A stretch of DNA of 64,000 nucleotides. It comes from Bacillota bacterium (GTDB taxonomy: Bacteria; Bacillota; Negativicutes; Sporomusales; CTSoil-080). The translations under genes were made by a program, and so were the position numbers. The notes beneath the pieces were generated by a model that worked only from the letters and a program-made list of their open reading frames with translations, had not been told where the DNA came from and did no database searches. This document shows positions 1-64,000 of the stretch, piece by piece. Every line of letters begins with the position of its first letter. Positions within the stretch are counted from its first letter, which is position 1. The stretch covers positions 40,245 to 104,244 of the forward strand of contig JAGGAE010000003.1 of assembly GCA_017889725.1 (NCBI GenBank). The letters are read 5' to 3'.

Positions 1-261
1 CTTAGCCCGGTATAAGCCGCAGTCTTTAATTCGCTCGCCCAAGCCTTCTTCTCCCAAAGTCAACATACGCTCCGGGGTATTATACTCAGGAAAGAGCCGC
101 CGGATAATTATGTTCACTCTTACGTCCGTGCATTGCGCGGACAACACTACGGCAACCAGCAGTTCAAAGGGCGAGGAATACTCTAGCGCAGTAGTTGTAC
201 CTTGATATGTGCGAGCTAATACCTCCAATATCTGCCGCTTACGTTGAATGGTTATACGCAC
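1..261 (-). CDS. nth: Endonuclease III (Nth), first 87 codons; gene runs off the left edge
   Basis: Hand translation from GTG at 261 gives VRITIQRKRQILEVLARTYQGTTTALEYSSPFELLVAVVLSAQCTDVRVNIIIRRLFPEYNTPERMLTLGEEGLGERIKDCGLYRAK, the conserved Nth N-terminus. GGGAGGG lies 6 nt upstream. Absent from the ORF track because it is edge-truncated. Confidence 0.85.
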   Translation of the reverse strand, partial: MRITIQRKRQILEVLARTYQGTTTALEYSSPFELLVAVVLSAQCTDVRVNIIIRRLFPEYNTPERMLTLGEEGLGERIKDCGLYRAK

Positions 262-288
262 TCTATCCCTCCCACTCTAACTTGACTA

Positions 289-1314
289 TTACTTACCAAA
301 TGAACACTGAGGATAGCGACATTCCGAGCACATTTCGCATAAACCTCCATATCCCAGCTTTGCTATGTCGCTCTTAACAAGTTTTTCTCCGGTCAGTATA
401 CGGGGCAGTACTAAATCCAACACGGTAATTTTGGAATACATACCGCAGGCCGGCATACCGATTACGGCCGTCTCGCCAAGATAGGCCAGCATGAACATAG
501 CCCCCGGTAACACCGGCGAACCATACGTGACAACCTTGGCTCCAGTGGCCCGAATGGCTGCGGCAGTTACATCGTCAGGATCAACCGACATGCCGCCGGT
601 AGCAATGACAATATCCACGCCTTTATTTTTAAGCTCGGTGATTGCGCCAACAATTTTTTCTTGATCATCCGGCTGAAATATTGTATCGGTAACTTTTGCT
701 CCATAGAGATTCATTTTTTTTGCAATAACCGGAGCGTACTTGTCTTCAATCCGACCATAATACACCTCGTTGCCGGTAATTACCACCCCGACCTTCTTTT
801 CGGTCATGGGCAGTACATGTAACAATCCGCTGTGAGACCTGCCGATAGTTTCCACTTCAATAACAGTGGTCTCATCTACTACAAGCGGAACAATTTTTAC
901 TCCCGCAACAATATCACCGGCTTTTACTACCCGGTTGCTATGCAATGTAGACAATACAGCATGCTCAATACAGTTTACAGCATCGACCACGTCCCTATTA
1001 ACCTTTAACAGACCATTTATGGCTGTTTTTATGTTAACACGTCCTTCTGCCGGATCTGTAAGCACCAAATTCGCTCCGGCAACGGCCTTTGCCATGCGGT
1101 CAACGGCTGCATTTTCATGAACCTGGCCCTCTGTCAGTTCGATAAGAAAAATATGTTCTTTTCCCATGTCCTTTAAACAAGGAATATCTTCCTCACAAAC
1201 AATGTGCCCTTTTTTAAAAACCGGTCCTTTATATTCACCAGGCACAATTTTTGTCATATCATGCATCAACACCATACCAACAGCATCTTCCACACGAACT
1301 TTGCGAATACTCAA
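289..1314 (-). CDS. Molybdopterin-binding (MogA/MoaB/MoeA-type MoCF domain) protein with C-terminal Cys cluster
   Basis: 341 aa. TTG start at 1314 with GGAGGTGG 6 nt upstream. The block GVVITGNEVYYGRIEDKY...VDIVIATGGMSVDPDDVT fits the MoCF-binding fold. The C-terminus carries CEMCSECRYPQC. Confidence 0.6.
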   Translation of the reverse strand: MSIRKVRVEDAVGMVLMHDMTKIVPGEYKGPVFKKGHIVCEEDIPCLKDMGKEHIFLIELTEGQVHENAAVDRMAKAVAGANLVLTDPAEGRVNIKTAINGLLKVNRDVVDAVNCIEHAVLSTLHSNRVVKAGDIVAGVKIVPLVVDETTVIEVETIGRSHSGLLHVLPMTEKKVGVVITGNEVYYGRIEDKYAPVIAKKMNLYGAKVTDTIFQPDDQEKIVGAITELKNKGVDIVIATGGMSVDPDDVTAAAIRATGAKVVTYGSPVLPGAMFMLAYLGETAVIGMPACGMYSKITVLDLVLPRILTGEKLVKSDIAKLGYGGLCEMCSECRYPQCSFGK

Positions 1315-1364
1315 AATTTTCCACCTCCATAACAGTGCTCGAAAGATTTTTACTTGCCCGGGCT

Positions 1365-1397
1365 GGAAAAAAACCGTTTTCTGATAGAAAACGGTTT
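1365..1397 (-). terminator. Intrinsic terminator after the UPF0210 gene
   Basis: Minus-strand RNA reads AAACCGUUUUC-UAUCA-GAAAACGGUUU followed by UUUUCC. Confidence 0.75.
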
Positions 1398-1452
1398 ACC
1401 CTTTTCTGATTAAATTATAAGATACATCCCAGCTCCTGTAAAGTAAAGCAAA

Positions 1453-2811
1453 CTAATTAGTCAGACTGCGAACCGGGGCCGGAATACGCCCGCCACGGGC
1501 GATAAAGGCATCCGGTTTAAATGGGTTAACCGCTAATATAGGACTATGACCTAACAACCCGCCAAAATTAACCTGATCGCCAACTTTTTTACCCGGCACC
1601 GGAATAATCCGAACAGCGGTTGTTTTATTATTAATCATGCCAATTGCAGCCTCGTCGGCAATAATCGCGGATAAAGTTGCCGCCGAGGTATCTCCTGGTA
1701 CAGCAATCATATCCAGCCCCACCGAACATACGCAAGTCATAGCCTCCAGCTTTTCCAGCGTTAGGCTGCCACACTCTACCGCCGCAATCATTCCGGCGTC
1801 CTCACTGACCGGAATAAAGGCTCCACTTAAGCCGCCGACAAAGGACGACGCCATAAGGCCGCCTTTTTTTACTGCGTCATTTAACAGCGCTAAAGCTGCT
1901 GTCGTACCTGGAGCACCGCAGCTTTCCAAACCCATTTCTTCCAATATATAAGCCACACTATCACCTACTGCAGGGGTTGGGGCCAGCGATAAATCAATGA
2001 TGCCAAAAGGCACTCCTAGACGGCGTGATGCTTCCTGCGCAACCAATTGACCCACACGGGTAATTTTAAATGCAGTTTTCTTAATGGTTTCGGCTACAGC
2101 ACCAAAGTCCTGTCCTTTTACATCTTCCAACGCCCGTTTTACAACTCCAGGGCCGCTTACGCCGACGTTTATGGTGTTTTCCGCTTCGCCGACTCCATGA
2201 AACGCTCCGGCCATAAACGGATTATCCTCCGGCACATTGGCAAAGACCACCAGTTTGGCACAAGCCAACGCGTCACGGTCAGCAGTCAGAGCCGCAGCCT
2301 TTTTAATAACCTCACCCATCTCACGAACACAGTCCATATTAATTCCGGTCTTAGTTGAAGCCAAATTAACCGAAGAACAAACCCGTTCCGTCGTTGCCAG
2401 CGCTTCCGGAATAGACGAAAGTAATATCCGGTCACCTTGCGTATAACCTTTTTGTACCAACGCGGTAAATCCACCGATAAAGTTAACACCAACCGCTTTG
2501 GCAGCTGCATCCATAGCTTCGGCAACAGGCACAAAAGTGTCGGTTTTACAACTTTCAGCGGCTATAGCAATCGGCGTGACCGATATACGTTTATTGATTA
2601 TGGGTATACCATATTCCGCTTCGATATCTTCCCCGATAGCAACAAGTTTTTCTGCTGTACGAGTGATTTTATCGTAAATATTCGCACAAAAGGTTTTAAC
2701 ATCAGGATGAGCACAATCCCGTAAGCTAATGCCCATGGTAATGGTTCTGACATCAAGTTTATTTTCTTCAATCATCCTGTTTGTTTCAAGAATATCCTGC
2801 ATATTTAACAT
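1453..2811 (-). CDS. UPF0210 / DUF711 (PFL-like) family protein
   Basis: 452 aa. The N-terminus [30 protein letters not shown] is typical of UPF0210. AAAGGAG lies 7 nt upstream of the ATG. Paired with the upstream ACT gene as in other Firmicutes. Confidence 0.8.
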
Positions 2812-2848
2812 GGAAAAACTCCTTTAAGCCATAGATTTTAGTCTTTAA

Positions 2849-3124
2849 TTAAATACGGTGCATAATTTTAAAGATATCTTCATGTTGAACTTTAATCTCC
2901 ACACCTAAAGAAGTACCTTCTGCTTTGAGCACCTGCTGAAATTCTTTTAGCGCGATAGACGCACCGCCCATGTCAGCAATCATGACCATGTTAAAAAAGC
3001 CATTCATTATGTTTTGATTAATATCAAGGATATTCACGTTATGTTCAGCCAGCACAGTGCTAACCTTAGCGACAATGCCTACCCTATCCTCACCAATTAT
3101 TGTTATTACTATTCGCATACTCAT
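2849..3124 (-). CDS. ACT domain protein (UPF0237 family)
   Basis: About 91 aa with MRIVITIIGEDRVGIVAKVSTVLAEHNVNILDINQ. GGAGG sits at 3129-3133. Start is ATG 3124, alternatively ATG 3118. Confidence 0.8.
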   Translation of the reverse strand: MSMRIVITIIGEDRVGIVAKVSTVLAEHNVNILDINQNIMNGFFNMVMIADMGGASIALKEFQQVLKAEGTSLGVEIKVQHEDIFKIMHRI

Positions 3125-3282
3125 CACGCCTCCGTTTATATATTTAGTATTTCATCAATCAAAGATTTTTGCTATATTGAATAATATTATATCGTATTTA
3201 AAAGAAAAACCAAGGGGTATGCTACTATTTTCTCTAAAAAATCTTTTGTACTTTGTAAAAATACAAAAAGCACTGCCTGGTT

Positions 3283-3321
3283 AAGATAGAAATAGGACTG
3301 CCTCTGCTACTGAGACAGTCC
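3283..3321 (-). terminator. Intrinsic terminator after uracil permease
   Basis: Minus-strand RNA reads GGACUGUCUC-AGUAGCA-GAGGCAGUCC (10 bp, one G-U) followed by UAUUUCUAUCUU. Confidence 0.7.
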
Positions 3322-3336
3322 CAAAAACCAATTACC

Positions 3337-4665
3337 TTATTCCTGTTCTGCTTCTTCGTTTGGTACATGGATTCCGGGGGAACTTGCTTCCCTGCTTGTC
3401 CATCCCAAAATGTCAAAGCACTTAAATAAAAGGCTAAATAGGATGGCGACTATAGTTCCTAGCGCCATTCCTTTTAACTCGACAGTTCCAAGCTTAACGG
3501 CCGCCCCGCTAACCCCGCTGACCAATACTACCGAGGTCAGCACTAGATTTTTAGCTTTAGTATAATCCACCCGTTTTTCGATGAGCATACGAATACCTGC
3601 AGAAGCAATAACACCAAACAACAGAATACAAACCCCTCCCATAACCGGGACGGGAATACTGCGGATGAGTGCAGCGAATTTGCCAATAAACGATACCAGT
3701 ATTGCAATGACAGCCGCACCGCCGATGACCCATACACTGTACACTTTAGTAATAGCCATAACACCAATATTTTCACCGTAAGTTGTATTCGGCGTTGCAC
3801 CGACAAAACCGGAAAGTATATTAGAAATGCCGTCTCCCAAAAGTGATTTATCCAGACCTGGATTTTTAAGAAGGTCCCTGTTAACAATGTTACCGGTAAC
3901 CATGAGGTGACCAATATGTTCTGCCAACACAACCAATGCCGCCGGCATAATCATAAGTATTGCATTAATATTAAAAACCGGACTGTAGATTTCCGGCACT
4001 TCAATCCAGCCTGCCTTAACTACACTGGCCAAGTCGACGATCCCCATGAACAGCGATAATATGTATCCGGCCACCACGCCGATTAGTACCGGGATAACCG
4101 ATAAGAACCCGCGAAACAGCACCGACCCTAAAATAGTCACCAGCAAGGTAAACATGGAAACAATGACAGCTTGTCCTGCACTAACAGTTGCAGAATCGGC
4201 AAACATGGTACCAGTTAGACCCGCCATATTCGTCGCCGCAGGCACTAGCTCAAGTCCTATTACAGCTACAATGGCCCCCATGGCGGCAGGCGGGAAGATC
4301 ACATCAATCCATTTGAGTCCGACCAATTTAACCAGTAAGGAAACCAGAACAAAGAATAAACCAAAGACTATAAAACCTCCCTGAGCAGCGGCGTAACCAC
4401 CCAGTCCCGGTACGGCCATTACGGCAAACACCGGAGCGATAAAGGCGAAACTCGAACCTAAATAAGCGGGAATTTTGCCTTTGGCAAAAAACAAGTAGAT
4501 TAACGTACCAACACCATTCATTAAGAGCGAGGTTGCCGGATTAACTTTAAATAAGAAAGGAACCAGTACGGTCGAACCAAACATAGCAAATAAATGCTGA
4601 ATACTCAGAGGCAATGTCTGCGCAAAAGGCAACCGTTCTTCAACCTGAACAATTTGTTTTTTCAT
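3337..4665 (-). CDS. uraA: Uracil permease (NCS2 family)
   Basis: From ATG 4665 it reads MKKQIVQVEERLPFAQTLPLSIQHLFAMFGSTVLVPFLFKVNPATSLL...GKIPAYLGSSFAFIAPV, collinear with E. coli UraA from residue 1. The 37 upstream codons in the ORF track are leader sequence. Confidence 0.9.
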   Translation of the reverse strand: MKKQIVQVEERLPFAQTLPLSIQHLFAMFGSTVLVPFLFKVNPATSLLMNGVGTLIYLFFAKGKIPAYLGSSFAFIAPVFAVMAVPGLGGYAAAQGGFIVFGLFFVLVSLLVKLVGLKWIDVIFPPAAMGAIVAVIGLELVPAATNMAGLTGTMFADSATVSAGQAVIVSMFTLLVTILGSVLFRGFLSVIPVLIGVVAGYILSLFMGIVDLASVVKAGWIEVPEIYSPVFNINAILMIMPAALVVLAEHIGHLMVTGNIVNRDLLKNPGLDKSLLGDGISNILSGFVGATPNTTYGENIGVMAITKVYSVWVIGGAAVIAILVSFIGKFAALIRSIPVPVMGGVCILLFGVIASAGIRMLIEKRVDYTKAKNLVLTSVVLVSGVSGAAVKLGTVELKGMALGTIVAILFSLLFKCFDILGWTSREASSPGIHVPNEEAEQE

Positions 4666-4711
4666 TTGTACATATACACCTTCTTCGAAAATTAATATGC
4701 GCCCGGAAAAA

Positions 4712-4757
4712 ATGGCATAAAAATAAGTCCCCCTCTTGGAGTTGGCCTGTGGGACCG
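4712..4757 (-). promoter_or_regulatory. Terminator-like hairpin plus U-run inside the uraA 5' leader (possible attenuator)
   Basis: Minus-strand RNA reads GUCCC-(19 nt containing CUCCAAGAGG)-GGGAC followed by UUAUUUUUAUGCCAUUUUUU, about 45 nt before the uraA ATG. Confidence 0.35.
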
Positions 4758-4966
4758 GCGCAAATACCAAAGCCAATTATCTACATGCATATTCGGAATG
4801 ATCTCAAAAAATCCTGCCTTATTGCAACAAAAAACTTCAATTTCCCCGAAAGTGTTTATATTTCTAGATTCGTCTCCCTAAACTAGGTGTAAAATCCTGT
4901 CTCTTGCAAAGACAGCAATATTTTGATAGTATGGCTACATTAGTAAATGCACTGAGGTGAATATAC

Positions 4967-5173
4967 ATGACTGCTGAGCAAATCGCCCGCATTAATGAAC
5001 TAGCGCGAAAAAGCCGTAACGAGGGCTTAACTGAAGACGAAAAAACGGAACAAGCGACGCTCCGCCGCGCCTATATTGATGCAATAAAAGGCCAAATTAA
5101 AACGGTTCTGGACGCAACGAAGGAAAACCAACATCAAGCCGACTGTACCTGCGGCTGCCATCACAAACACTAA
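4967..5173 (+). CDS. DUF896 / UPF0291 (YnzC-like) small protein with Cys/His-rich tail
   Basis: 68 aa. MTAEQIARINELARKSRNEGLTEDEKTEQATLRRAYIDAIKGQIK fits DUF896. GAGGTGA lies 6 nt upstream. The tail reads ADCTCGCHHKH. Confidence 0.75.
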   Translation: MTAEQIARINELARKSRNEGLTEDEKTEQATLRRAYIDAIKGQIKTVLDATKENQHQADCTCGCHHKH

Positions 5174-5198
5174 TCCTCCCTCCGTAGCGTTTAGAAAC

Positions 5199-5250
5199 GA
5201 CCTGACAATGTGAAAATCGGCATTAATGCCGATTTTCACATTGTCAGGTC
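5199..5250. terminator. Perfect 52-nt palindrome acting as a bidirectional terminator between convergent genes
   Basis: The sequence is gacctgacaatgtgaaaatcggcat-taat-gccgattttcacattgtcaggtc, a 24-bp perfect stem. It is followed by attttattattatt on the plus strand. The stop codon of rbgA (5244-5246) lies inside the right arm. Confidence 0.7.
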
Positions 5251-6107
5251 ATTTTATTATTATTCGGAAGGTCAAGAGTGAACCGGCCCAGTTTTCCATC
5301 CCGGAACTCATTCAATACAATGCGTCCGGCTTTTTCCACGTCAATAACACCACCGCTACGCATACAGCCCCGGCGCGCACCGACTAAAGCCAATAGTTCT
5401 CCCATTTCCTCCGGCAAAGGTTGTTCTAGGCAATACCTTTCAGTCAGCCGCTCAGGATACTTCATCGCCAAAAGTGCCAATAATTTTAGTATTACGTCTT
5501 CAAGTACAACCGCCTCATCACTGATAGCCCCTGTAGCAGCTAACCGAAAAGCCGCTTCTTGATCTTCTAATTTCGGCCATAGCACGCCTGGGGTATCTAA
5601 TAATTCAAGGTTTTTACTGATCTTAATCCATTGCTGGCCCCGAGTAACCCCTGGTTTGTCGCCCGTTCGTACCGTTGCCGCTCCTAACAACCGGTTAATT
5701 AGCGACGATTTGCCGACATTTGGAATGCCTAAAATCATAGCCCTTACTGCCCGTGGTCGTATCCCTTTAGCAGCTAGTTTCTCCATTTTTCCACTGGCTG
5801 CCGAAGCCACTCTGGTGATAAGTTCTTTAGACCCCTTACCACTTAAAGCTTCCAATACCACAACAGGACGATTAATCGTACGGTAGTAGGCCAGCCACTG
5901 ATCCGTACCGAAAGGCTCAGCTAAATCCGTCTTATTTAGCGCTACAACACGTGGTTTTTCCCCTACAATATCATCAATGATAGGGTTAGCACTGCTGCTT
6001 GGAATTCTGGCATCTAAAAGTTCAACCACTACATCAACCAGCTTTAATTGTTCACGAATCATCCGGTGGGCTTTCGCCATATGACCGGGAAACCAATGAA
6101 TGGTCAT
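5244..6107 (-). CDS. rbgA: Ribosome biogenesis GTPase A (YlqF/RbgA)
   Basis: MTIHWFPGHMAKAHRMIREQLKLVDVVVELLDARIPSSSANP matches the RbgA N-terminus from ATG 6107. The ORF track begins 3 codons earlier. Confidence 0.9.
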   Translation of the reverse strand: MTIHWFPGHMAKAHRMIREQLKLVDVVVELLDARIPSSSANPIIDDIVGEKPRVVALNKTDLAEPFGTDQWLAYYRTINRPVVVLEALSGKGSKELITRVASAASGKMEKLAAKGIRPRAVRAMILGIPNVGKSSLINRLLGAATVRTGDKPGVTRGQQWIKISKNLELLDTPGVLWPKLEDQEAAFRLAATGAISDEAVVLEDVILKLLALLAMKYPERLTERYCLEQPLPEEMGELLALVGARRGCMRSGGVIDVEKAGRIVLNEFRDGKLGRFTLDLPNNNKMT

Positions 6108-6137
6108 AAGTCCCACATCCTAATGCTTAAATTACTT

Positions 6138-6671
6138 TTAAGGAAGCGCCTTCATATGGTCAAGCGGCCAGAAAACGACAATAGCCTTACCTTTTATCAG
6201 ATCATACGGAACAAAGCCTACATCGGCAAAACGACTGTCTTCTGAATTATTTCGATTATCTCCCATGGCAAAGATATGATCGCTTGGAACAGTCGATAAG
6301 GGATATGAACCCCTGGTCTGCTCTAAAATGTACTTTTCGTTTTGCAGCTCGCCATTGACAAATACCCGACCGTCTTTGATTTCAATAGTGTCTCCCGGCA
6401 CCGCGATAACACGCTTGATAAAATCACGGCTCGGATCTTTCGGGAACCGGAATACCAGCACATCCCCGCGTTCTGGAGCTTTAAACCGGTAAATAAATTT
6501 ATTAACAACAAGCCGTTCACCGGTTCTAAGCGTAGGTTGCATGGACGGCCCTTCGACCATATAAAGTTCGACGATAAAATACCGAATGAAAAAGGCTAAA
6601 ACTACGGCAATCAGAATTGATATTACCCAGTCTTTAATTTCCGCACCGAGAGTTGAATTACAATTACTCAA
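6138..6671 (-). CDS. lepB: Signal peptidase I
   Basis: 177 aa with one N-terminal TM, the motifs GPSMQPTL and GDNRNNSEDSR, and a TTG start with TAGGAGG 7 nt upstream. Confidence 0.9.
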   Translation of the reverse strand: MSNCNSTLGAEIKDWVISILIAVVLAFFIRYFIVELYMVEGPSMQPTLRTGERLVVNKFIYRFKAPERGDVLVFRFPKDPSRDFIKRVIAVPGDTIEIKDGRVFVNGELQNEKYILEQTRGSYPLSTVPSDHIFAMGDNRNNSEDSRFADVGFVPYDLIKGKAIVVFWPLDHMKALP

Positions 6672-6724
6672 ACTAAAACCTCCTAACCATGAAGAAAAGG
6701 GACTGTCTACAGTCCCTCCTTCTA

Positions 6725-7066
6725 TTAGCGTTTTTCTCTAATACGAGCCGCTTTACCGGTAAGATTACGCAAATAATAGAGTTTGGCCCGGCGAACAACG
6801 CCTTTGCGTACTACCTCAATTTTTTCAATACGTCTTGAATGAACCGGAAAGGTACGTTCAACACCTACACGGTACGATATACGCCGAACGGTAAAAGTTT
6901 CTCTTACACTAGTACCTTGGCGTTTAATAACTACACCTTCAAATACCTGGATACGTTCACGGGTGCCTTCAACAACTTTGACATGAACCTTTACGGTATC
7001 CCCAGGTTTGAAGTCAGGGATATCGTTCCTGAGCTGTTCTTGTTCCAATGCTTTTACTATATCCAT
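6725..7066 (-). CDS. rplS: 50S ribosomal protein L19
   Basis: 113 aa reading [47 protein letters not shown]. The SD is GAGGAGG. Confidence 0.97.
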
Positions 7067-7136
7067 TAAAAGTCCTCCTCATACTAGACGTTCGTACCGA
7101 TGTGGGGCAGAGGACCGTCCGTTTTACACATAGTGG
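7067..7136 (-). promoter_or_regulatory. Candidate structured rplS 5' leader with an anti-SD element
   Basis: The leader RNA contains GUCCUC (7110-7115), perfectly complementary to GAGGAC within the SD region (7072-7077). A GACG...CGUC hairpin lies between them. Confidence 0.35.
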
Positions 7137-7165
7137 ATTATATCATATGTACTTTAAAAACACAA
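7137..7165 (-). promoter_or_regulatory. Sigma-A type promoter for rplS
   Basis: Minus strand reads TTGTGT-N17-TATAAT (-35 at 7160-7165, -10 at 7137-7142). Confidence 0.5.
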
Positions 7166-7175
7166 CTTAAAATCA

Positions 7176-7757
7176 CTATTCCGGCTTATTCCACCAGGCT
7201 TCGCCTAATAAACGGTCCAAAATAATGGCGACAGCTGCGCGAACCGGCAAATGATTATAGTCTCCAGGTCCGTAGATGGGTTCCAGGATATAATCAAAAC
7301 CTGCCATCACCTCTTTTTCCATACCATAACCGGTACCAAAAAGCATCAGGCAAGGTCTGTCACCGTATTCGATCATCCCTCGGAGATGACCATAGGATAC
7401 GCTATTATCATAAAGACGGGCATCCGTGGTCACGATAAGGGGCGGCTGGCCTTCCTCTCTGGTAATGGCATCCACCGCTGCTTTTATATCAGCCACAATA
7501 TCCAATATAGATAGAGCTTCCTTTCGATCAGGGTTATATTCACTGCCGTACCCTTCCTGCCAGTAACCCATCATTTCTCGAACTAGATTAGCCTGGCTCT
7601 CTAAAGGATGTATAACAAAATAACGCTTAATCGAATATGTCCTCGCCGTCCTGGAAATATCGTGAACATCGAAATTAGTTACTGCCGTAGCAATGATCTC
7701 GCTATTTTTGTTATAGATGGGGTAATGCACTAGGCCTAAGTATACGTTATTGGCCAT
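7176..7757 (-). CDS. Putative SPOUT-class RNA methyltransferase (Methyltrn_RNA_4/DUF2122-like) in the trmD operon
   Basis: 193 aa. VYLGLVHYPIYNKNSEIIATAVTNFDVHDISRTARTYSIKRYFVIHP resembles the uncharacterised SPOUT family often found next to trmD. It starts 1 nt after the trmD stop. Confidence 0.55.
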   Translation of the reverse strand: MANNVYLGLVHYPIYNKNSEIIATAVTNFDVHDISRTARTYSIKRYFVIHPLESQANLVREMMGYWQEGYGSEYNPDRKEALSILDIVADIKAAVDAITREEGQPPLIVTTDARLYDNSVSYGHLRGMIEYGDRPCLMLFGTGYGMEKEVMAGFDYILEPIYGPGDYNHLPVRAAVAIILDRLLGEAWWNKPE

Positions 7758-7758
7758 A

Positions 7759-8502
7759 TTAGCTATCCCCCTGTTCTTCTTGTATTTCCCTCAGAAGTTT
7801 AGCATCCTCAGGTGATAGGTTTGCCGACTCTAATAAATCAGGACGTCGGTTTAACGTATTCTTGAGCGACTCCTTGCGACGCCAACGGGCTATTTTTGCA
7901 TGGTCGCCGGAAACAAGCACCTCCGGTACTTCCCAGCCGCGAAACTCGCGCGGTCTTGTATACTGTGGATACTCTAACAGTCCGCTATAAAACGAATCCT
8001 GGATCGCAGCATCGTTCGCGCCCAGCACGCCCGGCAACATTCTGGCTACCGCATCCACAATCACCATTGCTGGCAATTCACCACCGGTAAGAACATAATC
8101 ACCGATGGACATCGCTTCATCCACAACATAGGTTCTAACACGCTCATCCATGCCCTCGTAATGACCGGCAACAAGAATAAGCTGATCATATTCGGCCAGT
8201 TCTCGGGCTTTCGCTTGCGTGAATTGTTGACCGCCGGGGCACATAAGAATAATTCGTCGGCGTACATTAGGTACCGCCGAAACGCTTTCTACCGCCCGGC
8301 AAACCGGATCAACCTTCATTACCATTCCTGATCCGCCACCGAAAGGAGTGTCATCCACTATATGATGCTTATCAAGAGCAAAATCCCGGGGATTTACCAC
8401 ACCAATAGTTAAAATACCGGCATCAGTCGCGCGTTTGATTATGCTATGTCCGAAAGGACCGTTAAACATTTCAGGGAATAATGAAACAATATCTATACGC
8501 AT
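7759..8502 (-). CDS. trmD: tRNA (guanine37-N1)-methyltransferase
   Basis: 247 aa reading [17 protein letters not shown]...[17 protein letters not shown]...[10 protein letters not shown]. Confidence 0.95.
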
Positions 8503-8503
8503 A

Positions 8504-9007
8504 TTATTCCCATTCTTCCTGTAATTTTACAGTCATGCGCTTATTTTCTAAATCAATATTTTTAACTACCTCTTTCAATGCCGGAATCATAACGGTTTTG
8601 CCATCTTCCTTTTCCGCTACATATACATCATTGCTCCCGGTCACCAGCACATCGGTTACCGTTCCGAGATACAGCCCAGTTTCATCATATACCGCCAAAC
8701 CAATAATAGCAAAAGTATAATACTGACCTTCCGGCAATTCGACTAACTCGTCCCGGGATACTTGAATAAGTTTGCCCTTCAGCCCCTCTACCAAGTTGCG
8801 ATTGTCCACCCCTCGGAACTTCAAAATTACAAATTTTTGATGATATTTTACCGTTTGCAAAGCCAGCTTTCGTCCGTCATCCAGCAGAACTTCTTTCATA
8901 GTTTGGAAGCGTTCAGGAAAATCGGTTAAGGCAATAACACGAACGTCACCCCGCACGCCGTGCGGGGCAACAATTTTACCAATCGTAATCAAATTCGTGT
9001 CGGCCAT
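8504..9007 (-). CDS. rimM: 16S rRNA processing protein RimM
   Basis: 167 aa with [18 protein letters not shown]. Position between ylqD and trmD fits. Confidence 0.9.
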
Positions 9008-9009
9008 TG

Positions 9010-9417
9010 CTAAGACCTAAATGCGATTATTTTGCCATCTTCCAGCAAAATTTCTGCTGCCAAAATATCGTGCAAATTATCGCCGACCTTAATACTAACC
9101 ATTCTGTCCATTGTTCCCTGAGTAATTTCTGCGCCAACTTGAAGTTCCGCTGTTTCTTTCAGCTTTTCAGTAGCGTGATTTTTAAATTCAATGCGTTTTT
9201 GCTTTTCCGCTTCAATCTGCTGGCGTAAAGCCGTCAGACCCTGAGCGTCCATTCTGGCCTGTTCGGCCATCGCACGTTTCGCATGAAATTCAATCTGCTG
9301 CAATTCATGATCAGCATTTTTTATAGCTTCCTGAATTTCAACCGCCATCTGTTTTTTTAGCCGTTCGGTTACTTTGGCTTTGATGGCAACCGGGCATTTC
9401 AAAGTCATACTTTCCAT
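9010..9417 (-). CDS. ylqD: YlqD family protein
   Basis: 135 aa with a coiled-coil middle and C-terminal VGDNLHDILAAEILLEDGKIIAFRS, like B. subtilis YlqD. Conserved position between the KH protein and rimM. Confidence 0.7.
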   Translation of the reverse strand: MESMTLKCPVAIKAKVTERLKKQMAVEIQEAIKNADHELQQIEFHAKRAMAEQARMDAQGLTALRQQIEAEKQKRIEFKNHATEKLKETAELQVGAEITQGTMDRMVSIKVGDNLHDILAAEILLEDGKIIAFRS

Positions 9418-9430
9418 TCAATACACCTTC

Positions 9431-9658
9431 TTAAAGGATTTCAACCATGACTTTTTGGTTTTCCCTGGTAGCAGCCGCTTTAACCACCATGCGCAGCGCT
9501 TTGGCGATACGGCCTTGACGACCGATTATTTTGCCCATATCTTCAGGGGCGACACGTATTTCATAAGTAGTAACGTTATTGTGAACAGTTGATGTGACGT
9601 TGACCTGATCGGGGTTTTTCACTAATGATTTGGCAATCACTTCAATCAGTTCTTTCAT
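9431..9658 (-). CDS. KH-domain RNA-binding protein (UPF0109/YlqC)
   Basis: MKELIEVIAKSLVKNPDQVNV...GKIIGRQGRIAKALRMVV. ATG at 9658 with AAGAGG 7 nt upstream. Confidence 0.88.
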   Translation of the reverse strand: MKELIEVIAKSLVKNPDQVNVTSTVHNNVTTYEIRVAPEDMGKIIGRQGRIAKALRMVVKAAATRENQKVMVEIL

Positions 9659-9660
9659 CA

Positions 9661-9942
9661 CTACGCCTCTTTCTTCGCACGCTTAAGCTCATCCCACTTT
9701 TTCAGGATACCAGCTTTGCTGAAAAGATCCTTTACAGTGTCGGTAGGCTGCGCACCATTATTCAACCAGTTGATAGCTTTTTCTTCATCAATTTGAACCT
9801 TAGCCGGTTGGGTTGTGGAGTCATAATGACCAAGATTTTCAATAATACGGCCATCACGCGGAGAACGAGCATCAGCAACTACGATACGGTAGAACGGAGT
9901 TTTCTTTGCCCCCATACGTTTCAAACGAATTTTAACTGCCAT
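9661..9942 (-). CDS. rpsP: 30S ribosomal protein S16
   Basis: [32 protein letters not shown]. The SD is GAAGGAGGTGA. Confidence 0.97.
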
Positions 9943-9985
9943 TTAAAATCACCTCCTTCATAGAATAGCCCTAAATAAATTCTCT

Positions 9986-11329
9986 TTATTGAAAGAATGG
10001 AAGCTTAAAGCCGCCCTTCTTTTTGTTGTTCTGCATCCCCTGGAAACGTTTCATCATTTTTTTAGCGTCATCAAATTGTTTTAGCAGACGGTTTACATCC
10101 TGTACTTTGGTGCCACTGCCTACCGCAATACGTTTACGGCGACTACCATTAAGAATTCCGGGGTCACGCCGTTCTTTCGACGTCATGGATTGAATAATAG
10201 CTTCCACACGCTTTAGTTGTTTTTCATCGATTTGTACGTCTTTGAGCTGCTTAAGATTACCCATACCAGGTAACATGCCCAAAACCTGTTCTAAAGGACC
10301 CAGTTTACGCACTTGCTGTAGTTGTTCCAAGAAATCATCCAGTGTAAATTCTTCTTTCCGGAGTTTCTTTTCCAACGCCATGGCTTTTTCGGCATCAAAA
10401 GCTGTTTCCGCCTTTTCTATCAGACTGAGAACATCACCCATGCCTAAAATTCGGGAAGCCATCCGGTCGGGATAAAATGGCTCTAGTGCCTCCAGCTTTT
10501 CCCCCTGACCCGTAAACTTTATCGGGCATCCGGTAACCGCCTTGACCGACAGCGCAGCCCCGCCGCGCGCATCACCGTCAAGCTTAGTAAGAATAACCCC
10601 ATCCAGCCCTAAATCTTTATTAAAGGCTTCGGCAACGGTTACCGCATCCTGACCGGTCATAGCATCAACGACCAGCAGAATTTCATGCGGCTTTACTTGC
10701 TGTTTAACCGCTTTAAGTTCGCCCATGAGTTCCTCATTAATATGCAACCGACCGGCAGTATCGATGATAACCACATCACGAGCATAGCTCTCGGCATATT
10801 CCATGGCTTTTTTCGCAATAACAACCGGGTTTTCTTTATCACCCAGCGAAAACACCGGCAGTTCCAGGTTTTGCCCTAGTACTTCTAGCTGCTTAATAGC
10901 CGCCGGACGATAAACATCGGCCGCAACCAATAAAGGCCGCTTGTTTTGCTTTACCAGGTAACGGGCAAGTTTTCCTGCCGTGGTAGTCTTCCCGGCCCCT
11001 TGCAAACCAACCAACATAATAACGGTTGGTGGCCGGGAAGAAATAGTAATACGGCTTTGGGTCCCACCCATTAGCGCCGTTAATTCATCACTTACAATTT
11101 TTATCACATGCTGCGCCGGTGAAAGACTTTCTAGCACTTCCTGACCGACGGCCCGTTCTTTGACCTTAGCAATAAAATCCTTGGCAACCTTAAAGTTTAC
11201 GTCAGCCTCTAATAGCGCTACCCGAACTTCCCGCATTGCCTCATTTACGTCAGCCTCGGATAGTTTACCACGGCCTCGCAATTTCTTAAATGTATTTTGC
11301 AGTTTATCGGCTAAGCCTTCAAAAACCAC
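9986..11329 (-). CDS. ffh: Signal recognition particle protein Ffh
   Basis: 447 aa with the GTPase motifs GLQGAGKTTT, DTAGR and TKLDGD plus a Met-rich M domain. GTG start with GAGGAGGA upstream. Confidence 0.97.
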   Translation of the reverse strand: MVFEGLADKLQNTFKKLRGRGKLSEADVNEAMREVRVALLEADVNFKVAKDFIAKVKERAVGQEVLESLSPAQHVIKIVSDELTALMGGTQSRITISSRPPTVIMLVGLQGAGKTTTAGKLARYLVKQNKRPLLVAADVYRPAAIKQLEVLGQNLELPVFSLGDKENPVVIAKKAMEYAESYARDVVIIDTAGRLHINEELMGELKAVKQQVKPHEILLVVDAMTGQDAVTVAEAFNKDLGLDGVILTKLDGDARGGAALSVKAVTGCPIKFTGQGEKLEALEPFYPDRMASRILGMGDVLSLIEKAETAFDAEKAMALEKKLRKEEFTLDDFLEQLQQVRKLGPLEQVLGMLPGMGNLKQLKDVQIDEKQLKRVEAIIQSMTSKERRDPGILNGSRRKRIAVGSGTKVQDVNRLLKQFDDAKKMMKRFQGMQNNKKKGGFKLPFFQ

Positions 11330-11330
11330 G

Positions 11331-11690
11331 TTAGTCCTCCTCTTCCCGGTTAATCAAACCTTGCAGCATTTCAAGCGCCTGTTTGATGGGAGGTAATTGG
11401 TGCTCTGCCACCGGCAGGCTTTCAATAAGACCATACACTTTATTTAAAGTCTCGCGTTCTTGCTGATAGCGTTCCACCAATCCCAATTTTGCTTCATAGT
11501 CTACTAATATTTGTTCCGCCCGGCGCAATATATCATACACGGCCTGACGCGATACATCATGAGCCAGCGCAATTTCACCCAGCGAATCATCATTCAAATA
11601 GTGCATTTCCAAGCAGCGTTGTTGCTTTTCGGTTAAGAGCGCACCATAGAAATCGTACAATAATCCTATGCGCAGTACTTTATCCAGCAT
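11331..11690 (-). CDS. ylxM: YlxM (UPF0122) putative DNA-binding protein of the SRP operon
   Basis: MLDKVLRIGLLYDFYGALLTEKQQRCLEMHYLNDDSLGEIALAHDVSRQAVYD is collinear with B. subtilis YlxM. ATG at 11690 with TAGGTGA 5 nt upstream. Confidence 0.88.
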   Translation of the reverse strand: MLDKVLRIGLLYDFYGALLTEKQQRCLEMHYLNDDSLGEIALAHDVSRQAVYDILRRAEQILVDYEAKLGLVERYQQERETLNKVYGLIESLPVAEHQLPPIKQALEMLQGLINREEED

Positions 11691-11735
11691 AATTGTCACC
11701 TACTACTGACAAGGGAAAACCCTTTACACTAAACA

Positions 11736-11764
11736 ATTATAACTTTCCCATGTATCCGTGTCAA
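11736..11764 (-). promoter_or_regulatory. Consensus sigma-A promoter for ylxM-ffh
   Basis: Minus strand reads TTGACA-N17-TATAAT (-35 at 11759-11764, -10 at 11736-11741). Confidence 0.6.
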
Positions 11765-11794
11765 GTAGTTTTACTTGTCACTAGAATTATCCTA

Positions 11795-12712
11795 TCAGTT
11801 CTTGCCAAAAAGTGCCTGGGCAAATTCCTTTGGTTCAAAGGGACGTAAATCGTCCATCCCCTCTCCTACACCAATCCATTTTACCGGTAATCCTAATTCC
11901 GCTTTTATGGCAACAACAACTCCACCTTTTGCTGTACCGTCGAGCTTGGTCAGCACCGCACCAGTAACTTTAACCGCTTCTTTGAATATTTTAGCCTGAC
12001 TAATCGCGTTTTGCCCGGTCGTGGCATCAAGGACGAGCAACACTTCATGTGGCGCATCAGGAATTTCGCGGGTAATTACCCTGTGAATCTTCTTTAGTTC
12101 TTCCATTAAATTGGACTTTGTATGCAGCCTGCCGGCGGTATCAATAATTAGAATATCCACTTTGCGCGCCTTTGCCGCCTGCACAGCGTCAAAAGCAACC
12201 GCCGCCGGATCGGAGCCTTCGCTATGGCTAATTACGTCGGCGTCGCTTCGCTCGCCCCATATCTCTAATTGATCAATGGCTGCCGCCCGGAAAGTGTCTC
12301 CCGCCGCCAACAGAACCTTTTGACCTTGTTCATGGTAATAGTGGCCTAATTTACCGATGGTGGTGGTTTTACCTACACCGTTAACACCTACCACAACAAT
12401 GACGGTTGGGCCGTCTATGGCTCGGGCCAAAGGTTCCACCCCTTCGTTTAATAAGTCGCTAATTTTATCTTCTAAAAAAGGGCGCAATTCTTCCGGTGTT
12501 TGAATTTGTTTTGCTTTAATCGCCGATCTGATATCTTTAATTAGCTGCGTGGTCGTATGCACGCCAACATCGGCCATTACCAGAACAGCTTCCAATTCCT
12601 CGAGGAACTCCTCGTCAATCTGGGCATAGCCAGTAATTAGCTGCTCAATTTTTTCGGTAAACCCTTTACGGGTTTTGCTTAGTCCGTCTTTTAATCGATC
12701 AAAAAATCCCAT
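11795..12712 (-). CDS. ftsY: SRP receptor FtsY
   Basis: 305 aa with GVNGVGKTTT, DTAGR and TKLDGT. The SD is ACGGAGGTAA. Confidence 0.96.
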   Translation of the reverse strand: MGFFDRLKDGLSKTRKGFTEKIEQLITGYAQIDEEFLEELEAVLVMADVGVHTTTQLIKDIRSAIKAKQIQTPEELRPFLEDKISDLLNEGVEPLARAIDGPTVIVVVGVNGVGKTTTIGKLGHYYHEQGQKVLLAAGDTFRAAAIDQLEIWGERSDADVISHSEGSDPAAVAFDAVQAAKARKVDILIIDTAGRLHTKSNLMEELKKIHRVITREIPDAPHEVLLVLDATTGQNAISQAKIFKEAVKVTGAVLTKLDGTAKGGVVVAIKAELGLPVKWIGVGEGMDDLRPFEPKEFAQALFGKN

Positions 12713-12731
12713 AACTTTTACCTCCGTAATA

Positions 12732-15700
12732 TCAGACCGCCTGATCCATAAATTTAACGGATATTAATTTAGAAATACCCGACTCTTCCATCGTAACTCC
12801 ATGCATTACATCAGCTGCCTCCATAGTTCCCTTTCGGTGGGTTACAATAATAAACTGCGTGCCCCGTGAATAATCCTTCAAAAATTCACTGAACCGCTGC
12901 ACATTGGCTTCATCAAGTGCAGCATCAACTTCATCCAGCACGCAAAACGGGGTAGGCCGATATGTCAGAAACGCGAATAATAGGGCCAAAACAGTTAATG
13001 CCCGTTCACCTCCGGACAACAACGCCAAATTTTGTTGCTTTTTACCAGGCGGCTGCACAACAATTTCAATTCCACTATTGAGCAGGTCTTCTTCTTCATT
13101 TAACACCAGCTGAGCTTTACCGCCGGCAAAAAGCCGGACAAATAACTCGCCAAAGTGTTCGTTAATCTTATGAAACGCTTCCTGAAACTGTTTGGTCATA
13201 GTAGCATCGATTTCTTTAAGCACGGATGTCAGATATTCTTTGGCATCGGTTAAGTCCTGATATTGAGTACGCAGGAATTCGTAACGTTCTTTAAGCCGAC
13301 TATATTCTTCTATCGCCGCCGCATTGATGGGGCCTAGCTTTTCAATATCCTGCTCAAGCTGAGCAATCATGGCCGTAAGCACCTCTGTATTCTCATCACG
13401 GCATAACGCTTTTGCCTCCTCCAGGCTTAAGGCATGGTGATCGCGCAACTGTTCTAAGCAGTAGTTGAGCTCATAGCTAACTTTAGCTTCAAGCAATTCA
13501 ATTTCATGCGCCCGGTTTTGGAGAGTGTTATATTTACGCCGCATTTCTTTATTCTCGCGATCCAACTTCTGTTGTTCGGATAATACTTCAAGTTTAGCAG
13601 CGGTTTGTAGGTCGCGTTCTTTCTGTTGTTCCTCTTTATTTCTCAGCGCGGCATCTTTAACACTAACAATTTCATTGAGTTCAATACCAGCATGAGCGAT
13701 AGCCGCCTGGATACGTTCCGCTTCACTTACCGCGGACTCAATTTGTTTTAACACCCTTCCGCCAATTTGCCGGTACTGCTCACAATTTTCCTTAATAGCA
13801 CTGACTTCTTGCTGTAGTGCGGAAAAATTAATTTTGCTGTCCGTCAATTGCACATTTATGCTTTCCTTTGATGTAAGCAAACGCTTTAACTCATCTTGCC
13901 ACTCATCCAACTGCAGTTTATGCTGACTATCCCGATTTTCCAAAAGGATAATTTGCTTTTCAGCTTCGCTAATTTTATTTTGGAAGCTTTGGGTATCAGC
14001 ACTACAAGTAGTATGCTCTTTTTCTACTGTATCTAAGGAGAAGCCCAGCCTTTTTATATCGGCACTAATTTTATCCCTATGAACTGCCAATTCGGCCTGG
14101 CGCAGTTCCTGTTGCCGTTTCTGTGCATCCGCTTGAGCTATTTTTTCTTCAGTAAGCAGCATTTCCTGTCGGAGATTTTCCGCATGCCTTCGGAGCTCGT
14201 TGCGTTTAGCATCAAGCTCTGCCACATCGTTCTTTAAAACTTCAATTTCATTACTCCGGCTAATAAAGCTGGCTTCCCGCCGCCCGGTGCTGCCGCCAGT
14301 AATACTACCACCAGGATTGATAAGATCGCCTTCCAGCGTAACAATTCGCACACTAAACGATTGCTCTTTCGCGATTCTTAGTGCAGCATCAATATCCTTC
14401 GCAATAATAGTCCGAGCTAGCAGATGTTCAACTACCGGACGATATTTGGCGTCACACTCCACAAGTTCCGAGGCAAAACCAAGAGCCCCGCTGGTCCGCG
14501 CAGCCCGAATTTCGGAATCACGAGGTCGGTTAACTCTGATAGTATTAAGCGGTAAAAAAGTAGCCCGTCCTAAATTTTGATGCTTGAGTAGTTCAATAGC
14601 CGACTTAGCAGCTACATCACTTTCCACGATAATATGCTGAAGCGCTCCCCCTAAAGCCGTTTCAACAGCCACTACATAGTCCCCCGACACATTAAGTACC
14701 TGAGCAACAGCGCCACACACTTCTCGTCGCCAGGGAGCATTACTTTTCAGTACACTTTTAACACCTTTGCCAAAGCCTTCATATTCCGCCTGCATATTGG
14801 TCAATATAGATAGTCTTGATGATGCCTGCCCGATTTGGCCGTTCAAGCGACCTTCCTCCGCCCGCACAGCAATCAGCTCTTTTTCTTGCTGTTGTTTGCT
14901 CGCCGCCATTTGCTGCATTTGGCTATAGCCCAGAGCTAACTCCTGCTCTAATGTGGCCTGTTCCTTTAACACGTTTTGCAATAACGCTTCACTATTTTTA
15001 CATTGGCTAGTAAAGTCCTGCCGTTCTTTATCCAGTTGCAACCGTTTTTGTCCCAGAGTCCCCAAATCCCGTTCCAAAGTGCGCAACGTATTCTTATGGG
15101 TAACGAGTTCCTGCATATGCTCGAAGGTCAGTTCTTTTGCAGCATCTACTTTTTGCTGAACCGCAGCTATCGACGCCTGTACTTCCTGAAACTGTTCCTC
15201 ACTTTTGGACTGAAGAGAATGAGCCTCTTCCGCCTGAAGCTCTTTATTCCGGAGAATCCGTTGTCTATCCTCCAATTGCTTTGTGCTTTCTTCCGATTCT
15301 TTCCGTAGACGTTCTTCTTCCATATGCAAGCGATCCAGACTTTTTTGCTGTTGCTCTATACGTTCACCGAGAACCCCGGCTTTGCCATCCAGTCGCTCAA
15401 TTTCCGTAGCTGAACCGGAAATACTTGCTTCGATATTCTTGATGATTTCATCTAAAGAAGCCAAATTATCTGTCAGACGTTCTTGTTCCGTTTCAGCCAG
15501 TGCTAAGCGGGTCGAAACATTAACTTCGTCATCGGCTATTGCAGCCTTCTCCAACGTAACCGATTCCCGGTTTTTCTCTGCCCGGTTCATCTTATCCATA
15601 AGGAGAGTGACCTGACAAGACGTCAATTCCGCAGCCAGTTCATTGAAACGGGCGGTTCTCGCCGCACTTTCCCCCAATGGCTCAAGCTGATTTTCTATCT

Positions 15701-16289
15701 CTGTCGTTATATCTAGTACACGGCTCAAATTGTTTTCCGTATCGTCTAGCTTTCGCAAAGCTTCCTTCTTACGGTTTTTGTATTTCATAATGCCGGCCGC
15801 TTCTTCGAACAAAACCCGGCGTTCATCTGCTTTACTGTTTAATACCTCATCGACTTTATGCTGACTGATTACTGTCATTGAATCACGGCCAAGGCCGGCC
15901 TCAAGCAATAAGTCATGAATATCCTTTAGCCTGCAGGCCGATTTATTAATATAATACTCACTATCTCCCGACCGAAATACCCGGCGGGTTATCGTCACTT
16001 CATTAAAATCAAGAGGAAGCTTACCATCACTGTTATCAAACACAAGCGTCACTTCAGCCACACCCAGCGGGCGACGTTTATCACTGCCGGCAAAGATAAC
16101 ATCCTCCATTTTGGCACCGCGCAGGTTACGTACGTTTTGTTCGCCAAGTACCCACCGCACTGCATCAGAGATATTGCTTTTACCACTGCCATTCGGCCCA
16201 ACAATAGCCGTAATACCAGGTTTAAACTCTAATTCAGTTTTTTCGGCAAAAGATTTAAACCCATAGGCTTCCAGTTTTTGCAGAAGCAA
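12732..16289 (-). CDS. smc: Chromosome segregation protein SMC
   Basis: Walker A GPNGSGKSN, long coiled coils, signature LSGGE and Walker B FCVLDEVDAALD. The likely start is TTG 16289 (MLLQKLEAYGFKSFAEK, GGGGTGG upstream). The ORF track extends 10 codons further. Confidence 0.95.
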   Translation of the reverse strand: MLLQKLEAYGFKSFAEKTELEFKPGITAIVGPNGSGKSNISDAVRWVLGEQNVRNLRGAKMEDVIFAGSDKRRPLGVAEVTLVFDNSDGKLPLDFNEVTITRRVFRSGDSEYYINKSACRLKDIHDLLLEAGLGRDSMTVISQHKVDEVLNSKADERRVLFEEAAGIMKYKNRKKEALRKLDDTENNLSRVLDITTEIENQLEPLGESAARTARFNELAAELTSCQVTLLMDKMNRAEKNRESVTLEKAAIADDEVNVSTRLALAETEQERLTDNLASLDEIIKNIEASISGSATEIERLDGKAGVLGERIEQQQKSLDRLHMEEERLRKESEESTKQLEDRQRILRNKELQAEEAHSLQSKSEEQFQEVQASIAAVQQKVDAAKELTFEHMQELVTHKNTLRTLERDLGTLGQKRLQLDKERQDFTSQCKNSEALLQNVLKEQATLEQELALGYSQMQQMAASKQQQEKELIAVRAEEGRLNGQIGQASSRLSILTNMQAEYEGFGKGVKSVLKSNAPWRREVCGAVAQVLNVSGDYVVAVETALGGALQHIIVESDVAAKSAIELLKHQNLGRATFLPLNTIRVNRPRDSEIRAARTSGALGFASELVECDAKYRPVVEHLLARTIIAKDIDAALRIAKEQSFSVRIVTLEGDLINPGGSITGGSTGRREASFISRSNEIEVLKNDVAELDAKRNELRRHAENLRQEMLLTEEKIAQADAQKRQQELRQAELAVHRDKISADIKRLGFSLDTVEKEHTTCSADTQSFQNKISEAEKQIILLENRDSQHKLQLDEWQDELKRLLTSKESINVQLTDSKINFSALQQEVSAIKENCEQYRQIGGRVLKQIESAVSEAERIQAAIAHAGIELNEIVSVKDAALRNKEEQQKERDLQTAAKLEVLSEQQKLDRENKEMRRKYNTLQNRAHEIELLEAKVSYELNYCLEQLRDHHALSLEEAKALCRDENTEVLTAMIAQLEQDIEKLGPINAAAIEEYSRLKERYEFLRTQYQDLTDAKEYLTSVLKEIDATMTKQFQEAFHKINEHFGELFVRLFAGGKAQLVLNEEEDLLNSGIEIVVQPPGKKQQNLALLSGGERALTVLALLFAFLTYRPTPFCVLDEVDAALDEANVQRFSEFLKDYSRGTQFIIVTHRKGTMEAADVMHGVTMEESGISKLISVKFMDQAV

Positions 16290-16355
16290 AGAACCACCCC
16301 GCATTTTTATGGTTTCCAATCATCAAGATTTTACCACATAGACTAAGCAGTGTAC

Positions 16356-16414
16356 ACAGAAAAATAAACTGCTCCCTCGAATATTGTCGAATCTGTATTC
16401 AAAGGGAACAGTTT
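16356..16414 (-). terminator. Intrinsic terminator after pduL
   Basis: Long imperfect hairpin with arms at 16366-16383 and 16396-14, followed on the minus-strand RNA by AUUUUUCUGUG. Confidence 0.65.
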
Positions 16415-16472
16415 ATAGGCAGGATATTAAATTCACGCCAGTGTCGAATCTTGCCATTCACGATACTTACAT

Positions 16473-17051
16473 TTATTTTATAATAGTGCAGAAATCCCCG
16501 GTTTTCGCGAGTGCTGCATTAGCTTCATCGGTATCAAGATGACATTCCAGACTGGACGTTTCGGTTACTCTAACATGAACCTGATCGAAAATCAAGCTGC
16601 GGTTGGCATCGCCAACACGAATCTGAACAAAATCATGGTCTTTTACACCATATTTTTCGGCATCATCCGGCAACATATGAATATGGCGGCGAGCAACAAT
16701 AACGCCATTATGTAGCGTAACTTCGCCTTTAGGTCCTACCAAGGTAAGCCCGGCTGAATCTGCTAAATCACCGGAATCTCTTACCGGAGCTTTAACCCCC
16801 AATTTAGCCGCATCGGTAAGGGAAATTTCAATCTGAGTTTGCCCACGAACTGGACCAAGAATACGTACCCCTGGGAAAACACCCTTTTCGCCTTTTAAAT
16901 CAACTCTTTCATTGGAAGCAAACTGCCCTGGCTGGCTAAGCGGTTTAAAATTACTAAGCTTAAAGCCTTCACCAAAAAGAGTATTAAGATCTTCTTTACT
17001 TAAATGAACATGACGGGCGGAAATCCCCACCGGAATCGGCGGTTTAGACAT
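16473..17051 (-). CDS. pduL: Phosphate acyltransferase PduL (phosphate propanoyl/acetyl-transferase)
   Basis: 192 aa from ATG 17051 (AAGGGAG SD). Two PduL repeats are present: IPVGISARHVHLS and GVIVARRHIHM. Confidence 0.88.
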   Translation of the reverse strand: MSKPPIPVGISARHVHLSKEDLNTLFGEGFKLSNFKPLSQPGQFASNERVDLKGEKGVFPGVRILGPVRGQTQIEISLTDAAKLGVKAPVRDSGDLADSAGLTLVGPKGEVTLHNGVIVARRHIHMLPDDAEKYGVKDHDFVQIRVGDANRSLIFDQVHVRVTETSSLECHLDTDEANAALAKTGDFCTIIK

Positions 17052-17171
17052 ACAATCAACTCCCTTTACTGTGATCATTACATAGTAGGAAAAAAATACA
17101 CTGGCGTGTATATCCAACGCTTTATAGGTTGCTCAAGTCTGACGACATGAGTTCAAGCTTGAAAAGCTCTA

Positions 17172-18335
17172 CTAACCAAGCCATTTAGTGATTCTTTCGG
17201 CTGCTATTTTCAGACGGTCTTCCGGCTGAACTAGGGCAATGCGGACATATCCTTCCCCGCACGCACCAAATCCGACTCCCGGAATAACAGCAACCCCGGT
17301 TTCCCGGATGAGGTCAACGACAAAGTCAAAAGATGCCTGTTTTGTCGGTACCGAGGCCCAGATATACATCGAGGCCAAAGGACTGGGCACTTTCCAGCCT
17401 GCCTTCCCAAATCCTTCTACGATAACATCTCTTCGCCGTGCATACTCGGCAGCGGTTTGTGTAACACATTCGTCCGGACCTGTTAGTGCGGCAATAGCCG
17501 CCCTCTGCACCGGATAAAAAATGCCATAGTCAAAATTGGACTTTATCCGATTTAAAAGCGCAATAACTTTCGCATTCCCAACAACAAAGCCCACGCGACA
17601 CCCAGCCATGCTATACGTTTTTGAAAGCGAATGAAATTCAACGGCTACCTCTTTAGCGCCGGGAATACTCAGGAAGCTGTCAGGCCGGTAGTTGTCAAAT
17701 ACTAATTCACTATAGGCAAAATCGTGACATACGAGAATGTTATGCCGGGTAGCAAACTCCACAACCTTAACGAAAAACTCACGGGGCGCAACCGCAGCCA
17801 GCGGATTGTTAGGATAGTTCAAAATCATAATTTTAGCCCGCTTCAAGATAGCAGGCGGTATGGCGTCCAAATCGGGTAAATAATGATTTGCAGAAGTTAA
17901 CGGCATATGATATAACTCAGCATTAGCCGCCATAGGGCCGGCACTGAAAATTGGATAACCAGGGTCAGGCACTAAAACCACATCCCCTGGATTTACAAGA
18001 CATAAAGCAATATGGGCCAGACCATCCTGCGACCCTAAAAGTGAATGTATCTCTGTCTCGGGGTCGAGAACTACGCCAAATTTGCGGTCATACCACTCAG
18101 ATATCGCAATAAGTAGATCCGATACGCCTTTAGTAAAGGTGTATCCGTAATTCGCCGGATCACCAACTGCATTCTTCAAGACTTCAATAATATGTGGCGC
18201 AGGTGCAAGATCAGGACTACCAATGCTTAGATTAATTATATCTGTGCCATTTGCTGCCGTCTGTTTGCAAAGCAAATCAACCTGGCTGAAAATAGCAGCC
18301 GACATTCCTGACATTCTGGTTGCTTCCGTAAGCAT
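17172..18335 (-). CDS. PLP-dependent aminotransferase, class I/II (DapL/AspC-like)
   Basis: 387 aa from ATG 18335 (GAGGTGA SD). Motifs include IGSPDLAPAP, NPGDVVLVPDPGYP, NYPNNP and SLSKTYSMAGCRVGF (PLP lysine). Confidence 0.85.
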   Translation of the reverse strand: MLTEATRMSGMSAAIFSQVDLLCKQTAANGTDIINLSIGSPDLAPAPHIIEVLKNAVGDPANYGYTFTKGVSDLLIAISEWYDRKFGVVLDPETEIHSLLGSQDGLAHIALCLVNPGDVVLVPDPGYPIFSAGPMAANAELYHMPLTSANHYLPDLDAIPPAILKRAKIMILNYPNNPLAAVAPREFFVKVVEFATRHNILVCHDFAYSELVFDNYRPDSFLSIPGAKEVAVEFHSLSKTYSMAGCRVGFVVGNAKVIALLNRIKSNFDYGIFYPVQRAAIAALTGPDECVTQTAAEYARRRDVIVEGFGKAGWKVPSPLASMYIWASVPTKQASFDFVVDLIRETGVAVIPGVGFGACGEGYVRIALVQPEDRLKIAAERITKWLG

Positions 18336-18585
18336 TATTTCACCTCTCGACACAATCTATTAGTAAAATCATAAAAACAATGTCAACTTGAGTTCATTAT
18401 AACACCTTCATAGTGATATTTCACCTGTTATAATGTTTAGATATTATTGCTCAATATCGCTATTATTTCGTTAAATACTTGCATTTTCAAGGATTATCAT
18501 AAAGGTTTCCGTCTTTCTTTAATAAAAAGTTTATATTTTCAGATATAAGAGATGATTAAACTCAACTTTCAATTTTTACTGTTTT

Positions 18586-18632
18586 TTGACAAAAAGAAGC
18601 CAGGCAAACGCAAGGTCGCTTACCTGACTGGC
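18586..18632 (-). terminator. Intrinsic terminator after the Stn-like operon
   Basis: Minus-strand RNA reads GCCAGUCAGG...UUUGCCUGGC (imperfect stem) followed by UUCUUUUUGUC, 18 nt after the stop codon. Confidence 0.55.
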
Positions 18633-18649
18633 ATGGTAACTTGATTAAA

Positions 18650-21600
18650 CTAAATTCTAGGACTGTTTTTTACAAACCAGTGTTCTACTGTATCAGCATA
18701 GTCAGCGGCAACACAAGGTTTACCAGGTGCCCCCGGCTCGGAAAGCTTAGCACCAGTGCCAACTGCTTTGCAAATAGCTTCAAGAACGTCAGTATTTGTT
18801 TTGCCGCTTTGACTTGCAAAGGCGGCCGTAACCTTTTGCACACGTTTTTCACTATTGGTGTAGGTCCCGTCGGATTCGGCGAAAGTTGCTAACGGCAATA
18901 CCACATCCGCCAGTTTTGCTGTTTCCGTCAATAGTACATCGGCCACAAGGGTAAATGCACTTTGACTGAGCATTTTCGACATATTTTCTACGCCGCAGCC
19001 TACAGGATCTTCTCCGAATATCGCGTAAACGTCTTTACCCTCACCGCAGCAAACCGGACCAAAGCCTAAATCAATAGCCCCTTGGGTATTGGCCCTGCCG
19101 TGCATTACCAGAAGCGACTTATCGGTTTTTCCGGCTATGATCGCCAAACCGGCCACCGCTTCCGCTTCATGAGCACTTACTTCGCCGCCAATCACAAATA
19201 CAGGTTTGTCGGCCTCTTTCAGAAGCTCAACCAGACGCGTCCTCTGCGCATGTTTGTCGCTTTGTCCGCAATCACAAGCTTTGGTTTCTTTACCGGCTAA
19301 AGCATCGGCACAGGTATTGACAAAGCACGTGATATTTTCCAAATCGATAGATATCACTTCGCTTGCATAGCGAGTCAGTTTGCTCGGAGCATTATCGACG
19401 ATAACGAGTTTAGCACCTCGTTCGGCAGCCTGTTTAACCAGTAGTGCCGCTACCGGGTTAACAGTTTTGATATCAAAGCCGATACAGAGAATTAAATCCG
19501 CCGCCTTAATATCTTCGTAGGTAGCAGTGTTGGCTTTTCCACCAAGCGCCCTAGCCACACCAAAGGCAGCTGTTCTAAGTCCGAAACTGGACGGTCTAAC
19601 TCCAAGTCCTTTTTCAGCCAAGTCTTTAACTAAAGCCAGCTCTTCATTGGTTAAACGCTGGGATGCATACACACCGGCCTTGCCCTTCGCCAGCTTCTGT
19701 CCGATAACCTGATACGCTTCATCCCATGAAGCCGCTACAAGTGCACCGTTCTTTTTAACCATCGGCTGAGTCAGGCGGTCGGCAGAATTAATAATGTCGT
19801 TGCCGAATTTACCGCGAACGCAAAGATTACCGTCATTAACCCCTTTGCCAACTTCAGCCGTAGTGCGGACATACTGTCCAGCAACCGTATTGAGTTCGAT
19901 CGAGCAGCCTGTACCGCAGTAATTGCAAATAGTTGATGTGGTTTTTTCCGCAAAAGGTCCCGGTTTGGGCAGTGTTACCTTTTCAACCAAAGCACCTACC
20001 GGACAACTGGAAACGCACTGACCGCAAGATTCACACCTTGATTCTTCAGCAAATTCCTGACCAAAGGAAGGAGCCACAATCGTATTGTACCCGCGGGATA
20101 TAAAGCCTAACGCTCCGGCGCCTTGCAGTTCATGGCAAATGCGTACACAACGTCCGCACATAATACATTTGTTTTGGTCACGAGTGATAAACGGATGCGT
20201 TTCATCCAGCGGATGTTTGCTAATAGCTCCTGCCAACCGGTTTTGTTCTACATCATACTTAGTAGAGAATTCCCGGAGTTTACATTCTTTTACATCCTGG
20301 CAACCACAGGAAAGACAGCGCTGTGCTTCGCTCCGTGCCTGTTCTTCGCTAAAGCCAAGTTCAACTTCTTTGAAGTTACGGCTACGTTCCGATTTATTCA
20401 GCATCGGCATTTTTTCTTTAGCCAGTTTGGGGAACTTTTCAAACATGGATTTATCAATTTCATGGAGTTTTCCGCGAACATGGTTATACTCCGTTGCCGG
20501 CTTCTCCATTTTCACACCACGAACATATTGATCAATTGCCAAAGCCGCCTGCCGCCCTGCCGCAATGGCCCCAATGGCCGTCTTCGGGCCGGTAACAACA
20601 TCGCCGCCGGCAAATACTCCATCAATATTGGTGATGAGCAAATCAGGATTAACGGCAATCCGGTTTCTTTCCACCTTGAGTGAGAAATCAGCATCCACAA
20701 ACGATAAATCCTGAGTTTGGCCAATCGCTGAAATAAGATAATCGCACTCTTCAACAAACTCCGAACCTGCAACGCGCACCGGCGATCTCCGACCTGACGC
20801 ATCCATTTCGCCAAGTTCCATCCGGTAAAAAGTTACTGCCACTTTACCATTTTTATCAGCTACTTGGTCAGAAGCAATAAGTTCGGCAATATGAACGCCT
20901 TCAAATTCGGCTTCTTCAATTTCCAGATCATGGGCCGGCATTTCCGCTTTCGTACGACGGTAAGCCATTTCAACCGAGCTTGCACCAAGGCGAAGTGCGG
21001 TGCGTGCAGCATCAACGGCGGTATTGCCGCCACCAATGACGATGACTTTCTTACCGGTCATATCACCAGCTTGACCCAAGCCGACTTTTCCTAAGAATTC
21101 TACGCCCGATAAAATGTTGGCAATTCCATCTTCGCCGTCACAACCGAGCTTAGTACCAAGCTGAGAGCCAACACCAAGGAATATTGCATCGTAGCCGTCT
21201 TTCTTTAAGCTAGCGTACGTAACATCCTGGCCGAAAGTCGTATTGTAACGAATTTCAACTCCTAACGCTTTAATTAAATCGATTTCTTTATCCAAAACAT
21301 CCTTCGGTAACCGGTATTCCGGAATACCATAACGCAGCATACCGCCGCCACAAGGCCATTTTTCAAAAATGGTGATGGCATGGCCTTCGCGTGCCAAATA
21401 ATTAGCGCAGGAAAGTCCCGCCGGACCAGCCCCGATAACAGCAACTTTTTTACCGGAAGCAGATTTACGTTCAGGCAGATAGGGATTATCGCTGTTAAGA
21501 TCGTAATCAGAAGCAAAACGTTTGAGGTAGTCAATGCCTACCCGGCCATCCACCAAATTCCGGCGGCATTCGTCTTCGCAAGGACGGGTACATACCCGAC

Positions 21601-22030
21601 CACAGACAAGCGGAAGAGGATTTCTTTCTTTAATAAGTTTAACTGCATCCTGGTATTGACCATTGGCAATATGGGCGATATACCCCTGCACATCAATACC
21701 TGCTGGACAAGTCATGCTACAAGGAGCCGTACAGTCGCCATAATGCTGGGAAACCAGTAGTTCCAGACAAGTTTTGCGAGACTGGTTAACCGCATCCGTT
21801 TCGGTACGAATTACCATACCATTGGCAACTTCTGTGGCACAGGCCAGCATGTTGCCGCGAGCGCCCTCTACTTCCACCCGGCACAAGAGACACGAACCAA
21901 ACGGCTTTAACCGGTCATCATGACACAGCGTAGGTATTGCAATACTTTGTTCCCGAGCCACATCCAGAATGGTTTGCCCCGGAGTGGCCTTTACCTCGAT
22001 TCCGTTTATTGTCAGGTTGATTTTTTCCAT
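18650..22030 (-). CDS. Large Fe-S flavoprotein fusion (StnC-like): 2Fe-2S ferredoxin + GltD/NfnB-like NADPH:FAD module + 4Fe-4S domains + degenerate MopB domain
   Basis: 1126 aa. Domains in order: N-terminal CHDDRLKPFGSCLLCRVE; GltD-type CTAPCSMTCPAG; VAVIGAGPAGLSCA and VIVIGGGNTAVD; CIMCGRCVRIC and CESCGQCVSSCP; then ICNYCGTGCS (MopB 4Fe-4S). Confidence 0.85.
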   Translation of the reverse strand: MEKINLTINGIEVKATPGQTILDVAREQSIAIPTLCHDDRLKPFGSCLLCRVEVEGARGNMLACATEVANGMVIRTETDAVNQSRKTCLELLVSQHYGDCTAPCSMTCPAGIDVQGYIAHIANGQYQDAVKLIKERNPLPLVCGRVCTRPCEDECRRNLVDGRVGIDYLKRFASDYDLNSDNPYLPERKSASGKKVAVIGAGPAGLSCANYLAREGHAITIFEKWPCGGGMLRYGIPEYRLPKDVLDKEIDLIKALGVEIRYNTTFGQDVTYASLKKDGYDAIFLGVGSQLGTKLGCDGEDGIANILSGVEFLGKVGLGQAGDMTGKKVIVIGGGNTAVDAARTALRLGASSVEMAYRRTKAEMPAHDLEIEEAEFEGVHIAELIASDQVADKNGKVAVTFYRMELGEMDASGRRSPVRVAGSEFVEECDYLISAIGQTQDLSFVDADFSLKVERNRIAVNPDLLITNIDGVFAGGDVVTGPKTAIGAIAAGRQAALAIDQYVRGVKMEKPATEYNHVRGKLHEIDKSMFEKFPKLAKEKMPMLNKSERSRNFKEVELGFSEEQARSEAQRCLSCGCQDVKECKLREFSTKYDVEQNRLAGAISKHPLDETHPFITRDQNKCIMCGRCVRICHELQGAGALGFISRGYNTIVAPSFGQEFAEESRCESCGQCVSSCPVGALVEKVTLPKPGPFAEKTTSTICNYCGTGCSIELNTVAGQYVRTTAEVGKGVNDGNLCVRGKFGNDIINSADRLTQPMVKKNGALVAASWDEAYQVIGQKLAKGKAGVYASQRLTNEELALVKDLAEKGLGVRPSSFGLRTAAFGVARALGGKANTATYEDIKAADLILCIGFDIKTVNPVAALLVKQAAERGAKLVIVDNAPSKLTRYASEVISIDLENITCFVNTCADALAGKETKACDCGQSDKHAQRTRLVELLKEADKPVFVIGGEVSAHEAEAVAGLAIIAGKTDKSLLVMHGRANTQGAIDLGFGPVCCGEGKDVYAIFGEDPVGCGVENMSKMLSQSAFTLVADVLLTETAKLADVVLPLATFAESDGTYTNSEKRVQKVTAAFASQSGKTNTDVLEAICKAVGTGAKLSEPGAPGKPCVAADYADTVEHWFVKNSPRI

Positions 22031-22056
22031 TTTAGATGATCACCTCTCCTCAACCA

Positions 22057-23835
22057 CTAATCAATTTCAATGGCGCTGAAACGACATTTTTCTTTACAAG
22101 CACCGCACTTTGTACACAGGCTACTGTCAATCTTGTGTGCCTTTTTCGGTTCGCCACTGATGGCTTTTACCGGGCATACTCGGCTACAAGCAGTACAGCC
22201 TATACATTTATCTTCTAGTATTACATATTTGATTAATGGCCGACACTGTTTTGCCGGACATTTCTTATCTTTAATATGAGCTTCATACTCATGACGGAAA
22301 TACTTAAGGGTGGTGAGTACTGGATTCGGTGCCGTTTGACCAAGACCGCACAACGCATTCCGGCGAATCTGGTCGGACAACTCTTCCAATAATTCAATAT
22401 CGCCTTCTCGGCCTTCGCCGGTTGTGAGGCGGGTAAGAATCTCGAGCATGCGATTTGTACCAATCTTACAGAAAGTACATTTTCCGCAAGACTCGGATTG
22501 TGTAAAGGATAAGAAGTAACGGGCTATATCCACCATACAGTTATCCTCATCCATAACAATCATACCGCCGGACCCCATAATCGCACCGGTCTGATTAACA
22601 GAATCATAGTCAACTATGGTGTCTAAAAGGTGCGCCGGAATACAGCCTCCGGATGGACCGCCCATTTGTACCGCTTTAAAAGGTTTACCGGAAGAAGTAC
22701 CTCCCCCGATTTCGTAGATAATGTCACGGAGCGCTATGCCCATCGGAACTTCCACTAAACCTCCGCGCGCAATTTTTCCTGCCAAAGCAAAAACCTTAGT
22801 TCCTTTACTTTTCTCAGTGCCATACTTATTATAACTGCCAGCACCGTTGAGAATAATGTACGCGACATTGGCAAAGGTTTCAACGTTGTTGATATTGGTA
22901 GGTTTGCCAAATAAGCCCGACTGTGCCGGGAATGGCGGACGGATTCTAGGCATACCCCGTTTTCCTTCAATAGAAGAAATCAGAGCAGTTTCTTCACCGC
23001 ATACGAATGCACCCGCGCCCTCTTTAATCTTGATCTTGAAATTAAAGTTTGTGCCGAGAACATTCTTGCCCAAAAGACCTCTCTCTTCCGCAGCTTTTAT
23101 AGCAATTTTTAGCCTTTTTATAGCAATAGGATATTCAGCACGCGCATAGATATAGGCTTCATCTGCACCTATAGCGTAGCCGGCGATCATCATGCCTTCC
23201 AATACCGCATGAGGGTCACCTTCCAGCACGCTGCGGTCCATGAATGCGCCCGGGTCGCCCTCGTCGGCATTACAAATAATATATTTTTTACTGCCCTTTG
23301 AAGCGTTTGCAAATTTCCACTTCATTCCGGTAGGGAAACCTGCGCCACCACGTCCACGCAGACCCGATGCCAGTACTTCTTCTATTACTTGTTCCGGAGT
23401 CATAGTTTTTATTGCTTTTCCAATAGCCTTATACGCATCCATCGCTATTGCTTCATCTAATGACTCAGGATTGATCTTACCGCAACGCCGAAGAACAATG
23501 CGTTCTTGTTTATCAAAGAAGCTGTCTTCGCTAGTTTTTAAGTCGCATCCTTGAACTACCCATTCGGTGATAGGCTGACCGTTTCCAATGTGTTCTGCGA
23601 AAAGACGATCCACTTTATCGGGAGTTACATTACCGTAAATATAACTCTTGCCGTCCGGATTTACAATTTCCACCAGAACTTCCTTATAGCACATACCCAT
23701 GCAACCGGTTTCATCAACAGAAACCGTAACCGGAGTCGTTGCCTGTTTCGCTTTGATGGCTTCCATAACCTTTAACCCACCAGCAGCGATACCACAACTG
23801 CCTAAGCCAACAATGACCTTATATTGTTTTTCCAT
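22057..23835 (-). CDS. NuoF/HydB-like NAD(H)-binding FMN Fe-S subunit (StnB-like)
   Basis: 592 aa. It has a thioredoxin-like N-terminus (GSCGIAAGG...CMGMC), GRGGAGFPTGMKW, a SLBB/4Fe-4S part ESCGKCTFC, and two C-terminal ferredoxin motifs (CIGCTACSRVCP and CTKCGACKEKC). Confidence 0.9.
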   Translation of the reverse strand: MEKQYKVIVGLGSCGIAAGGLKVMEAIKAKQATTPVTVSVDETGCMGMCYKEVLVEIVNPDGKSYIYGNVTPDKVDRLFAEHIGNGQPITEWVVQGCDLKTSEDSFFDKQERIVLRRCGKINPESLDEAIAMDAYKAIGKAIKTMTPEQVIEEVLASGLRGRGGAGFPTGMKWKFANASKGSKKYIICNADEGDPGAFMDRSVLEGDPHAVLEGMMIAGYAIGADEAYIYARAEYPIAIKRLKIAIKAAEERGLLGKNVLGTNFNFKIKIKEGAGAFVCGEETALISSIEGKRGMPRIRPPFPAQSGLFGKPTNINNVETFANVAYIILNGAGSYNKYGTEKSKGTKVFALAGKIARGGLVEVPMGIALRDIIYEIGGGTSSGKPFKAVQMGGPSGGCIPAHLLDTIVDYDSVNQTGAIMGSGGMIVMDEDNCMVDIARYFLSFTQSESCGKCTFCKIGTNRMLEILTRLTTGEGREGDIELLEELSDQIRRNALCGLGQTAPNPVLTTLKYFRHEYEAHIKDKKCPAKQCRPLIKYVILEDKCIGCTACSRVCPVKAISGEPKKAHKIDSSLCTKCGACKEKCRFSAIEID

Positions 23836-23837
23836 GC

Positions 23838-24242
23838 TTACGCCCTCCCTGTCTCGTAGTAATCCCGTATAATTTTACGAGCAGAATCAGGGGTTAAGCG
23901 ACCATAGGCTTCTTCGTCAATCATAATAACCGGAGCTAAACTGCAACAACCAAGACAAGCCACAGTTTCCAGCGTGAATTTTCCGTCTTTTGTGGTGCCG
24001 CCAAACTCCACTTTAAGTTCGTCCGCTAATGCATCGGCAACTTTTTCAGCTCCATTAACATGGCAGGCAGTACCGAAACATATTTTAATAACATGCTCAC
24101 CAGTCGGTTCTAGACGAAATTGAGAATAAAAAGTCGCTACTCCCATGACTTGCGTCGGAAACATTCCGGTTTTTTCACACATTTTGTCTAAAACATCTTT
24201 GGGCAAATAACCGTACGCGGCTTGAATCTCTTGGTTATGCAA
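23838..24242 (-). CDS. NuoE/HydC-like [2Fe-2S] subunit (StnA-like), short N-terminus
   Basis: 134 aa with CFGTACHVNG and CLGCCSLAP. The only canonical in-frame start is TTG 24242, with no obvious SD and an in-frame stop 13 codons upstream. Confidence 0.8.
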   Translation of the reverse strand: MHNQEIQAAYGYLPKDVLDKMCEKTGMFPTQVMGVATFYSQFRLEPTGEHVIKICFGTACHVNGAEKVADALADELKVEFGGTTKDGKFTLETVACLGCCSLAPVIMIDEEAYGRLTPDSARKIIRDYYETGRA

Positions 24243-24310
24243 ATCAAACCGCAGATAAGGAAAACAGTCGCAGACATCCTACGACTATTTTCTTAATATC
24301 CATCTATTCT

Positions 24311-24338
24311 AATATACCTTATTCTAAAAATATGTCAA
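24311..24338 (-). promoter_or_regulatory. Candidate promoter of the Stn-like operon
   Basis: Minus strand reads TTGACA (24333-24338)-N16-TATATT (24311-24316). Confidence 0.45.
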
Positions 24339-24439
24339 CCGCATTAGAAGTTATAATGTAATAGATAAAAACTATTTACTTATTCTAATATTAATAGATT
24401 GTTATTTTATTTTAATAAAAACCAACAAAACTATTCCTT

Positions 24440-25726
24440 TTACTCATTTTCGCATAGTTTACCCCCCCGCCTCTGGGCTTCATGGTACACTTTTTCCTCA
24501 TCTATCGTTGTCAAACGCCTGTTATCAAGCAATACTTTTCCCGCAACAAGTACCGTTTCCACATCGGCGGCATTAGCCGCATATGTTAGCAACGAAGCAC
24601 AATTATGGCGTGGGTACCAATGCGGAGCCTCCATGGATACTATAGTAATATCTGCCTGAAAACCAGGTACAAGCGTACCTGTTACTTTGTCCAACCCAAC
24701 AGTGGCAGCTCCCGCCGAAGTCGCCATTTTCAGGGCCTCCTTAGCCGGAAGAGCAAGCGGATCAAGAGTATTAACCTTATGCAAGAGGGCCGCCAGCCTC
24801 ATTTCTTCTAACATATCGAGATTATTGTTGCTCGAAGCGCCATCCGTTCCAAGACCAACAACCAACCCTGCTTCTAGCATAGCCGGAACCGGAGCTACCC
24901 CACTCGCCAGCTTCATATTGCTGCCAGGATTATGGGCTACCCGGACGCCCTTTTCCTTCATAATAATAATATCTTCAGGCGATACATGAACACAGTGAGC
25001 CGCCAATACCCCATGATCCAGCAAGCCCACTTCATTCATTAGAGCAATAGGCGATTTTCCATACTGTTTAACGCAATCAGTCACTTCTCCAGCCGTTTCG
25101 GATAAATGAATATGGATTTCGGCTTCTAGTTTTTCGGCCAACTGACACACCGTTTTTAAATAATCCGGCGGACAGGTATACGGCGCATGTGGACCAAGCA
25201 TTACCGTTATCCGGCCCTCCGCCTTATTGTGCCACTCTGTAAAAAGCGTCTTGCTTTCGGCAAGAGCCAATTCGGCATTAGGACCAATCCCGATCATCCC
25301 GCGGCAAAGCACCGCGCGGATTCCGCTTTGCTCCACCGCCATAGCAACTTGATCCATAAACGAATACATATCGGCAAACGTTGTAGTTCCCGATTTTATC
25401 ATTTCGGCTATGGCCAATTGAGTTCCCCAGTATACGTCCTCCGCGGTAAGCCTTTCTTCCGCTGGCCAGATTTTATTCTGGAGCCAATCCATTAACGCCA
25501 TATCGTCGGCGTAACTGCGAAACAGTGTCATTGCCGCATGCGTATGGGTGTTTACAAAGCCTGGAGTAATAAGCTTATTCGTACAATCGATTACCCGGTC
25601 CGCCTGCCAATCCGATGGCACAGAGCCTACCTTGTCAATCAAAGTATCGACAATGGCAATATCTGCTTGACGGATATTGCCGTCCGCCCCAAAAACCTCG
25701 CCATTTTTTAATAATATATTAGCCAC
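24440..25726 (-). CDS. mtaD: 5-methylthioadenosine/S-adenosylhomocysteine deaminase (amidohydrolase)
   Basis: 428 aa from GTG 25726 (AAGGAGG 8 nt upstream). MANILLKNGEVF..., the metal motif FVNTHTHAAMT, and HCVH...DGASSNN. It overlaps the upstream aldolase gene by 8 nt. Confidence 0.85.
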   Translation of the reverse strand: MANILLKNGEVFGADGNIRQADIAIVDTLIDKVGSVPSDWQADRVIDCTNKLITPGFVNTHTHAAMTLFRSYADDMALMDWLQNKIWPAEERLTAEDVYWGTQLAIAEMIKSGTTTFADMYSFMDQVAMAVEQSGIRAVLCRGMIGIGPNAELALAESKTLFTEWHNKAEGRITVMLGPHAPYTCPPDYLKTVCQLAEKLEAEIHIHLSETAGEVTDCVKQYGKSPIALMNEVGLLDHGVLAAHCVHVSPEDIIIMKEKGVRVAHNPGSNMKLASGVAPVPAMLEAGLVVGLGTDGASSNNNLDMLEEMRLAALLHKVNTLDPLALPAKEALKMATSAGAATVGLDKVTGTLVPGFQADITIVSMEAPHWYPRHNCASLLTYAANAADVETVLVAGKVLLDNRRLTTIDEEKVYHEAQRRGGKLCENE

Positions 25727-26390
25727 ACGAAATGCCTCCTTGCCGCTTTTGATAATGCTCAAGATAAAACTGCCGCATGATTTGAATATCTTGCTCACTT
25801 AGTACCTGAGGACCACCTAGGGCCTGGGAATGCACATAAATCTCTGCTGCCTTTTCCACCAGTACCACGATAAGCATCGCCTCTTTCAGCGTTCTGCCAC
25901 AAGCTACCAGACCATGATTGGCCATAAGCACCGCCTGACGGTCCCCAAGAGCCTTGACAGTATTCTCCGCCAGCGCTTTAGTTCCGGGTAAGGCGTATTC
26001 CGCCACCTCAACTCCCCCACCGGTCATTTGCACCAAATCCTCGATTAAAGGCGGTATACTGCGCCGCGCTACCGCGCAGGCACTGGCAAAAATACTATGG
26101 GTATGGACAATAGCGCCAACATCCGGGCGAGCGGTATAAATAGCTAAATGGAGCGGCATCTCCGACGAAGGAACACGTTGTCCCTCGCCAGTGATGCCGT
26201 TATAATCCACCGTTACTATATCGGAAGGTGTAAGAGTAAGATAATCCGAGCCGGAAGGAGTGATAGCGACTCCCCCCTCTGACCGGACGCTTATATTGCC
26301 CCACGTCCCGGCTACCAACCCCTTAGCCAGCATAGCGCAACCCGCCTCAACAATACTCGCTTTTATAGTTAGGTTTGTTTCCACAACCAT
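25719..26390 (-). CDS. Class II aldolase/adducin-family protein (MtnB / Ald2 / FucA-like)
   Basis: 223 aa with GTWGNISVRS, IVHTHSIFASA and LMANHGLVACG. It sits inside the mtnP-mtnA-ahcY-mtaD operon. Confidence 0.8.
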   Translation of the reverse strand: MVVETNLTIKASIVEAGCAMLAKGLVAGTWGNISVRSEGGVAITPSGSDYLTLTPSDIVTVDYNGITGEGQRVPSSEMPLHLAIYTARPDVGAIVHTHSIFASACAVARRSIPPLIEDLVQMTGGGVEVAEYALPGTKALAENTVKALGDRQAVLMANHGLVACGRTLKEAMLIVVLVEKAAEIYVHSQALGGPQVLSEQDIQIMRQFYLEHYQKRQGGISCG

Positions 26391-26412
26391 TCTCCTTTAT
26401 CAGCTCCTTCCT

Positions 26413-27654
26413 TTAAGCCTGATTCAGGTAGGCAATTTGCTCCGGTGATAACTCGTCAATCGCAATCCCCATTGCTTTAAGTTTGAGCGCACCCACGCGG
26501 CAATCAAGTTCATAGGGAACCGTATAAACCTCGTTGCGCAGGTTGCCATGATTTTGTAAAATATGCAGCACAGCCGTTACCTGCGTAGCAAACGACAAAT
26601 CCATAATTTCCACAGGATGCCCATCTCCTGCGGCGAGATTTACCAACCGGCCTTCCGCCAACAGATACAATTTGCGACCGTCCTTCATTACAAATTCTTC
26701 AATATTTTTACGGACCGTGCGCTGGGAAACCGCCATTGCCGCTAAATGATTCTTATTAATCTCCACATCAAAATGTCCGGCATTAGCCATAACCGCATTG
26801 GGTTTCATAACCGTCAAGTGTTTTTCCGTAATTACATCTTTACAGCCGGTAACAGTCACAAAGAAATCGCCGCGCGGTGCCGCGTCAAGCATAGACATAA
26901 CCGTAAAACCGTCGAAAGCAGCCTCGGCAGCCTTAATAGGGTCAACCTCAGTAACAATAATATTTGCCCCTAATCCTTTGGCCCGCATGGCTACCCCTTT
27001 ACCGCACCAGCCGTAGCCTGCCACAACCACGGTTTTACTGCTTACACTGAGATTAGTGGTACGCATAATGCCATCCCAGGTTGACTGTCCTGTACCATAA
27101 CGATTATCAAATAAATATTTAGAATAGGCGTCATTTACCGCCATCATTGGAAATTTAAGTTTGCCCGCTGCAGCAAGTGCCTTTAACCTGTGCACACCTG
27201 TAGTCGTTTCTTCCGAACCACCCAGAATGTTACCCGCCAATTCGGAACGTTCTCCATGCAGCATCGACACCAGGTCCCCGCCGTCGTCAACAATAATGTC
27301 CGGTTTGGTATCCAGGGCCTTGTGCAGAAAATGCTCGTATTCTTCAGGCTTGGTATTATACCATGCGAATACCTTTACCCCCTGGTCAGCCAACGCGGCA
27401 GCTACATCATCCTGGGTGGAAAGCGGATTGCTTCCAGTTACAGCTACATTAGCACCGGCGTTTTTCAGAACAAGGCCCAAATAAGCCGTTTTAGCTTCCA
27501 AATGCATGGTAACAACCATGTTTTTCCCTGCCAACGGTTTCGTCCTTATCAATTCCTCATTTAACACATTGAGAACCGGCATGTGTTGTTTAACCCAATT
27601 AATTTTATCCAGTCCCTGAGGAGCTAAATTTTTGTCTCTAATCATGGAAGTCAT
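26413..27654 (-). CDS. ahcY: Adenosylhomocysteinase (short archaeal/bacterial type)
   Basis: 413 aa with HLEAKTA, the NAD-binding VVVAGYGWCGKGVA, and NAGHFDVEI. The ATG directly abuts the mtnA stop. Confidence 0.92.
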   Translation of the reverse strand: MTSMIRDKNLAPQGLDKINWVKQHMPVLNVLNEELIRTKPLAGKNMVVTMHLEAKTAYLGLVLKNAGANVAVTGSNPLSTQDDVAAALADQGVKVFAWYNTKPEEYEHFLHKALDTKPDIIVDDGGDLVSMLHGERSELAGNILGGSEETTTGVHRLKALAAAGKLKFPMMAVNDAYSKYLFDNRYGTGQSTWDGIMRTTNLSVSSKTVVVAGYGWCGKGVAMRAKGLGANIIVTEVDPIKAAEAAFDGFTVMSMLDAAPRGDFFVTVTGCKDVITEKHLTVMKPNAVMANAGHFDVEINKNHLAAMAVSQRTVRKNIEEFVMKDGRKLYLLAEGRLVNLAAGDGHPVEIMDLSFATQVTAVLHILQNHGNLRNEVYTVPYELDCRVGALKLKAMGIAIDELSPEQIAYLNQA

Positions 27655-28704
27655 TTATTTTCCACCTTTCAGTTCTTTTAATTTTCGAATGTTATCTATA
27701 TAAGGGGGCGTTACTATCCCTTCCTCCGTAATAATCGCCGTTACCAGCGCGGCAGGAGTGACATCAAACGCCGGATTAAATACCTCGACGCCACCAGGGG
27801 CCGTAGTCGTTCCGCCAAAACCGGTAACTTCCGAAGCGGCGCGCTCTTCTATCTGTATGTCCTCACCCTTTTCCAATGAAAAGTCGAAGGTAGAAAGCGG
27901 TGCAGCAACATAAAAAGGAAGATTATGCTCTTTCGCTAATACCGCTACACTATATGTGCCGATCTTATTCGCCACATCCCCTGATAAAGTAATTCGGTCA
28001 GCACCGACAATAACGGCATCCACCATACGTTTTTTCATAACCCAGCCGGCCATACTATCGGTAATCAGCGTTGTAGGAATGCCTTCCTGCAATAGCTCCC
28101 ACGCAGTTAACCGTGCTCCCTGCAAAAGCGGACGCGTCTCATCAGCAAATACTCTTTGTATTTTTCCTTGTGAAAACGCCTGACGAATAACGCCCAGCGC
28201 GGTACCCCAAGCCACCGTCGCCAGCGCTCCGGCATTACAATGAGTAAGTATACTGATTTTTTTATTAAACAGAGCAGCGCCATGCGCTGAAATCCGCTTG
28301 TTTACTTCTTTATCTTCTTCGAAAATAGCCAGAGCTTCGGCTTCAAGTAAAGATATTAAATGGATTGTATTACTTTCTTTTTGATAGTAACGCTTAGCCG
28401 CGGTAAACATCCTGTCCACCGCCCAAAACAAGTTAACAGCAGTAGGTCTGGTTTGCTTTAATTCATCAGCAATAACGGCAAACTTATCCCAAAAGTCGAG
28501 GGACTCAACCGATAATTCTCTGGCACCCAACACCATTCCAAATGCCGCCGCCGCCCCGATGGCCGGCGCACCACGCACTTCCAACCGCCGTATTGCCTCA
28601 GCAACCCGGCGGTAATCCCGGCAAGTAATATATTCTGTTCTTTCAGGCAACAACGTCTGATTTAGCAGCATCAAACAACCGTTTTCCCATAGAATAGACT
28701 GCAT
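27655..28704 (-). CDS. mtnA: S-methyl-5-thioribose-1-phosphate isomerase
   Basis: 349 aa with LLNQTLLPERTEY...VRGAPAIGAAAAFG...HCNAGALATV...VGADRI. Confidence 0.9.
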   Translation of the reverse strand: MQSILWENGCLMLLNQTLLPERTEYITCRDYRRVAEAIRRLEVRGAPAIGAAAAFGMVLGARELSVESLDFWDKFAVIADELKQTRPTAVNLFWAVDRMFTAAKRYYQKESNTIHLISLLEAEALAIFEEDKEVNKRISAHGAALFNKKISILTHCNAGALATVAWGTALGVIRQAFSQGKIQRVFADETRPLLQGARLTAWELLQEGIPTTLITDSMAGWVMKKRMVDAVIVGADRITLSGDVANKIGTYSVAVLAKEHNLPFYVAAPLSTFDFSLEKGEDIQIEERAASEVTGFGGTTTAPGGVEVFNPAFDVTPAALVTAIITEEGIVTPPYIDNIRKLKELKGGK

Positions 28705-28721
28705 CTCTCTTCACCAGCCTT

Positions 28722-29516
28722 CTACAGTGTAAAACCGCCGAATTCGGCCAGTGCATGACGGCAGGAACAATCTTGTTGGATATCAATCCTTTCAATTGTC
28801 GCCATAATGAGTTTTTTAATATTTTCTGTATTAGCCGCCATTGTCTCCAACACCTCGGAATGGGTCAACGGATGTGGTGAAATTCCGGCAGCAAAATTAG
28901 TAACCATGGAAACCGTCGCATAGCAAATCTCAGCTTCACGGGCCAATACCACTTCCGGAACATTAGTCATACCAACAACGTCCCCGCCTAATTGCCGAAA
29001 TGCCTTAATTTCCGCTGGAGTCTCAAAACGTGGTCCTTCCGCACAAACATAAGTCCCTTTAGCATGAGCCTTAATACCCAGCCCTTCAGCCGCTTTCAGT
29101 AAAGTCTCCCTTAAATTAGGACAATAGGGCTGAGTAACGTCCACATGAACCACTTGGCGCCCCTCCCCATTATAGAAAGTGTTTACCCGGCTTTTGGTAA
29201 AATCCAGAAACTGATCAATGAATACAAAATCCCCGCCACCCATATCTGGATTAAGGGAACCCACTGCGGTAGAAGCTATAATGTTGGTTACACCCAATTT
29301 CTTCAGTGCCCATATATTAGCCCGGTAATTAATAAGGTGCGGCGGTATAGAATGGGCACTGCCGTGACGAGGAATAAAGGCCACCGGCTTCCCCTTGAAT
29401 TCGCCCACCTTATATTTGACATCCCCGTAAGGAGTAACCACAGTATCTTCCCTGATGTTTTCTAAAATACGCGGATCATAAAGTCCTGTGCCACCAATAA
29501 TTGCAATTTTGATCAT
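28722..29516 (-). CDS. mtnP: S-methyl-5'-thioadenosine phosphorylase
   Basis: 264 aa from ATG 29516. MIKIAIIGGTGLYD, FIPRHGSAHSIPPHLINYRANIWALKKLGV, and GPRFETPAEI. Confidence 0.9.
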   Translation of the reverse strand: MIKIAIIGGTGLYDPRILENIREDTVVTPYGDVKYKVGEFKGKPVAFIPRHGSAHSIPPHLINYRANIWALKKLGVTNIIASTAVGSLNPDMGGGDFVFIDQFLDFTKSRVNTFYNGEGRQVVHVDVTQPYCPNLRETLLKAAEGLGIKAHAKGTYVCAEGPRFETPAEIKAFRQLGGDVVGMTNVPEVVLAREAEICYATVSMVTNFAAGISPHPLTHSEVLETMAANTENIKKLIMATIERIDIQQDCSCRHALAEFGGFTL

Positions 29517-29595
29517 TACCCTCACCTTACCCTATCATTGAAATATAAAACCCAGCATGTTCATTTTACTACTTATTACTATATCCAATCTAACA

Positions 29596-30234
29596 TTAAA
29601 TTCCACAAATAGAGAGTAAATCCTTCATGGAAGCTAATACGAAATCCGCATTTTCCGCTTCTATAACTGTCCACGGAAGCTCCGTCCAGCGTACTGCCGC
29701 TGTTTTGACTCCAGCGCACGCCGCACTCTTAAGATCGGCCGGACTGTCACCTGCCATCAGGCAGTCGGAGGCGCTAAGTTGTATAGCCTTTAGCGCGAGT
29801 TCAACAGGTTCCGGATGCGGTTTATGATTTTCGCAGTTATCACAACCAATAACCACAGAAAAATATTTTTCAATATCAAATAATTTCAACCCTAACCGGG
29901 CTCTTTCCTCAAATTTTGATGTTACTACTGCCAGTTTTATACCGCTCGCATATAACCGTTGTAGAGTCTCAGTCACATCCGGGAAGATTCTAGTCAGACG
30001 ATCATGATTACTGGCATTAAATTCCCGATACGTCTTAGTCATTTCATCCACTTTATCCGGCCCTAAATACTCCAGCGCAGCCCGAAGGGGTCTTCCAAAA
30101 TATGCACGAACAATATCTACATCTACATCCCGGTTGAAATGCACTCTATACGTATGCTGAAAGGATTGTATAATCAACGCATTTGTATTTAACAGCGTTC
30201 CGTCTAAATCAAAAAGTATACCGCGATAGTTCAT
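29596..30234 (-). CDS. HAD-superfamily phosphatase (PpaX/Gph-like)
   Basis: 212 aa with FDLDGTLLNT, VVTSK and GDSPADLKSA. The SD is TAGGAGGAG. Confidence 0.85.
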   Translation of the reverse strand: MNYRGILFDLDGTLLNTNALIIQSFQHTYRVHFNRDVDVDIVRAYFGRPLRAALEYLGPDKVDEMTKTYREFNASNHDRLTRIFPDVTETLQRLYASGIKLAVVTSKFEERARLGLKLFDIEKYFSVVIGCDNCENHKPHPEPVELALKAIQLSASDCLMAGDSPADLKSAACAGVKTAAVRWTELPWTVIEAENADFVLASMKDLLSICGI

Positions 30235-30364
30235 AGTCTCCTCCTAAAAATAGTGCAACCAAGTAAATTCGTCTCAGCCTGTCCCATTATATTACACATT
30301 GCACATAAATAAAAGAGACCGTAGCCCTCTACAGCCCCTTTGTATGTACAACCTGTCGTAAAAT

Positions 30365-30787
30365 TCAAAGGTTAACACCAACCAATCCCCCCAATGCCCC
30401 GGCTGCCACTCCAGCTATCACCCGGCTGGTCAGAACCATTAATAGCGGAGAATCGTCCGACATCTCTAACCCTATGGCCACCGAAACCAATACATAAATT
30501 AGACCAACCGACATGCCAATAATAATTCCCTGCGCCCCGGCTTTCTTCGCCGCATACGCACTACCCAGAAAAATACTGCCAACGGTAATCGCTACCATAA
30601 TATAACGATTGTATTCTTCAAGAAAAACACTGTCGGTTGCTACATTCGCTAAAGTCAAAAGAACAACCGCAATTAGTGAAACTACAAGACCAACAACAAC
30701 GCCTTTACCGATCAAAGTCACGGCGGCAGAAGTCGAAGTTTTTCGCGGTTTAGCATTGTAGCGCGTACTTTTTGCCCCCCTCACCAC
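30365..30787 (-). CDS. Small integral membrane protein (4 predicted TM; YrzE/TIGR04086-like guess)
   Basis: About 140 aa, Gly/Ala/Val-rich with hydrophobic helices. The likely start is GTG 30787, 6 nt after GGGAGGT, which lies inside the longer ORF-track call. Confidence 0.5.
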   Translation of the reverse strand: MVRGAKSTRYNAKPRKTSTSAAVTLIGKGVVVGLVVSLIAVVLLTLANVATDSVFLEEYNRYIMVAITVGSIFLGSAYAAKKAGAQGIIIGMSVGLIYVLVSVAIGLEMSDDSPLLMVLTSRVIAGVAAGALGGLVGVNL

Positions 30788-30823
30788 AGTATTACCTCCC
30801 ATGAAGTTTTACTGTAATTTATG

Positions 30824-31585
30824 CTAGGTTGACAAATTCCATTCCTTAATAAGCGGCATTATATTATAGTTTGTCAAATCAAAATGGATGGGTGTGACCG
30901 ATATCTTTCTCTGCTCCACCGCGACGACATCACTCCCCTTACCATTACCTGCATGTACCGGCCTTCCGCCCATCCAGTAATAGCTGCGTCCTCGCGGATC
31001 CTGCCTGTGTTCAAAAATATTCTCATACTGGATAACACCTAGCCGGGTTATTTCCACTCCGGCAAACTCGTTAGCCTTTAGTGGCGGAACATTAACATTC
31101 AACAACGTATTGGGCGGCAATTTCTTTTCCAGAGTGATCTGCACGAGTTTACTGGTAAATTCAGCAGCCACACTAAAATCGTCGTACTGCCAGCTTGTTA
31201 GGGATACGGCAATAGCCGGATACCCAAGGAGAGCGCCCTCAATCGCTGCGCTTACCGTGCCGGAATATAACACATCAGTTCCCAAGTTAGCACCCTGATT
31301 AATACCGGATACAATGATATCCGGTTTCTCTTGCAATAGCGCCTCAACCCCGATCTTAACACAATCGGTAGGGGTGCCGCCAATTCGCCAGCCAGTTACT
31401 CTCTCTTCCTCGAAAAAATGCTCGTCTACCCGGATGGGCTGATGAACTGTAATAGCCTGACTGGTAGCACTGCGTTCCGAATCCGGTGCAACAACCGCAA
31501 CATCACCGATTTTTGATAGTTCTTGCCACAACGCCTGTATCCCAGGAGCCAATATACCGTCATCATTGGTAAGAAGAATGCGCAA
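30824..31585 (-). CDS. surE: 5'/3'-nucleotidase SurE
   Basis: 253 aa with MRILLTNDDGILAPGI and GINQGANLGTDVLYSGTVSAA. TTG start with TAGGAGGGG upstream. Confidence 0.93.
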   Translation of the reverse strand: MRILLTNDDGILAPGIQALWQELSKIGDVAVVAPDSERSATSQAITVHQPIRVDEHFFEEERVTGWRIGGTPTDCVKIGVEALLQEKPDIIVSGINQGANLGTDVLYSGTVSAAIEGALLGYPAIAVSLTSWQYDDFSVAAEFTSKLVQITLEKKLPPNTLLNVNVPPLKANEFAGVEITRLGVIQYENIFEHRQDPRGRSYYWMGGRPVHAGNGKGSDVVAVEQRKISVTPIHFDLTNYNIMPLIKEWNLST

Positions 31586-31597
31586 TAGGGTCCCCTC

Positions 31598-32329
31598 CTA
31601 TAGTTGTCCCATAAATTTATGAGTTTGCGGAATAACACGCGCATCGCGCACCAGGTCCAATGCCACTGCCTGAAATTCCAGCATTTTTTCCGGCGAAATT
31701 CCCAAAACGCCATGGAGAGGAGTAACTGGCTGAATGACAACTAAAATTGCTGGATCAACCTTAGCCACCAGATTCATCGCCCGCATAAATTCGCTCAAAT
31801 GAGTATCTCCCGTAACTACCACTTTGACAAAGATATCTTTCTCAACCGCAAGCTGTAAGAACTTCTCATGCTCGGTCCAATATTCCTGCCCCGTAACGCT
31901 TGGCAGTTTTATATCCATACTAACAATATCAATATACGGCAATAAAACCTTCAGCGCGTCCGGCATGGTACCATTGGTTTCAAGATAGCTCTTGCCATGT
32001 GTATGTTGGACTAACTCTTTCAGCGCATCTAATTGGCATAAAGGCTCTCCCCCCGTAAAACTCACGGAGTGATGCGGTGAAACCAGCAAATTATTGATAT
32101 ATCCCGATACTTCCTCTACAGATAACGGATTATTCGCGCTTATAAAATCGCGTTTTCCCGGATTACATTCAATACATGCCTGCAAAACCGGATTTCTCGA
32201 ATCAGGGGTATCGCAGTAACGGCAAGCAAGATTACAGCCTGCCATCCGTACAAATACTTGACGGCAACCAGCATATTTACCTTCCCCCTGGATGGATGAA
32301 AAGATCTCTACAACAGAAACTTCACTCAC
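31598..32329 (-). CDS. queE: 7-carboxy-7-deazaguanine synthase (radical SAM)
   Basis: 243 aa with EIFSSIQGEGKYAGCRQVFVRMAGCNLACRYCDTP. GTG start with GGGAGGAA upstream. Confidence 0.9.
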   Translation of the reverse strand: MSEVSVVEIFSSIQGEGKYAGCRQVFVRMAGCNLACRYCDTPDSRNPVLQACIECNPGKRDFISANNPLSVEEVSGYINNLLVSPHHSVSFTGGEPLCQLDALKELVQHTHGKSYLETNGTMPDALKVLLPYIDIVSMDIKLPSVTGQEYWTEHEKFLQLAVEKDIFVKVVVTGDTHLSEFMRAMNLVAKVDPAILVVIQPVTPLHGVLGISPEKMLEFQAVALDLVRDARVIPQTHKFMGQL

Positions 32330-32330
32330 A

Positions 32331-32699
32331 TTATTCCTCCCGGTACGCTACGGCCGAACGCGGAGATTCCCATACCTTTACTTGTTTTACTTTAATATTT
32401 TGCGCAAATTGACCATTTAGTTGCTGATAAATGTATTTAGCAATGTTTTCCGCTGAAGGATTCCAATCTTTGAATGCGTCCAATTCATTCAGATAATAAT
32501 GATCCAACTGCTCAATGATACTATTCACATGTTGCTTGAGCACGCGAAAATCAATAAGCATTCCAAGTTTGTCTAACTGAGTACCGGCTACAGTAACCTC
32601 CACTTGCCAATTATGTCCATGCAGACGGGCACACTTGCCTGAGTATCCTTCAAGTCGGTGAGCAGCTTCGAATTCAACGATAGTAGTTAATTCGTACAT
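32331..32699 (-). CDS. queD: 6-carboxy-5,6,7,8-tetrahydropterin synthase
   Basis: 122 aa from ATG 32699 reading MYELTTIVEFEAAHRLEGYSGKCARLHGHNWQVEVTV. It overlaps the GT2 3' end by 26 nt. Confidence 0.88.
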   Translation of the reverse strand: MYELTTIVEFEAAHRLEGYSGKCARLHGHNWQVEVTVAGTQLDKLGMLIDFRVLKQHVNSIIEQLDHYYLNELDAFKDWNPSAENIAKYIYQQLNGQFAQNIKVKQVKVWESPRSAVAYREE

Positions 32700-33909
32700 A
32701 ACTAATACTACGGGTATGCTGGGTATGACTCCACACCCGATTTTTTCGGTGCAACAGGCCCAAAAAGGTAATAGGTATCTGGCTATACACAAACAGCGGA
32801 TACAAGATAAGATAAAACCAGGACTTTAGGGAAGCTCGAATCATGATCAGAACAATTACCGGGAATATATATTGACCAACAGCAATAATTGTCCACACCT
32901 GAAGCGGAATAATTTTAAAGAGAATATCGGTGTATAAATGAAACATTGGGTTTAGATAACTCATGATGACAAAGAACGTTGACATTAGCAAAAAGTGCGA
33001 CTGCAATAAATGCAATACCCCATCAAGCAAACGCCAGTTCCGACGGCGTATTCCTTCAAAGAATAACTGAGGGATATAACGTCCGGCTACGTCAAAATGA
33101 CCTTGCGCCCAACGTTTGCGCTGATTCCATGATTGCATAAAGGTAAGAGGCTTTTCATCATATACAATGGCTTCATGAGCCCAGGTGGTTCTAATTCCTT
33201 TTAAAAGCACCTTCATGGTGAACTCTAAATCCTCAGTTAAACAGGTAGCACCCCATCCGAATTCCTGCAAAACATCCATCGAAATGCACATACCCGTCCC
33301 CCCCAAGGCGCTTGACAGCCCCAGGTTATACTTAGCTAAATGCCATATATGGTTAATGAGCCAGAAAGAAATGGCAAAGGTACCGGCAATCCAAGTATCA
33401 TTGGGATTCTTTGCATCAAGATATCCCTGGATTACTTTCTCCCCTTTACATAAACGATTATTCATTTCCAGCAAAAAGTTAGGATGTACCAAATTGTCGG
33501 CGTCAAATACTACAACAGCATCATATTTTCGTTTCATGCGGTATAATTTAGCAAACATCCACTCCATTGCATAACCTTTACCGCGCTCTTTAGAATTATT
33601 ACGTTCATGAACAATAGCCCCCGCTTGACGAGAAAGCTGCACCGTCTTATCGGTACAATTATCCGCAACGACAAAAATATCATACATATCTCGAGGATAA
33701 TTCAAAACTTGAAGATTCTCGATTAACTGCACAATAACATTCTCTTCATTATGAGCCGCCACAACTACTGCAAAGGATTTTTCCGGTACAAGAATTTTGT
33801 TTTCTTTGCGCCGCCACATCCCAAATAGAGCAAGAATAAAATAATAGAATGTAAAAAATACAATGATGAGTTGTATAGGAATCATAATATAGTCCAAAAT
33901 ATGGTCCAT
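32674..33909 (-). CDS. Membrane-bound processive family-2 glycosyltransferase (IcaA/PgaC/CESA-like, QxxRW motif)
   Basis: 411 aa with an N-terminal TM, the catalytic core VVVAAHNEE...VVADNCTD...FDADN...TEDLE...QRKRWAQG, and 3-4 C-terminal TM helices. Confidence 0.8.
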   Translation of the reverse strand: MDHILDYIMIPIQLIIVFFTFYYFILALFGMWRRKENKILVPEKSFAVVVAAHNEENVIVQLIENLQVLNYPRDMYDIFVVADNCTDKTVQLSRQAGAIVHERNNSKERGKGYAMEWMFAKLYRMKRKYDAVVVFDADNLVHPNFLLEMNNRLCKGEKVIQGYLDAKNPNDTWIAGTFAISFWLINHIWHLAKYNLGLSSALGGTGMCISMDVLQEFGWGATCLTEDLEFTMKVLLKGIRTTWAHEAIVYDEKPLTFMQSWNQRKRWAQGHFDVAGRYIPQLFFEGIRRRNWRLLDGVLHLLQSHFLLMSTFFVIMSYLNPMFHLYTDILFKIIPLQVWTIIAVGQYIFPVIVLIMIRASLKSWFYLILYPLFVYSQIPITFLGLLHRKNRVWSHTQHTRSISYVRINYYR

Positions 33910-34154
33910 GGATAAAATCTCCTTTTTTAAGAACAGCGTTTAACTACTCCGCCAATACTGTATACTACTTACTTATGCAACGATCCTACAACCAATTACC
34001 AATAGGTTGTCTTATTTACAAGTATCACCATTTGCTTAATGGAAATATTCGCCATTGACTATACATCTCCTGCAAACGTGGTTCTCATTTAATATAACCC
34101 ACTAGAAACTATGTATCCTCGAACGTACTTCCAGCGCACATTGCTAACAATGAG

Positions 34155-34826
34155 CTAGGATGGAGATTCCAGTAAACCAAAGACTGTGTTAAGAATGCCG
34201 AACACAGCATAAGCAAAAAAGATTGCAAATAGAATTGCCTGAAACGAAACAAAAAGTATGCCCAAGGCCACTGCAATCGCCACAACCGCCGGAATTACCC
34301 TGATTTTCTCGCCTTTTCCTTTAAAATCAGGATATTTAACGGTACTAATCATCAAATAGGCGAATACGGCAACAAAAATACAAAACATCCAGGCATCCGG
34401 TTTAATACCAACCATAACAAACGTAGCAACCACACATCCGGCGGCTGGAATAGGCAGCCCCATAAAATACCCTTTAACTACGGATACATTTACATTGAAT
34501 CTTGCCAGCCGTAAAGCGCCGCACACGGCAAATGCCGCAACTACGGCGGCACCAGTATATCCCATATCTTTTAATAAATAACTATACGCCAATATAGCCG
34601 GAGCAACCCCAAAAGATACTAAATCACATAAAGAATCTAATTCCTTGCCAAACTCACTGCTAACTTTGAAATACCGCGCCGCTCTACCATCCATGGCATC
34701 AGCCAACATGGCAATAACAATAAAAATAGCTGCCGGTATATACGCTCCCTGAAAAGTGGCAAGCAGCGAGAAAAAACCAAATACAAGGTTAGATGAAGTT
34801 AACATATTAGGAATGATTGATTTCAT
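34155..34826 (-). CDS. pssA: CDP-diacylglycerol--serine O-phosphatidyltransferase
   Basis: 223 aa with the CDP-alcohol motif DAMDGRAARYFKVSSEFGKELDSLCDLVSFG. There is a 4-nt ATGA overlap with psd. Confidence 0.88.
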   Translation of the reverse strand: MKSIIPNMLTSSNLVFGFFSLLATFQGAYIPAAIFIVIAMLADAMDGRAARYFKVSSEFGKELDSLCDLVSFGVAPAILAYSYLLKDMGYTGAAVVAAFAVCGALRLARFNVNVSVVKGYFMGLPIPAAGCVVATFVMVGIKPDAWMFCIFVAVFAYLMISTVKYPDFKGKGEKIRVIPAVVAIAVALGILFVSFQAILFAIFFAYAVFGILNTVFGLLESPS

Positions 34827-35461
34827 TCGCGTAACCTCCCGATGACTGTCTCGCCACCTCGTACTTTATCTCCTTTTTTCACCAGCACTTCGACCGAAGT
34901 AGGTACTACCAGTTCTGTGCAAGACCCAAACTTAATCATCCCGTAGCGTTCTCCCCGTTGTAGGGCCGTTCCCAGTGTTACCCACGACACAATGCAACGG
35001 GCTAGTATTCCGGCAATTTGTGTAACCAAAATGCGCATTCGCTCATTTTCAATGCCCACAGTATGTCGTTCGTTTTCACAGCCAACCGATTCCTTATAGG
35101 CAGGCCGAAAACGTCCACAAGTATATTGCTGATATTTAATTTCCCCTGCAATAGGGCTGCGGTTTATGTGAACATTGAACACCGAAAGAAATATCGTTAT
35201 TCTTACACCCATTTCCTCCAGAAACTGGTCCTCATATACATCACTAACCCCCATCACTACTCCATCTGCCGGCGAAACAATTAAACGGTCATCTTCTGGA
35301 ATAGTTCGGTTGGGATTACGGAAAAAAAACGACACAAAACAGAATAACACGCCTGGGATAATGCTCCAACATATGTCAACGGTCAAGGCAACTACAATTG
35401 TAATAAACGCCAGTACGCTGATATACACATAGCCTTCCTTAACAATTGGAGCTTTAACCAT
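34823..35461 (-). CDS. psd: Phosphatidylserine decarboxylase proenzyme (short form)
   Basis: 212 aa from ATG 35461 with SPADG, the self-cleavage region MIKFGSCTEL, and an N-terminal TM. Confidence 0.85.
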   Translation of the reverse strand: MVKAPIVKEGYVYISVLAFITIVVALTVDICWSIIPGVLFCFVSFFFRNPNRTIPEDDRLIVSPADGVVMGVSDVYEDQFLEEMGVRITIFLSVFNVHINRSPIAGEIKYQQYTCGRFRPAYKESVGCENERHTVGIENERMRILVTQIAGILARCIVSWVTLGTALQRGERYGMIKFGSCTELVVPTSVEVLVKKGDKVRGGETVIGRLRE

Positions 35462-35592
35462 CCATCCACCCCCCACCTGTGCCGTGCAAATATGCCGGTC
35501 TATTTATTCTACTTCCCGTTGGTACAATGCGACAGATAGACCAATCCGCCCCAAATTCCTCACTCATTATAATATACCCACTTTGATTTTGT

Positions 35593-36315
35593 CTAATGTT
35601 TTTTAGCCCCAAGTACCGCAAACACAAAGCGCGGCAGAGCGAGCATCCTGATCGCTCTTTGCGGCTGCAAAAGCAGTCTGAACAACCATTCCAAGCTTAA
35701 GCGCCGCATCCATAGAGGAGCCCTTTTTACATTTCCGGCCATAACATCAAACGATCCCCCAACGCCGATCGATACGGGAATATCCAATTCACGCATATTA
35801 GCTGCCAGCCATTTTTCTTGTTTTGGCACCCCTAGCGCTACAAGCAAAATATCCACGCGTTTTACCCGAATTTCTTCGATAATTCCCGGCATCTCGGCAG
35901 GAGTAAAGAACCCGTGGCGCACACCTGCCACCGTTATACCAGGATACCAGACTTTAGCGGTTTCTGCTGCCCTTTGGGCAATTCCATCCGCACCGCCAAA
36001 AAAATATACGCGATATCCGCAAGCCGCTGACCGGGCTAATAGCCGCTGTACCAAATCATAACCAGCTACCCGTTCCGGTACTTCACAGCCCTGATAACGC
36101 GCTGCCCATACAACCCCAGCACCATCCGGCACCACAATATCAGCTTTTTCCAGTATTCCGGCCAATTGAAGGTCATTTTGGGCTGCCATAACCATCTCTG
36201 CATTAGCCGTAGCAACCAGATGCGGCTCTCCCCCCCCAATAAAAGCTTCAATGATTTCTACTGCCTTATCCATGGTCACAGCGTCAACTCTGACACCCAA
36301 CACTCTTGTTTGCAC
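35593..36315 (-). CDS. WecG/TagA/CpsF-family glycosyltransferase
   Basis: 240 aa with ATANAEMVMAA...VVPDGAGVVWA...FFGG...VALGVPKQEKW...EWLFRL. GTG start. Confidence 0.85.
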   Translation of the reverse strand: MQTRVLGVRVDAVTMDKAVEIIEAFIGGGEPHLVATANAEMVMAAQNDLQLAGILEKADIVVPDGAGVVWAARYQGCEVPERVAGYDLVQRLLARSAACGYRVYFFGGADGIAQRAAETAKVWYPGITVAGVRHGFFTPAEMPGIIEEIRVKRVDILLVALGVPKQEKWLAANMRELDIPVSIGVGGSFDVMAGNVKRAPLWMRRLSLEWLFRLLLQPQRAIRMLALPRFVFAVLGAKKH

Positions 36316-36396
36316 TAGTAATAAGTCCCCTCACCCTATTTATATCTTGCTTTTAATAACTTGTACTATTTTACCACATTATGAGTGACCCGGCAA

Positions 36397-38409
36397 TTAC
36401 CACCAAGGCAGTTTCCATTGCGGTTTTTGGGTAGGCTGTGGGGACGGTTGAATTTGCCCCGGGGGTAGTTCAGCATTTCTATCCTGTTGGGTTCTTTTAT
36501 CAGCTTGGATAGGTTGTGTTCCAGCGACAAAAGCACTATACTCTATCTCCTTGCAGTCAAAACCGGCCAACTTCCCGGTGTCAGCACAGATCGGCACATG
36601 CGTCACTACATGGCTGGGAACCATAAAATTAACGGTAGGAGATCCACTCAAAATTTTTGTCATTAATATAGCCCACATTCCGGCAACCTGAGTACCTGAT
36701 ATCCCAACCGTGGTCCTGTCATCATTACCAATATAAATTCCCGCCAGCAGCGTAGGCGTATATCCGATAAACCAGGCAGTCTCGTAATTATCTGTAGTAC
36801 CGGTCTTGCCAGCGGCTGGCCGCCCAATATTTGCCGGTGTACCAGTACCGTTCTCAATAACACCTGTTAACATATCTGTTATAAGATAGGCAATCTCCGG
36901 CCGAAGTACCGCCTGCTGCTCAAATCTAGCTTCTTCCAATACTTGTCCATTGCCGTTCACCACTTTCAAAATGGCTCTTGGCTTTGATACCACTCCCGCA
37001 TTGGCAAAACCAGTATACGCCGTGCATAGCTCCAGCAAAGATGCTCCGTGGCTTAATCCCCCCAGGGCGACAGCCAGATTGTTATCTCCCGGGGTTATTG
37101 TGGTAATTCCCATGCGTACAGCCAAATCCAGAACATTCGCCATTCCCACTTGCTGTCCGAGTTTAACAGCCGCTACATTGACTGACCAACGAAGCGCTTT
37201 TTTTAAGGTTATAGGGCCACGATACGTGCGGTCATAATTTTGAGGTGCATACCCACTGATATTAATCCGCTCATCTATAACAATTGCATTTTCCATTAAT
37301 CCTTGATTTAGTGCGGTTGCAAATACAAAGGGTTTAAATACCGAACCAGGCTGGCGAACTTCGCCAATAACCCGATTGAGTTGACTTTCTTCATAATTGC
37401 GGCCACCAACCAGGGCCTTTATCGCTCCGGTTCGTGGGTCTATAACCAGCACAGCTCCCTGATACTGACCCAATACGGCTTCTGCAGCCTGTTGGCATTT
37501 AATATCAAGAGAGGTATACACCTTTAAACCACCCTTATATACTTGGCTAGCCCCGTAACGCTCCACAAGTTCACTGGCTATATAATCGAGAAAGTAAGAG
37601 GCCTGTACCATGCGCTTTTTTCTGCCTGCCAAAACAATGGGCTGGTTCTCAGCCTCTTTCGCTTCCTCCTGTGTTATATACCCAGCTTTAGCCATCCCTT
37701 CGAGTACCTCGCTTCGTCGGTTACGTGCCGCTTCTATATCTACATAGGGGGAAAATATATTAGGCCCCCGCGGCAGACCTGCCAACAAGGCACTCTCTGC
37801 AAGACTCAGCTGATCGGCATGCTTAGAAAAGTATGACTGAGCCGCAGCTTCAACACCATATGCCCCTTCTCCAAAGTATACCTGATTTAAATAGGCTTGG
37901 AGAATTTCCTGTTTGGAAAATTGACGTTCAATCATAAGTGCCAAGAGAGCCTCTTTTATTTTTCTAAGCACCGTCTGTTCCTGCGTTAAAAACAGCCCTC
38001 TAGCTAACTGTTGAGTAATCGTACTGCCACCTTCGGCAAAGCCACCTGTACGAATATCAATCCAAATTGCCCGTAAAATACCAATGGGATCTACCCCCAT
38101 ATGACTGTAAAAGCGAACATCTTCATTCGATATTATAGCCTGCTGAAGATAAGGTGACATTTTTGTTATTGGCACCACAATCCGATTCTCTTCAAACAAT
38201 TTAGAAATTAGTACTCCGTTCGCGTCATAAACCTGTGTGGCTATATTCATTCCCAGACTTTCCAGTTTATTCACCTCTGGAAGTTCCCAAAACGCGTAGC
38301 CTATAGATATCGTGACAAAAGCCAGTATACCGGTAATAACGCCCCCTAAAAGCAAACCTTTATACCGCCAAAGTTTTTTCTTAATGCTACTAATCCCATC
38401 TTTATACAT
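36397..38409 (-). CDS. Penicillin-binding protein 1A (bifunctional glycosyltransferase/transpeptidase)
   Basis: 670 aa. GT51 motifs NEDVRFYSHMGVD and GGSTITQQ. Transpeptidase motifs SVFK, SVN and KTGTT. N-terminal TM. Confidence 0.92.
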   Translation of the reverse strand: MYKDGISSIKKKLWRYKGLLLGGVITGILAFVTISIGYAFWELPEVNKLESLGMNIATQVYDANGVLISKLFEENRIVVPITKMSPYLQQAIISNEDVRFYSHMGVDPIGILRAIWIDIRTGGFAEGGSTITQQLARGLFLTQEQTVLRKIKEALLALMIERQFSKQEILQAYLNQVYFGEGAYGVEAAAQSYFSKHADQLSLAESALLAGLPRGPNIFSPYVDIEAARNRRSEVLEGMAKAGYITQEEAKEAENQPIVLAGRKKRMVQASYFLDYIASELVERYGASQVYKGGLKVYTSLDIKCQQAAEAVLGQYQGAVLVIDPRTGAIKALVGGRNYEESQLNRVIGEVRQPGSVFKPFVFATALNQGLMENAIVIDERINISGYAPQNYDRTYRGPITLKKALRWSVNVAAVKLGQQVGMANVLDLAVRMGITTITPGDNNLAVALGGLSHGASLLELCTAYTGFANAGVVSKPRAILKVVNGNGQVLEEARFEQQAVLRPEIAYLITDMLTGVIENGTGTPANIGRPAAGKTGTTDNYETAWFIGYTPTLLAGIYIGNDDRTTVGISGTQVAGMWAILMTKILSGSPTVNFMVPSHVVTHVPICADTGKLAGFDCKEIEYSAFVAGTQPIQADKRTQQDRNAELPPGQIQPSPQPTQKPQWKLPWW

Positions 38410-38540
38410 AAACGCGCCCTCCCGTCACCACTAGTATACCCAAAGTCTTACAGGCTTTACGCGCAGGAACTTATACCGGCTACAGCGAATATCTCGGTAG
38501 AACATCTCAGCAACTAACTTAATGGCAGAGGTATACCGCT

Positions 38541-39464
38541 ATGACAAATAGCTCGAATACTATCGCACGTGTTTGCCGTATTATTACCATTTTACTTTTC
38601 GCTGCCTTCTTAATTCCTCTGGTTTGGTTTCCTTTGGTATTTAGCGGGACATCCTCCACACCGCCTATCACTACCCCTACCTTACTGGGGGAAAAAACAG
38701 CCCTTCACGTAGCACCACCGCCAGCGGGCGTTTATTATCTTAATGACACCCCTGATTTTCCTTTACAGGGAAACGCCGTTTATGATATATGGACAGTGGA
38801 AGACCGCCAAAACTTAGGGCTACCTCTTGCATTGCCGCCATTCACACCCTACTACGGAGAAAAAACAGTATATTTGACTTTCGACGACGGCCCAACCGCA
38901 GATCACACGGCAGAGATTCTTGCCATTCTCCAGTCTGAAAAAATAAAAGCTACTTTTTTTGTTGTCGGCACACAAATTGAAAAGAACCCGGATGTTCTCC
39001 GCCAGATTTTCCAGGCCGGTCATTCTATCGGCAACCATTCTTATAACCACGTGTATAAAGACCTTTATCGTTCGACCAGCACCTTTATGGATCAACTTCA
39101 TCATACAGATAAAATCATTAAAAGTATTATTGGCGTCCGTCCCAGAATTTGCCGGGCACCGGGCGGAACCTCCGGCAGTTTTACCAAAGACTATTGGAAT
39201 TCGCTTACCACACAAGGATACATAGAAACCGGCTGGAACATTGATGCCGGAGATGCGTCCCGTGCTAACGCCGAAAAAATTACCGCCAATGTAATACATC
39301 AACTTACTAAAAATCATTTTCTTTGGAACCATACCATTATTCTTCTGCATGATGGCCGTGCCAATGCCGAAACAGTAAAAGCCTTGCCTAATATAATCCA
39401 CTACTTAAAAGACCAAGGCTTCGAGTTCCGCATAATTAATCCGGAAACTCCACCCGCTTGGTAG
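38541..39464 (+). CDS. Polysaccharide deacetylase (NodB domain), membrane-anchored
   Basis: 307 aa with an N-terminal TM and the NodB motifs TFDDGP, GNHSYNH, CRAPGG and LLHDG. Confidence 0.88.
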   Translation: MTNSSNTIARVCRIITILLFAAFLIPLVWFPLVFSGTSSTPPITTPTLLGEKTALHVAPPPAGVYYLNDTPDFPLQGNAVYDIWTVEDRQNLGLPLALPPFTPYYGEKTVYLTFDDGPTADHTAEILAILQSEKIKATFFVVGTQIEKNPDVLRQIFQAGHSIGNHSYNHVYKDLYRSTSTFMDQLHHTDKIIKSIIGVRPRICRAPGGTSGSFTKDYWNSLTTQGYIETGWNIDAGDASRANAEKITANVIHQLTKNHFLWNHTIILLHDGRANAETVKALPNIIHYLKDQGFEFRIINPETPPAW

Positions 39465-39465
39465 C

Positions 39466-39500
39466 AAAAATCCCCACCTCAAAATGAGGCGGGGATTTAT
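39466..39500. terminator. Bidirectional terminator between the deacetylase gene and guaB
   Basis: aaaaa-TCCCCACCTCA-aaa-TGAGGCGGGGA-tttat. The single mismatch becomes a G-U pair on the minus-strand RNA. Confidence 0.75.
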
Positions 39501-39503
39501 TAA

Positions 39504-41000
<1,497 letters not shown>

Positions 41001-41028
41001 TTATAATATCATATATAAAGCGTCCAAA
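41001..41028 (-). promoter_or_regulatory. Candidate guaB promoter
   Basis: Minus strand reads TTGGAC (41023-41028)-N16-TATAAT (41001-41006). It lies about 40 nt downstream of the PglX-like stop. Confidence 0.4.
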
Positions 41029-41064
41029 TCTAGCCTTTTTATGACAAGCTATATAATATTACGC

Positions 41065-44000
41065 TTATTTTTTAAAACGAAACTCCTCAATATCTTGTTG
41101 AGCAATTTGCCATGCATCATAATCTTCTACCGCCTTTTTTGTATCCAGTGTGCCTAAAACAGGAGACGCTAATAAACCACTCTGCTCAAAAGGTGCAATA
41201 CTCAAGCGAATCCCATACCTAGTGTCTACTCTTCTCCCGCAAATTCGTTGTACGCGTTCAATAAAATTCTGCAGTTCTTGCTCATTTTGTTCTCCACAAC
41301 ATGCTTTTAAGTCACTAACACATTGACAAAGATCATGTAAGCAATCCAATCTGTGTGAATGTATCAAACAGGAAAATGCCTGCATGCCCTGCTCAGATTG
41401 ACTAGAAAGCTGCCATACAATCGGACGCTTTCTAAACTGCCTGATATGTCGCTTAAAGAAACGTTTTAGTATCCATTCTTGTATGGAAATGCCGACAATC
41501 GCTTCAAATTCAGCTTCAAACAGTATTATATTGCACCAAGTAGCAATCATCCGTCTTACCAAACCAACTAACCCATTACCTTTACACCCATCTGTCAAAG
41601 GTATGAAAGCCCTATCCTCCATCACTGACAAAATTACACAAGTTAACGCATCTTGGGCCATCTGACTCTCACTGTTTCGATCTCGCCAACCATGCTTCGC
41701 AATCCCCTCTTGAACCCATTGGCAAACAACACTGGGCGGCAACTTCACCGCATGAGTCATTTTGTCTAGCTTGCTTACAATAGTTGCCCCTATATTATCT
41801 TGTCCGTCTTCATATATTTCTTTCAAGCGACTCTTATATTCATTTTCTTGTTCACTTAATCCTTCCATGTCATGCCTATACAGGCTGGGTATCTTACCCA
41901 TTTCCTCGGTTATCTCTCGAACCTCCTTCTCCGACAAACAAAACAATTCTTGTATTTTCAAATCAATAGCATCCCTTGCTAATACATACTTTAAAGCCAT
42001 GCTCCAGACACTAGTCTTTCTCTCAGATACCTTGTCACTAAACGGAAAAAAGCTCTGTGGGTTACGCGGATTGCAGCGGTCGGTAATTTCCAGCTCATAA
42101 AGTTTCCCACTAACCTCAGCCGCACATTTTGCCCACTCCACAAGCGTGGTCATATCATTTACATTTACTTCAGGCACAGGCAGTCTCTTTACATCAATAG
42201 GTTGAAAATTTACCGTCGGATTAAAAGCATTAAGCAGCCATTGGTATATTTTCGAATTGAGCAAACTCAATAAAAACCAGGTATTCTCCGACTCATGGGG
42301 AAAAATGCAACTTGCCGCCATATCTGTCATATGTTCCGCATCAAGAAGCTTAGCACAAAAACATTTACTGCTAATAAGTCCGTATACAATTCCCGGACGC
42401 AGCCAATACTTGACATTCGGTAGTTGGGCCGAATAATGCTGTTTATAATATGCGCGGGCAAAATCATTCCATAGAATCAGGTAGGAAGAATTTCTCTTAT
42501 AGCGGTATCCACTAACTTCTTTCTCATAAGACATCCACCGGCTGGTATTCCAGCGTTCCTTTTCCGGTAATTCCCACCACAGGCGCACAAATCTTTTATT
42601 ATCCGAAGTTTTCATGCCCAAAACAATATCTGCATACTCACTCATCGTTTTGCTCTTTGCAAGCATAGTCCTTACCCCGGAACCCAACCAATATATTATC
42701 GGACTGCCTTTTGATCGTTCTTGGGACTTTTGGCTGTATATATACACACAGGAGGAATCTAAGCCATCATTATACCTTGAGATAGTAGCCAGCAATCCCT
42801 TTTCTTTGCATGGCACGCCCGTTAATTTTATATAAACCCCCAGTTCATTGCCAGTATCCTTTCCCAAAACAAACATAGCCGTATCCACCATCGCTGCAAA
42901 AGCGCCCAACCCCAAATGTCCTAACGTACAGATCGTCCAATTTGCCAGTACATGCTGCCGAAAATTCCGGTAACTATTAATAAATAGGAAAGTTTGAGGA
43001 GTAACCATAGCCACATACTCCTTAGCTAACTCTAGGCATCGCAAAACAAACGCTGTATAAAGATTTCCGGCACCGACAGCATAATTATTTCGCAAATAAT
43101 CCCTCAACACTAGAGGATAATCTCTCTTATCCATATAGGGTGGATTGGTTGTTACCACATCATACTGTTGAACAAGCAATAGAGATAATGGATCCTTTTG
43201 TTCCGAACGCAGAAGCGAGCCTAACTTCACGGCCTCAGGTTCTACACTAACTGTCGGAGCAGCCACAACATGAAATGATAACGCAGTCAGGCTTTGGACG
43301 GATAAGGATGGAACCACCTCTTTGGCCCGTAGCCAGAGGACAGTACGGCAGACCTGTATCGCCTGGTGGTCAATATCAATGCCGAATAAATTCGCATTTA
43401 AAATCGAAATGCAAGCTTCTTTATCACTATAACCACCTTCTTCTCTGTACATAGAAAGCAACAAGTCAAATGAACCTAGCAAGAAATTACCGCACCCACA
43501 CGAAGGATCAAGCACAGTAATTTGATTCACCGGTTTACTTTCTTTCGAAAGCTGGGGTTGCCTTTGAACATAATATTTCATATTAGAAGTTAACGCAGTT
43601 TCAGGATGCATCCGTGACCATAGTTTACCAAGGGAATTTTCCAAGAGATACGCTACCATATATTGTTCAGTATAAATTTGAGTAACTATCCCAATTTCAT
43701 CGTCCGTGTATTTATCCGACCGACAGGCTCGCCGCCTTTCACTGATTGCTTTGCGTTCCTTGTCGTGCCAGAAATGATAAAGCCATCCTAGCGAATCAGG
43801 AAAACTAAGACTGAATTTGCTTTCAGGCTCATCCAATATAAGCCAGGCTGCATTAGCATGGTCTTTATTTAATACCAAACTGACACCCGTCTCGATAAGC
43901 GGAGCTAATTCGGATAACTCAATATCTATTTTCCTTGCCCGCGCAACACATTCTACCGCCAGAATAAAAGCACATTGCCAACTTCTTTTTTTGTCCCCTA

Positions 44001-44067
44001 TAGCCTGTGAAACCACTCGGCGCAGTCTATCCGCAACATCAGCCAGTTGCCTCCGGTAATCTTTCAT
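41065..44067 (-). CDS. Solitary PglX/BREX-type (MmeI-like, gamma-class) N6-adenine DNA methyltransferase
   Basis: About 1000 aa from ATG 44067 (GAGGT 7 nt upstream; the ORF track extends to 44127). Motif I VLDPSCGCGNFLL and motif IV TTNPPY. PglX-like blocks TQIYTEQYMVAYLLENSLGKLW and RKRPIVWQLSS. Hand-counted 60-nt samples give about 40% G+C versus 45-55% in neighbours. Confidence 0.75.
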   Translation of the reverse strand: MKDYRRQLADVADRLRRVVSQAIGDKKRSWQCAFILAVECVARARKIDIELSELAPLIETGVSLVLNKDHANAAWLILDEPESKFSLSFPDSLGWLYHFWHDKERKAISERRRACRSDKYTDDEIGIVTQIYTEQYMVAYLLENSLGKLWSRMHPETALTSNMKYYVQRQPQLSKESKPVNQITVLDPSCGCGNFLLGSFDLLLSMYREEGGYSDKEACISILNANLFGIDIDHQAIQVCRTVLWLRAKEVVPSLSVQSLTALSFHVVAAPTVSVEPEAVKLGSLLRSEQKDPLSLLLVQQYDVVTTNPPYMDKRDYPLVLRDYLRNNYAVGAGNLYTAFVLRCLELAKEYVAMVTPQTFLFINSYRNFRQHVLANWTICTLGHLGLGAFAAMVDTAMFVLGKDTGNELGVYIKLTGVPCKEKGLLATISRYNDGLDSSCVYIYSQKSQERSKGSPIIYWLGSGVRTMLAKSKTMSEYADIVLGMKTSDNKRFVRLWWELPEKERWNTSRWMSYEKEVSGYRYKRNSSYLILWNDFARAYYKQHYSAQLPNVKYWLRPGIVYGLISSKCFCAKLLDAEHMTDMAASCIFPHESENTWFLLSLLNSKIYQWLLNAFNPTVNFQPIDVKRLPVPEVNVNDMTTLVEWAKCAAEVSGKLYELEITDRCNPRNPQSFFPFSDKVSERKTSVWSMALKYVLARDAIDLKIQELFCLSEKEVREITEEMGKIPSLYRHDMEGLSEQENEYKSRLKEIYEDGQDNIGATIVSKLDKMTHAVKLPPSVVCQWVQEGIAKHGWRDRNSESQMAQDALTCVILSVMEDRAFIPLTDGCKGNGLVGLVRRMIATWCNIILFEAEFEAIVGISIQEWILKRFFKRHIRQFRKRPIVWQLSSQSEQGMQAFSCLIHSHRLDCLHDLCQCVSDLKACCGEQNEQELQNFIERVQRICGRRVDTRYGIRLSIAPFEQSGLLASPVLGTLDTKKAVEDYDAWQIAQQDIEEFRFKK

Positions 44068-44216
44068 AGCTTTAACCTCAGTTTGAAAATATTTAAACCA
44101 ATAATTCGCTTTATTCTTTGTAAACACCTACCATTATTTACATTTTATGTAATATTTATTTTCTTACAAGGCATGATTTTTCATCTCATCGCAAACACTA
44201 GACTCAGGAGGTAACT

Positions 44217-45587
44217 ATGTCCACTGGCTATCAAAAGATAAAACCGCACAAACTCGTTATCCCTTCAACAATAACTCCCAAAACTACAAAAAAGAAATAT
44301 GACGCGATAGTAGTTGGTGCTGGGCCTGCCGGTTCTACAGCCGCCTATTTTATGGCAAAAGAAGGGATGAACGTTCTACTTTTAGAGCGAGGACCTTATC
44401 CTGGTGCCAAAAACTGTGGCGGAGCCAGTATTATTGCAGAAGCTACACATAAATTATTTCCGAACTTCTGGGATGAAATGGATTGCGAACGCCTGGTAAC
44501 CAGTCAAAGCTACTGGTGGCTTGACGAAACTTCAGCCATAACAGCAGGATTTCGCAGTATGCGGTTGGCGGCAGCTCCTTTTAACAGATTTACAGTCAAA
44601 AGACCGATATTCTATGCCTGGCTGGCGCAAAAAGCTGTGACTGAAGGAGCTACGCTCTGCCTTAACCATCATGTCTCTCATATTCTTTGGGAAGGCAGAC
44701 AGGCTTATGGCGTTGCCCTTAGCCCCCCTCAGGACGATAATGAGCTTTTGGCTGATATAATTATTGCAGCGGACGGCGCCAATTCTCTGCTTACGGAACG
44801 AAGCGGCCTTACACCAGCAGTCTCCCCCAATCACTTATCCCTATATGTAAAAGAAACAATTGCCCTTTCTTCAGACAGCATCGAAGAACGATTCAACCTA
44901 AAACCTGGCCATGGTGCACTAATCGGCCTCATTGGATATCCCACTGCAGGCTTTAATGGTACCGCCTCAATTCATACGTTTAAAGACAGTATTAGCATTA
45001 ATATCGGCATGACAATAACCAATTACGTTCAAGCCGGGCTGCCCCCCTTTTCCTTGTTGGCTCGCCTTAAACGCCACCCGGTAATTGATACACTCATACG
45101 TGGCGGAATCACAACCGAATACGGTAGTGCCACAATTCCCGAAGGAGGTTATACCGCTATCCCCAAACTTATACACCCCGGCGTGTTAGTAGTCGGTGAT
45201 GCCGCTTCCCTTGTCAATGGAACACATGGTTTTAACCTAGCCATGTGGTCGGGATACTTCGCCGCTCAAACAGCCATTAACGCAAAAATAAGTGGAGACT
45301 TTTCAATAAAAAGTCTCCACTTATATCGCCAGTTACTTGATAAAAGCTTTATACTCCAAAACATGAAACACAATGCCAAGGCTGCTTCTTTTGAACGTGA
45401 TGTTCCATATTTTTTTAGTCTGTACAGTCACATTGCTAATGAAGCCGCCTTTGAAATAACTAAAGTTTATACTATGCCTATAAAAACAAAACGTAAATTA
45501 GTTTGGAAAAAAATCATCGGTTTACAGCCGATAACTCGGATTCTAAGAGATATGTGGAAAGGAATAAAAGTGTTATGGGGCAACTAA
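44217..45587 (+). CDS. fixC: FixC-like FAD-dependent oxidoreductase (ETF-quinone oxidoreductase family)
   Basis: 456 aa with YDAIVVGAGPAGSTAAYFMAKEGMNVLLLERGPYPGAKNCGG. The SD is CAGGAGGTAA. It is followed by an overlapping fixX. Confidence 0.8.
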   Translation: MSTGYQKIKPHKLVIPSTITPKTTKKKYDAIVVGAGPAGSTAAYFMAKEGMNVLLLERGPYPGAKNCGGASIIAEATHKLFPNFWDEMDCERLVTSQSYWWLDETSAITAGFRSMRLAAAPFNRFTVKRPIFYAWLAQKAVTEGATLCLNHHVSHILWEGRQAYGVALSPPQDDNELLADIIIAADGANSLLTERSGLTPAVSPNHLSLYVKETIALSSDSIEERFNLKPGHGALIGLIGYPTAGFNGTASIHTFKDSISINIGMTITNYVQAGLPPFSLLARLKRHPVIDTLIRGGITTEYGSATIPEGGYTAIPKLIHPGVLVVGDAASLVNGTHGFNLAMWSGYFAAQTAINAKISGDFSIKSLHLYRQLLDKSFILQNMKHNAKAASFERDVPYFFSLYSHIANEAAFEITKVYTMPIKTKRKLVWKKIIGLQPITRILRDMWKGIKVLWGN

Positions 45588-45862
45588 ACTTTGACGACAT
45601 ACTAAAATATATCCTATTTCAAGTCGACGACAACTGGCAACATGTTACTTTTCGCCAAACGGAACGATGTACTGACTGTTCGGACAAACCCTGTCTGACC
45701 AGTTGTCCTTCCGGAGTATTTTCCTGGAACTCTATTGCCGGTGATCCCATTTTAATTGCCTATAAGCAATGTGTAGAATGCGGCATATGTCGGTTAATTT
45801 GCAACAATATTGAATTCTCATATCCTCACGGCGGATTTGGTGTCACCTATCAGCAAGGTTAG
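45575..45862 (+). CDS. fixX: FixX-like ferredoxin
   Basis: 95 aa from ATG 45575 with MGQLNFDDILKY...CTDCSDKPCLTSCPSGVF...CVECGICRLIC. It overlaps fixC by 13 nt. Confidence 0.8.
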   Translation: MGQLNFDDILKYILFQVDDNWQHVTFRQTERCTDCSDKPCLTSCPSGVFSWNSIAGDPILIAYKQCVECGICRLICNNIEFSYPHGGFGVTYQQG

Positions 45863-46356
45863 TCTTTTCCTAAAAGAAAAGGGGCAAACCCCACAGAAGA
45901 CCAAACCTCGTTATACATACCGCGCAACACTCCATCTATTCGCCTTCTTAGCATATTTTTACTCTGGGCGAGCGAACTGAAAAACAACCTGGTTTGAGGA
46001 TAAGGGCTGTTTTGTGAAGCCTGCTGATAATATTGACGAGAATTTTCAACTAACGAATAAAGCCGCCAGAGTTTGGTTAAATCCGTGATAGGTTTATCAT
46101 GAACTTCAAGGAATAACCGCTGTGCGGTCTGCCAGTTTGTATCCGATCCTAATAACAAGCTTGATTCAATATCAGGATACTTTCCATTTTCCCCTTCTAA
46201 ATCGCACGCCAGTTCCAATAAACGCTCAAATTCCACTTGATACTTACAGACAAGTTCTAAAACCGGTTTTAGTTCCGGTAACACGCCAAAACTTAACTCT
46301 TCTAGTTCCTTACGGATACCAGTCTCTAACCGAACTGCAAATTGTAATGCTTTCAT
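45859..46356 (-). CDS. Hypothetical all-helical protein (degenerate ferritin/rubrerythrin-like guess)
   Basis: 165 aa from ATG 46356 (GAGGAGA SD). It has two helical halves (KALQFAVRLETGIRKELEEL and LFFSSLAQSKNMLRRRIDGVL) and no ExxH metal motifs. Its stop overlaps the fixX stop (TTAG). Confidence 0.4.
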   Translation of the reverse strand: MKALQFAVRLETGIRKELEELSFGVLPELKPVLELVCKYQVEFERLLELACDLEGENGKYPDIESSLLLGSDTNWQTAQRLFLEVHDKPITDLTKLWRLYSLVENSRQYYQQASQNSPYPQTRLFFSSLAQSKNMLRRRIDGVLRGMYNEVWSSVGFAPFLLGKD

Positions 46357-46459
46357 ACAGCTATTCTCCTCTTCCAACAGCATAATCCTTCGTACTAGGC
46401 TAATAGCTATATTTTATTCGTCGGCCGGAATATTATCCCTGCCGACGATTGAAAGACGT

Positions 46460-47116
46460 TTATGGGATTAAAACAGAGGTCAGTGTCTTTAGATTTACCC
46501 AGGCCCTGAAAGTACCGAACAGAGGTAAAATACCTCCCGGGAATGAAGGTCCGAACACATTCAAGGCTCCTATACAAATCATTAGCGGGGCCGCGCTTGT
46601 TCCCGGTCCAAATAAAATAACACATTCATCAACTTCACTCAGTTGCCCGCCAATTACCCAGCCACCTACAAGCAGGGCGCCGATATTTTGGCCACCAAAT
46701 TCATCTAACTGCTCCAACAGCTTGCATTGCTGCCTTACATAGGTACCGGTAGATTTAGGTTTAATCATCGGTTTGTGAACAGCCATCTGGTTACTCGCCA
46801 ACCCACATGCCTTACTAATAGGCGGAATTAAGAAAGGACCTTCAACGACTGCTGTTATAGTACATATATCAATTAGCGCCTCGCTTAATAATATGTCATA
46901 TTCAGGAAGAGTAGCATTCGGCGGTCGAAAACGAACCGTATTTACTCCGGACAAGCCAACTGCAGGAAGTACACTAATAACCCAGTCATCAATCCCCCCA
47001 AGACGCCCAAATACCGCGGAGCCGTCTAAAAGCAAAAGCAACACGTTCCGCCCAGCCAGTCCCTTAAGCTCTCTGACAAACTCTCTGTTACTGTAGTGAT
47101 GCGAGCCTGTATTCAT
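46460..47116 (-). CDS. Hypothetical protein with an internal duplication of an Sm-like/DUF2642-like motif
   Basis: 218 aa with strong SD AGAGGAGG. The repeats GRNVLLLLLDGSAVFGRLGGIDDWVISVLP and GQNIGALLVGGWVIGGQLSEVDECVILFGP align. Confidence 0.45.
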   Translation of the reverse strand: MNTGSHHYSNREFVRELKGLAGRNVLLLLLDGSAVFGRLGGIDDWVISVLPAVGLSGVNTVRFRPPNATLPEYDILLSEALIDICTITAVVEGPFLIPPISKACGLASNQMAVHKPMIKPKSTGTYVRQQCKLLEQLDEFGGQNIGALLVGGWVIGGQLSEVDECVILFGPGTSAAPLMICIGALNVFGPSFPGGILPLFGTFRAWVNLKTLTSVLIP

Positions 47117-47184
47117 GCGTAAGCCTCCTCTGCCTAATGTAGCTTACTATAACTTATGCACGATTTACAGAACATGTTCCAGAT

Positions 47185-47213
47185 AAAAAAACACGCTTAA
47201 CGCGTGTTTTTTT
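47185..47213 (-). terminator. Intrinsic terminator after the TVP38 gene
   Basis: AAAAAAACACGC-ttaac-GCGTGTTTTTTT, 2 nt after the stop codon. Confidence 0.8.
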
Positions 47214-47214
47214 A

Positions 47215-47877
47215 TCATCGGTTTTTTCGTTTCTTCCACCATAACCAGCCATAGACAGCTACGACCAGCACACACAATAAAATTAGCCTGCTCGTATGTT
47301 GCCCTAAATAAGCCAGATCATGCCCCAAGAGCACTTTAACAACTACCGGCGGCAATTTTCCTATAAAAGTCGCCAATAAAAAATCCCTGACGCTAATCCG
47401 ACTAATCGCTGCAACTGCGGTTATAATCCCAGACGGTGCCAAAGGCAAAAGCCTCGCAATCAAAAGAGCACTAAAACCGTTAGTAGCACTATAATCATCC
47501 ACCTGTTTTAAATATTTGCTGTTAGCAATCCAGCGGGCTACCGTACTACGCATAAAATAGCGAACAAATATAAACGCTACGATGGCCCCGATAAATTCAC
47601 CCATCCAAGAAATAATGATTCCCCAGAATAAGCCATAGACAATCCCGGCTGCCCCGGACAAAATCATAAACGGAAACACAATTGTAAAGGTCATAATCAC
47701 AAAAAGGATCAACGTAACAACAATACCCCATATGCCAAAAGAACGGAGATATTCCGCCAACGCCGGAATATCCCCATGCTCAATAATCGCGTAGGAATGC
47801 TGAAAAAATTCCGGCTGCCACCAGTATGCTAATCCCATTGCCCCTACAATCACGCCCCAGGCTAAAACCTTATTCAT
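47215..47877 (-). CDS. TVP38/TMEM64 (DedA-related) family membrane protein
   Basis: 220 aa, multi-TM, with FPFMILSGAAGIVYG...LIARLLPLAPSGIITAVAAISRISVRDF. Confidence 0.8.
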   Translation of the reverse strand: MNKVLAWGVIVGAMGLAYWWQPEFFQHSYAIIEHGDIPALAEYLRSFGIWGIVVTLILFVIMTFTIVFPFMILSGAAGIVYGLFWGIIISWMGEFIGAIVAFIFVRYFMRSTVARWIANSKYLKQVDDYSATNGFSALLIARLLPLAPSGIITAVAAISRISVRDFLLATFIGKLPPVVVKVLLGHDLAYLGQHTSRLILLCVLVVAVYGWLWWKKRKNR

Positions 47878-47952
47878 AATATTATTTTCCTCTATAACAT
47901 TATTCTTGAGACTAATCTAGCATACTAAATTTATATAAAAAAGGCAACATTT

Positions 47953-47983
47953 ACTAAAGAAAAGCAGCACCAAAGGTGCTGCT
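47953..47983 (-). terminator. Intrinsic terminator after the small Cys protein gene
   Basis: Minus-strand RNA reads AGCAGCACC-UUU-GGUGCUGCU followed by UUUUCUUU. The stop codon lies in the stem. Confidence 0.75.
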
Positions 47984-48185
47984 ACTTAGCATTACTCAGT
48001 TCATCACGGAAAATTTCACAGGAACCACCAAGCCAATGCACACAGTCCGGACATCGCCGAACATAACGATCCGGCGATACATTCAACAAGGAATAACCAT
48101 ACCCCATCGCGCTGATAATATGCTCAAATTCCATACATTCCTCCGCAATGTGTTGCACCTCAGCCTCGGTATAACCTTTTTCCAT
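47982..48185 (-). CDS. Small Cys-containing hypothetical protein downstream of recG
   Basis: 67 aa with SD GGGGTGGTG and the motif CPDCVHWLGGSC. Confidence 0.5.
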   Translation of the reverse strand: MEKGYTEAEVQHIAEECMEFEHIISAMGYGYSLLNVSPDRYVRRCPDCVHWLGGSCEIFRDELSNAK

Positions 48186-48272
48186 TCCAACACCACCCCA
48201 GTTTTCATATATAAATATTGTATCCTATTTTCAGGAAACAATAACCGAAAAATTGCAGTAGTGTGTGCAACG

Positions 48273-50321
48273 CTAGTTATTAAAAATCATGCCAAAATAA
48301 TCACCGAACCGTTCCGTTAAAAGCGGTTGAACCTGTAAAAAATGTTCTTTATCCGCTACCGTCTTTTGCGCAGCCTGCCTGGCCTTAAGCAAGATTCCGG
48401 TGTCTCGGACAATGTCGGCTATCTTCAAATCAGGCAGTCCATGCTGTCTTACACCAAAGAACTGACCCGGACCACGCAAAATAAGATCCTTCTCCGCGAG
48501 TTCAAAACCGTCGTCGACTTTCACCATAATATCTAACCGTTCTTTTGTTTCCGGGTTTTGATTGTCTGATAACAGAATACAATAGGATTGATGCTCCCCC
48601 CTGCCGATTCGTCCTCGCAATTGATGAAGCTGCGCTAAACCAAAACGCTCCGCTCCTTCAATCACCATAACACTGGCGTTGGGTACATTAACGCCAACTT
48701 CAATGACCGTAGTTGCTACCAGAACTTTTGTTTCGCCGCTATAAAAGGCATTCATAATTATATCTTTTTCCTGCGACTTCATTTTGCCGTGAACCAGACC
48801 ACAGGGAATGTCTTTAAAATACGTGGTTTTTAGCTGCTCATACATTTGAACAGCTGCTTTCGCTTCCATTTTTTCCGATTCTTCCACCAGAGGACATACA
48901 ACATAGGCTTGCCGTCCGGCCTTTATTTCCTTCTCAATAAAAGTATAAATTCTCTGTCGCATCTCACTCCCCACCGCATAGGTCTTAATCGGCTTACGTC
49001 CAGGCGGGAGTTGTCGGATAACCGAAACATCTAAATCTCCGTAAACTGTAAGTGCCATAGTTCTTGGTATGGGCGTTGCCGTCATTACTAAAACATCGGG
49101 CATCTGCCCCTTCGCTTGAAACAAGGCCCGCTGACGTACACCGAAACGGTGCTGCTCATCTGTTACTACTAGTCCTAGACAATTAAACTCAACATCTTCC
49201 TGAATCAGAGCGTGTGTTCCCACAACAATATCCACAAGTCCGTCTTTAATTCTCGCTAATACTTCCTGTCGGGTACGCCGCGTCAATTTCCCAGTCAATA
49301 CAGCCAGACGGATACCAAAAGGCGCCAATAGTTGGGCTAACGTATGATAGTGCTGCTCTGCCAAAATTTCTGTAGGTGCCATCATGGCTCCCTGATACCC
49401 GTTTTCGACCGTTTTTGCCAGTGCTATGGCGGCAAGCACAGTTTTACCTGAACCTACATCTCCCTGAATCAGGCGCTGCATTACGGTAGTATCTTCCATG
49501 TCGACTTTAATATCGCTAAGAGCCGCTTTTTGATCCTGAGTAAGTGAAAAAGGCAACGCCGCCGTCAGCTTTGCTAGCAACGGTCCGTCAGTACTGTGTT
49601 TTATTCCTTGGCTGGTTTGCTGATTCTTTCTTTTAAGCCACAATAAACCACACTGAAGTAAATATAGTTCTTCGAAAACCAGTCGTCGTCTGGCGGCCTC
49701 CAACAGCTTTTCCGATTCTGGAAAATGCACAAGCTTCAAAGCCATTGACCTATCAATTAAATCAAACTCGCTGACTATATTGGGAGGAATAAACTCACGA
49801 ATATCAGTATATTCTTCTAACACTTGATAGATTAACGACCGAAGCCATCTTTGCCCAACATTTTCGCTGGCTGAATAAATAGGTACAATTCGACCTGTAT
49901 GCAAAAGATCGGACCCATCCAGAACTTCTACTTCCGCATGAGAAATCTGTACCTGCCCAAATTTGCGTTCCACTTTTCCAGAAACAATAAGATTCAACCC
50001 TGGCTTAAACCACTTTTTCACATAAGGTTGGTTAAACCATACCAGCTGGGCAAAACCCGTCGTATCTTTCACCGTTATTTTTGTTAAGGTAAGGCCGCGC
50101 CTTGGCTTAGTTTCCTGACTGCTGACCGTAACCGCCAGGAATGTACTCACTCCATTAGCAGGTAAATCACGGATAGAGTCAAGCTGGCTACGATCTTCAT
50201 ATCGTCTGGGATAATGCTCCAATAATTGTCCAATTGTAAATATGTTAAGTTTAGCTAGTAAGTTTGCCTTAACCGGGCCAACACCTTTTGCATATTTTAT
50301 ATTTGTTGACCAATGAACCAA
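48273..50321 (-). CDS. recG: ATP-dependent DNA helicase RecG
   Basis: 682 aa with a wedge domain, GDVGSGKT, DEQHRFGV, and QLHQLRGRIGRG. TTG start with GGGGTGA 6 nt upstream. Confidence 0.95.
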   Translation of the reverse strand: MVHWSTNIKYAKGVGPVKANLLAKLNIFTIGQLLEHYPRRYEDRSQLDSIRDLPANGVSTFLAVTVSSQETKPRRGLTLTKITVKDTTGFAQLVWFNQPYVKKWFKPGLNLIVSGKVERKFGQVQISHAEVEVLDGSDLLHTGRIVPIYSASENVGQRWLRSLIYQVLEEYTDIREFIPPNIVSEFDLIDRSMALKLVHFPESEKLLEAARRRLVFEELYLLQCGLLWLKRKNQQTSQGIKHSTDGPLLAKLTAALPFSLTQDQKAALSDIKVDMEDTTVMQRLIQGDVGSGKTVLAAIALAKTVENGYQGAMMAPTEILAEQHYHTLAQLLAPFGIRLAVLTGKLTRRTRQEVLARIKDGLVDIVVGTHALIQEDVEFNCLGLVVTDEQHRFGVRQRALFQAKGQMPDVLVMTATPIPRTMALTVYGDLDVSVIRQLPPGRKPIKTYAVGSEMRQRIYTFIEKEIKAGRQAYVVCPLVEESEKMEAKAAVQMYEQLKTTYFKDIPCGLVHGKMKSQEKDIIMNAFYSGETKVLVATTVIEVGVNVPNASVMVIEGAERFGLAQLHQLRGRIGRGEHQSYCILLSDNQNPETKERLDIMVKVDDGFELAEKDLILRGPGQFFGVRQHGLPDLKIADIVRDTGILLKARQAAQKTVADKEHFLQVQPLLTERFGDYFGMIFNN

Positions 50322-50368
50322 ATGTTTTCACCCCAAAAGTAACTCAAATAAACACAACTATGCACACT

Positions 50369-50560
50369 CTATTCGGCATTTAACAATTTCAATAGTTCTT
50401 CTACGTTAACCGCATGGGCGCGCGCCGCACTGTCAACCGTTTCCGTTGCTGATCCCATACAACCAATGCAATTCATGCCATAATCCGCAAAAATTTTCCG
50501 CGCCTTAGGAGAAATATGCAGTACTTCTAAAACTGGAGTGTCTTTTGTAATCAAATGCAT
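50369..50560 (-). CDS. DUF1858 / hybrid-cluster-protein-associated redox disulfide domain protein
   Basis: 63 aa reading ITKDTPVLEVL...FADYGMNCIGCMGSATETVDSAARAHAVNVEELLKLLN. Confidence 0.7.
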   Translation of the reverse strand: MHLITKDTPVLEVLHISPKARKIFADYGMNCIGCMGSATETVDSAARAHAVNVEELLKLLNAE

Positions 50561-50766
50561 CAGCCTCCTCCTGCAGTTATCTTCTCATTTCCATATTTAT
50601 GCCGAAACTCCTGCCTGCGTGCCATGTATACTAGTTGTCAGCAGCAATTTTTCTTTCGATACCGAATATTATCCATCTTACGCTTGCATCCTGATATTCT
50701 ATATGGTAGAATATCAATGTTATTGTGGCAAGGGTTTCTTGTCCTTCGTCAAAGGAGGTGGAATAA

Positions 50767-50958
50767 ATGGCCAATGTTTGTTCAGTTTGTGGCAAAGGAG
50801 AACGTAGCGGATTTAACGTCAGCCACTCGCACTTAAAAACCAAACGCACTTGGAAGCCTAACATTCAAAGGGTAAAAGCCTTGGTAGAAGGTGAAATAAA
50901 GAAAATCAATATTTGTACCCGGTGTCTTCGCTCCGGTAAAGTACATCGAGCAGTGTAG
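50767..50958 (+). CDS. rpmB: 50S ribosomal protein L28
   Basis: 63 aa reading MANVCSVCGKGERSGFNVSHSHLKTKRTWKPNIQRVK. The SD is AAAGGAGGTGG. Confidence 0.96.
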   Translation: MANVCSVCGKGERSGFNVSHSHLKTKRTWKPNIQRVKALVEGEIKKINICTRCLRSGKVHRAV

Positions 50959-50963
50959 TGGTT

Positions 50964-51002
50964 AACACGGTATGAAGCGTATGCTTTATACCGTGTTTTT
51001 TT
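50964..51002 (+). terminator. Intrinsic terminator after rpmB
   Basis: AACACGGTAT-(13 nt)-ATACCGTGTT followed by TTTTT. Confidence 0.8.
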
Positions 51003-51131
51003 CGCTTCCATTAAAATCGCTTAATTTGAATACAAATGTCTGCTTTTATTAAGTATCCTTTCCTTAACAGTAGTGCTTTTAGGGGTTCTAAAAAGGTAGC
51101 AAGTCTTCTGACCGCCACCTTTTTTCGCCTA

Positions 51132-51931
51132 TTACTCTTTTGCCTGCTCGGCTTCATTTAACAACTCCACAAGCCGTTCCTGACCAATATGATATTTTTC
51201 ACCACAAAAATGACAAGTAATTTCCAACAGTGGCAATAAAACGTAAGCGGCGATGCTTCAAAAATATTCGCCGGTAGTCCTGCAAAAATCTTTTGGAGAA
51301 TGGCAGTGGCATCATTTCCCTGACTAACTAATTCAGATATGGGCGGCATAGCCATTAGGTTCTTTTCTACTGCTTCAAGTACATTTTCTTCGGCCCCAGG
51401 CATAGCCTGGACAAAATATCCGCCTGCAGCCTCAACGGTAAGGTCAGGTTTAACTAAAACCCCTAACCCAACAGTTGACTGCATCTGCTCTGATACCAAG
51501 AGATAATTCGCCACATCTTCGGCAATTTCACCACTAACCAAAGGAGCACTGCCTGTAAAAGGTTGATTAGCCCCATTAAACCGACTAACAAAAATATTCC
51601 CGGCTCCTACCGCACTGCCAACACCAAGCTTTCCCTCTTTCAGCAGCAGCTCAACATGAGGGTTTTCTACATATCCGCGAACCGTTCCCTGCGAACCGGC
51701 ATCCGCTACGATTTTTCCCAATGGACCGTCCCCTGAAATACGCATGGTAATGGCTGCATCTGTTTTTAAGTCCGCTGCCAATAAAAGTGCTGCCGTCATA
51801 GTCCGCCCCAAGGCTGCCGTTGCGACAGGATAGCAATCATGCCGCCGTCGCGCTTCTTCTACTAAATCAGTAGTAACGGCCGCGAAAGCCCGTACTCCAG
51901 AATAAGTTGCTTTTGCTAAATGGTCTGTCAT
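51132..51931 (-). pseudogene. hslO: Hsp33 redox chaperone gene carrying an internal deletion plus frameshift between the CxC and CxxC zinc motifs
   Basis: From ATG 51931 the protein is a normal Hsp33 up to FYCHC (codons end at 51227). It then reads out-of-frame junk WKLLVIFVVKNIILVRNGLWSC* ending at 51158. Two nt after CHC the +1 frame reads EITCHFCGEKYHIGQERLVELLNEAEQAKE* (stop 51132-51134). The span of 800 nt is not a multiple of 3. Confidence 0.7.
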
Positions 51932-52057
51932 AAATCCTCCTGTATATCTGGCTGTTTTTAGTATAAAACTTGTGGTCAGCAAAGTAAAGCACCTGGAAAA
52001 TAAGCCTTACTTAAACAAAAACTGCCTTGGCGTAACCACCAAGACAGTTTTGTATTA

Positions 52058-53356
52058 TTATGCTGATTGTTGCTTATAGGCTGCCTCAATAGCCGATCGA
52101 CGATCTTTCGAAAGCATAGCCGCGATAATTCCGAGTACACTTACTATTGCAACAATCGCGAATGAAACATGATATGTTCCTGTTGAACTTAATGCATATG
52201 ATCCAAGCATAACCCCAAAAGCCCCAATAAAGTTACTAATACTGGTCCACGTAGCAGACACTTTTCCAATAACGTCCGGTGAAAAACTTTTTATTGCAAA
52301 ATACTGGTTCCCTACTGCAGTAAAAGGATTAACAAAGCCGGCCGCCAATAACCAAAAACTGAGTATTGTGGGATTACCGTAAATCGGCTGACACAGAATC
52401 CCGTTAAAGAAAATTAGATTACAAATAAAACCTACGATAATGAGAATTCCTGATTTTCCTTTAAACACTTTATCAATAACAATTCCGCCAATAAAGATAC
52501 CTAAAAGTACACCAACCCACGTGCCTGATGAAAATTGACCCGCAACTTCTGGTCCGTACCCTACACCGACTGGCGGATCGACAGCCAGGTATCCGGGGCT
52601 AAGATCATTAAATGCATTATTAGCCCAGTTGCTTAGCGCCATAACCGCTAACCCCAGCCAAAATGCTTGATTTCCTTTAATAAATTTCCAAAAATTATCT
52701 TCGCCAGTTGACTTAGAAGCTACCGATGCATCCGACTGCGTTACCACTTGATATTTTCCAACATTAGCAGCCACACCCAACATAAATATTAAACCCAAAA
52801 CTAAAATTCCCGATAGCCAGGCCATACCCATTTGCCAGCTTCCGGCCATTTGGGCAAAAGAAGGGCCAAGGATAAACCCACAAATGGCACCTAACATAGT
52901 AAGAGCATTTAACCCCAAAGCCAATCCTCGTTCTTTTTCGGGAAACCAAATCGATACCACCGGATTAATCGCTATTAGGCCGACTGATCCGCCTAAGGCA
53001 ATAAGTACCCGGATAAACACCACGCCTTCAAAACTATGGCCTAAAAAAAGATAAGAAGTATTTGCAATAATAAGCAATACCATACTTCCTAGCATTACTT
53101 TAAAAATACCTAATTTATCCAGGAGATACCCTGCAATAATTACCCCTACAGCACCCGAGAATATATTTAATCCCATAATTCCAAATGAGGCTGTACCGAT
53201 ATCCACCCCAAGATCTTTAGCAATTACCCCCATCAGAGGAGCAACCGCCAACCCCGTCATCATTGAAAAAAACATCATTAATATTGCACTTGCCAATACA
53301 AACCATCTAAAAACAGGATACTTAGCCGGCTTGTTTACTGTCGCTTCCATACTCAT
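52058..53356 (-). CDS. MFS transporter
   Basis: 432 aa from ATG 53356 (AAAGGAAG SD) with about 12 hydrophobic helices. Confidence 0.8.
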   Translation of the reverse strand: MSMEATVNKPAKYPVFRWFVLASAILMMFFSMMTGLAVAPLMGVIAKDLGVDIGTASFGIMGLNIFSGAVGVIIAGYLLDKLGIFKVMLGSMVLLIIANTSYLFLGHSFEGVVFIRVLIALGGSVGLIAINPVVSIWFPEKERGLALGLNALTMLGAICGFILGPSFAQMAGSWQMGMAWLSGILVLGLIFMLGVAANVGKYQVVTQSDASVASKSTGEDNFWKFIKGNQAFWLGLAVMALSNWANNAFNDLSPGYLAVDPPVGVGYGPEVAGQFSSGTWVGVLLGIFIGGIVIDKVFKGKSGILIIVGFICNLIFFNGILCQPIYGNPTILSFWLLAAGFVNPFTAVGNQYFAIKSFSPDVIGKVSATWTSISNFIGAFGVMLGSYALSSTGTYHVSFAIVAIVSVLGIIAAMLSKDRRSAIEAAYKQQSA

Positions 53357-53443
53357 CTCAACTTCCTTTCGTTCGTTACATACTTTCCTGTCACATATAT
53401 GCCGCATATTCATATACTTATCCTTGCGCAAGATGAGCATAAC

Positions 53444-54008
53444 TCATACATAGCCTAGAGTAAGACAGCCAAAAGCATTGTGAGCTTTTGGCTGTTCCAT
53501 CATCATATTATCGAGTTGAAATATATCCTCGATATTGCTAGAGATGATCAGATTCCGGACGGTCCAGAAGAAACTCGCAATAGAAATTTTTATACGGCTC
53601 CAGATAAGGGAATTGATTCCATTAAGCCCAAGACGGTTTTGTGAATTTGTGAGCATTTTCAACCATAGCTTGTACCACGCTTTACTGCTATCAAGCCAGA
53701 TTTCGGCTACCCGTTGGAACGAACCGGTATTAGGCGCGTCTAATACCTTGCTGGTAAAAAACCGGTTTACTTCTGGACAAGCAGCAATTTCCGGAGCCAA
53801 CATATTCAAGAACCATTCGCCCCTTGCTTCCTGAAAATACAATTAACCAGCAGTAGTTCGGTTCATCTTCAATAGTAAGTTGACTGCCTTTAAAATCGTG
53901 TTCCCAGAAAATCGGCATAAATACAAACACGATAGGATGATAGCCGTCACGGGTTCCCTGCCAACGAGGGTTACGGCCATGCTCGCTTGGCGGCTGATTG
54001 GTAATCAA
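53444..54008 (-). pseudogene. Disrupted gene: two overlapping ORFs in different frames (EthD-like dimeric alpha/beta-barrel is a guess)
   Basis: ORF A (54008-53730, TTG start, AAGGAGG SD) reads plausibly to ...EDEPNYCWLI. ORF B (53842-53444) continues with YFQEARGEWFLNMLAPEIAACPEVNRFF...FQRVAEIWLDSSKAW. Both turn junk-like outside the overlap. Confidence 0.35.
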
Positions 54009-54107
54009 AACGCCTCCTTATATGTATAACCAGTAATGTGTCAAAAGTTTACTGCGCTTAGCATTGGCCATGTACCGTAAACCAACCGGGCAATAACTTC
54101 TATGTTC

Positions 54108-54539
54108 CTAAACCGGTTTTTGGATAAGCTCGATAAGATTTCCGGTATTATCCCGGATAAACGACACTAAGTCACCTTCCATAGGGAAAACATCCATAGC
54201 AATGTCAACATTTTTAGATTTTAAATCTTCCATTAGCGAACGAAGATCTTGTACTCGATAAGCAACATGCTTAGTGCCATGAGTGCGGATGTCAAGATTA
54301 GGCGTCCGACGGTCTTCCGGCAGCGTTGCCGCCCCTTCCACAACAAACAACTCGATACTGAAATCGCCAAGTTCCATAAAAGCAATTCTGGCTGGAAGCT
54401 GGGGAATAAATTTGTCTGAAACCAGTTTAAAGCCAAACATTTTTTGATACCAAGCGATGGAAGCCTCCATATCGGCAACGCTGATACCTTGATGCAACGG
54501 TTTGATTACAGGCTCTTGATTTTTATCTACTTGAGTCAT
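54108..54539 (-). CDS. VOC-family (glyoxalase/bleomycin-resistance/dioxygenase) protein
   Basis: 143 aa with HQGISVADMEASIAWYQKMFGF...HVAYRV. The SD is GAGGAGGAG. Confidence 0.8.
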   Translation of the reverse strand: MTQVDKNQEPVIKPLHQGISVADMEASIAWYQKMFGFKLVSDKFIPQLPARIAFMELGDFSIELFVVEGAATLPEDRRTPNLDIRTHGTKHVAYRVQDLRSLMEDLKSKNVDIAMDVFPMEGDLVSFIRDNTGNLIELIQKPV

Positions 54540-54608
54540 TGAAATAACTCCTCCTCTTCTATTTGAGCTATGTGCCCTAACCCCATTATTGATGAGGTTA
54601 TTATTTTT

Positions 54609-54707
54609 TCAATTTATGCTGCTCACTATGTAAAGCAGATGAGACTTTGATTTCGGAATATCAACAAGCTCCAAATTTCTCGGACCATGATACTGTATAG
54701 CCCTCAT
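54609..54707 (-). pseudogene. 32-codon stub of a zinc-type (MDR) alcohol dehydrogenase N-terminus
   Basis: GGAAGGAGG lies 5 nt upstream of the ATG at 54707. The translation is MRAIQYHGPRNLELVDIPKSKSHLLYIVSSIN*. The first about 19 residues look like a typical MDR-ADH N-terminus and the rest of the gene is absent. Confidence 0.5.
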
Positions 54708-54956
54708 GAAAACCTCCTTCCACAAATCACCGAGCATTAAACGGCAAATTTTAAAATTTCTGTATATTATAATATACCTTTAATTACTTATTTGGAAATA
54801 TTTTTTTGTTCTAACATCTATAATCATTTGTTACCAATTCCGATTATTGCCATCATTATGAAGAATATGATCTTTCGAAATCTACTTTAAATATGATTGT
54901 AAGAAATAAAATACCGTACTATAATATTAAAGTAGTGAACTAAACAAGGAGTATTT

Positions 54957-55835
54957 ATGGACATACAGCAATTACGAAATTTCATCTCTGTTGCTGAGCA
55001 TTTAAATTTTTCTGCGGCAGCTAAAGAATTACATATTAGTCAACCAGCTTTGAGCAAACAAATTACAGATTTAGAAAGTCAGACAGGCCTTCGCCTGTTT
55101 ATCCGCAACACACGCAGCGTAGAATTAACGGTCGCTGGGGCTGCCCTATTAGAAAAAGCAGTTTCTATTGTCGCCAGATCTGAAGCGGCTATTAACAAGG
55201 CTAGACTCGCAGCCAAAGGCACCGTTGGGCATTTGCATATCGGATACATTGGATTTTTTAATACGTTTTTGCCTGATTTCATAAAAGATTTTCGTTCCTT
55301 GTTTCCCAATTGCGATATCAGTTTCTCTCAATTGGACTGGGGAGCGCTTAATCAGGCAGTAATAGACGACCAAATTGATATTGCTTTAACGCCGTCGTAT
55401 GGACTAGAAACCCTCACGGGAATTAGTTATGTACTAAATAGTCAGCCTTATCCCCTTTGCGCTATTGTACCTCAGGAGCATCCTTTAGCGAAAAAATCTT
55501 CCCTTCACATAGCTGACCTTAAGGACCAATCCTTGGTTATGCTGGCCCGTTCCAAAAATCCTCTCTCTGCTATACACACTCGCCAGCTTTTCCTCTCCAA
55601 CGGCTTTATTCCCAATGTAGTTGCAACCGCTACACAAATAGAATCTTTACTTTTAATGGTCGCAACAGGAATAGGAATTACAATTCAATCCCGTCTTTGC
55701 GAAAACTACGGGATTGGCAATCTTAAATTCCTTGAGCTGGAAGATTGCCCTGAATGTTGTTATAGAGCGGTTGTGTGGAAGACAACCAATTCTAACCCGC
55801 TCATTCCCCAATTTATCAGCACAATTGAAAAATGA
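54957..55835 (+). CDS. LysR-family transcriptional regulator (paralog 1)
   Basis: 292 aa with the HTH region MDIQQLRNFISVAEHLNFSAAAKELHISQPALSKQITDLE. It is divergent from the VOC/MFS locus. Confidence 0.9.
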   Translation: MDIQQLRNFISVAEHLNFSAAAKELHISQPALSKQITDLESQTGLRLFIRNTRSVELTVAGAALLEKAVSIVARSEAAINKARLAAKGTVGHLHIGYIGFFNTFLPDFIKDFRSLFPNCDISFSQLDWGALNQAVIDDQIDIALTPSYGLETLTGISYVLNSQPYPLCAIVPQEHPLAKKSSLHIADLKDQSLVMLARSKNPLSAIHTRQLFLSNGFIPNVVATATQIESLLLMVATGIGITIQSRLCENYGIGNLKFLELEDCPECCYRAVVWKTTNSNPLIPQFISTIEK

Positions 55836-55892
55836 TAATTAGCCTGCTTTTTCCAACCTCAATACAATTAACCCTAATTTTAAGGAGATACT

Positions 55893-56792
55893 ATGAATAT
55901 CAAGCAATTGCAATACTTCATATCTGCCGCTGAGTATTCGAACTTTTCTATCGCTGCAAAAAATCTCAATATCACACAACCGGCTCTTAGTAAGCAAATT
56001 GCTGACTTAGAATCTCAGGTCGGGTTGAAGCTGTTTGACCGCAACACCCGTTGGGTTAAACTTACGGCTGCCGGGGCCGAATTTTTAAAAGAATCCATCG
56101 CGCTGATTAATGAAACCGAAAGCGCGATAAATTATGCCCGCCTTGTTGACATCGGCAATATTGGCAGTTTATCAATCGGGTTTCTAGGTCCTTTTGAACG
56201 GGAAGAATTGCCCAGTCTCGTAAACAACTTTCACCACGAATACCCACAAGCTAGCTTATCTTTTACCAAACTTAGCTGGGGTTCCCTCACTGAGGCTTTA
56301 GAAAATGGAAAAATTGATGTAGTTTTTACCATGACCCAGGGACTTCATGACTTACCAGGTATTTCGTTCCAACTCAGCCAAAACTTTTATCCCTTATCAG
56401 TTATCGTCCCTGATAATCACCCTTTAGCTCATAAATCAAAGCTTCACATTTCCGAACTTGCTGACGAACCCTTTATCATACTTTCGCGTTCTGAGTGCCC
56501 TCAAGCCTATGAACATATGCGGCACTTGTGTATATCCAATGGTTTTTATCCTAATATAGTAGCTTCTGTTCCACTGCTCGAAACCCTATTAGTAATGGTC
56601 GCCACGGGCATGGGTATTGCCATTCAGACAAAACATGTCAAATCCTACGCGCATCCAAGTCTGCAGTTTATTGATTTGGAAGGCTGTTCCTTCGTTAACG
56701 GATATGCGGTAGCGTGGAAAACCAATAATCCAAATCCCCTAATTCCATCGTTCGTCAAGTCTTTAAAAGACCAAAAGTTTCTCATTAGTTAA
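55893..56792 (+). CDS. LysR-family transcriptional regulator (paralog 2)
   Basis: 299 aa reading MNIKQLQYFISAAEYSNFSIAAKNLNITQPALSKQIADLE. It is collinear with paralog 1 over the full length. Confidence 0.9.
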   Translation: MNIKQLQYFISAAEYSNFSIAAKNLNITQPALSKQIADLESQVGLKLFDRNTRWVKLTAAGAEFLKESIALINETESAINYARLVDIGNIGSLSIGFLGPFEREELPSLVNNFHHEYPQASLSFTKLSWGSLTEALENGKIDVVFTMTQGLHDLPGISFQLSQNFYPLSVIVPDNHPLAHKSKLHISELADEPFIILSRSECPQAYEHMRHLCISNGFYPNIVASVPLLETLLVMVATGMGIAIQTKHVKSYAHPSLQFIDLEGCSFVNGYAVAWKTNNPNPLIPSFVKSLKDQKFLIS

Positions 56793-56796
56793 CCTC

Positions 56797-56844
56797 CAAT
56801 TAAAAAACGGACAAGTCGTCATGACTGTGTCCGTTTTTTAATTG
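56797..56844 (+). terminator. Intrinsic terminator after lysR paralog 2
   Basis: 17-nt inverted repeat caattaaaaaacggaca / tgtccgttttttaattg, with core CGGACA...TGTCCG followed by TTTTTT. Confidence 0.75.
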
Positions 56845-57146
56845 GGTCAAAAATAGTATTCATCACTTCAATAAGCCTTTAAATTAGATATTTTATATCG
56901 TTCTACCATAAACTTAAGTATTGTTTACACAGACTGGACCATTTCCCTAATTAATTAGTATTTTGAATAAATTACTATCAAAACTATTATCAAAAACCAG
57001 TATAATAAATAATTATCTAAAAGATATTCTACGCCATAGGAAATTAATGGTTTTTGCAGAATACACGTTAATAATTGGCGTAATGATAGTATGAACTATA
57101 TTCTAGATTACCAACGAAGCTGTCCCCATAGGAAGAGCAAAACCAT

Positions 57147-57587
57147 TTGAAGATAGGAGTTGATAGCATCAAATTATTAGATGAAATTCTACTCGTCGCT
57201 CCTTGCGGAATAAATTGCAGCATTTGCGCAGCATATTTGAGAGACAGAAATAAATGTCCCGGCTGTAGAGGAAATGACATTGGTAAACCTACTACTCGCG
57301 TTAAATGCCAACTTAAAACATGTGAAAATTTAATAAAAAATAATTTGGCCTTTTGTTTTGAATGTGAAAAATTTCCTTGTAATAATTTAAAACATTTAGA
57401 TAAAAGGTATTGCACCAAATACAATATGAGTTTAATCGCAAATCTCGAAAACATAAAAAAATCTGTTGACGATTTTCTTAGAGACGAAAAAATAAGATGG
57501 ACATGCGGCGATTGCGGCGGAACAATCTGTGTCCATAAAAGTAAGTGTTATATTTGCGGAAAAAAATACGAATTCAAAAAAGCATAA
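57147..57587 (+). CDS. DUF3795-family Cys-rich protein
   Basis: 146 aa with VAPCGINCSICAAYL...CPGCRG...CQLKTCE...CFECEKFPC...CGDCGG...CYICG. The only canonical in-frame start is TTG 57147. Confidence 0.65.
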   Translation: MKIGVDSIKLLDEILLVAPCGINCSICAAYLRDRNKCPGCRGNDIGKPTTRVKCQLKTCENLIKNNLAFCFECEKFPCNNLKHLDKRYCTKYNMSLIANLENIKKSVDDFLRDEKIRWTCGDCGGTICVHKSKCYICGKKYEFKKA

Positions 57588-57676
57588 TTACATTATATTG
57601 AAAATTAATAATTATTCGAATATTATTAATTAGTAGGCTTTTGTTATCAAAATTAACTTGGGTCGGAGGTAAAACT

Positions 57677-57997
57677 GTGAAAAAGTTTCTATTATCATTA
57701 GTATTGGGTTTATTTGCCGGTATTATTGATGTGATTCCAATGATAGCGCAAGGACTGGATTGGTATTCTAACATTTCAGCGTTTATACATTGGATAATAA
57801 TGGGTGTTATTATTGCTTATACAGTTTTTGATATAAAGGGTTGGTTAAAAGGTTTAATTGTAGCAGAGATATCTTCACTCCCTATTGCAATACTAGTTTT
57901 TCAGCACGATGCTAACGCTGTTATACCGATTTTTGTAATGTCTGCTATATTAGGAAGTTTAATTGGTTTTTTGAGTTCTAAATATGTCAAAGAGTGA
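57677..57997 (+). CDS. Small hydrophobic membrane protein (3-4 TM)
   Basis: 106 aa from GTG 57677, 7 nt after GGAGG. Confidence 0.55.
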   Translation: MKKFLLSLVLGLFAGIIDVIPMIAQGLDWYSNISAFIHWIIMGVIIAYTVFDIKGWLKGLIVAEISSLPIAILVFQHDANAVIPIFVMSAILGSLIGFLSSKYVKE

Positions 57998-58047
57998 TCT
58001 CTATATTAACTGCTTAACAGATCTATTACTCCAAAAAAGCCGTATAT

Positions 58048-58077
58048 AAAAACCGCCACTCATAGATGGCGGTTTTA
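58048..58077. terminator. Bidirectional terminator between convergent genes
   Basis: AAAACCGCCA-ctcataga-TGGCGGTTTT. Confidence 0.7.
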
Positions 58078-58100
58078 AAGCTATTACTTAGCTATCACTC

Positions 58101-58904
58101 TTACATTTTTTCAACAGGAAAATAAATATCAGTTACAAACTCATCTGCGGATTTTACTTGCATAGGACCCTTTATATATTGTTCGTAGGGAGCAGAAACA
58201 ACCCTATATCCGTTTTCACTGATCCATTCCATAAGTTTTGCATATACGTTTGAAAGATTGGAATAGGGACCCTTACATACCGCTGTAGCGCAAAGTCCTC
58301 CAGGTAGGACCTGTGTAAATTCATTTACTTCTGACACTGGGAGAGCAACCGCAGTATCATTATTAGTTGGATCAAACTCCTTATCGTAATACATTGCTAT
58401 AGGTCCTGCAATAATTTCCATGCCATTTGTATGGGCTATGCTAAATAATTTGCCAATGTATTTAGCATAATCATCTATACCCATACGTTGTCTACTGTAT
58501 AAAATATTCTGAGGCTTTGTGTCAACTAGCTTTACTTCAATATCGTTAATAAACGCCATAATATCGATACCTCTTTTCAAATTTGAAATATCACCCATTA
58601 TCCGGTTCTGAATATCTTCGTACTGTTTAATTTGAGTTTTAATGTACTCTTGCTTAATCAATATTTTTTCGAGGGTATAGTTTTTATCATTTATTGCTAT
58701 GATCTCCCTAATTTCCTCAAGGGAAAAATCATAACCTTTTAACCGCGTAATAAATAGCAACTGACGGATCTGGGCTACATCATAAAATCTATACCCATTT
58801 TCTTTGCTTATATGCTTGGGTTTAATAAGGCCAATATCGTCATAATGACGTAATGCCCTTGTGGTGACACCACATATTTTTGAGAATTCTCCTATCGAAA
58901 GCAA
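58101..58904 (-). CDS. MerR-family regulator with C-terminal GyrI-like effector domain (BmrR/TipA-like architecture)
   Basis: 267 aa with the HTH region LSIGEFSKICGVTTRALRHYDDIGLIKP...YRFYD, a coiled-coil linker, and an effector domain of about 150 aa. TTG start with GGAGGTG 4 nt upstream. Confidence 0.85.
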   Translation of the reverse strand: MLSIGEFSKICGVTTRALRHYDDIGLIKPKHISKENGYRFYDVAQIRQLLFITRLKGYDFSLEEIREIIAINDKNYTLEKILIKQEYIKTQIKQYEDIQNRIMGDISNLKRGIDIMAFINDIEVKLVDTKPQNILYSRQRMGIDDYAKYIGKLFSIAHTNGMEIIAGPIAMYYDKEFDPTNNDTAVALPVSEVNEFTQVLPGGLCATAVCKGPYSNLSNVYAKLMEWISENGYRVVSAPYEQYIKGPMQVKSADEFVTDIYFPVEKM

Positions 58905-58946
58905 TTTGCACCTCCATAATAATATTAGTTTGCAAACCCTGAGATA

Positions 58947-58977
58947 AGTATAAACGTTTACGTTACGTTAAAGTCAA
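58947..58977 (-). promoter_or_regulatory. MerR-type promoter with 19-bp spacer upstream of the merR-family gene
   Basis: Minus strand reads TTGACT (58972-58977)-TTAACGTAACGTAAACGTT (19 nt)-TATACT (58947-58952). The spacer holds three ACGT cores and the dyad AACGT-N7-ACGTT. Confidence 0.55.
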
Positions 58978-59007
58978 TAATTTTTCATACCTTTACCAAC
59001 ACCCGAT

Positions 59008-59042
59008 AGAAAAAATTTTCCAGCAAGCAAATTGCTTGCTGG
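59008..59042 (-). terminator. Hairpin terminator after the acyltransferase gene
   Basis: The palindrome CCAGCAAGCAA-a-TTGCTTGCTGG is followed on the minus-strand RNA by AAAAUUUUUUCU. Confidence 0.55.
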
Positions 59043-59054
59043 ATTTAGAGCAAA

Positions 59055-59849
59055 TTATAACCCATAACCGGTTTCAACTAGTTTTGCTAGTCGAGAAACA
59101 AATCTTGCGGCCGGAGCACCGTCAATGACATCATGATCGATCAAGATTGTCATATAAAGAAATTCGCGAATTTCAATTCGCTCTTTGAAAATTCCTGGTT
59201 TCTTTACGATAGATCCTAAAGCAAAACAAACGGGAAGCGGACTTACCGGTATTGCCCAGCCTCTCACCTTTCCCAATGTGCCTACTGATGTTATCACAGC
59301 GGTTCCCGCCATTATTTTCATTAAAAAAGGTTTTTTTAATATGATATGTTTCCATATAAATACTCTGATAAACTGTGGTAATGAAACGTATATTTTCATC
59401 GCCCATTTAAATTTGTTTTCACCTAAAAGATAATCTTTTTCACTCATAACTTCTTGATTTTTCGCTAATTTTATTTCATTATAAATATCTTCTATGGTTT
59501 TTTTATTTATTTTTCTTATTACAACAGGCAAAGGAACTCTTTCATTCATAACCTTTTTTTCAACGATAATGGATACATCAACATCATCAAAGATTACCAA
59601 TTTATTTTTACCCTTACGTATTGCATGAATATCTTTATATTCATTAATTGCTTGGCCAATACACTTAATCATCCAGGCATTAAATGATATATCTTTTTTT
59701 TGATAACGTAAATTCCTTATTGCTTTTCGAGCATGAGTAACATCTAATTCAATAAGTGCCTTAACATGATGCTTTCTCATTCCAATATATCCTGCATCAA
59801 AAGTCGACTGACGACTTGATGGAAATTCTTTAATTTCGTATTTTTCCAC
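59055..59849 (-). CDS. Stand-alone 2-oxoacid dehydrogenase E2-type acyltransferase catalytic domain (no lipoyl or subunit-binding domains)
   Basis: 264 aa. GTG start with AAAGAGGT 6 nt upstream. GTAVITSVGTLGKVRGWAIPVSPLPVCFALGSI and the catalytic DHDVIDGAPAARF. A hand-counted 60-nt sample gives about 27% G+C. Confidence 0.7.
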   Translation of the reverse strand: MEKYEIKEFPSSRQSTFDAGYIGMRKHHVKALIELDVTHARKAIRNLRYQKKDISFNAWMIKCIGQAINEYKDIHAIRKGKNKLVIFDDVDVSIIVEKKVMNERVPLPVVIRKINKKTIEDIYNEIKLAKNQEVMSEKDYLLGENKFKWAMKIYVSLPQFIRVFIWKHIILKKPFLMKIMAGTAVITSVGTLGKVRGWAIPVSPLPVCFALGSIVKKPGIFKERIEIREFLYMTILIDHDVIDGAPAARFVSRLAKLVETGYGL

Positions 59850-59984
59850 TTAATAACCTCTTTTTCTTGGGCACAAAGTAAGAAGAGCCAATCCTTAATG
59901 ATTTCTATAATCTGATAAAAGTTACATCATATTTCAAGATACCACGTTCATGGCACTTGCACAATCAAAAAATATATTACAACC

Positions 59985-60026
59985 TTTAAAAAAGGAAAGC
60001 CAGCAGCTTACATTGGTAACTGCTGG
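59985..60026 (-). terminator. Intrinsic terminator after yfcE-like gene
   Basis: Minus-strand RNA reads CCAGCAG-(13 nt)-CUGCUGG followed by CUUUCCUUUUUU. Confidence 0.7.
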
Positions 60027-60052
60027 ACATGATTAAGTAAGATTTCAGATAT

Positions 60053-60619
60053 CTATCCCATAACATCGGACAAGATTATTTCACCGGTATTAACTTCCAT
60101 TACAAACACCCTATTATCTTCGATTATTGCGAAAGTACCTTTTTTGTCTTCTCGTTTTGATAAGCCGCTGACCGGCGAACCTGGATTCAGCCAGATTATA
60201 CCTTCCTGCTTCTTTAAAGACGCCACATGAGTATGTCCGGTAATAAACAGAACTGCCTGCATACATCCGGCTGTCTGCCAAATTGCTTCCTCATCCAGTA
60301 AATGCCCGTGATTTATTACGATCCTTTTCCCCTCTATCATAACATACGCATAGGGAGACAGAATAGGTTGATTCAAAACCATGGCATCTACTTCTGCGTC
60401 ACAATTACCAGCGGCTGTCACCATCGGCACCGGGCATCCATTCAGCTCTTCAATCAGTGCCTTCGGATTGTATTCAGGCAATATAAGATTTCGCGGTCCG
60501 TGATACAGCACATCACCGGCGTGAAGTATAAGCGCAGCATCCTTAAAATAATTCTCATAAACCTTGCGCCAAGTTTCAACACAACCATGTGTGTCACTAA
60601 TAATGCCAATCTTCATCAT
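60053..60619 (-). CDS. Metallophosphoesterase, YfcE/MJ0936 family
   Basis: 188 aa with MKIGIISDTHG, HAGDV, GNCD and INHGH...ITGHTH. Confidence 0.85.
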   Translation of the reverse strand: MMKIGIISDTHGCVETWRKVYENYFKDAALILHAGDVLYHGPRNLILPEYNPKALIEELNGCPVPMVTAAGNCDAEVDAMVLNQPILSPYAYVMIEGKRIVINHGHLLDEEAIWQTAGCMQAVLFITGHTHVASLKKQEGIIWLNPGSPVSGLSKREDKKGTFAIIEDNRVFVMEVNTGEIILSDVMG

Positions 60620-60643
60620 ACGTACCTCCGAGAGTTTCTTTTG

Positions 60644-61105
60644 TTAAAACGCTTTTAACAAATTAGCCATTTCAATGGCTGAAACTGCAGCGTCAAAACC
60701 TTTGTTACCCGCTTTAGTACCGGCACGTTCTACGGCTTGCTCAATAGATTCCGTGGTAACTACTCCGAAAATTACCGGCAAACCACTGGCTAACGAAACT
60801 TGAGCCACTCCTTTTGACACTTCAGCACAAACGTAGTCAAAATGAGGCGTGCTTCCCCGGATAACTGCCCCAAGGCAAATAACCGCATCATACTTTTTGG
60901 AAGCCGCCATTTTTTGCGCCGCCAGAGGAATTTCATAGGCACCAGGAACCCAAGCCACTTCCACCTCCGCCTCATTTACACCATGACGCCGCAAAGCATC
61001 CTGCGCGCCTCCCAATAATTTGCTGGTAATAAATTCATTAAACCTTGCAACAACAATACCAAACTTTAATCCTTCTGCAACCAAATTACCTTCATATGTC
61101 TTCAT
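60644..61105 (-). CDS. ribH: 6,7-dimethyl-8-ribityllumazine synthase
   Basis: 153 aa with [20 protein letters not shown]...WVPGAYEIP...[14 protein letters not shown]. Confidence 0.96.
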
Positions 61106-61119
61106 TATTTAGCTCCTCC

Positions 61120-62316
61120 TTATTGCTTTAAAAGATGGCCTAACTTAGATTTTTTTACAGACAAATACCGTTGATTAAATTTATTTGCTTTCATCTCTAA
61201 AGGTACTCGTTCGGTAATATTCAAACCATAACCTTCTAAGCCCACTCGCTTGCGAGGATTATTCGTCAGGAGACGAATGCTTGAAAGTCCTAGATCAGCC
61301 AAAATCTGGGCCCCTATACCATAATCTCTCAGGTCAGGAGCAAAGCCTAACAACTCGTTGGCTTCCACAGTGTCCTTTCCCTCATCCTGCAGGGCATAGG
61401 CGCGGATTTTATTAGCCAGACCAATCCCCCGTCCTTCCTGGCGCATATATAAAAGAACACCCAATCCTTCTTCATCAATTCGCTTTAGGGCGCTTTCCAG
61501 TTGTTCACCGCAGTCGCAGCGCAGCGAACCTAATACATCACCGGTAAGACATTCCGAGTGTACACGGACAAGCACATTTTCTTTACCTTGCACATCGCCT
61601 TTGACGAGAGCTACATGGCACTGGTTATCCAATTCGCTTTCATAAGCGAATAGACGGAAATCGCCGTATTTAGTCGGCAAATTGGTTTGAGCCGCTCGGG
61701 CAACCGAACGTTCGGTGCGTTTACGAAACTTAATTAAATCTGCCACAGAAATAATCTTCAAACCGTGTTTCGCAGCAAATTCCACAAGCTGCGGCAGACG
61801 GGCCATTGTCCCGTCGTCATTCATTACTTCGCATATCACCCCGGCCGGATAAAGCCCAGCCATTTTAGCTAAATCCACCGAAGCCTCTGTATGTCCGGCC
61901 CGACGCAACACACCTCCCTCGCGATAACGAAGAGGAAAAATATGTCCCGGCCGCCGGATATCCTGCGGCTTTGTTTTCTCATTGAGCACGGCCTGGACGG
62001 TCTCAGACCGTTCATAGGCGGAAATACCGGTAGTAACATGTCCGGCATCAATCGAAACCGTAAACGCCGTTCCCATAGTATCGGTATTGCTGGCAACCAT
62101 TTGTTCTATCCCCAGTTCATCCAAGCGGCTGCCAATTACCGGCATACAGATTAAACCTCGCCCATAAGTAGCCATAAAGTTTATCGCTTCCGGCGTAGCC
62201 ATTTGGGCTGCCATTAATAAATCGCCTTCGTTTTCTCTGTCTTCATCATCAACGACAATAACCATTTTACCGGCTTTTATATCCTCGACAGCTTCTTCAA
62301 TCGTGTTAAGTTTCAT
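61120..62316 (-). CDS. ribBA: Bifunctional 3,4-dihydroxy-2-butanone-4-phosphate synthase / GTP cyclohydrolase II
   Basis: 398 aa with [13 protein letters not shown]...HTEASVDL and [23 protein letters not shown]. Confidence 0.96.
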
Positions 62317-62334
62317 TTACATAGCCTCCCCCTA

Positions 62335-62991
62335 TCACATAAATCCATTATCCCGTAAAAAGTCCGCAGTAAGTGTTGCTTTAGTTTTCTCAATCGGCGC
62401 AGAACCCAAACGCATAAATTTTTCAATATATTTACCCACTATATCGGTTTCCAGATTTACCGGATCTCCAGTGGTCTTACTGCCTAATGTTGTGCCCGCC
62501 GCCGTATGGGGAATCAAAGAGACGCTGAACCAATCCTCGTCTAACTCAACCACGGTAAGACTAATCCCGTCAATAGCAATGGAACCTTTCTTGACAATGT
62601 AGCGCATCACATCAGTGTCAGCTTTGATCTTCACGATTACCGCAATATCGTTTTTTTCCTTTGCTTCAATGGTGCCAACACCATCGATATGACCGCTGAC
62701 GATATGTCCGCCAAAACGATCCCCAACAGCCAGTGTCCTCTCAAGATTGACAACATTTCCTGGTTTAAGTACCGCCAGTGCCGTACGGTCTACCGTCTCG
62801 GGCATGACATCAGCCGTAAACCAGGTATCTGAGTATGCCACAACCGTTAAACAGGTGCCATTTACCGCAATGCTGTCACCCAATTTTACATCATCAAGCA
62901 CTTTACAGGCGTTCACAGTGATTCGTACCGATTTTGCCCCTTTATTTATATCCTTAACATATCCCAATTCTTCCACAAGTCCGGTAAACAT
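62335..62991 (-). CDS. ribE: Riboflavin synthase alpha subunit
   Basis: 218 aa with MFTGLVEELG...GDSIAVNGTCLTV...GSIAIDGISLTV. Confidence 0.95.
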   Translation of the reverse strand: MFTGLVEELGYVKDINKGAKSVRITVNACKVLDDVKLGDSIAVNGTCLTVVAYSDTWFTADVMPETVDRTALAVLKPGNVVNLERTLAVGDRFGGHIVSGHIDGVGTIEAKEKNDIAVIVKIKADTDVMRYIVKKGSIAIDGISLTVVELDEDWFSVSLIPHTAAGTTLGSKTTGDPVNLETDIVGKYIEKFMRLGSAPIEKTKATLTADFLRDNGFM

Positions 62992-64000
62992 GTCGTCCCT
63001 CCCTTTCTTTCACATAGGCAGTGACTAAAATATCTTCCCCGCAGGCAGTAACCGACATATCTTCCAGCAAAACCGCTTCTTCAATGCGTTCCGGTCCCAT
63101 GCCGCCAACAGATCCGGGAGCCCCTTTTCCGCCGATAATCTTTGGAGCAATATAGGTATACACCTTATCGACAAGATTGGCATTTAACACGGAAGCATTA
63201 ATTTCCGCGCCGCCTTCAATCATCACACTGGTTATCGCTCTTTCTCCCAGTATTCGAAATAAGGCTCTTGCATCCACGCGATTTTCCTTTTGCGGCACAA
63301 CCAGCACTTCGGCTCCCTTTGCCTGTAAAGCCGCTATGTTGTCCCTGGGGGCCTGCTCGGTAACGGCTATCAGCGTTGGTGCCAATCCGTCACACATCAC
63401 CTGGGCATTTAGCGGTGTTCTGGCAAAACTGTCCACAATTACCCGTGTAGGATTTTTCCCGCCCTGCGGCAGACGAGTTGTTAGCGCCGGATTATCAGCT
63501 AGTACAGTACCAATCCCTACTAAAATGGCATCATATGTATCTCGTAGTTCATGAACACCCTGCCGCGCATTTTCTCCTGTTATCCATTTGGAATGTCCTG
63601 ACTGGGTCGCAATTTTCCCATCCAGTGTGGTAGCTGTTTTTAACACACCAAACGGCAGTCCGGTTGAAACCCACTTAATAAAAACTTCATTCAACCTAGC
63701 GGCTTCCTCGGCCATAATTCCTTCTACCACCTCAAGCCCTGCTTCCCGTAAAAGAACCAGCCCACGCCCCGCTACCAGTGGATTGGGGTCTGTCATAGCC
63801 ACGACCACTCGTTTTATCCCGGCTTCTATAACTGCCTTTGCACAAGGGCCAGTTCGTCCATAGTGCGAACATGGTTCTAACGTAACATAGAGAGTAGCGC
63901 CCGCTGCATTCTGGCCGGCTTCAGCCAGGGCATGAACTTCTGCATGAGGTGTACCCGCTTTTCGATGATACCCTTGGCCAACAATTTGACCATCCTTAAC
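62954..64000 (-). CDS. ribD: Riboflavin biosynthesis deaminase/reductase RibD, C-terminal 348 codons; the N-terminus lies beyond the right edge
   Basis: The frame is open from 64000: VKDGQIVGQGYHRKAGTPHAEVHALAEAGQNAAGATLYVTLEPCSHYGRTGPCAKAVIEAGIKRVVVAMTDPNP..., which is the deaminase zinc motif HAE...PCxxxxxxxPC followed by the reductase domain. The ORF track starts at an internal Met. Confidence 0.92.
   Translation of the reverse strand, partial: VKDGQIVGQGYHRKAGTPHAEVHALAEAGQNAAGATLYVTLEPCSHYGRTGPCAKAVIEAGIKRVVVAMTDPNPLVAGRGLVLLREAGLEVVEGIMAEEAARLNEVFIKWVSTGLPFGVLKTATTLDGKIATQSGHSKWITGENARQGVHELRDTYDAILVGIGTVLADNPALTTRLPQGGKNPTRVIVDSFARTPLNAQVMCDGLAPTLIAVTEQAPRDNIAALQAKGAEVLVVPQKENRVDARALFRILGERAITSVMIEGGAEINASVLNANLVDKVYTYIAPKIIGGKGAPGSVGGMGPERIEEAVLLEDMSVTACGEDILVTAYVKEREGRHVYRTCGRIGIC

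Follow-up and report, generated by a model that had tools for sequence, protein, structure and literature searches.

Closest described systems

The Stn-type transhydrogenases (= NfnABC/Bfu type) with structures solved by cryo-EM include StnABC of Sporomusa ovata (PDB 8OH5/8OH9), NfnABC of Caldicellulosiruptor saccharolyticus (9BOV/9BP5; Li 2025), and Nfn-BfuABC of Thermococcus sibiricus (9N5U/9N5V; Xiao 2025). The type is characterised by ferredoxin-dependent NADPH:NAD+ activity, by NADP+ reduction with NADH and reduced ferredoxin, and by a tetramer of heterotrimers. The mechanism and activity of these enzymes have been reported (Kremp 2020, PMC7483475; Kumar 2023, PMC10482914; Li 2025, PMC11829005; Xiao 2025, PMC12018979). 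Two published mechanisms differ in the clusters of the bifurcation site and in the N-terminal site of the B subunit, which is either [2Fe-2S] or Zn.

The electron-bifurcating HydABC [FeFe]-hydrogenases (for example T. kivui 8A6T and T. maritima 7P5H) have B and A/C subunits homologous to those described here and the same FMN-based bifurcating module, but the set described here has no H-cluster subunit and its GltD-NuoG fusion would use NADPH, not H2. The NfnAB/NfnSL enzymes (T. maritima, P. furiosus; 4YLF, 5JCA) perform the same overall reaction, and their NfnB/NfnL subunit is homologous to the GltD-like module of StnC (E = 3e-88). Their bifurcation mechanism, which uses the FAD in NfnB, is nevertheless unrelated. 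The FAD of StnC is non-bifurcating, and the strictly conserved cluster ligand Lys170 replaces the Glu of NfnB (Kumar 2023, PMC10482914).

Comparison of the locus with the solved enzymes

The window analysed in this work is the whole stretch of 64 kb. It contains three genes whose products all have 8OH5 (S. ovata StnABC), 9BOV (C. saccharolyticus NfnABC), and 9N5U (T. sibiricus Nfn-Bfu) as their best solved structures. The alignments are full length, with E values of 1e-239 to 1e-267 for StnC and StnB. The gene order (A-B-C) and the domain order per subunit are the same as in S. ovata, and both sets share the Fe-S ligands, Lys170, the R239 equivalent, the FMN loop, the E184/D186 loop, and the Cys/His of the Zn linker. 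The two sets differ in StnC, which is 46 aa shorter in the window and has Val in place of Cys114.

The comparison with S. ovata StnABC that the sequence-only reading had proposed gave identities of 66% for StnB, 56% for StnA, and 47% and 34% for the two halves of StnC. The GltD module lies in the 47% half, which is at the top of the identity range of 31-49% listed for Stn clusters (Kremp 2020, PMC7483475). The best matches are Stn/Nfn chains and not hydrogenase or formate dehydrogenase chains. The claim of an stnABC ortholog stands as far as a cluster of the Stn type (= NfnABC/Bfu type) is concerned, but strict orthology is unproven because the nearest relatives of StnC are clostridial. Sequence comparison supports placing the locus, as a new member, in a kind of electron-bifurcating enzyme that is known, well studied, and very widespread.

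NfnABC of C. saccharolyticus, a thermophile, is the best solved match of StnC and StnA (847 and 168 bits). It shares the architecture, the cluster ligands, and, at the N-terminal site of its B subunit, the three-Cys pattern, but it has Cys at the 114 equivalent, and that N-terminal site was resolved as Zn, where sequence does not decide the metal for the window protein. Nfn-BfuABC of T. sibiricus belongs to the same family, performs the same reaction, and has Val at position 114 and a short NuoE-like N-terminus (154 aa). It differs in being archaeal and in its large subunit of 963 aa, where a partial FdhF-like domain lacks one cluster, whereas StnC in the window retains all four Cys of that cluster.

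The reading that we favour, with a probability of roughly 0.82, is a promoter-to-terminator stnABC (= nfnCBA) operon in a Sporomusales-UBA7701-like host, in which the 134-aa ORF would be an artefact of the metagenome-assembled genome (MAG) and the function is assigned by homology.

Operon layout and flanking signals

The features of the operon are as follows.

24311..24338, minus strand: sigma-70-type promoter-like site, TTGACA-16 nt-TATATT, 11/12 matches
24260..24292, minus strand: 5' leader hairpin with a stable fold, 14-bp stem GAAAAUAGUCGUAG / CUGCGACUGUUUUC
23838..24242, minus strand: stnA (= nfnC, NuoE/HydC-like) remnant, 134 aa, TTG start, PF01257
22057..23835, minus strand: stnB (= nfnB, NuoF/HydB-like), 592 aa, ATG start, PF01512 and PF10589, own Shine-Dalgarno GGGAGGG
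18650..22030, minus strand: stnC (= nfnA), 1126 aa, ATG start, assigned by solved-structure matches and Pfam
18598..18629, minus strand: intrinsic-terminator-like hairpin of 13 pairs (6 G-C) followed by TCTTTTTGTC

The coordinates and sizes of the three minus-strand genes, which are separated by 2 nt and 26 nt, were exactly reproduced from the earlier description. The order stnA-stnB-stnC is also found in the sister genomes and in identical public contigs. The candidate promoter noted earlier is the top-scoring site in 18200-24600, and its -35 and -10 blocks are kept in the aligned CTSoil_080 and CTSoil_081 loci, which are elsewhere only ~77-79% identical. The terminator that had been placed at the end of the operon was recovered as a 13-bp hairpin and a T-run, with the hairpin beginning 20 nt beyond the stop codon of stnC.

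The leader hairpin has a fold of -24.3 kcal/mol (z = -4.7), and none of 200 shuffles was equally stable. The loci L007 (z = -4.2) and L001 (z = -1.6) have hairpins in the corresponding position that differ in sequence. Neither an Rfam family nor a Rex box was found in the leader hairpin region.

The neighbours of the operon are housekeeping genes, with methionine-salvage genes upstream and genes for LL-DAP aminotransferase, PduL, and SMC downstream.

StnC, the GltD-NuoG fusion subunit

StnC consists of a [2Fe-2S] domain (PF13510), a GltD/NfnB-like FAD and NADPH module with two [4Fe-4S] (PF14691 and PF07992), a NuoG-like [4Fe-4S] part (PF22117, Nqo3-type Fer4), and an FdhF/MopB-like tail (PF04879 and PF00384), in that order. 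This Pfam content agrees with the 1126-aa fusion of 2Fe-2S, GltD/NfnB-like, HydA/NuoG-like 4Fe-4S, and MopB-like parts that had been recognised from the sequence. The solved matches are 9bov_A (E = 2e-253), 8oh5_C (E = 1e-238), and 9n5u_A (E = 2e-203), and residues 1-1092 align colinearly with 8oh5_C and 9bov_A. Identity to S. ovata StnC is 47% in the GltD-containing N half (E = 2e-163), 34% in the C half, and ~40% overall.

The ligands for one [2Fe-2S] (C36/47/50/64) and six [4Fe-4S] (C100/104/108, C147/151/155, C572/575/577/583, C622/625/628/632, C666/669/672/676, and C702/705/709/737) are Cys also in 8oh5_C, and across 119 homologues they show little or no variation. K170, in IDYLK(170)RF, is Lys in 119/119 aligned homologues. 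Both GxGxxG/A motifs with the YRR stretch and the Arg equivalent to R239 are conserved.

StnC has Val at position 114, where each of the 119 nearest homologues has Val or Ile. In S. ovata StnC the residue is Cys114, which modulates cluster C7. The C114A exchange halves activity, and the authors of that work describe the Cys as not strictly conserved. Val114 is a subfamily trait and does not exclude the assignment, because Val is also found in T. sibiricus, whose enzyme is active. The residue at this position, together with the ~40% overall identity to the characterised enzyme, could also suit a homologue with another reaction, either an enzyme that resembles NsoABC of Thermococcus litoralis, an NADPH-dependent sulfur/polysulfide oxidoreductase, or a non-bifurcating NADPH:ferredoxin or NADPH:NAD+ oxidoreductase. 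We regard these two candidates, taken jointly, as very improbable. Nso itself is suggested to be a transhydrogenase (Kremp et al., PMC7483475), and the three characterised members (one from a Negativicute, one from a thermophilic relative of Clostridium, and one archaeal) perform the same reaction at comparable divergence. The residues that have been tested as functionally important are also all conserved (K170, the R239 equivalent, the StnA ligands, and the FMN/NAD site).

The FdhF-like domain has been reported to be catalytically inactive (Kumar 2023, PMC10482914). The FdhF/MopB-like tail of the window StnC is likewise predicted to be structural (tetramerisation) and catalytically dead. PF01568 (Mo-binding cap) is absent from the Pfam search of StnC and from the Pfam list of the identical protein. 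The same profile search and list contain no PF02906, as had been claimed for the H-cluster domain.

Two other class assignments were tried for StnC and rejected. As a HydABC large subunit it has no PF02906, and HydA chains reach its N-terminal Fe-S part only (for example 8a6t_A residues 2-101). As an NAD-dependent or bifurcating formate dehydrogenase (FdsABG, HylABC-FdhF) it has PF00384 and no PF01568, and formate dehydrogenase alpha chains score at most 257 bits compared with 798-847 for the Stn/Nfn chains.

StnB, the NuoF-like subunit

StnB aligns with 8oh5_B over residues 6-591 (E = 7e-267) at 66% identity (388/586). It consists of an N-terminal thioredoxin-like domain (C14, C45, C49), the FMN/NAD(H) site, the B1 [4Fe-4S] (C450/453/456/496), a Zn linker (C433, H520, C526, C531), and a C-terminal 2x[4Fe-4S] ferredoxin domain (C544-554, C574-584). 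The ligand-motif Cys are all conserved with S. ovata, and differences occur at non-ligand Cys only. The glycine-rich FMN loop GLRGRGGAGFPTG and CNADEGDPGAF are identical to those of S. ovata StnB. The domains and the 2x[4Fe-4S] that had been read for this 592-aa NuoF/HydB-like FMN/NAD(H) subunit hold, but the extra 2Fe-2S part is a three-Cys site for [2Fe-2S] or Zn. The same pattern was modelled as [2Fe-2S] in S. ovata and resolved as Zn in the other two structures.

StnA and StnB also strongly match HydC and HydB of bifurcating [FeFe]- and [NiFe]-hydrogenases (7t2r, 7q4v, 8a6t), and StnC carries formate dehydrogenase-like and HydA-like Fe-S motifs. These likenesses could point to a bifurcating hydrogenase or formate dehydrogenase whose NADH/ferredoxin-coupling module lies here and whose catalytic subunit is encoded elsewhere, a reading that we consider barely conceivable. 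The hydrogenase and formate dehydrogenase chains score far lower than the Stn/Nfn chains, both for StnC (at most 257 bits vs 798-847) and for StnB (at most 767 vs 840-890), and the complete GltD FAD/NADPH module of StnC is absent from those enzymes. StnC also has no H-cluster domain and no PF01568, and no hydrogenase, formate dehydrogenase, GltB, or hydrogenase maturation genes were found in the 64 kb window.

StnA and the 129-nt deletion in the assembly

StnA had been read as a 134-aa NuoE/HydC-like 2Fe-2S protein. The domain and the Cys ligands are as claimed, but the ORF is a truncated form of a 168-aa gene, which had been overlooked. The identity to S. ovata StnA is 56% over 128 columns. 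The C-terminal thioredoxin-like [2Fe-2S] domain is kept (C55, C60, C96, C100), with a Cys spacing of 5/36/4 that equals C74/79/115/119 of T. sibiricus and is also conserved with 8oh5_A and 9bov_C. This [2Fe-2S] is essential for bifurcation, and its removal abolishes both physiological reactions while NADPH:methyl viologen activity stays (Kumar 2023, PMC10482914).

The ORF has neither a Shine-Dalgarno nor an ATG. Its PF01257 match covers profile positions 20-144 only, and its alignment begins at residue 42-45 of 8oh5_A and 9bov_C and at residue 23 of 9n5u_C. From the N-terminal four-helix bundle, helix 1 and a portion of helix 2 are absent, which is attributed to a 129-nt deletion specific to this MAG, and the complete bundle is found in the 168-aa form of otherwise identical public contigs. 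The N-terminal domain of NfnC is the anchor in the cleft between NfnA and NfnB (Li 2025, PMC11829005). The intact StnA, as seen in contig L028, begins with a CNCCC motif that is also present in T. kivui HydC, and S. ovata StnA is longer than this native form by 10 aa. The deletion junction lies as follows.

24233..24234, minus strand: junction of the 129-nt deletion, by comparison with the otherwise identical public contigs L028, L029, and L030

These three contigs are 99.96-100% identical to the window on both sides of the junction, and each has the extra 129 nt. The missing segment comprises 18 nt of leader, including the Shine-Dalgarno GGGAGGGG, and stnA codons 1-37 with the ATG, so that the assembled stnA lacks 37 codons and the ribosome-binding site compared with S. 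ovata stnA. Public contigs of 99.96-100% identity tile the whole window and reveal four window-side deletions (129, 124, 76, and 59 nt), no insertions, and ~8 SNPs in 64 kb. Of the other three deletions, one puts the chaperone gene hslO out of frame and one takes out a terminator and the Shine-Dalgarno of the next gene.

In exact look-ups, the short forms of StnA (134 aa), GT2 (411 aa), and HslO (257 aa) were found in one NCBI MAG contig only, and the short StnA is present only as MBP2644771.1. The long forms (168, 426, and 291 aa) are found in JGI/IMG and ENA assemblies, where the intact stnA in ENA comes from at least two samples. Logan assemblies carry the long GT2 and HslO, and Logan contig L029 carries the intact stnA start. 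This distribution among assemblies indicates that the missing 129 nt most likely reflect a gap that collapsed in the MAG assembly and not biology, which would make the native StnA 168 aa.

A real deletion in one strain of the population, which would leave stnA without its ribosome-binding site and its first 37 residues, is unlikely. The junction does stand in the deposited NCBI record, where MBP2644771.1 ('MHNQEIQ...') reads across it, and it is clean, with no artefact mark in the sequence; no repeats or microhomology were found at the ends of the 129-nt deletion, and no repeat or hairpin was found that consistently explains all four junctions. Four deletions without insertions against ~8 SNPs, confined to one MAG contig, argue against this reading, as do the intact stnA in independent ENA and JGI/IMG assemblies, its intact start in a Logan contig, and the long forms of the other two genes in ENA, JGI/IMG, and Logan assemblies. 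The hslO frameshift and the terminator and Shine-Dalgarno loss together would also be an unlikely set of natural lesions in a near-clonal background. If the deletion were real, translation, if any, would start from the TTG at 24242, and the helix bundle that anchors StnA between StnB and StnC would be damaged, as the anchoring role of the NfnC N-terminal domain suggests. The bifurcating transhydrogenase activity would then be lost, and only an NADPH-dependent diaphorase-type activity would be left, in line with the effect of StnA [2Fe-2S] loss (Kumar 2023).

Host and taxonomic distribution

The presence of Stn had been taken as the main hint toward Sporomusaceae. This argument fails because the distribution of Stn follows no phylogenetic trait (Kremp 2020, PMC7483475), and the closest StnC outside its own lineage are from Clostridia (Lutispora 61-63%, Sporobacter 51%). 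The guess itself is roughly right for other reasons. The named best matches of the housekeeping protein Ffh all come from Negativicutes, and many belong to Sporomusaceae in the NCBI sense. The two closest genomes (CTSoil_080/081) have been classified in the Sporomusales family UBA7701 (PMC8084988). On the Ffh matches and this genome classification, the host is placed as a Negativicute near Sporomusaceae, within or next to the Sporomusales UBA7701 group.

Proposed mechanism and significance

Based on the solved homologues, the GltD-like module of StnC would transfer a hydride from NADPH onto FAD, from which single electrons would pass along the Fe-S cluster chain to the FMN of StnB. Two electron pairs would be split at this FMN, with the neighbouring [4Fe-4S] of StnB and the StnA [2Fe-2S] taking part. 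[quoted passage not shown] The reaction would be reversible, and in vivo it probably yields NADPH from NADH and reduced ferredoxin. Enzymes of this kind balance NADH, NADPH, and ferredoxin in anaerobes.

Identity and organisation of the stn operon

The three minus-strand genes were proposed as an stnABC ortholog by the sequence-only reading, and their identification as an Stn-type enzyme system is correct, although orthology in the strict sense is not implied. All three proteins best match solved Stn/Nfn complexes. The placement of the ORFs is exact, with gaps of 2 nt and 26 nt. The proposed promoter and terminator were also recovered. The features are listed below in the direction of transcription.

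Features of the stn operon (window coordinates)
24338..24311, minus strand: sigma-70-like candidate promoter, TTGACA-16-TATATT, 11/12 match, the top match within 18200-24600
23838..24242, minus strand: stnA ORF, 134 aa, TTG start
22057..23835, minus strand: stnB ORF, 592 aa, ATG start
18650..22030, minus strand: stnC ORF, 1126 aa, ATG start
18629..18598, minus strand: terminator-like hairpin, 13 pairs then a T-run, beginning 20 nt past the last stop codon

The promoter-like site is kept in two sister genomes, where the rest of the DNA is only ~77-79% identical. Strong Shine-Dalgarno sequences precede stnB (GGGAGGG) and stnC (GAGGAGAGGTGA). The neighbours are housekeeping genes, with methionine-salvage genes upstream and the genes of LL-DAP aminotransferase, PduL, SMC, FtsY, Ffh, and TrmD downstream.

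The Pfam content agrees with the subunit and domain composition that had been proposed. StnA has PF01257. StnB has PF01512, PF10589, and a di-cluster ferredoxin domain at the C-terminus. StnC has, in order, PF13510, PF14691, PF07992, PF22117, PF04879, and PF00384. The H-cluster domain (PF02906) and the molybdopterin cap domain (PF01568) are absent both from the Pfam scan and from the list precomputed for the identical protein in the database. No hydrogenase-, formate dehydrogenase- or GltB-related genes were identified within the 64 kb.

Each protein was compared with all PDB sequences. The top matches of all three are 8OH5 (Sporomusa ovata StnABC), 9BOV (C. saccharolyticus NfnABC), and 9N5U (T. 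sibiricus Nfn-BfuABC), with E-values of 2e-253 (9BOV), 1e-238 (8OH5), and 2e-203 (9N5U) for StnC (residues 1-1092), of 7e-267 (8OH5), 1e-259, and 1e-251 for StnB (residues 6-591), and of 2e-48, 5e-43, and 2e-46 for StnA. The hydrogenase, formate dehydrogenase, and complex I chains rank far below the Stn/Nfn chains. The identities to the S. ovata proteins, counted on HMMER alignments, are 66% for StnB (388/586), 56% for StnA (72/128, aligned part only), and ~40% overall for StnC (47% in the N-terminal half, where the GltD module lies, vs 34% in the C-terminal half). Candidate StnC proteins have been reported to span 31-49% identity (Kremp et al., PMC7483475).

A very stable hairpin was observed in the stn leader between the promoter and the Shine-Dalgarno sequence (window 24260-24292, minus strand). 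Its z-score is -4.7 in the window, and -4.2 and -1.6 for the hairpins at the same place in loci L007 (~5609-5647) and L001 (~5608-5654), respectively. The 3' arm GC(G/A)(G/A)CUGUUUUC is kept and the 5' arm varies with compensating changes. This hairpin may serve as an attenuator, as a stability element or as a protein site. The Rfam search at gathering thresholds gave no match in the leader, including the hairpin, or elsewhere, and no tRNAs were found. No operator of Rex, the NADH-sensing repressor, was identified in the hairpin or near the operon, and the matches across the whole window are fewer than expected by chance.

Cofactor sites and proposed mechanism

All cofactor sites described in the solved structures were found in the window proteins. 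StnC has the ligands for one [2Fe-2S] and six [4Fe-4S] clusters, together with Lys170, which is an unusual and strictly conserved ligand of cluster C7 (Kumar 2023, PMC10482914). It also has the counterpart of Arg R239, and its two dinucleotide motifs come with the YRR stretch. In StnB, the glycine-rich loop for FMN and the E/D loop are present, as are the B1 cluster, two clusters of the ferredoxin type, and the Cys/His of the Zn linker. StnA has four [2Fe-2S] cysteines with the same spacing as that given for T. sibiricus NfnC. The three Cys at the StnB N-terminal site are those found in all three structures, thus Zn and [2Fe-2S] at this site are not separable by sequence. Zn has been reported at the NfnB N-terminal site in two enzymes by the Adams/Li groups (PMC11829005, PMC12018979).

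Residue 114 of StnC (codon at window 21689-21691) is Val, unlike the Cys of C. saccharolyticus NfnABC. In S. ovata, Cys114 contacts cluster C7 and the C114A variant is at half activity (Kumar 2023, PMC10482914). Val or Ile is found in 119/119 of the nearest homologues aligned, and Val is also found at this position in the archaeal T. sibiricus enzyme, which is active. Position 114 is therefore a subfamily trait that does not exclude the window protein from Stn. Judging from the alignment, the nearest StnC subfamily is entirely without the Cys114 probed in S. ovata, and we count this as a useful addition.

By analogy with the characterised homologues, NADPH would bind in the GltD-like module of StnC, flanked by its two Rossmann folds, and reduce the non-bifurcating FAD, from which single electrons would pass via clusters C7-C3 to the B1 cluster and FMN of StnB, where bifurcation would occur. 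In the model of Kumar et al. (PMC10482914), FMN hands electrons to two neighbouring [2Fe-2S] clusters, one in StnB and one in StnA. The StnA C-terminal domain is then pushed outward by the reduction of NAD+ and the departure of NADH, and through this shift the low-potential electrons reach the C-terminal StnB clusters and finally ferredoxin. The same work reported that deletion of the StnA cluster abolishes both physiological reactions, and that the FdhF-like domain, whose two clusters lie off the pathway, is required for tetramer assembly and not for catalysis. A minimal 'flavobicluster' of B1, FMN, and the NuoE-subunit [2Fe-2S] has been defined by the Adams/Li groups (PMC11829005, PMC12018979). 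The in vivo direction would presumably be the formation of NADPH from NADH and reduced ferredoxin, as reported for the S. ovata enzyme (Kremp, PMC7483475).

Truncation of stnA

The 134-aa StnA covers just profile positions 20-144 of PF01257, and its alignment begins at residue 42-45 of StnA/NfnC. Its TTG start has no Shine-Dalgarno sequence. The stnA genes of the two closest genomes encode 167 aa with a Shine-Dalgarno sequence and ATG. We have identified three public metagenome contigs that encode identical StnB and StnC (ENA ERZ27260905, ENA ERZ27260996, and Logan SRR9651508), with 99.96-100% identity over 2.7-15 kb. All three have 129 extra nt between window positions 24234 and 24233. Of these, 18 nt belong to the leader and contain GGGAGGGG, and the remainder runs from the ATG through codon 37 of a 168-aa StnA (MSNCNCCCSQGNSKYFEQLEEILKNHAGTEADLIPIL followed by QEIQ...). 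A frameshift, in which an extra G fuses a mini-ORF (MDIKKIVVG...) to the NuoE frame, was rejected since the sister loci and the identical contigs exhibit a clean 129-nt deletion. A 114-aa product from an internal ATG start of stnA is on record in none of the sources looked up.

By alignment, the window StnA lacks helix 1 and the start of helix 2 from its N-terminal four-helix bundle. In the C. saccharolyticus complex it is this bundle, lodged between the two partner subunits, that holds NfnC in place (Li 2025, PMC11829005).

The N-terminus of the intact StnA is Cys-rich, MSNCNCCCSQ (2492-2530 in contig L028, the part missing upstream of window 24233). The sister MAGs share this CNCCC N-terminus, as does T. 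kivui HydC (8a6t_C), a subunit of a bifurcating hydrogenase. The chains 8oh5_A, 9bov_C, and 9n5u_C align only from query residue 17-25 on, past this motif.

Origin of the deletions

The whole window was tiled with public contigs of the same population. The tiles and the deletions identified are listed below.

Tiling contigs and window-side deletions (window coordinates)
1-18502: tile L034
12650-27901: tile L030
26521-48409: tile L031
44273-54186: tile L038
51226-64000: tile L036
24234/24233: deletion of 129 nt in stnA
~32699: deletion of 124 nt, by which a GT2 glycosyltransferase gene loses its end and its terminator and the next gene loses its Shine-Dalgarno sequence
51226/51225: deletion of 76 nt, hslO frameshift
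51010/51009: deletion of 59 nt, intergenic

The tiles are 99.96-100% identical to the window, with ~8 SNPs, zero window insertions, and four window-side deletions. In exact look-ups, the short StnA (134 aa, MBP2644771.1), GT2 (411 aa, MBP2644782.1), and HslO (257 aa, MBP2644799.1) were found in only one NCBI MAG contig (111,852 bp). The long forms (168, 426, and 291 aa) were found in JGI/IMG and ENA assemblies, and those of GT2 and HslO also in Logan. The Logan contig L029 holds the intact stnA start. The sister MAG records are titled 'scaffold_N'. Translation of the NCBI protein runs across the stnA junction, so this junction is a true part of the deposited record. Searches of JGI metagenome contigs with junction patterns gave 0 matches for the deleted form and likewise 0 for the intact form.

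There are several deletions, all on the window side and all in a single assembly, and the background is clonal apart from them, so collapsed scaffold gaps fit much better than biology. We estimate a probability of roughly 0.85 that the stnA deletion is an assembly artefact, and the four deletions are probably collapsed assembly gaps that make apparent truncations and pseudogenes. Deletion or misassembly mediated by repeats or microhomology was rejected as no direct repeats or microhomology were found at the ends of the four junctions and hairpins occur inside only 2/4 of the deleted segments.

It is improbable that the 129-nt deletion is genuine in the population and gives a short StnA. A second and milder reading, separate from the first, is that the Negativicute lineage acquired its stn cluster laterally from Clostridia and that the cluster supplies NADPH. 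If the deletion were genuine, a leader-embedded TTG without a Shine-Dalgarno sequence would yield StnA minus helix 1 of the anchoring bundle. Such an StnA would amount either to a natural knockout with bifurcation uncoupled, or to proof that BfuC can do without its helix-1 part. In the deposited MAG contig, stnA, the GT2 glycosyltransferase gene, and hslO are each cut short or frameshifted by a short silent deletion, and gene-level claims from this contig ('short NuoE', pseudogenes) need checking against other assemblies or reads.

Other features of the window

A protein of ~1000 aa (41065-44127, minus strand) has MmeI_Mtase/Eco57I/N6_Mtase domains. It has a sub-threshold match to the BREX-1 PglX methyltransferase (416 bits vs a cut-off of 500), with no adjoining BREX genes, and is probably a stand-alone type IIL/IIG restriction-modification enzyme. 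A FixC/ETF-QO-like FAD oxidoreductase (44217-45587, plus strand) is followed by a 95-aa ferredoxin-like (FixX-like) gene. This pair is on the strand opposite to nearly all other genes, and no etfAB/fixAB was seen in the window. The stretch at ~54000-60000 has a low GC of 0.34-0.39 vs ~0.45. It contains two tandem LysR-family regulators (54957-55835 and 55893-56792, plus strand) and a MerR/GyrI-like regulator (58101-58904), long ORFs are absent from ~1.2 kb of it, and it may be an acquired or regulatory island.

Host and origin of the cluster

The presence of Stn had been taken as a hint toward Sporomusaceae. Clusters of stn have been reported in Firmicutes, Synergistetes, and Euryarchaeota with a distribution that follows no phylogenetic trait (Kremp et al., PMC7483475), thus Stn is not valid as a taxonomic marker. 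The placement itself is about right, as the named best matches of Ffh (window 9986-11329; 79-83%) are all from Negativicutes, namely Lucifera, Anaeroselena, Sporolituus, Anaerospora, and Pelosinus. StnC outside its own lineage is nearest to Clostridia (Lutispora 61-63%, Sporobacter 51%). As far as these similarities go, the clostridial affinity of the stn cluster is at odds with the Negativicutes affinity of the host. This discordance between StnC and Ffh suggests that the stn cluster was transferred laterally or that its paralogues were differentially retained.

The two nearest genomes are CTSoil_080 and CTSoil_081, with StnC identities of 79-80% and conserved synteny. Both were placed in family UBA7701 of the Sporomusales by work on polyphenol degradation under anoxic conditions, in which CTSoil_82 was reported as a third MAG (PMC8084988). 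The window comes from an NCBI 'Firmicutes bacterium' MAG, which may be CTSoil_82.

The enzyme system encoded by the window cluster is very common and has already been well characterised. Its family was first described in 2020 (Kremp, PMC7483475), three cryo-EM structures exist, and the homologue search at E <= 1e-50 returned at least 8000 candidates. The locus therefore carries little biological weight of its own. If lateral acquisition is true, stn would feed the NADPH-dependent steps of flavonoid/phloroglucinol degradation reported for the sister MAGs. The locus adds a redox-balancing module to the metabolism of an uncultured Sporomusales-like group that is implicated in anoxic polyphenol degradation.

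Follow-up and report, generated by a model that had tools for sequence, protein, structure and literature searches.

What does a PglX-like DNA methyltransferase do when it stands between guaB and fixCX, as in the 64-kb stretch of DNA analysed here (the window)? A first-pass annotation had offered three answers: a remnant of a lost BREX island, an orphan epigenetic methyltransferase, or a single-polypeptide system hiding an effector function in its N- or C-terminal region. The ORF of about 1000 aa that it described is present (41065..44127, minus strand) and gives 1020 aa if read from a GTG; the likelier start is the ATG at 44067, which has a GAGG ribosome-binding site and yields a 1000-aa product identical to database protein P0001. 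The sequence blocks it cited were all found, namely the SAM-motif block VLDPSCGCGNFLL (43477-43515), TTNPPY (within 43132-43155), the N-terminal block TQIYTEQYMVAYLLENSLGKLW (43618-43686) and the C-terminal block RKRPIVWQLSS (within 41398-41436). The gene and its surroundings are as follows.

39504..40958, minus strand: guaB (IMP dehydrogenase), the conserved downstream neighbour.
41000..41027, minus strand: guaB promoter, TTGGAC (41027-41022), N16, TATAAT (41005-41000), conserved in the Sporomusa empty site.
41065..44067, minus strand: gene for a PglX-family solitary N6-adenine DNA methyltransferase, 1000 aa plus stop, matching the Eco57I, MmeI_Mtase, N6_Mtase, TaqI_C and PglX models and, over its full length, the PglX/BrxX fold.
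44142..44169, minus strand: promoter-like site upstream of the methyltransferase, TTGTAA N16 TAAAAT, a consensus match only.
44217..45862, plus strand: fixC (44217-45587) and fixX (45575-45862), divergent upstream neighbours in most, not all, syntenic genomes.
45859..46356, minus strand: hyp165, a conserved 165-aa hypothetical protein, upstream and on the same strand as the methyltransferase.

The methyltransferase gene is divergent from fixC, as first described, the two having one common 149-nt intergenic region, and the earlier estimate that it ends about 40 nt before the guaB promoter also holds, its stop codon lying 37 nt upstream of the -35 box. Co-transcription with guaB is unlikely because guaB has its own conserved promoter and because several genomes carry a convergent amidohydrolase gene between it and the methyltransferase gene. 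The compositional contrast drawn at first (about 40% G+C against 45-55% in the flanks) was overstated: the gene has 42.1% G+C, the window gene mean is 44.8% (sd 3.4; z = -0.8), both flanking genes have 44-45%, and its GC3 z is -0.44. Composition was rejected on these values as a sign of horizontal transfer.

The product belongs to the PglX/BrxX family of gamma-class N6-adenine DNA methyltransferases, and its fold is PglX-like over the entire length. It matches the NCBIfam BREX_1_MTaseX model at E = 2.5e-124, far beyond chance, and the PADLOC PglX model at E = 2e-113; its score with NCBIfam NF033452 (BREX-1) is 416.5 bits, below the curated cutoff of 500 bits, and with the NCBIfam BREX-2 model only 44 bits. 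The closest solved sequences are PglX 8C45 and BrxX 9EWZ/8ZEK. A full-length AF2 model (pLDDT 80.9) matches the BREX type 1 structures (Salmonella PglX 8C45/8Q56; E. coli BrxX 9EWZ/8ZEK) at TMq 0.59-0.68, with a common fold of methyltransferase, target recognition domain (TRD) and C-terminal domain, and the next best fold match is the orphan methylase CamA. The gamma-class core, with motif I and NPPY, is fused to the TRD in one polypeptide. As in BREX type 1 PglX/BrxX, the SAM-binding, catalytic and adenine-pocket residues are all kept: D187, G191, T129, N308, P309, P310 and Y311 are invariant across 25 sequences of 38-50% overall identity, in a family alignment with 150+ invariant columns. 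The domains and motifs are, from the N-terminus:

43798..44067, minus strand: N-terminal helical region, residues 1-90, a reduced and poorly conserved counterpart of the BrxX N-terminal domain.
42748..43797, minus strand: methyltransferase domain, residues 91-440, lacking most of the BrxX insert 390-500.
43489..43509, minus strand: SAM-binding motif I, DPSCGCG, residues 187-193; neither D187 nor G191 varies here or in PglX.
43135..43146, minus strand: catalytic motif IV, NPPY, residues 308-311; N308 and Y311, both invariant, correspond to BrxX N508 and Y511.
42148..42747, minus strand: TRD, residues 441-640, from TaqI_C and the alignment to BrxX.
41068..42147, minus strand: BrxX-type C-terminal domain, residues 641-1000, mostly helical, from a domain-only model and profile alignment.

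Unlike BREX type 1 PglX/BrxX, the protein is shortened at its N-terminus and within the methyltransferase domain. Profile position 53 aligns to PglX residue 169, leaving about 115 N-terminal residues missing relative to BrxX, and matches to mobile PglX proteins start at residue ~91-93. Likewise, residues 256-294 align to PglX 379-496, with about 80 residues of the BREX-specific insert missing and the PglX-only alignment blocks located after residues 276-289. Neither the complete BrxX N-terminal domain (BrxX 1-210) nor the complete insert (BrxX 390-500) is therefore present. The C-terminal domain is of the BrxX type: profile positions 832-942 align to PglX 1021-1144, the F870-H874-R881-P882-W885 motif (~41413-41460) is conserved as in BrxX, and the BrxX-type fold of TRD and C-terminal domain is present.

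This architecture bears directly on the proposal of a hidden effector, under which the protein would be a single-polypeptide restriction or defence enzyme resembling Type IIG/IIL. The PADLOC REase_MTase_IIG model does match (5e-100), and MmeI and BpuSI are among the fold matches. Like MmeI-family Type IIL enzymes, the protein joins methyltransferase and TRD in one polypeptide, and single-strand methylation of an asymmetric site would be expected of it. The MmeI similarity is nevertheless weak and limited to the methyltransferase core (E = 1e-6, TMq 0.38), MmeI lacks the BrxX-type C-terminal domain, and the N-terminal nuclease of MmeI is absent: residues 1-90 are helices only in the AF2 model, W30 is their sole invariant residue, the family alignment has no conserved acidic or nuclease motif there, and the protein gave no nuclease family (Pfam) or fold match. 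The first-pass statement that the N-terminal residues hold no convincing PD-(D/E)xK motif thus stands for residues 1-90. At the other end, a model of the C-terminal domain alone (pLDDT 86.7) has significant PDB matches only to BrxX/PglX, the next being at E = 0.5. A family-specific motif at residues ~776-796 (LHPxTVYxLLxEGIxxEGWRC), considered as an excisionase-type HTH, was dropped when Pfam searches of seven segments gave it no match. An effector in either terminal region is contradicted by these results, and we regard a Type IIG/IIL-like enzyme as highly improbable.

The genomic distribution speaks to a second proposal, that the gene is a remnant of a lost BREX island, decaying and no longer functional. 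The methyltransferase lies at one and the same locus, upstream of guaB, in each of the 12 related (syntenic) Negativicutes genomes examined, a distribution taken mainly from protein searches and contig look-ups (a pattern-based contig scan gave 7 loci only). The order RecG...hyp165-(fixXC)-methyltransferase-(amidohydrolase)-guaB-PBP1 is kept at loci L001, L002, L004, L006, L007, L012-L014, L018, L019 and L021/22. Among the members of the carrier clade are Anaeroselena agilis (Acetonemataceae), a cultured bacterium with homolog P0024 (assembly GCA_032334055.1), and related Selenomonadales, Sporomusaceae and 'Bacillota' MAGs; the family has only 8 representatives among 1.84 billion proteins (1445-1586 bits) before a drop to 897 bits. 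Pairwise identity of the methyltransferase rises and falls with that of the neighbouring genes (r = 0.97 with RecG, 0.95 with hyp165, 0.91 with VTT and 0.86 with guaB). Its dS is similar to dS in the flanks, although no gene of the block has a higher value in the closest pair (0.48 vs 0.25-0.46). Its dN/dS is 0.25-0.29 overall, 0.14-0.22 in the TRD, 0.25-0.35 in the C-terminal domain and 0.14-0.44 across all domains. Judged from these sequence comparisons, the methyltransferase is vertically inherited and under purifying selection in every domain. A remnant might be suggested by a PglX-like protein with no partners, by an N-terminus and an insert shorter than those of BrxX, and by a BREX-1 score under the NCBIfam cutoff. 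Against this, all genomes examined have the ORF intact and at full length, down to 38% identity, the constraint extends across all domains, and its many invariant columns and its divergence congruent with the neighbours are not those of a decaying gene. The remnant reading, as a description of the present state, is effectively refuted, and a BREX-type ancestry is still plausible.

In Sporomusa the same synteny surrounds a clean, empty 150-nt gap between fixC and guaB, and so the methyltransferase was either gained anciently or lost in Sporomusa. The description of the gene as inserted between guaB and fixCX is consequently right relative to this empty site; the event is an old one, and the compositional part of that argument fails. 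Around the gene, searches for flanking direct or inverted repeats, tRNA attachment sites and inversion shufflons found nothing meaningful. A phage or plasmid origin was also considered and set aside, the closest matches being ordinary BREX-1 pglX genes at 24-29% identity. It should be noted that the methyltransferase is the fastest-evolving gene in the block (81% identity where guaB has 99%), with a dN/dS 2-10 times that of its neighbours, a rate that would also suit a conflict-related gene.

The positions expected to read DNA behave differently from those of typical PglX proteins. Through an alignment to BrxX at about 25% identity, anchored by conserved motifs, residues L483, K486, P550, M583 and N620 are the equivalents of the BrxX base-reading residues K681, D684, R751, Q784 and N823; confidence in the AF2 model is lowest for the TRD (pLDDT 35-68 over residues 490-590). 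All five are invariant in 25 of 25 family members (entropy 0). The same positions have entropies of 1.6-2.7 bits in 40 ordinary PglX proteins, a set drawn from matches to this query and taxonomically much wider than the family, and the catalytic positions do not vary in either set. In BrxX no part varies more than the TRD (PMC11842806). Invariant specificity residues are atypical for a PglX engaged in defence.

A further question is whether the protein has partners. In the window, Pfam searches of the immediate neighbours and of the 10 largest ORFs besides the gene itself, and PADLOC searches of two neighbours, revealed no BREX partner, and no brxA, brxB, brxC, pglZ or brxL gene occurs within 10 kb in any of the 12 syntenic loci. 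The window scan and the syntenic loci likewise gave no cognate restriction or defence gene adjoining the methyltransferase. The initial claim that the window holds no BREX partner, helicase or ATPase therefore stands for BREX partners in the scanned ORFs and fails for the rest, since RecG (48273-50321), SMC (12732-16319) and Ffh (9986-11329) are present; these are housekeeping proteins and not BREX-like. Two hypothetical proteins were rejected as partners: hyp165 has no family or defence match and occurs in Sporomusa lacking the methyltransferase, and hyp218 has no family or defence match and is found in Lucifera in a different context.

The methyltransferase might instead be a trans-acting component, inactive alone like E. 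coli BrxX and working with BREX-like or other partners elsewhere in the chromosome. By itself, BrxX shows no methylation either in vitro or in vivo, BrxB, BrxC and BrxZ being required (PMC11842806); the BrxX-type C-terminal domain is retained here under purifying selection, and the inspection covered about 20 kb around each homolog. The absence of BREX genes from the 12 loci and from the scanned ORFs of the 64-kb window argues the other way, as does the contrast between BREX systems, which are sporadic and island-borne, and a methyltransferase fixed at a housekeeping locus. Roles in complex contacts or inhibition have been proposed for three parts of BrxX, the N-terminal domain, the C-terminal domain and the 390-500 insert (PMC11842806), and much of the first and the last, the proposed BREX contacts, is missing here; the invariant specificity residues, too, are unlike those expected of a defence PglX. 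We consider a trans-acting role unlikely. The C-terminal domain, proposed to be among the domains that hold BrxX inactive, is fully kept, and a partner could still be needed.

The reading that we favour, to which we assign a probability of roughly 0.62, is that of a stand-alone PglX/BrxX-family methyltransferase with a built-in TRD, a domesticated orphan of fixed specificity with a host function, its activity being predicted from conserved residues. A guaB-adjacent locus fixed across the clade, together with unchanged DNA-reading residues, speaks for a domesticated orphan methylase and against a phage-defence system that is broken or hidden. Of the three options first put forward, the orphan epigenetic methyltransferase is thus the one favoured by the fixed locus (12/12), purifying selection, retained catalytic residues and invariant specificity positions. 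The enzyme would bind one conserved asymmetric site, flip the target adenine into the NPPY pocket and methylate a single strand using SAM. It would do so alone, without BREX partners, because it has lost modules that are proposed to make BrxX activity dependent on the BrxBCXZ complex. The resulting mark may serve a host role comparable to that of CamA, epigenetic regulation or a housekeeping self-mark for instance, and not BREX-type phage exclusion.

The same residues could belong to a catalytically silent, site-specific DNA-binding protein, a regulator or sensor that binds its site and rarely or never methylates. E. coli BrxX binds DNA and SAM yet is inactive alone (PMC11842806), the C-terminal domain with its DNA-tail-binding role is kept, and the gene evolves fast for a housekeeping enzyme. 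The invariance of every catalytic and SAM-binding residue in 25 sequences of such divergence is hard to explain without catalysis, and PglX of Streptomyces coelicolor (BREX type 2 / Pgl), which lacks the BrxX-specific flanking domains, has been reported to methylate alone in vitro. A silent protein is, in our estimation, improbable. The Streptomyces enzyme resembles ours as a PglX-type methyltransferase; it differs in belonging to a Pgl gene cluster, and ours differs in its low BREX-2 score and in keeping the BrxX C-terminal domain.

As to how the domesticated orphan methylase arose, one tentative account, to which we give somewhat less than even odds, is that the clade ancestor acquired a BREX-1-type PglX between fixC and guaB, which became a core-genome orphan with frozen specificity, autonomous through the loss of most of the N-terminal domain and the insert. 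It would then be a natural 'minimal BrxX' in which DNA methylation is uncoupled from BREX licensing, and the C-terminal domain, supposed to belong to BREX alone, would have a BREX-independent role. PglX/BrxX has been studied as the BREX specificity subunit, inactive without BrxB, BrxC and BrxZ, and a solitary relative offers a natural comparison; one that keeps the C-terminal domain while most of its N-terminal domain and 390-500 insert are gone could help to test which modules license or inhibit methylation. The protein departs from BREX type 1 PglX/BrxX not only in length, score and specificity positions but also in having no BREX neighbours, a fixed locus and vertical inheritance. For annotation, neither a BREX system nor a defence island can be assumed from a strong PglX match.

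A search of the literature on solitary or orphan PglX and on Negativicutes methylomes found nothing for this clade. A close parallel is CamA of Clostridioides difficile, an orphan CAAAAA methyltransferase. Both are solitary gamma-class N6-adenine methyltransferases with an integral TRD, and CamA is the second-best structural match to our protein. CamA is conserved throughout one Firmicutes lineage and rare elsewhere (PMC8187626), and our methyltransferase has a similar lineage-wide conservation. CamA differs in being about 577 aa long and in lacking the BrxX-type C-terminal domain, and the sequence similarity is confined to the methyltransferase core (E = 3e-18). Activity and a sporulation role are demonstrated for CamA, whereas the present protein is known from sequence and model. 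If the favoured reading is correct, CamA would be joined by a second orphan adenine methylase that acts on an asymmetric site and has become fixed in a Firmicutes lineage, which would suggest an epigenetic function in a group with spore-forming diderms among its members.

The open reading frame of the methyltransferase (MTase) occupies 41065..44127 on the minus strand and spans 1020 codons counted from GTG. ATG 44067, which has GAGG in front, is more likely the start than GTG 44127, and the resulting product of 1000 aa has exactly the sequence of P0001, a database protein of a "Firmicutes/Bacillota bacterium" MAG. The four peptide blocks quoted in the first-pass annotation are all present in this frame, and the neighbours are as it described, with guaB downstream on the same strand, fixC-fixX upstream and divergent, and the MTase stop 37 nt ahead of the guaB promoter (TTGGAC-N16-TATAAT). 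For guaB, the mechanical ORF call begins at TTG 41000, within the -10 box of the guaB promoter; translation really starts at ATG 40958, behind the ribosome-binding site GAAAGGAG (start region, window 40956-41000), giving 484 aa as in homologs. Two first-pass claims did not hold. The MTase gene, supposedly low in G+C, has 42.1% where the genes of the window average 44.8% (sd 3.4; z = -0.8; GC3 z = -0.44), and it is no compositional outlier; the window was also said to lack helicases and ATPases, yet it encodes RecG, SMC and Ffh, all housekeeping genes. The sole clear compositional outliers of the window are two adjoining minus-strand genes at 58101-59849 (G+C 35.2% and 32.5%, z = -2.8 and -3.6; GC3 down to 23%), a MerR-family regulator similar to an activator of choline utilisation and a CAT/E2-like acyltransferase, which were probably acquired recently.

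The MTase is an intact PglX-type enzyme with all catalytic residues, at a fixed locus with no adjacent partners, that has lost two BREX-specific modules. It matches Pfam Eco57I, MmeI_Mtase and N6_Mtase (TaqI_C falls slightly under threshold), PADLOC PglX (2e-113) and NCBIfam BREX_1_MTaseX (416.5 bits, E = 2.5e-124, short of the curated cutoff of 500). Of the proteins with solved structures, Salmonella PglX (8C45/8Q56) and the BrxX of E. coli (9EWZ/8ZEK) are nearest in sequence, with CamA, M.BseCI and MmeI behind by a wide margin. An AlphaFold model built on an alignment of 25 family members (pLDDT 80.9, pTM 0.74) matches PglX/BrxX end to end (TMq 0.59-0.68, E about 1e-30 to 1e-34), and the orphan methylase CamA is the next structural match. 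Profile position 53 aligns with PglX residue 169, so that about 115 N-terminal residues are absent, and positions 256-294 pair with PglX 379-496, so that about 80 residues, most of the BrxX 390-500 insert, are absent as well. Drobiazko et al. describe the N-terminal domain, C-terminal domain and insert of BrxX as specific to BREX type 1, and propose that they serve complex contacts or auto-inhibition (PMC11842806). The MTase would share the mode of action of BREX-1 PglX, its probable ancestor, from which it differs in three of the features tested: its score below the curated cutoff, its incomplete N-terminal domain and insert, and its lack of a BREX gene neighbourhood. The absence of a nuclease sets it apart from MmeI-type enzymes.

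The first-pass annotation had also considered an effector hidden in the terminal regions. Residues 641-1000, modelled on their own (pLDDT 86.7), gave significant PDB matches only to BrxX/PglX C-terminal domains (following match, E = 0.5), while residues 1-90 form helices with one invariant residue (W30) and showed no acidic motif. These results argue against a nuclease or a cryptic effector, an option that we consider very improbable. The C-terminal domain carries a family-specific motif (window 41680-41742; consensus LHPxTVYxLLxEGIxxEGWRC; LPPSVVCQWVQEGIAKHGWRD in the window protein) without aligned counterpart in ordinary PglX; a resemblance to an HTH suspected by eye drew no Pfam match.

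A word-indexed search returned about 25 homologs of full length (966-1063 aa; identity 37-50%). All come from Negativicutes, among them MAGs labelled Selenomonadales, Sporomusaceae or "Negativicutes" as well as Anaeroselena agilis (Acetonemataceae), which is in culture. The clade is discrete; when 1.84 billion representatives were searched exhaustively with a profile, eight scored 1445-1586 bits over their whole length and the next 897 bits. Every inspectable locus has the order rpmB, RecG, small ORF, VTT, hyp218, (tautomerase), hyp165, (fixX-fixC), MTase, (amidohydrolase), guaB, (polysaccharide deacetylase), PBP1, and no inspected locus contains BREX genes. A second, independent lineage sampling, seeded with hyp218 rather than the MTase, added three genomes, all with the MTase, for a total of 12/12 syntenic genomes. 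Sporomusa has the same synteny with fixC leading directly to guaB across a 150-nt spacer that holds no MTase remnant, the guaB promoter being unchanged. The proposed insertion between guaB and fixCX thus stands relative to this empty site, with the qualification that it is ancient. In Sporomusa the VTT-domain gene is reduced to two out-of-frame fragments (L020:9115-9449) and hyp218 is missing, which implies deletions in the region, so that loss of the MTase there is a possible alternative to ancient gain.

The fixC-MTase interval is a variable spot beside a constant MTase. In some clade members (L019:14394-16224; L021:14005-16449) it holds an ECF-type sigma factor and two DUF3795 genes, joined in L021/L022 by a weak UDG-like gene; in others it holds a PG_binding/3D-domain gene. 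The extra genes of L019/L021 run in the same direction as the MTase and the last stops 22 nt before it, and hence they may form an operon with it.

Across nine genomes, pairwise identity of the MTase correlates with that of its neighbours (r = 0.97 RecG, 0.95 hyp165, 0.91 VTT, 0.86 guaB). Its dS is similar to that of flanking genes, although in the closest pair it exceeds that of every other gene of the block (0.48 vs 0.25-0.46). This indicates vertical descent, not allele replacement. Neither flanking repeats nor a tRNA were found at the MTase, and a search for close relatives on plasmids or phages found none. The dN/dS values are as follows:

Whole MTase gene: 0.25-0.29
Target recognition domain (TRD): 0.14-0.22
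Methyltransferase domain: 0.19-0.24
C-terminal domain: 0.25-0.35
Residues 1-90: 0.33-0.44

Every domain is therefore under purifying selection, and that the gene is a remnant appears highly unlikely. The MTase is the least constrained gene of the block (guaB 0.02-0.10, RecG 0.10-0.16).

In BrxX the TRD is the part that varies most (PMC11842806). In this family it is the most conserved part, with mean pairwise identity of 0.656 vs 0.638 for the methyltransferase domain, against 0.458 vs 0.560 in 40 ordinary PglX (1204-1317 aa), a taxonomically far broader set. A HMMER alignment to BrxX (about 25% identity), read with the published contact list, places base-reading K681, D684, R751, Q784 and N823 at MTase L483, K486, P550, M583 and N620. 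These columns are invariant in 25/25 family members. In the 40 PglX they have 1.6-2.7 bits of entropy, and this variation supports the mapping. The columns for catalysis, the adenine pocket and backbone contact (D187, G191, T129, N308, Y311, K516) do not vary in either set. Although the TRD model is of low confidence, the five frozen columns argue for one target sequence, presumably different from GGTAAG, kept across the clade.

We favor, with a probability of about 0.6, partner-free methylation of an asymmetric site in the service of the host. The MTase would recognise one such site, flip its adenine into the NPPY pocket and methylate a single strand using SAM, and the mark would serve a host function comparable to that of CamA, an orphan CAAAAA methylase specific to the C. 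difficile lineage (PMC8187626). BrxX by itself is inactive (Drobiazko et al., PMC11842806), and dependence of the MTase on partners encoded elsewhere is an alternative that we consider unlikely. DNA binding without catalysis seems equally doubtful. Functionally, the MTase would belong with orphan methyltransferases. It is most useful as a natural minimal BrxX, with which BREX licensing of methylation can be probed, and it also warns annotators that a PglX match does not mean a BREX system.

We found no description of a lineage-fixed PglX-derived orphan in the literature. Solitary PglX-like enzymes also occur outside the clade. For example, a Limnochordia MAG (L015:7656-10343) encodes an 895-aa PglX-like MTase, 33% identical over residues 66-632, in a solitary, housekeeping context with three genes for M42 aminopeptidases on one side and lrgB on the other. 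The family has as its closest outgroup a tandem PglX-like pair (L009:657-4568 and L009:4565-8035; also L008:489-4136) of 1303 aa and 1156 aa with a 4-nt overlap, beside sodA, a spoU-type methylase and tldD/pmbA; no BREX genes occur in 10 kb downstream, and the contig stops upstream. The block's 218-aa hyp218 (window 46460-47116), which has no assigned family and is labelled "snRNP-like" by JGI in some homologs, shares the narrow lineage range of the MTase (40 matches); its sole outgroup homolog, in Lucifera butyrica (L017:10001-10651, 39% identical), adjoins the sporulation genes ytrH and ytrI.
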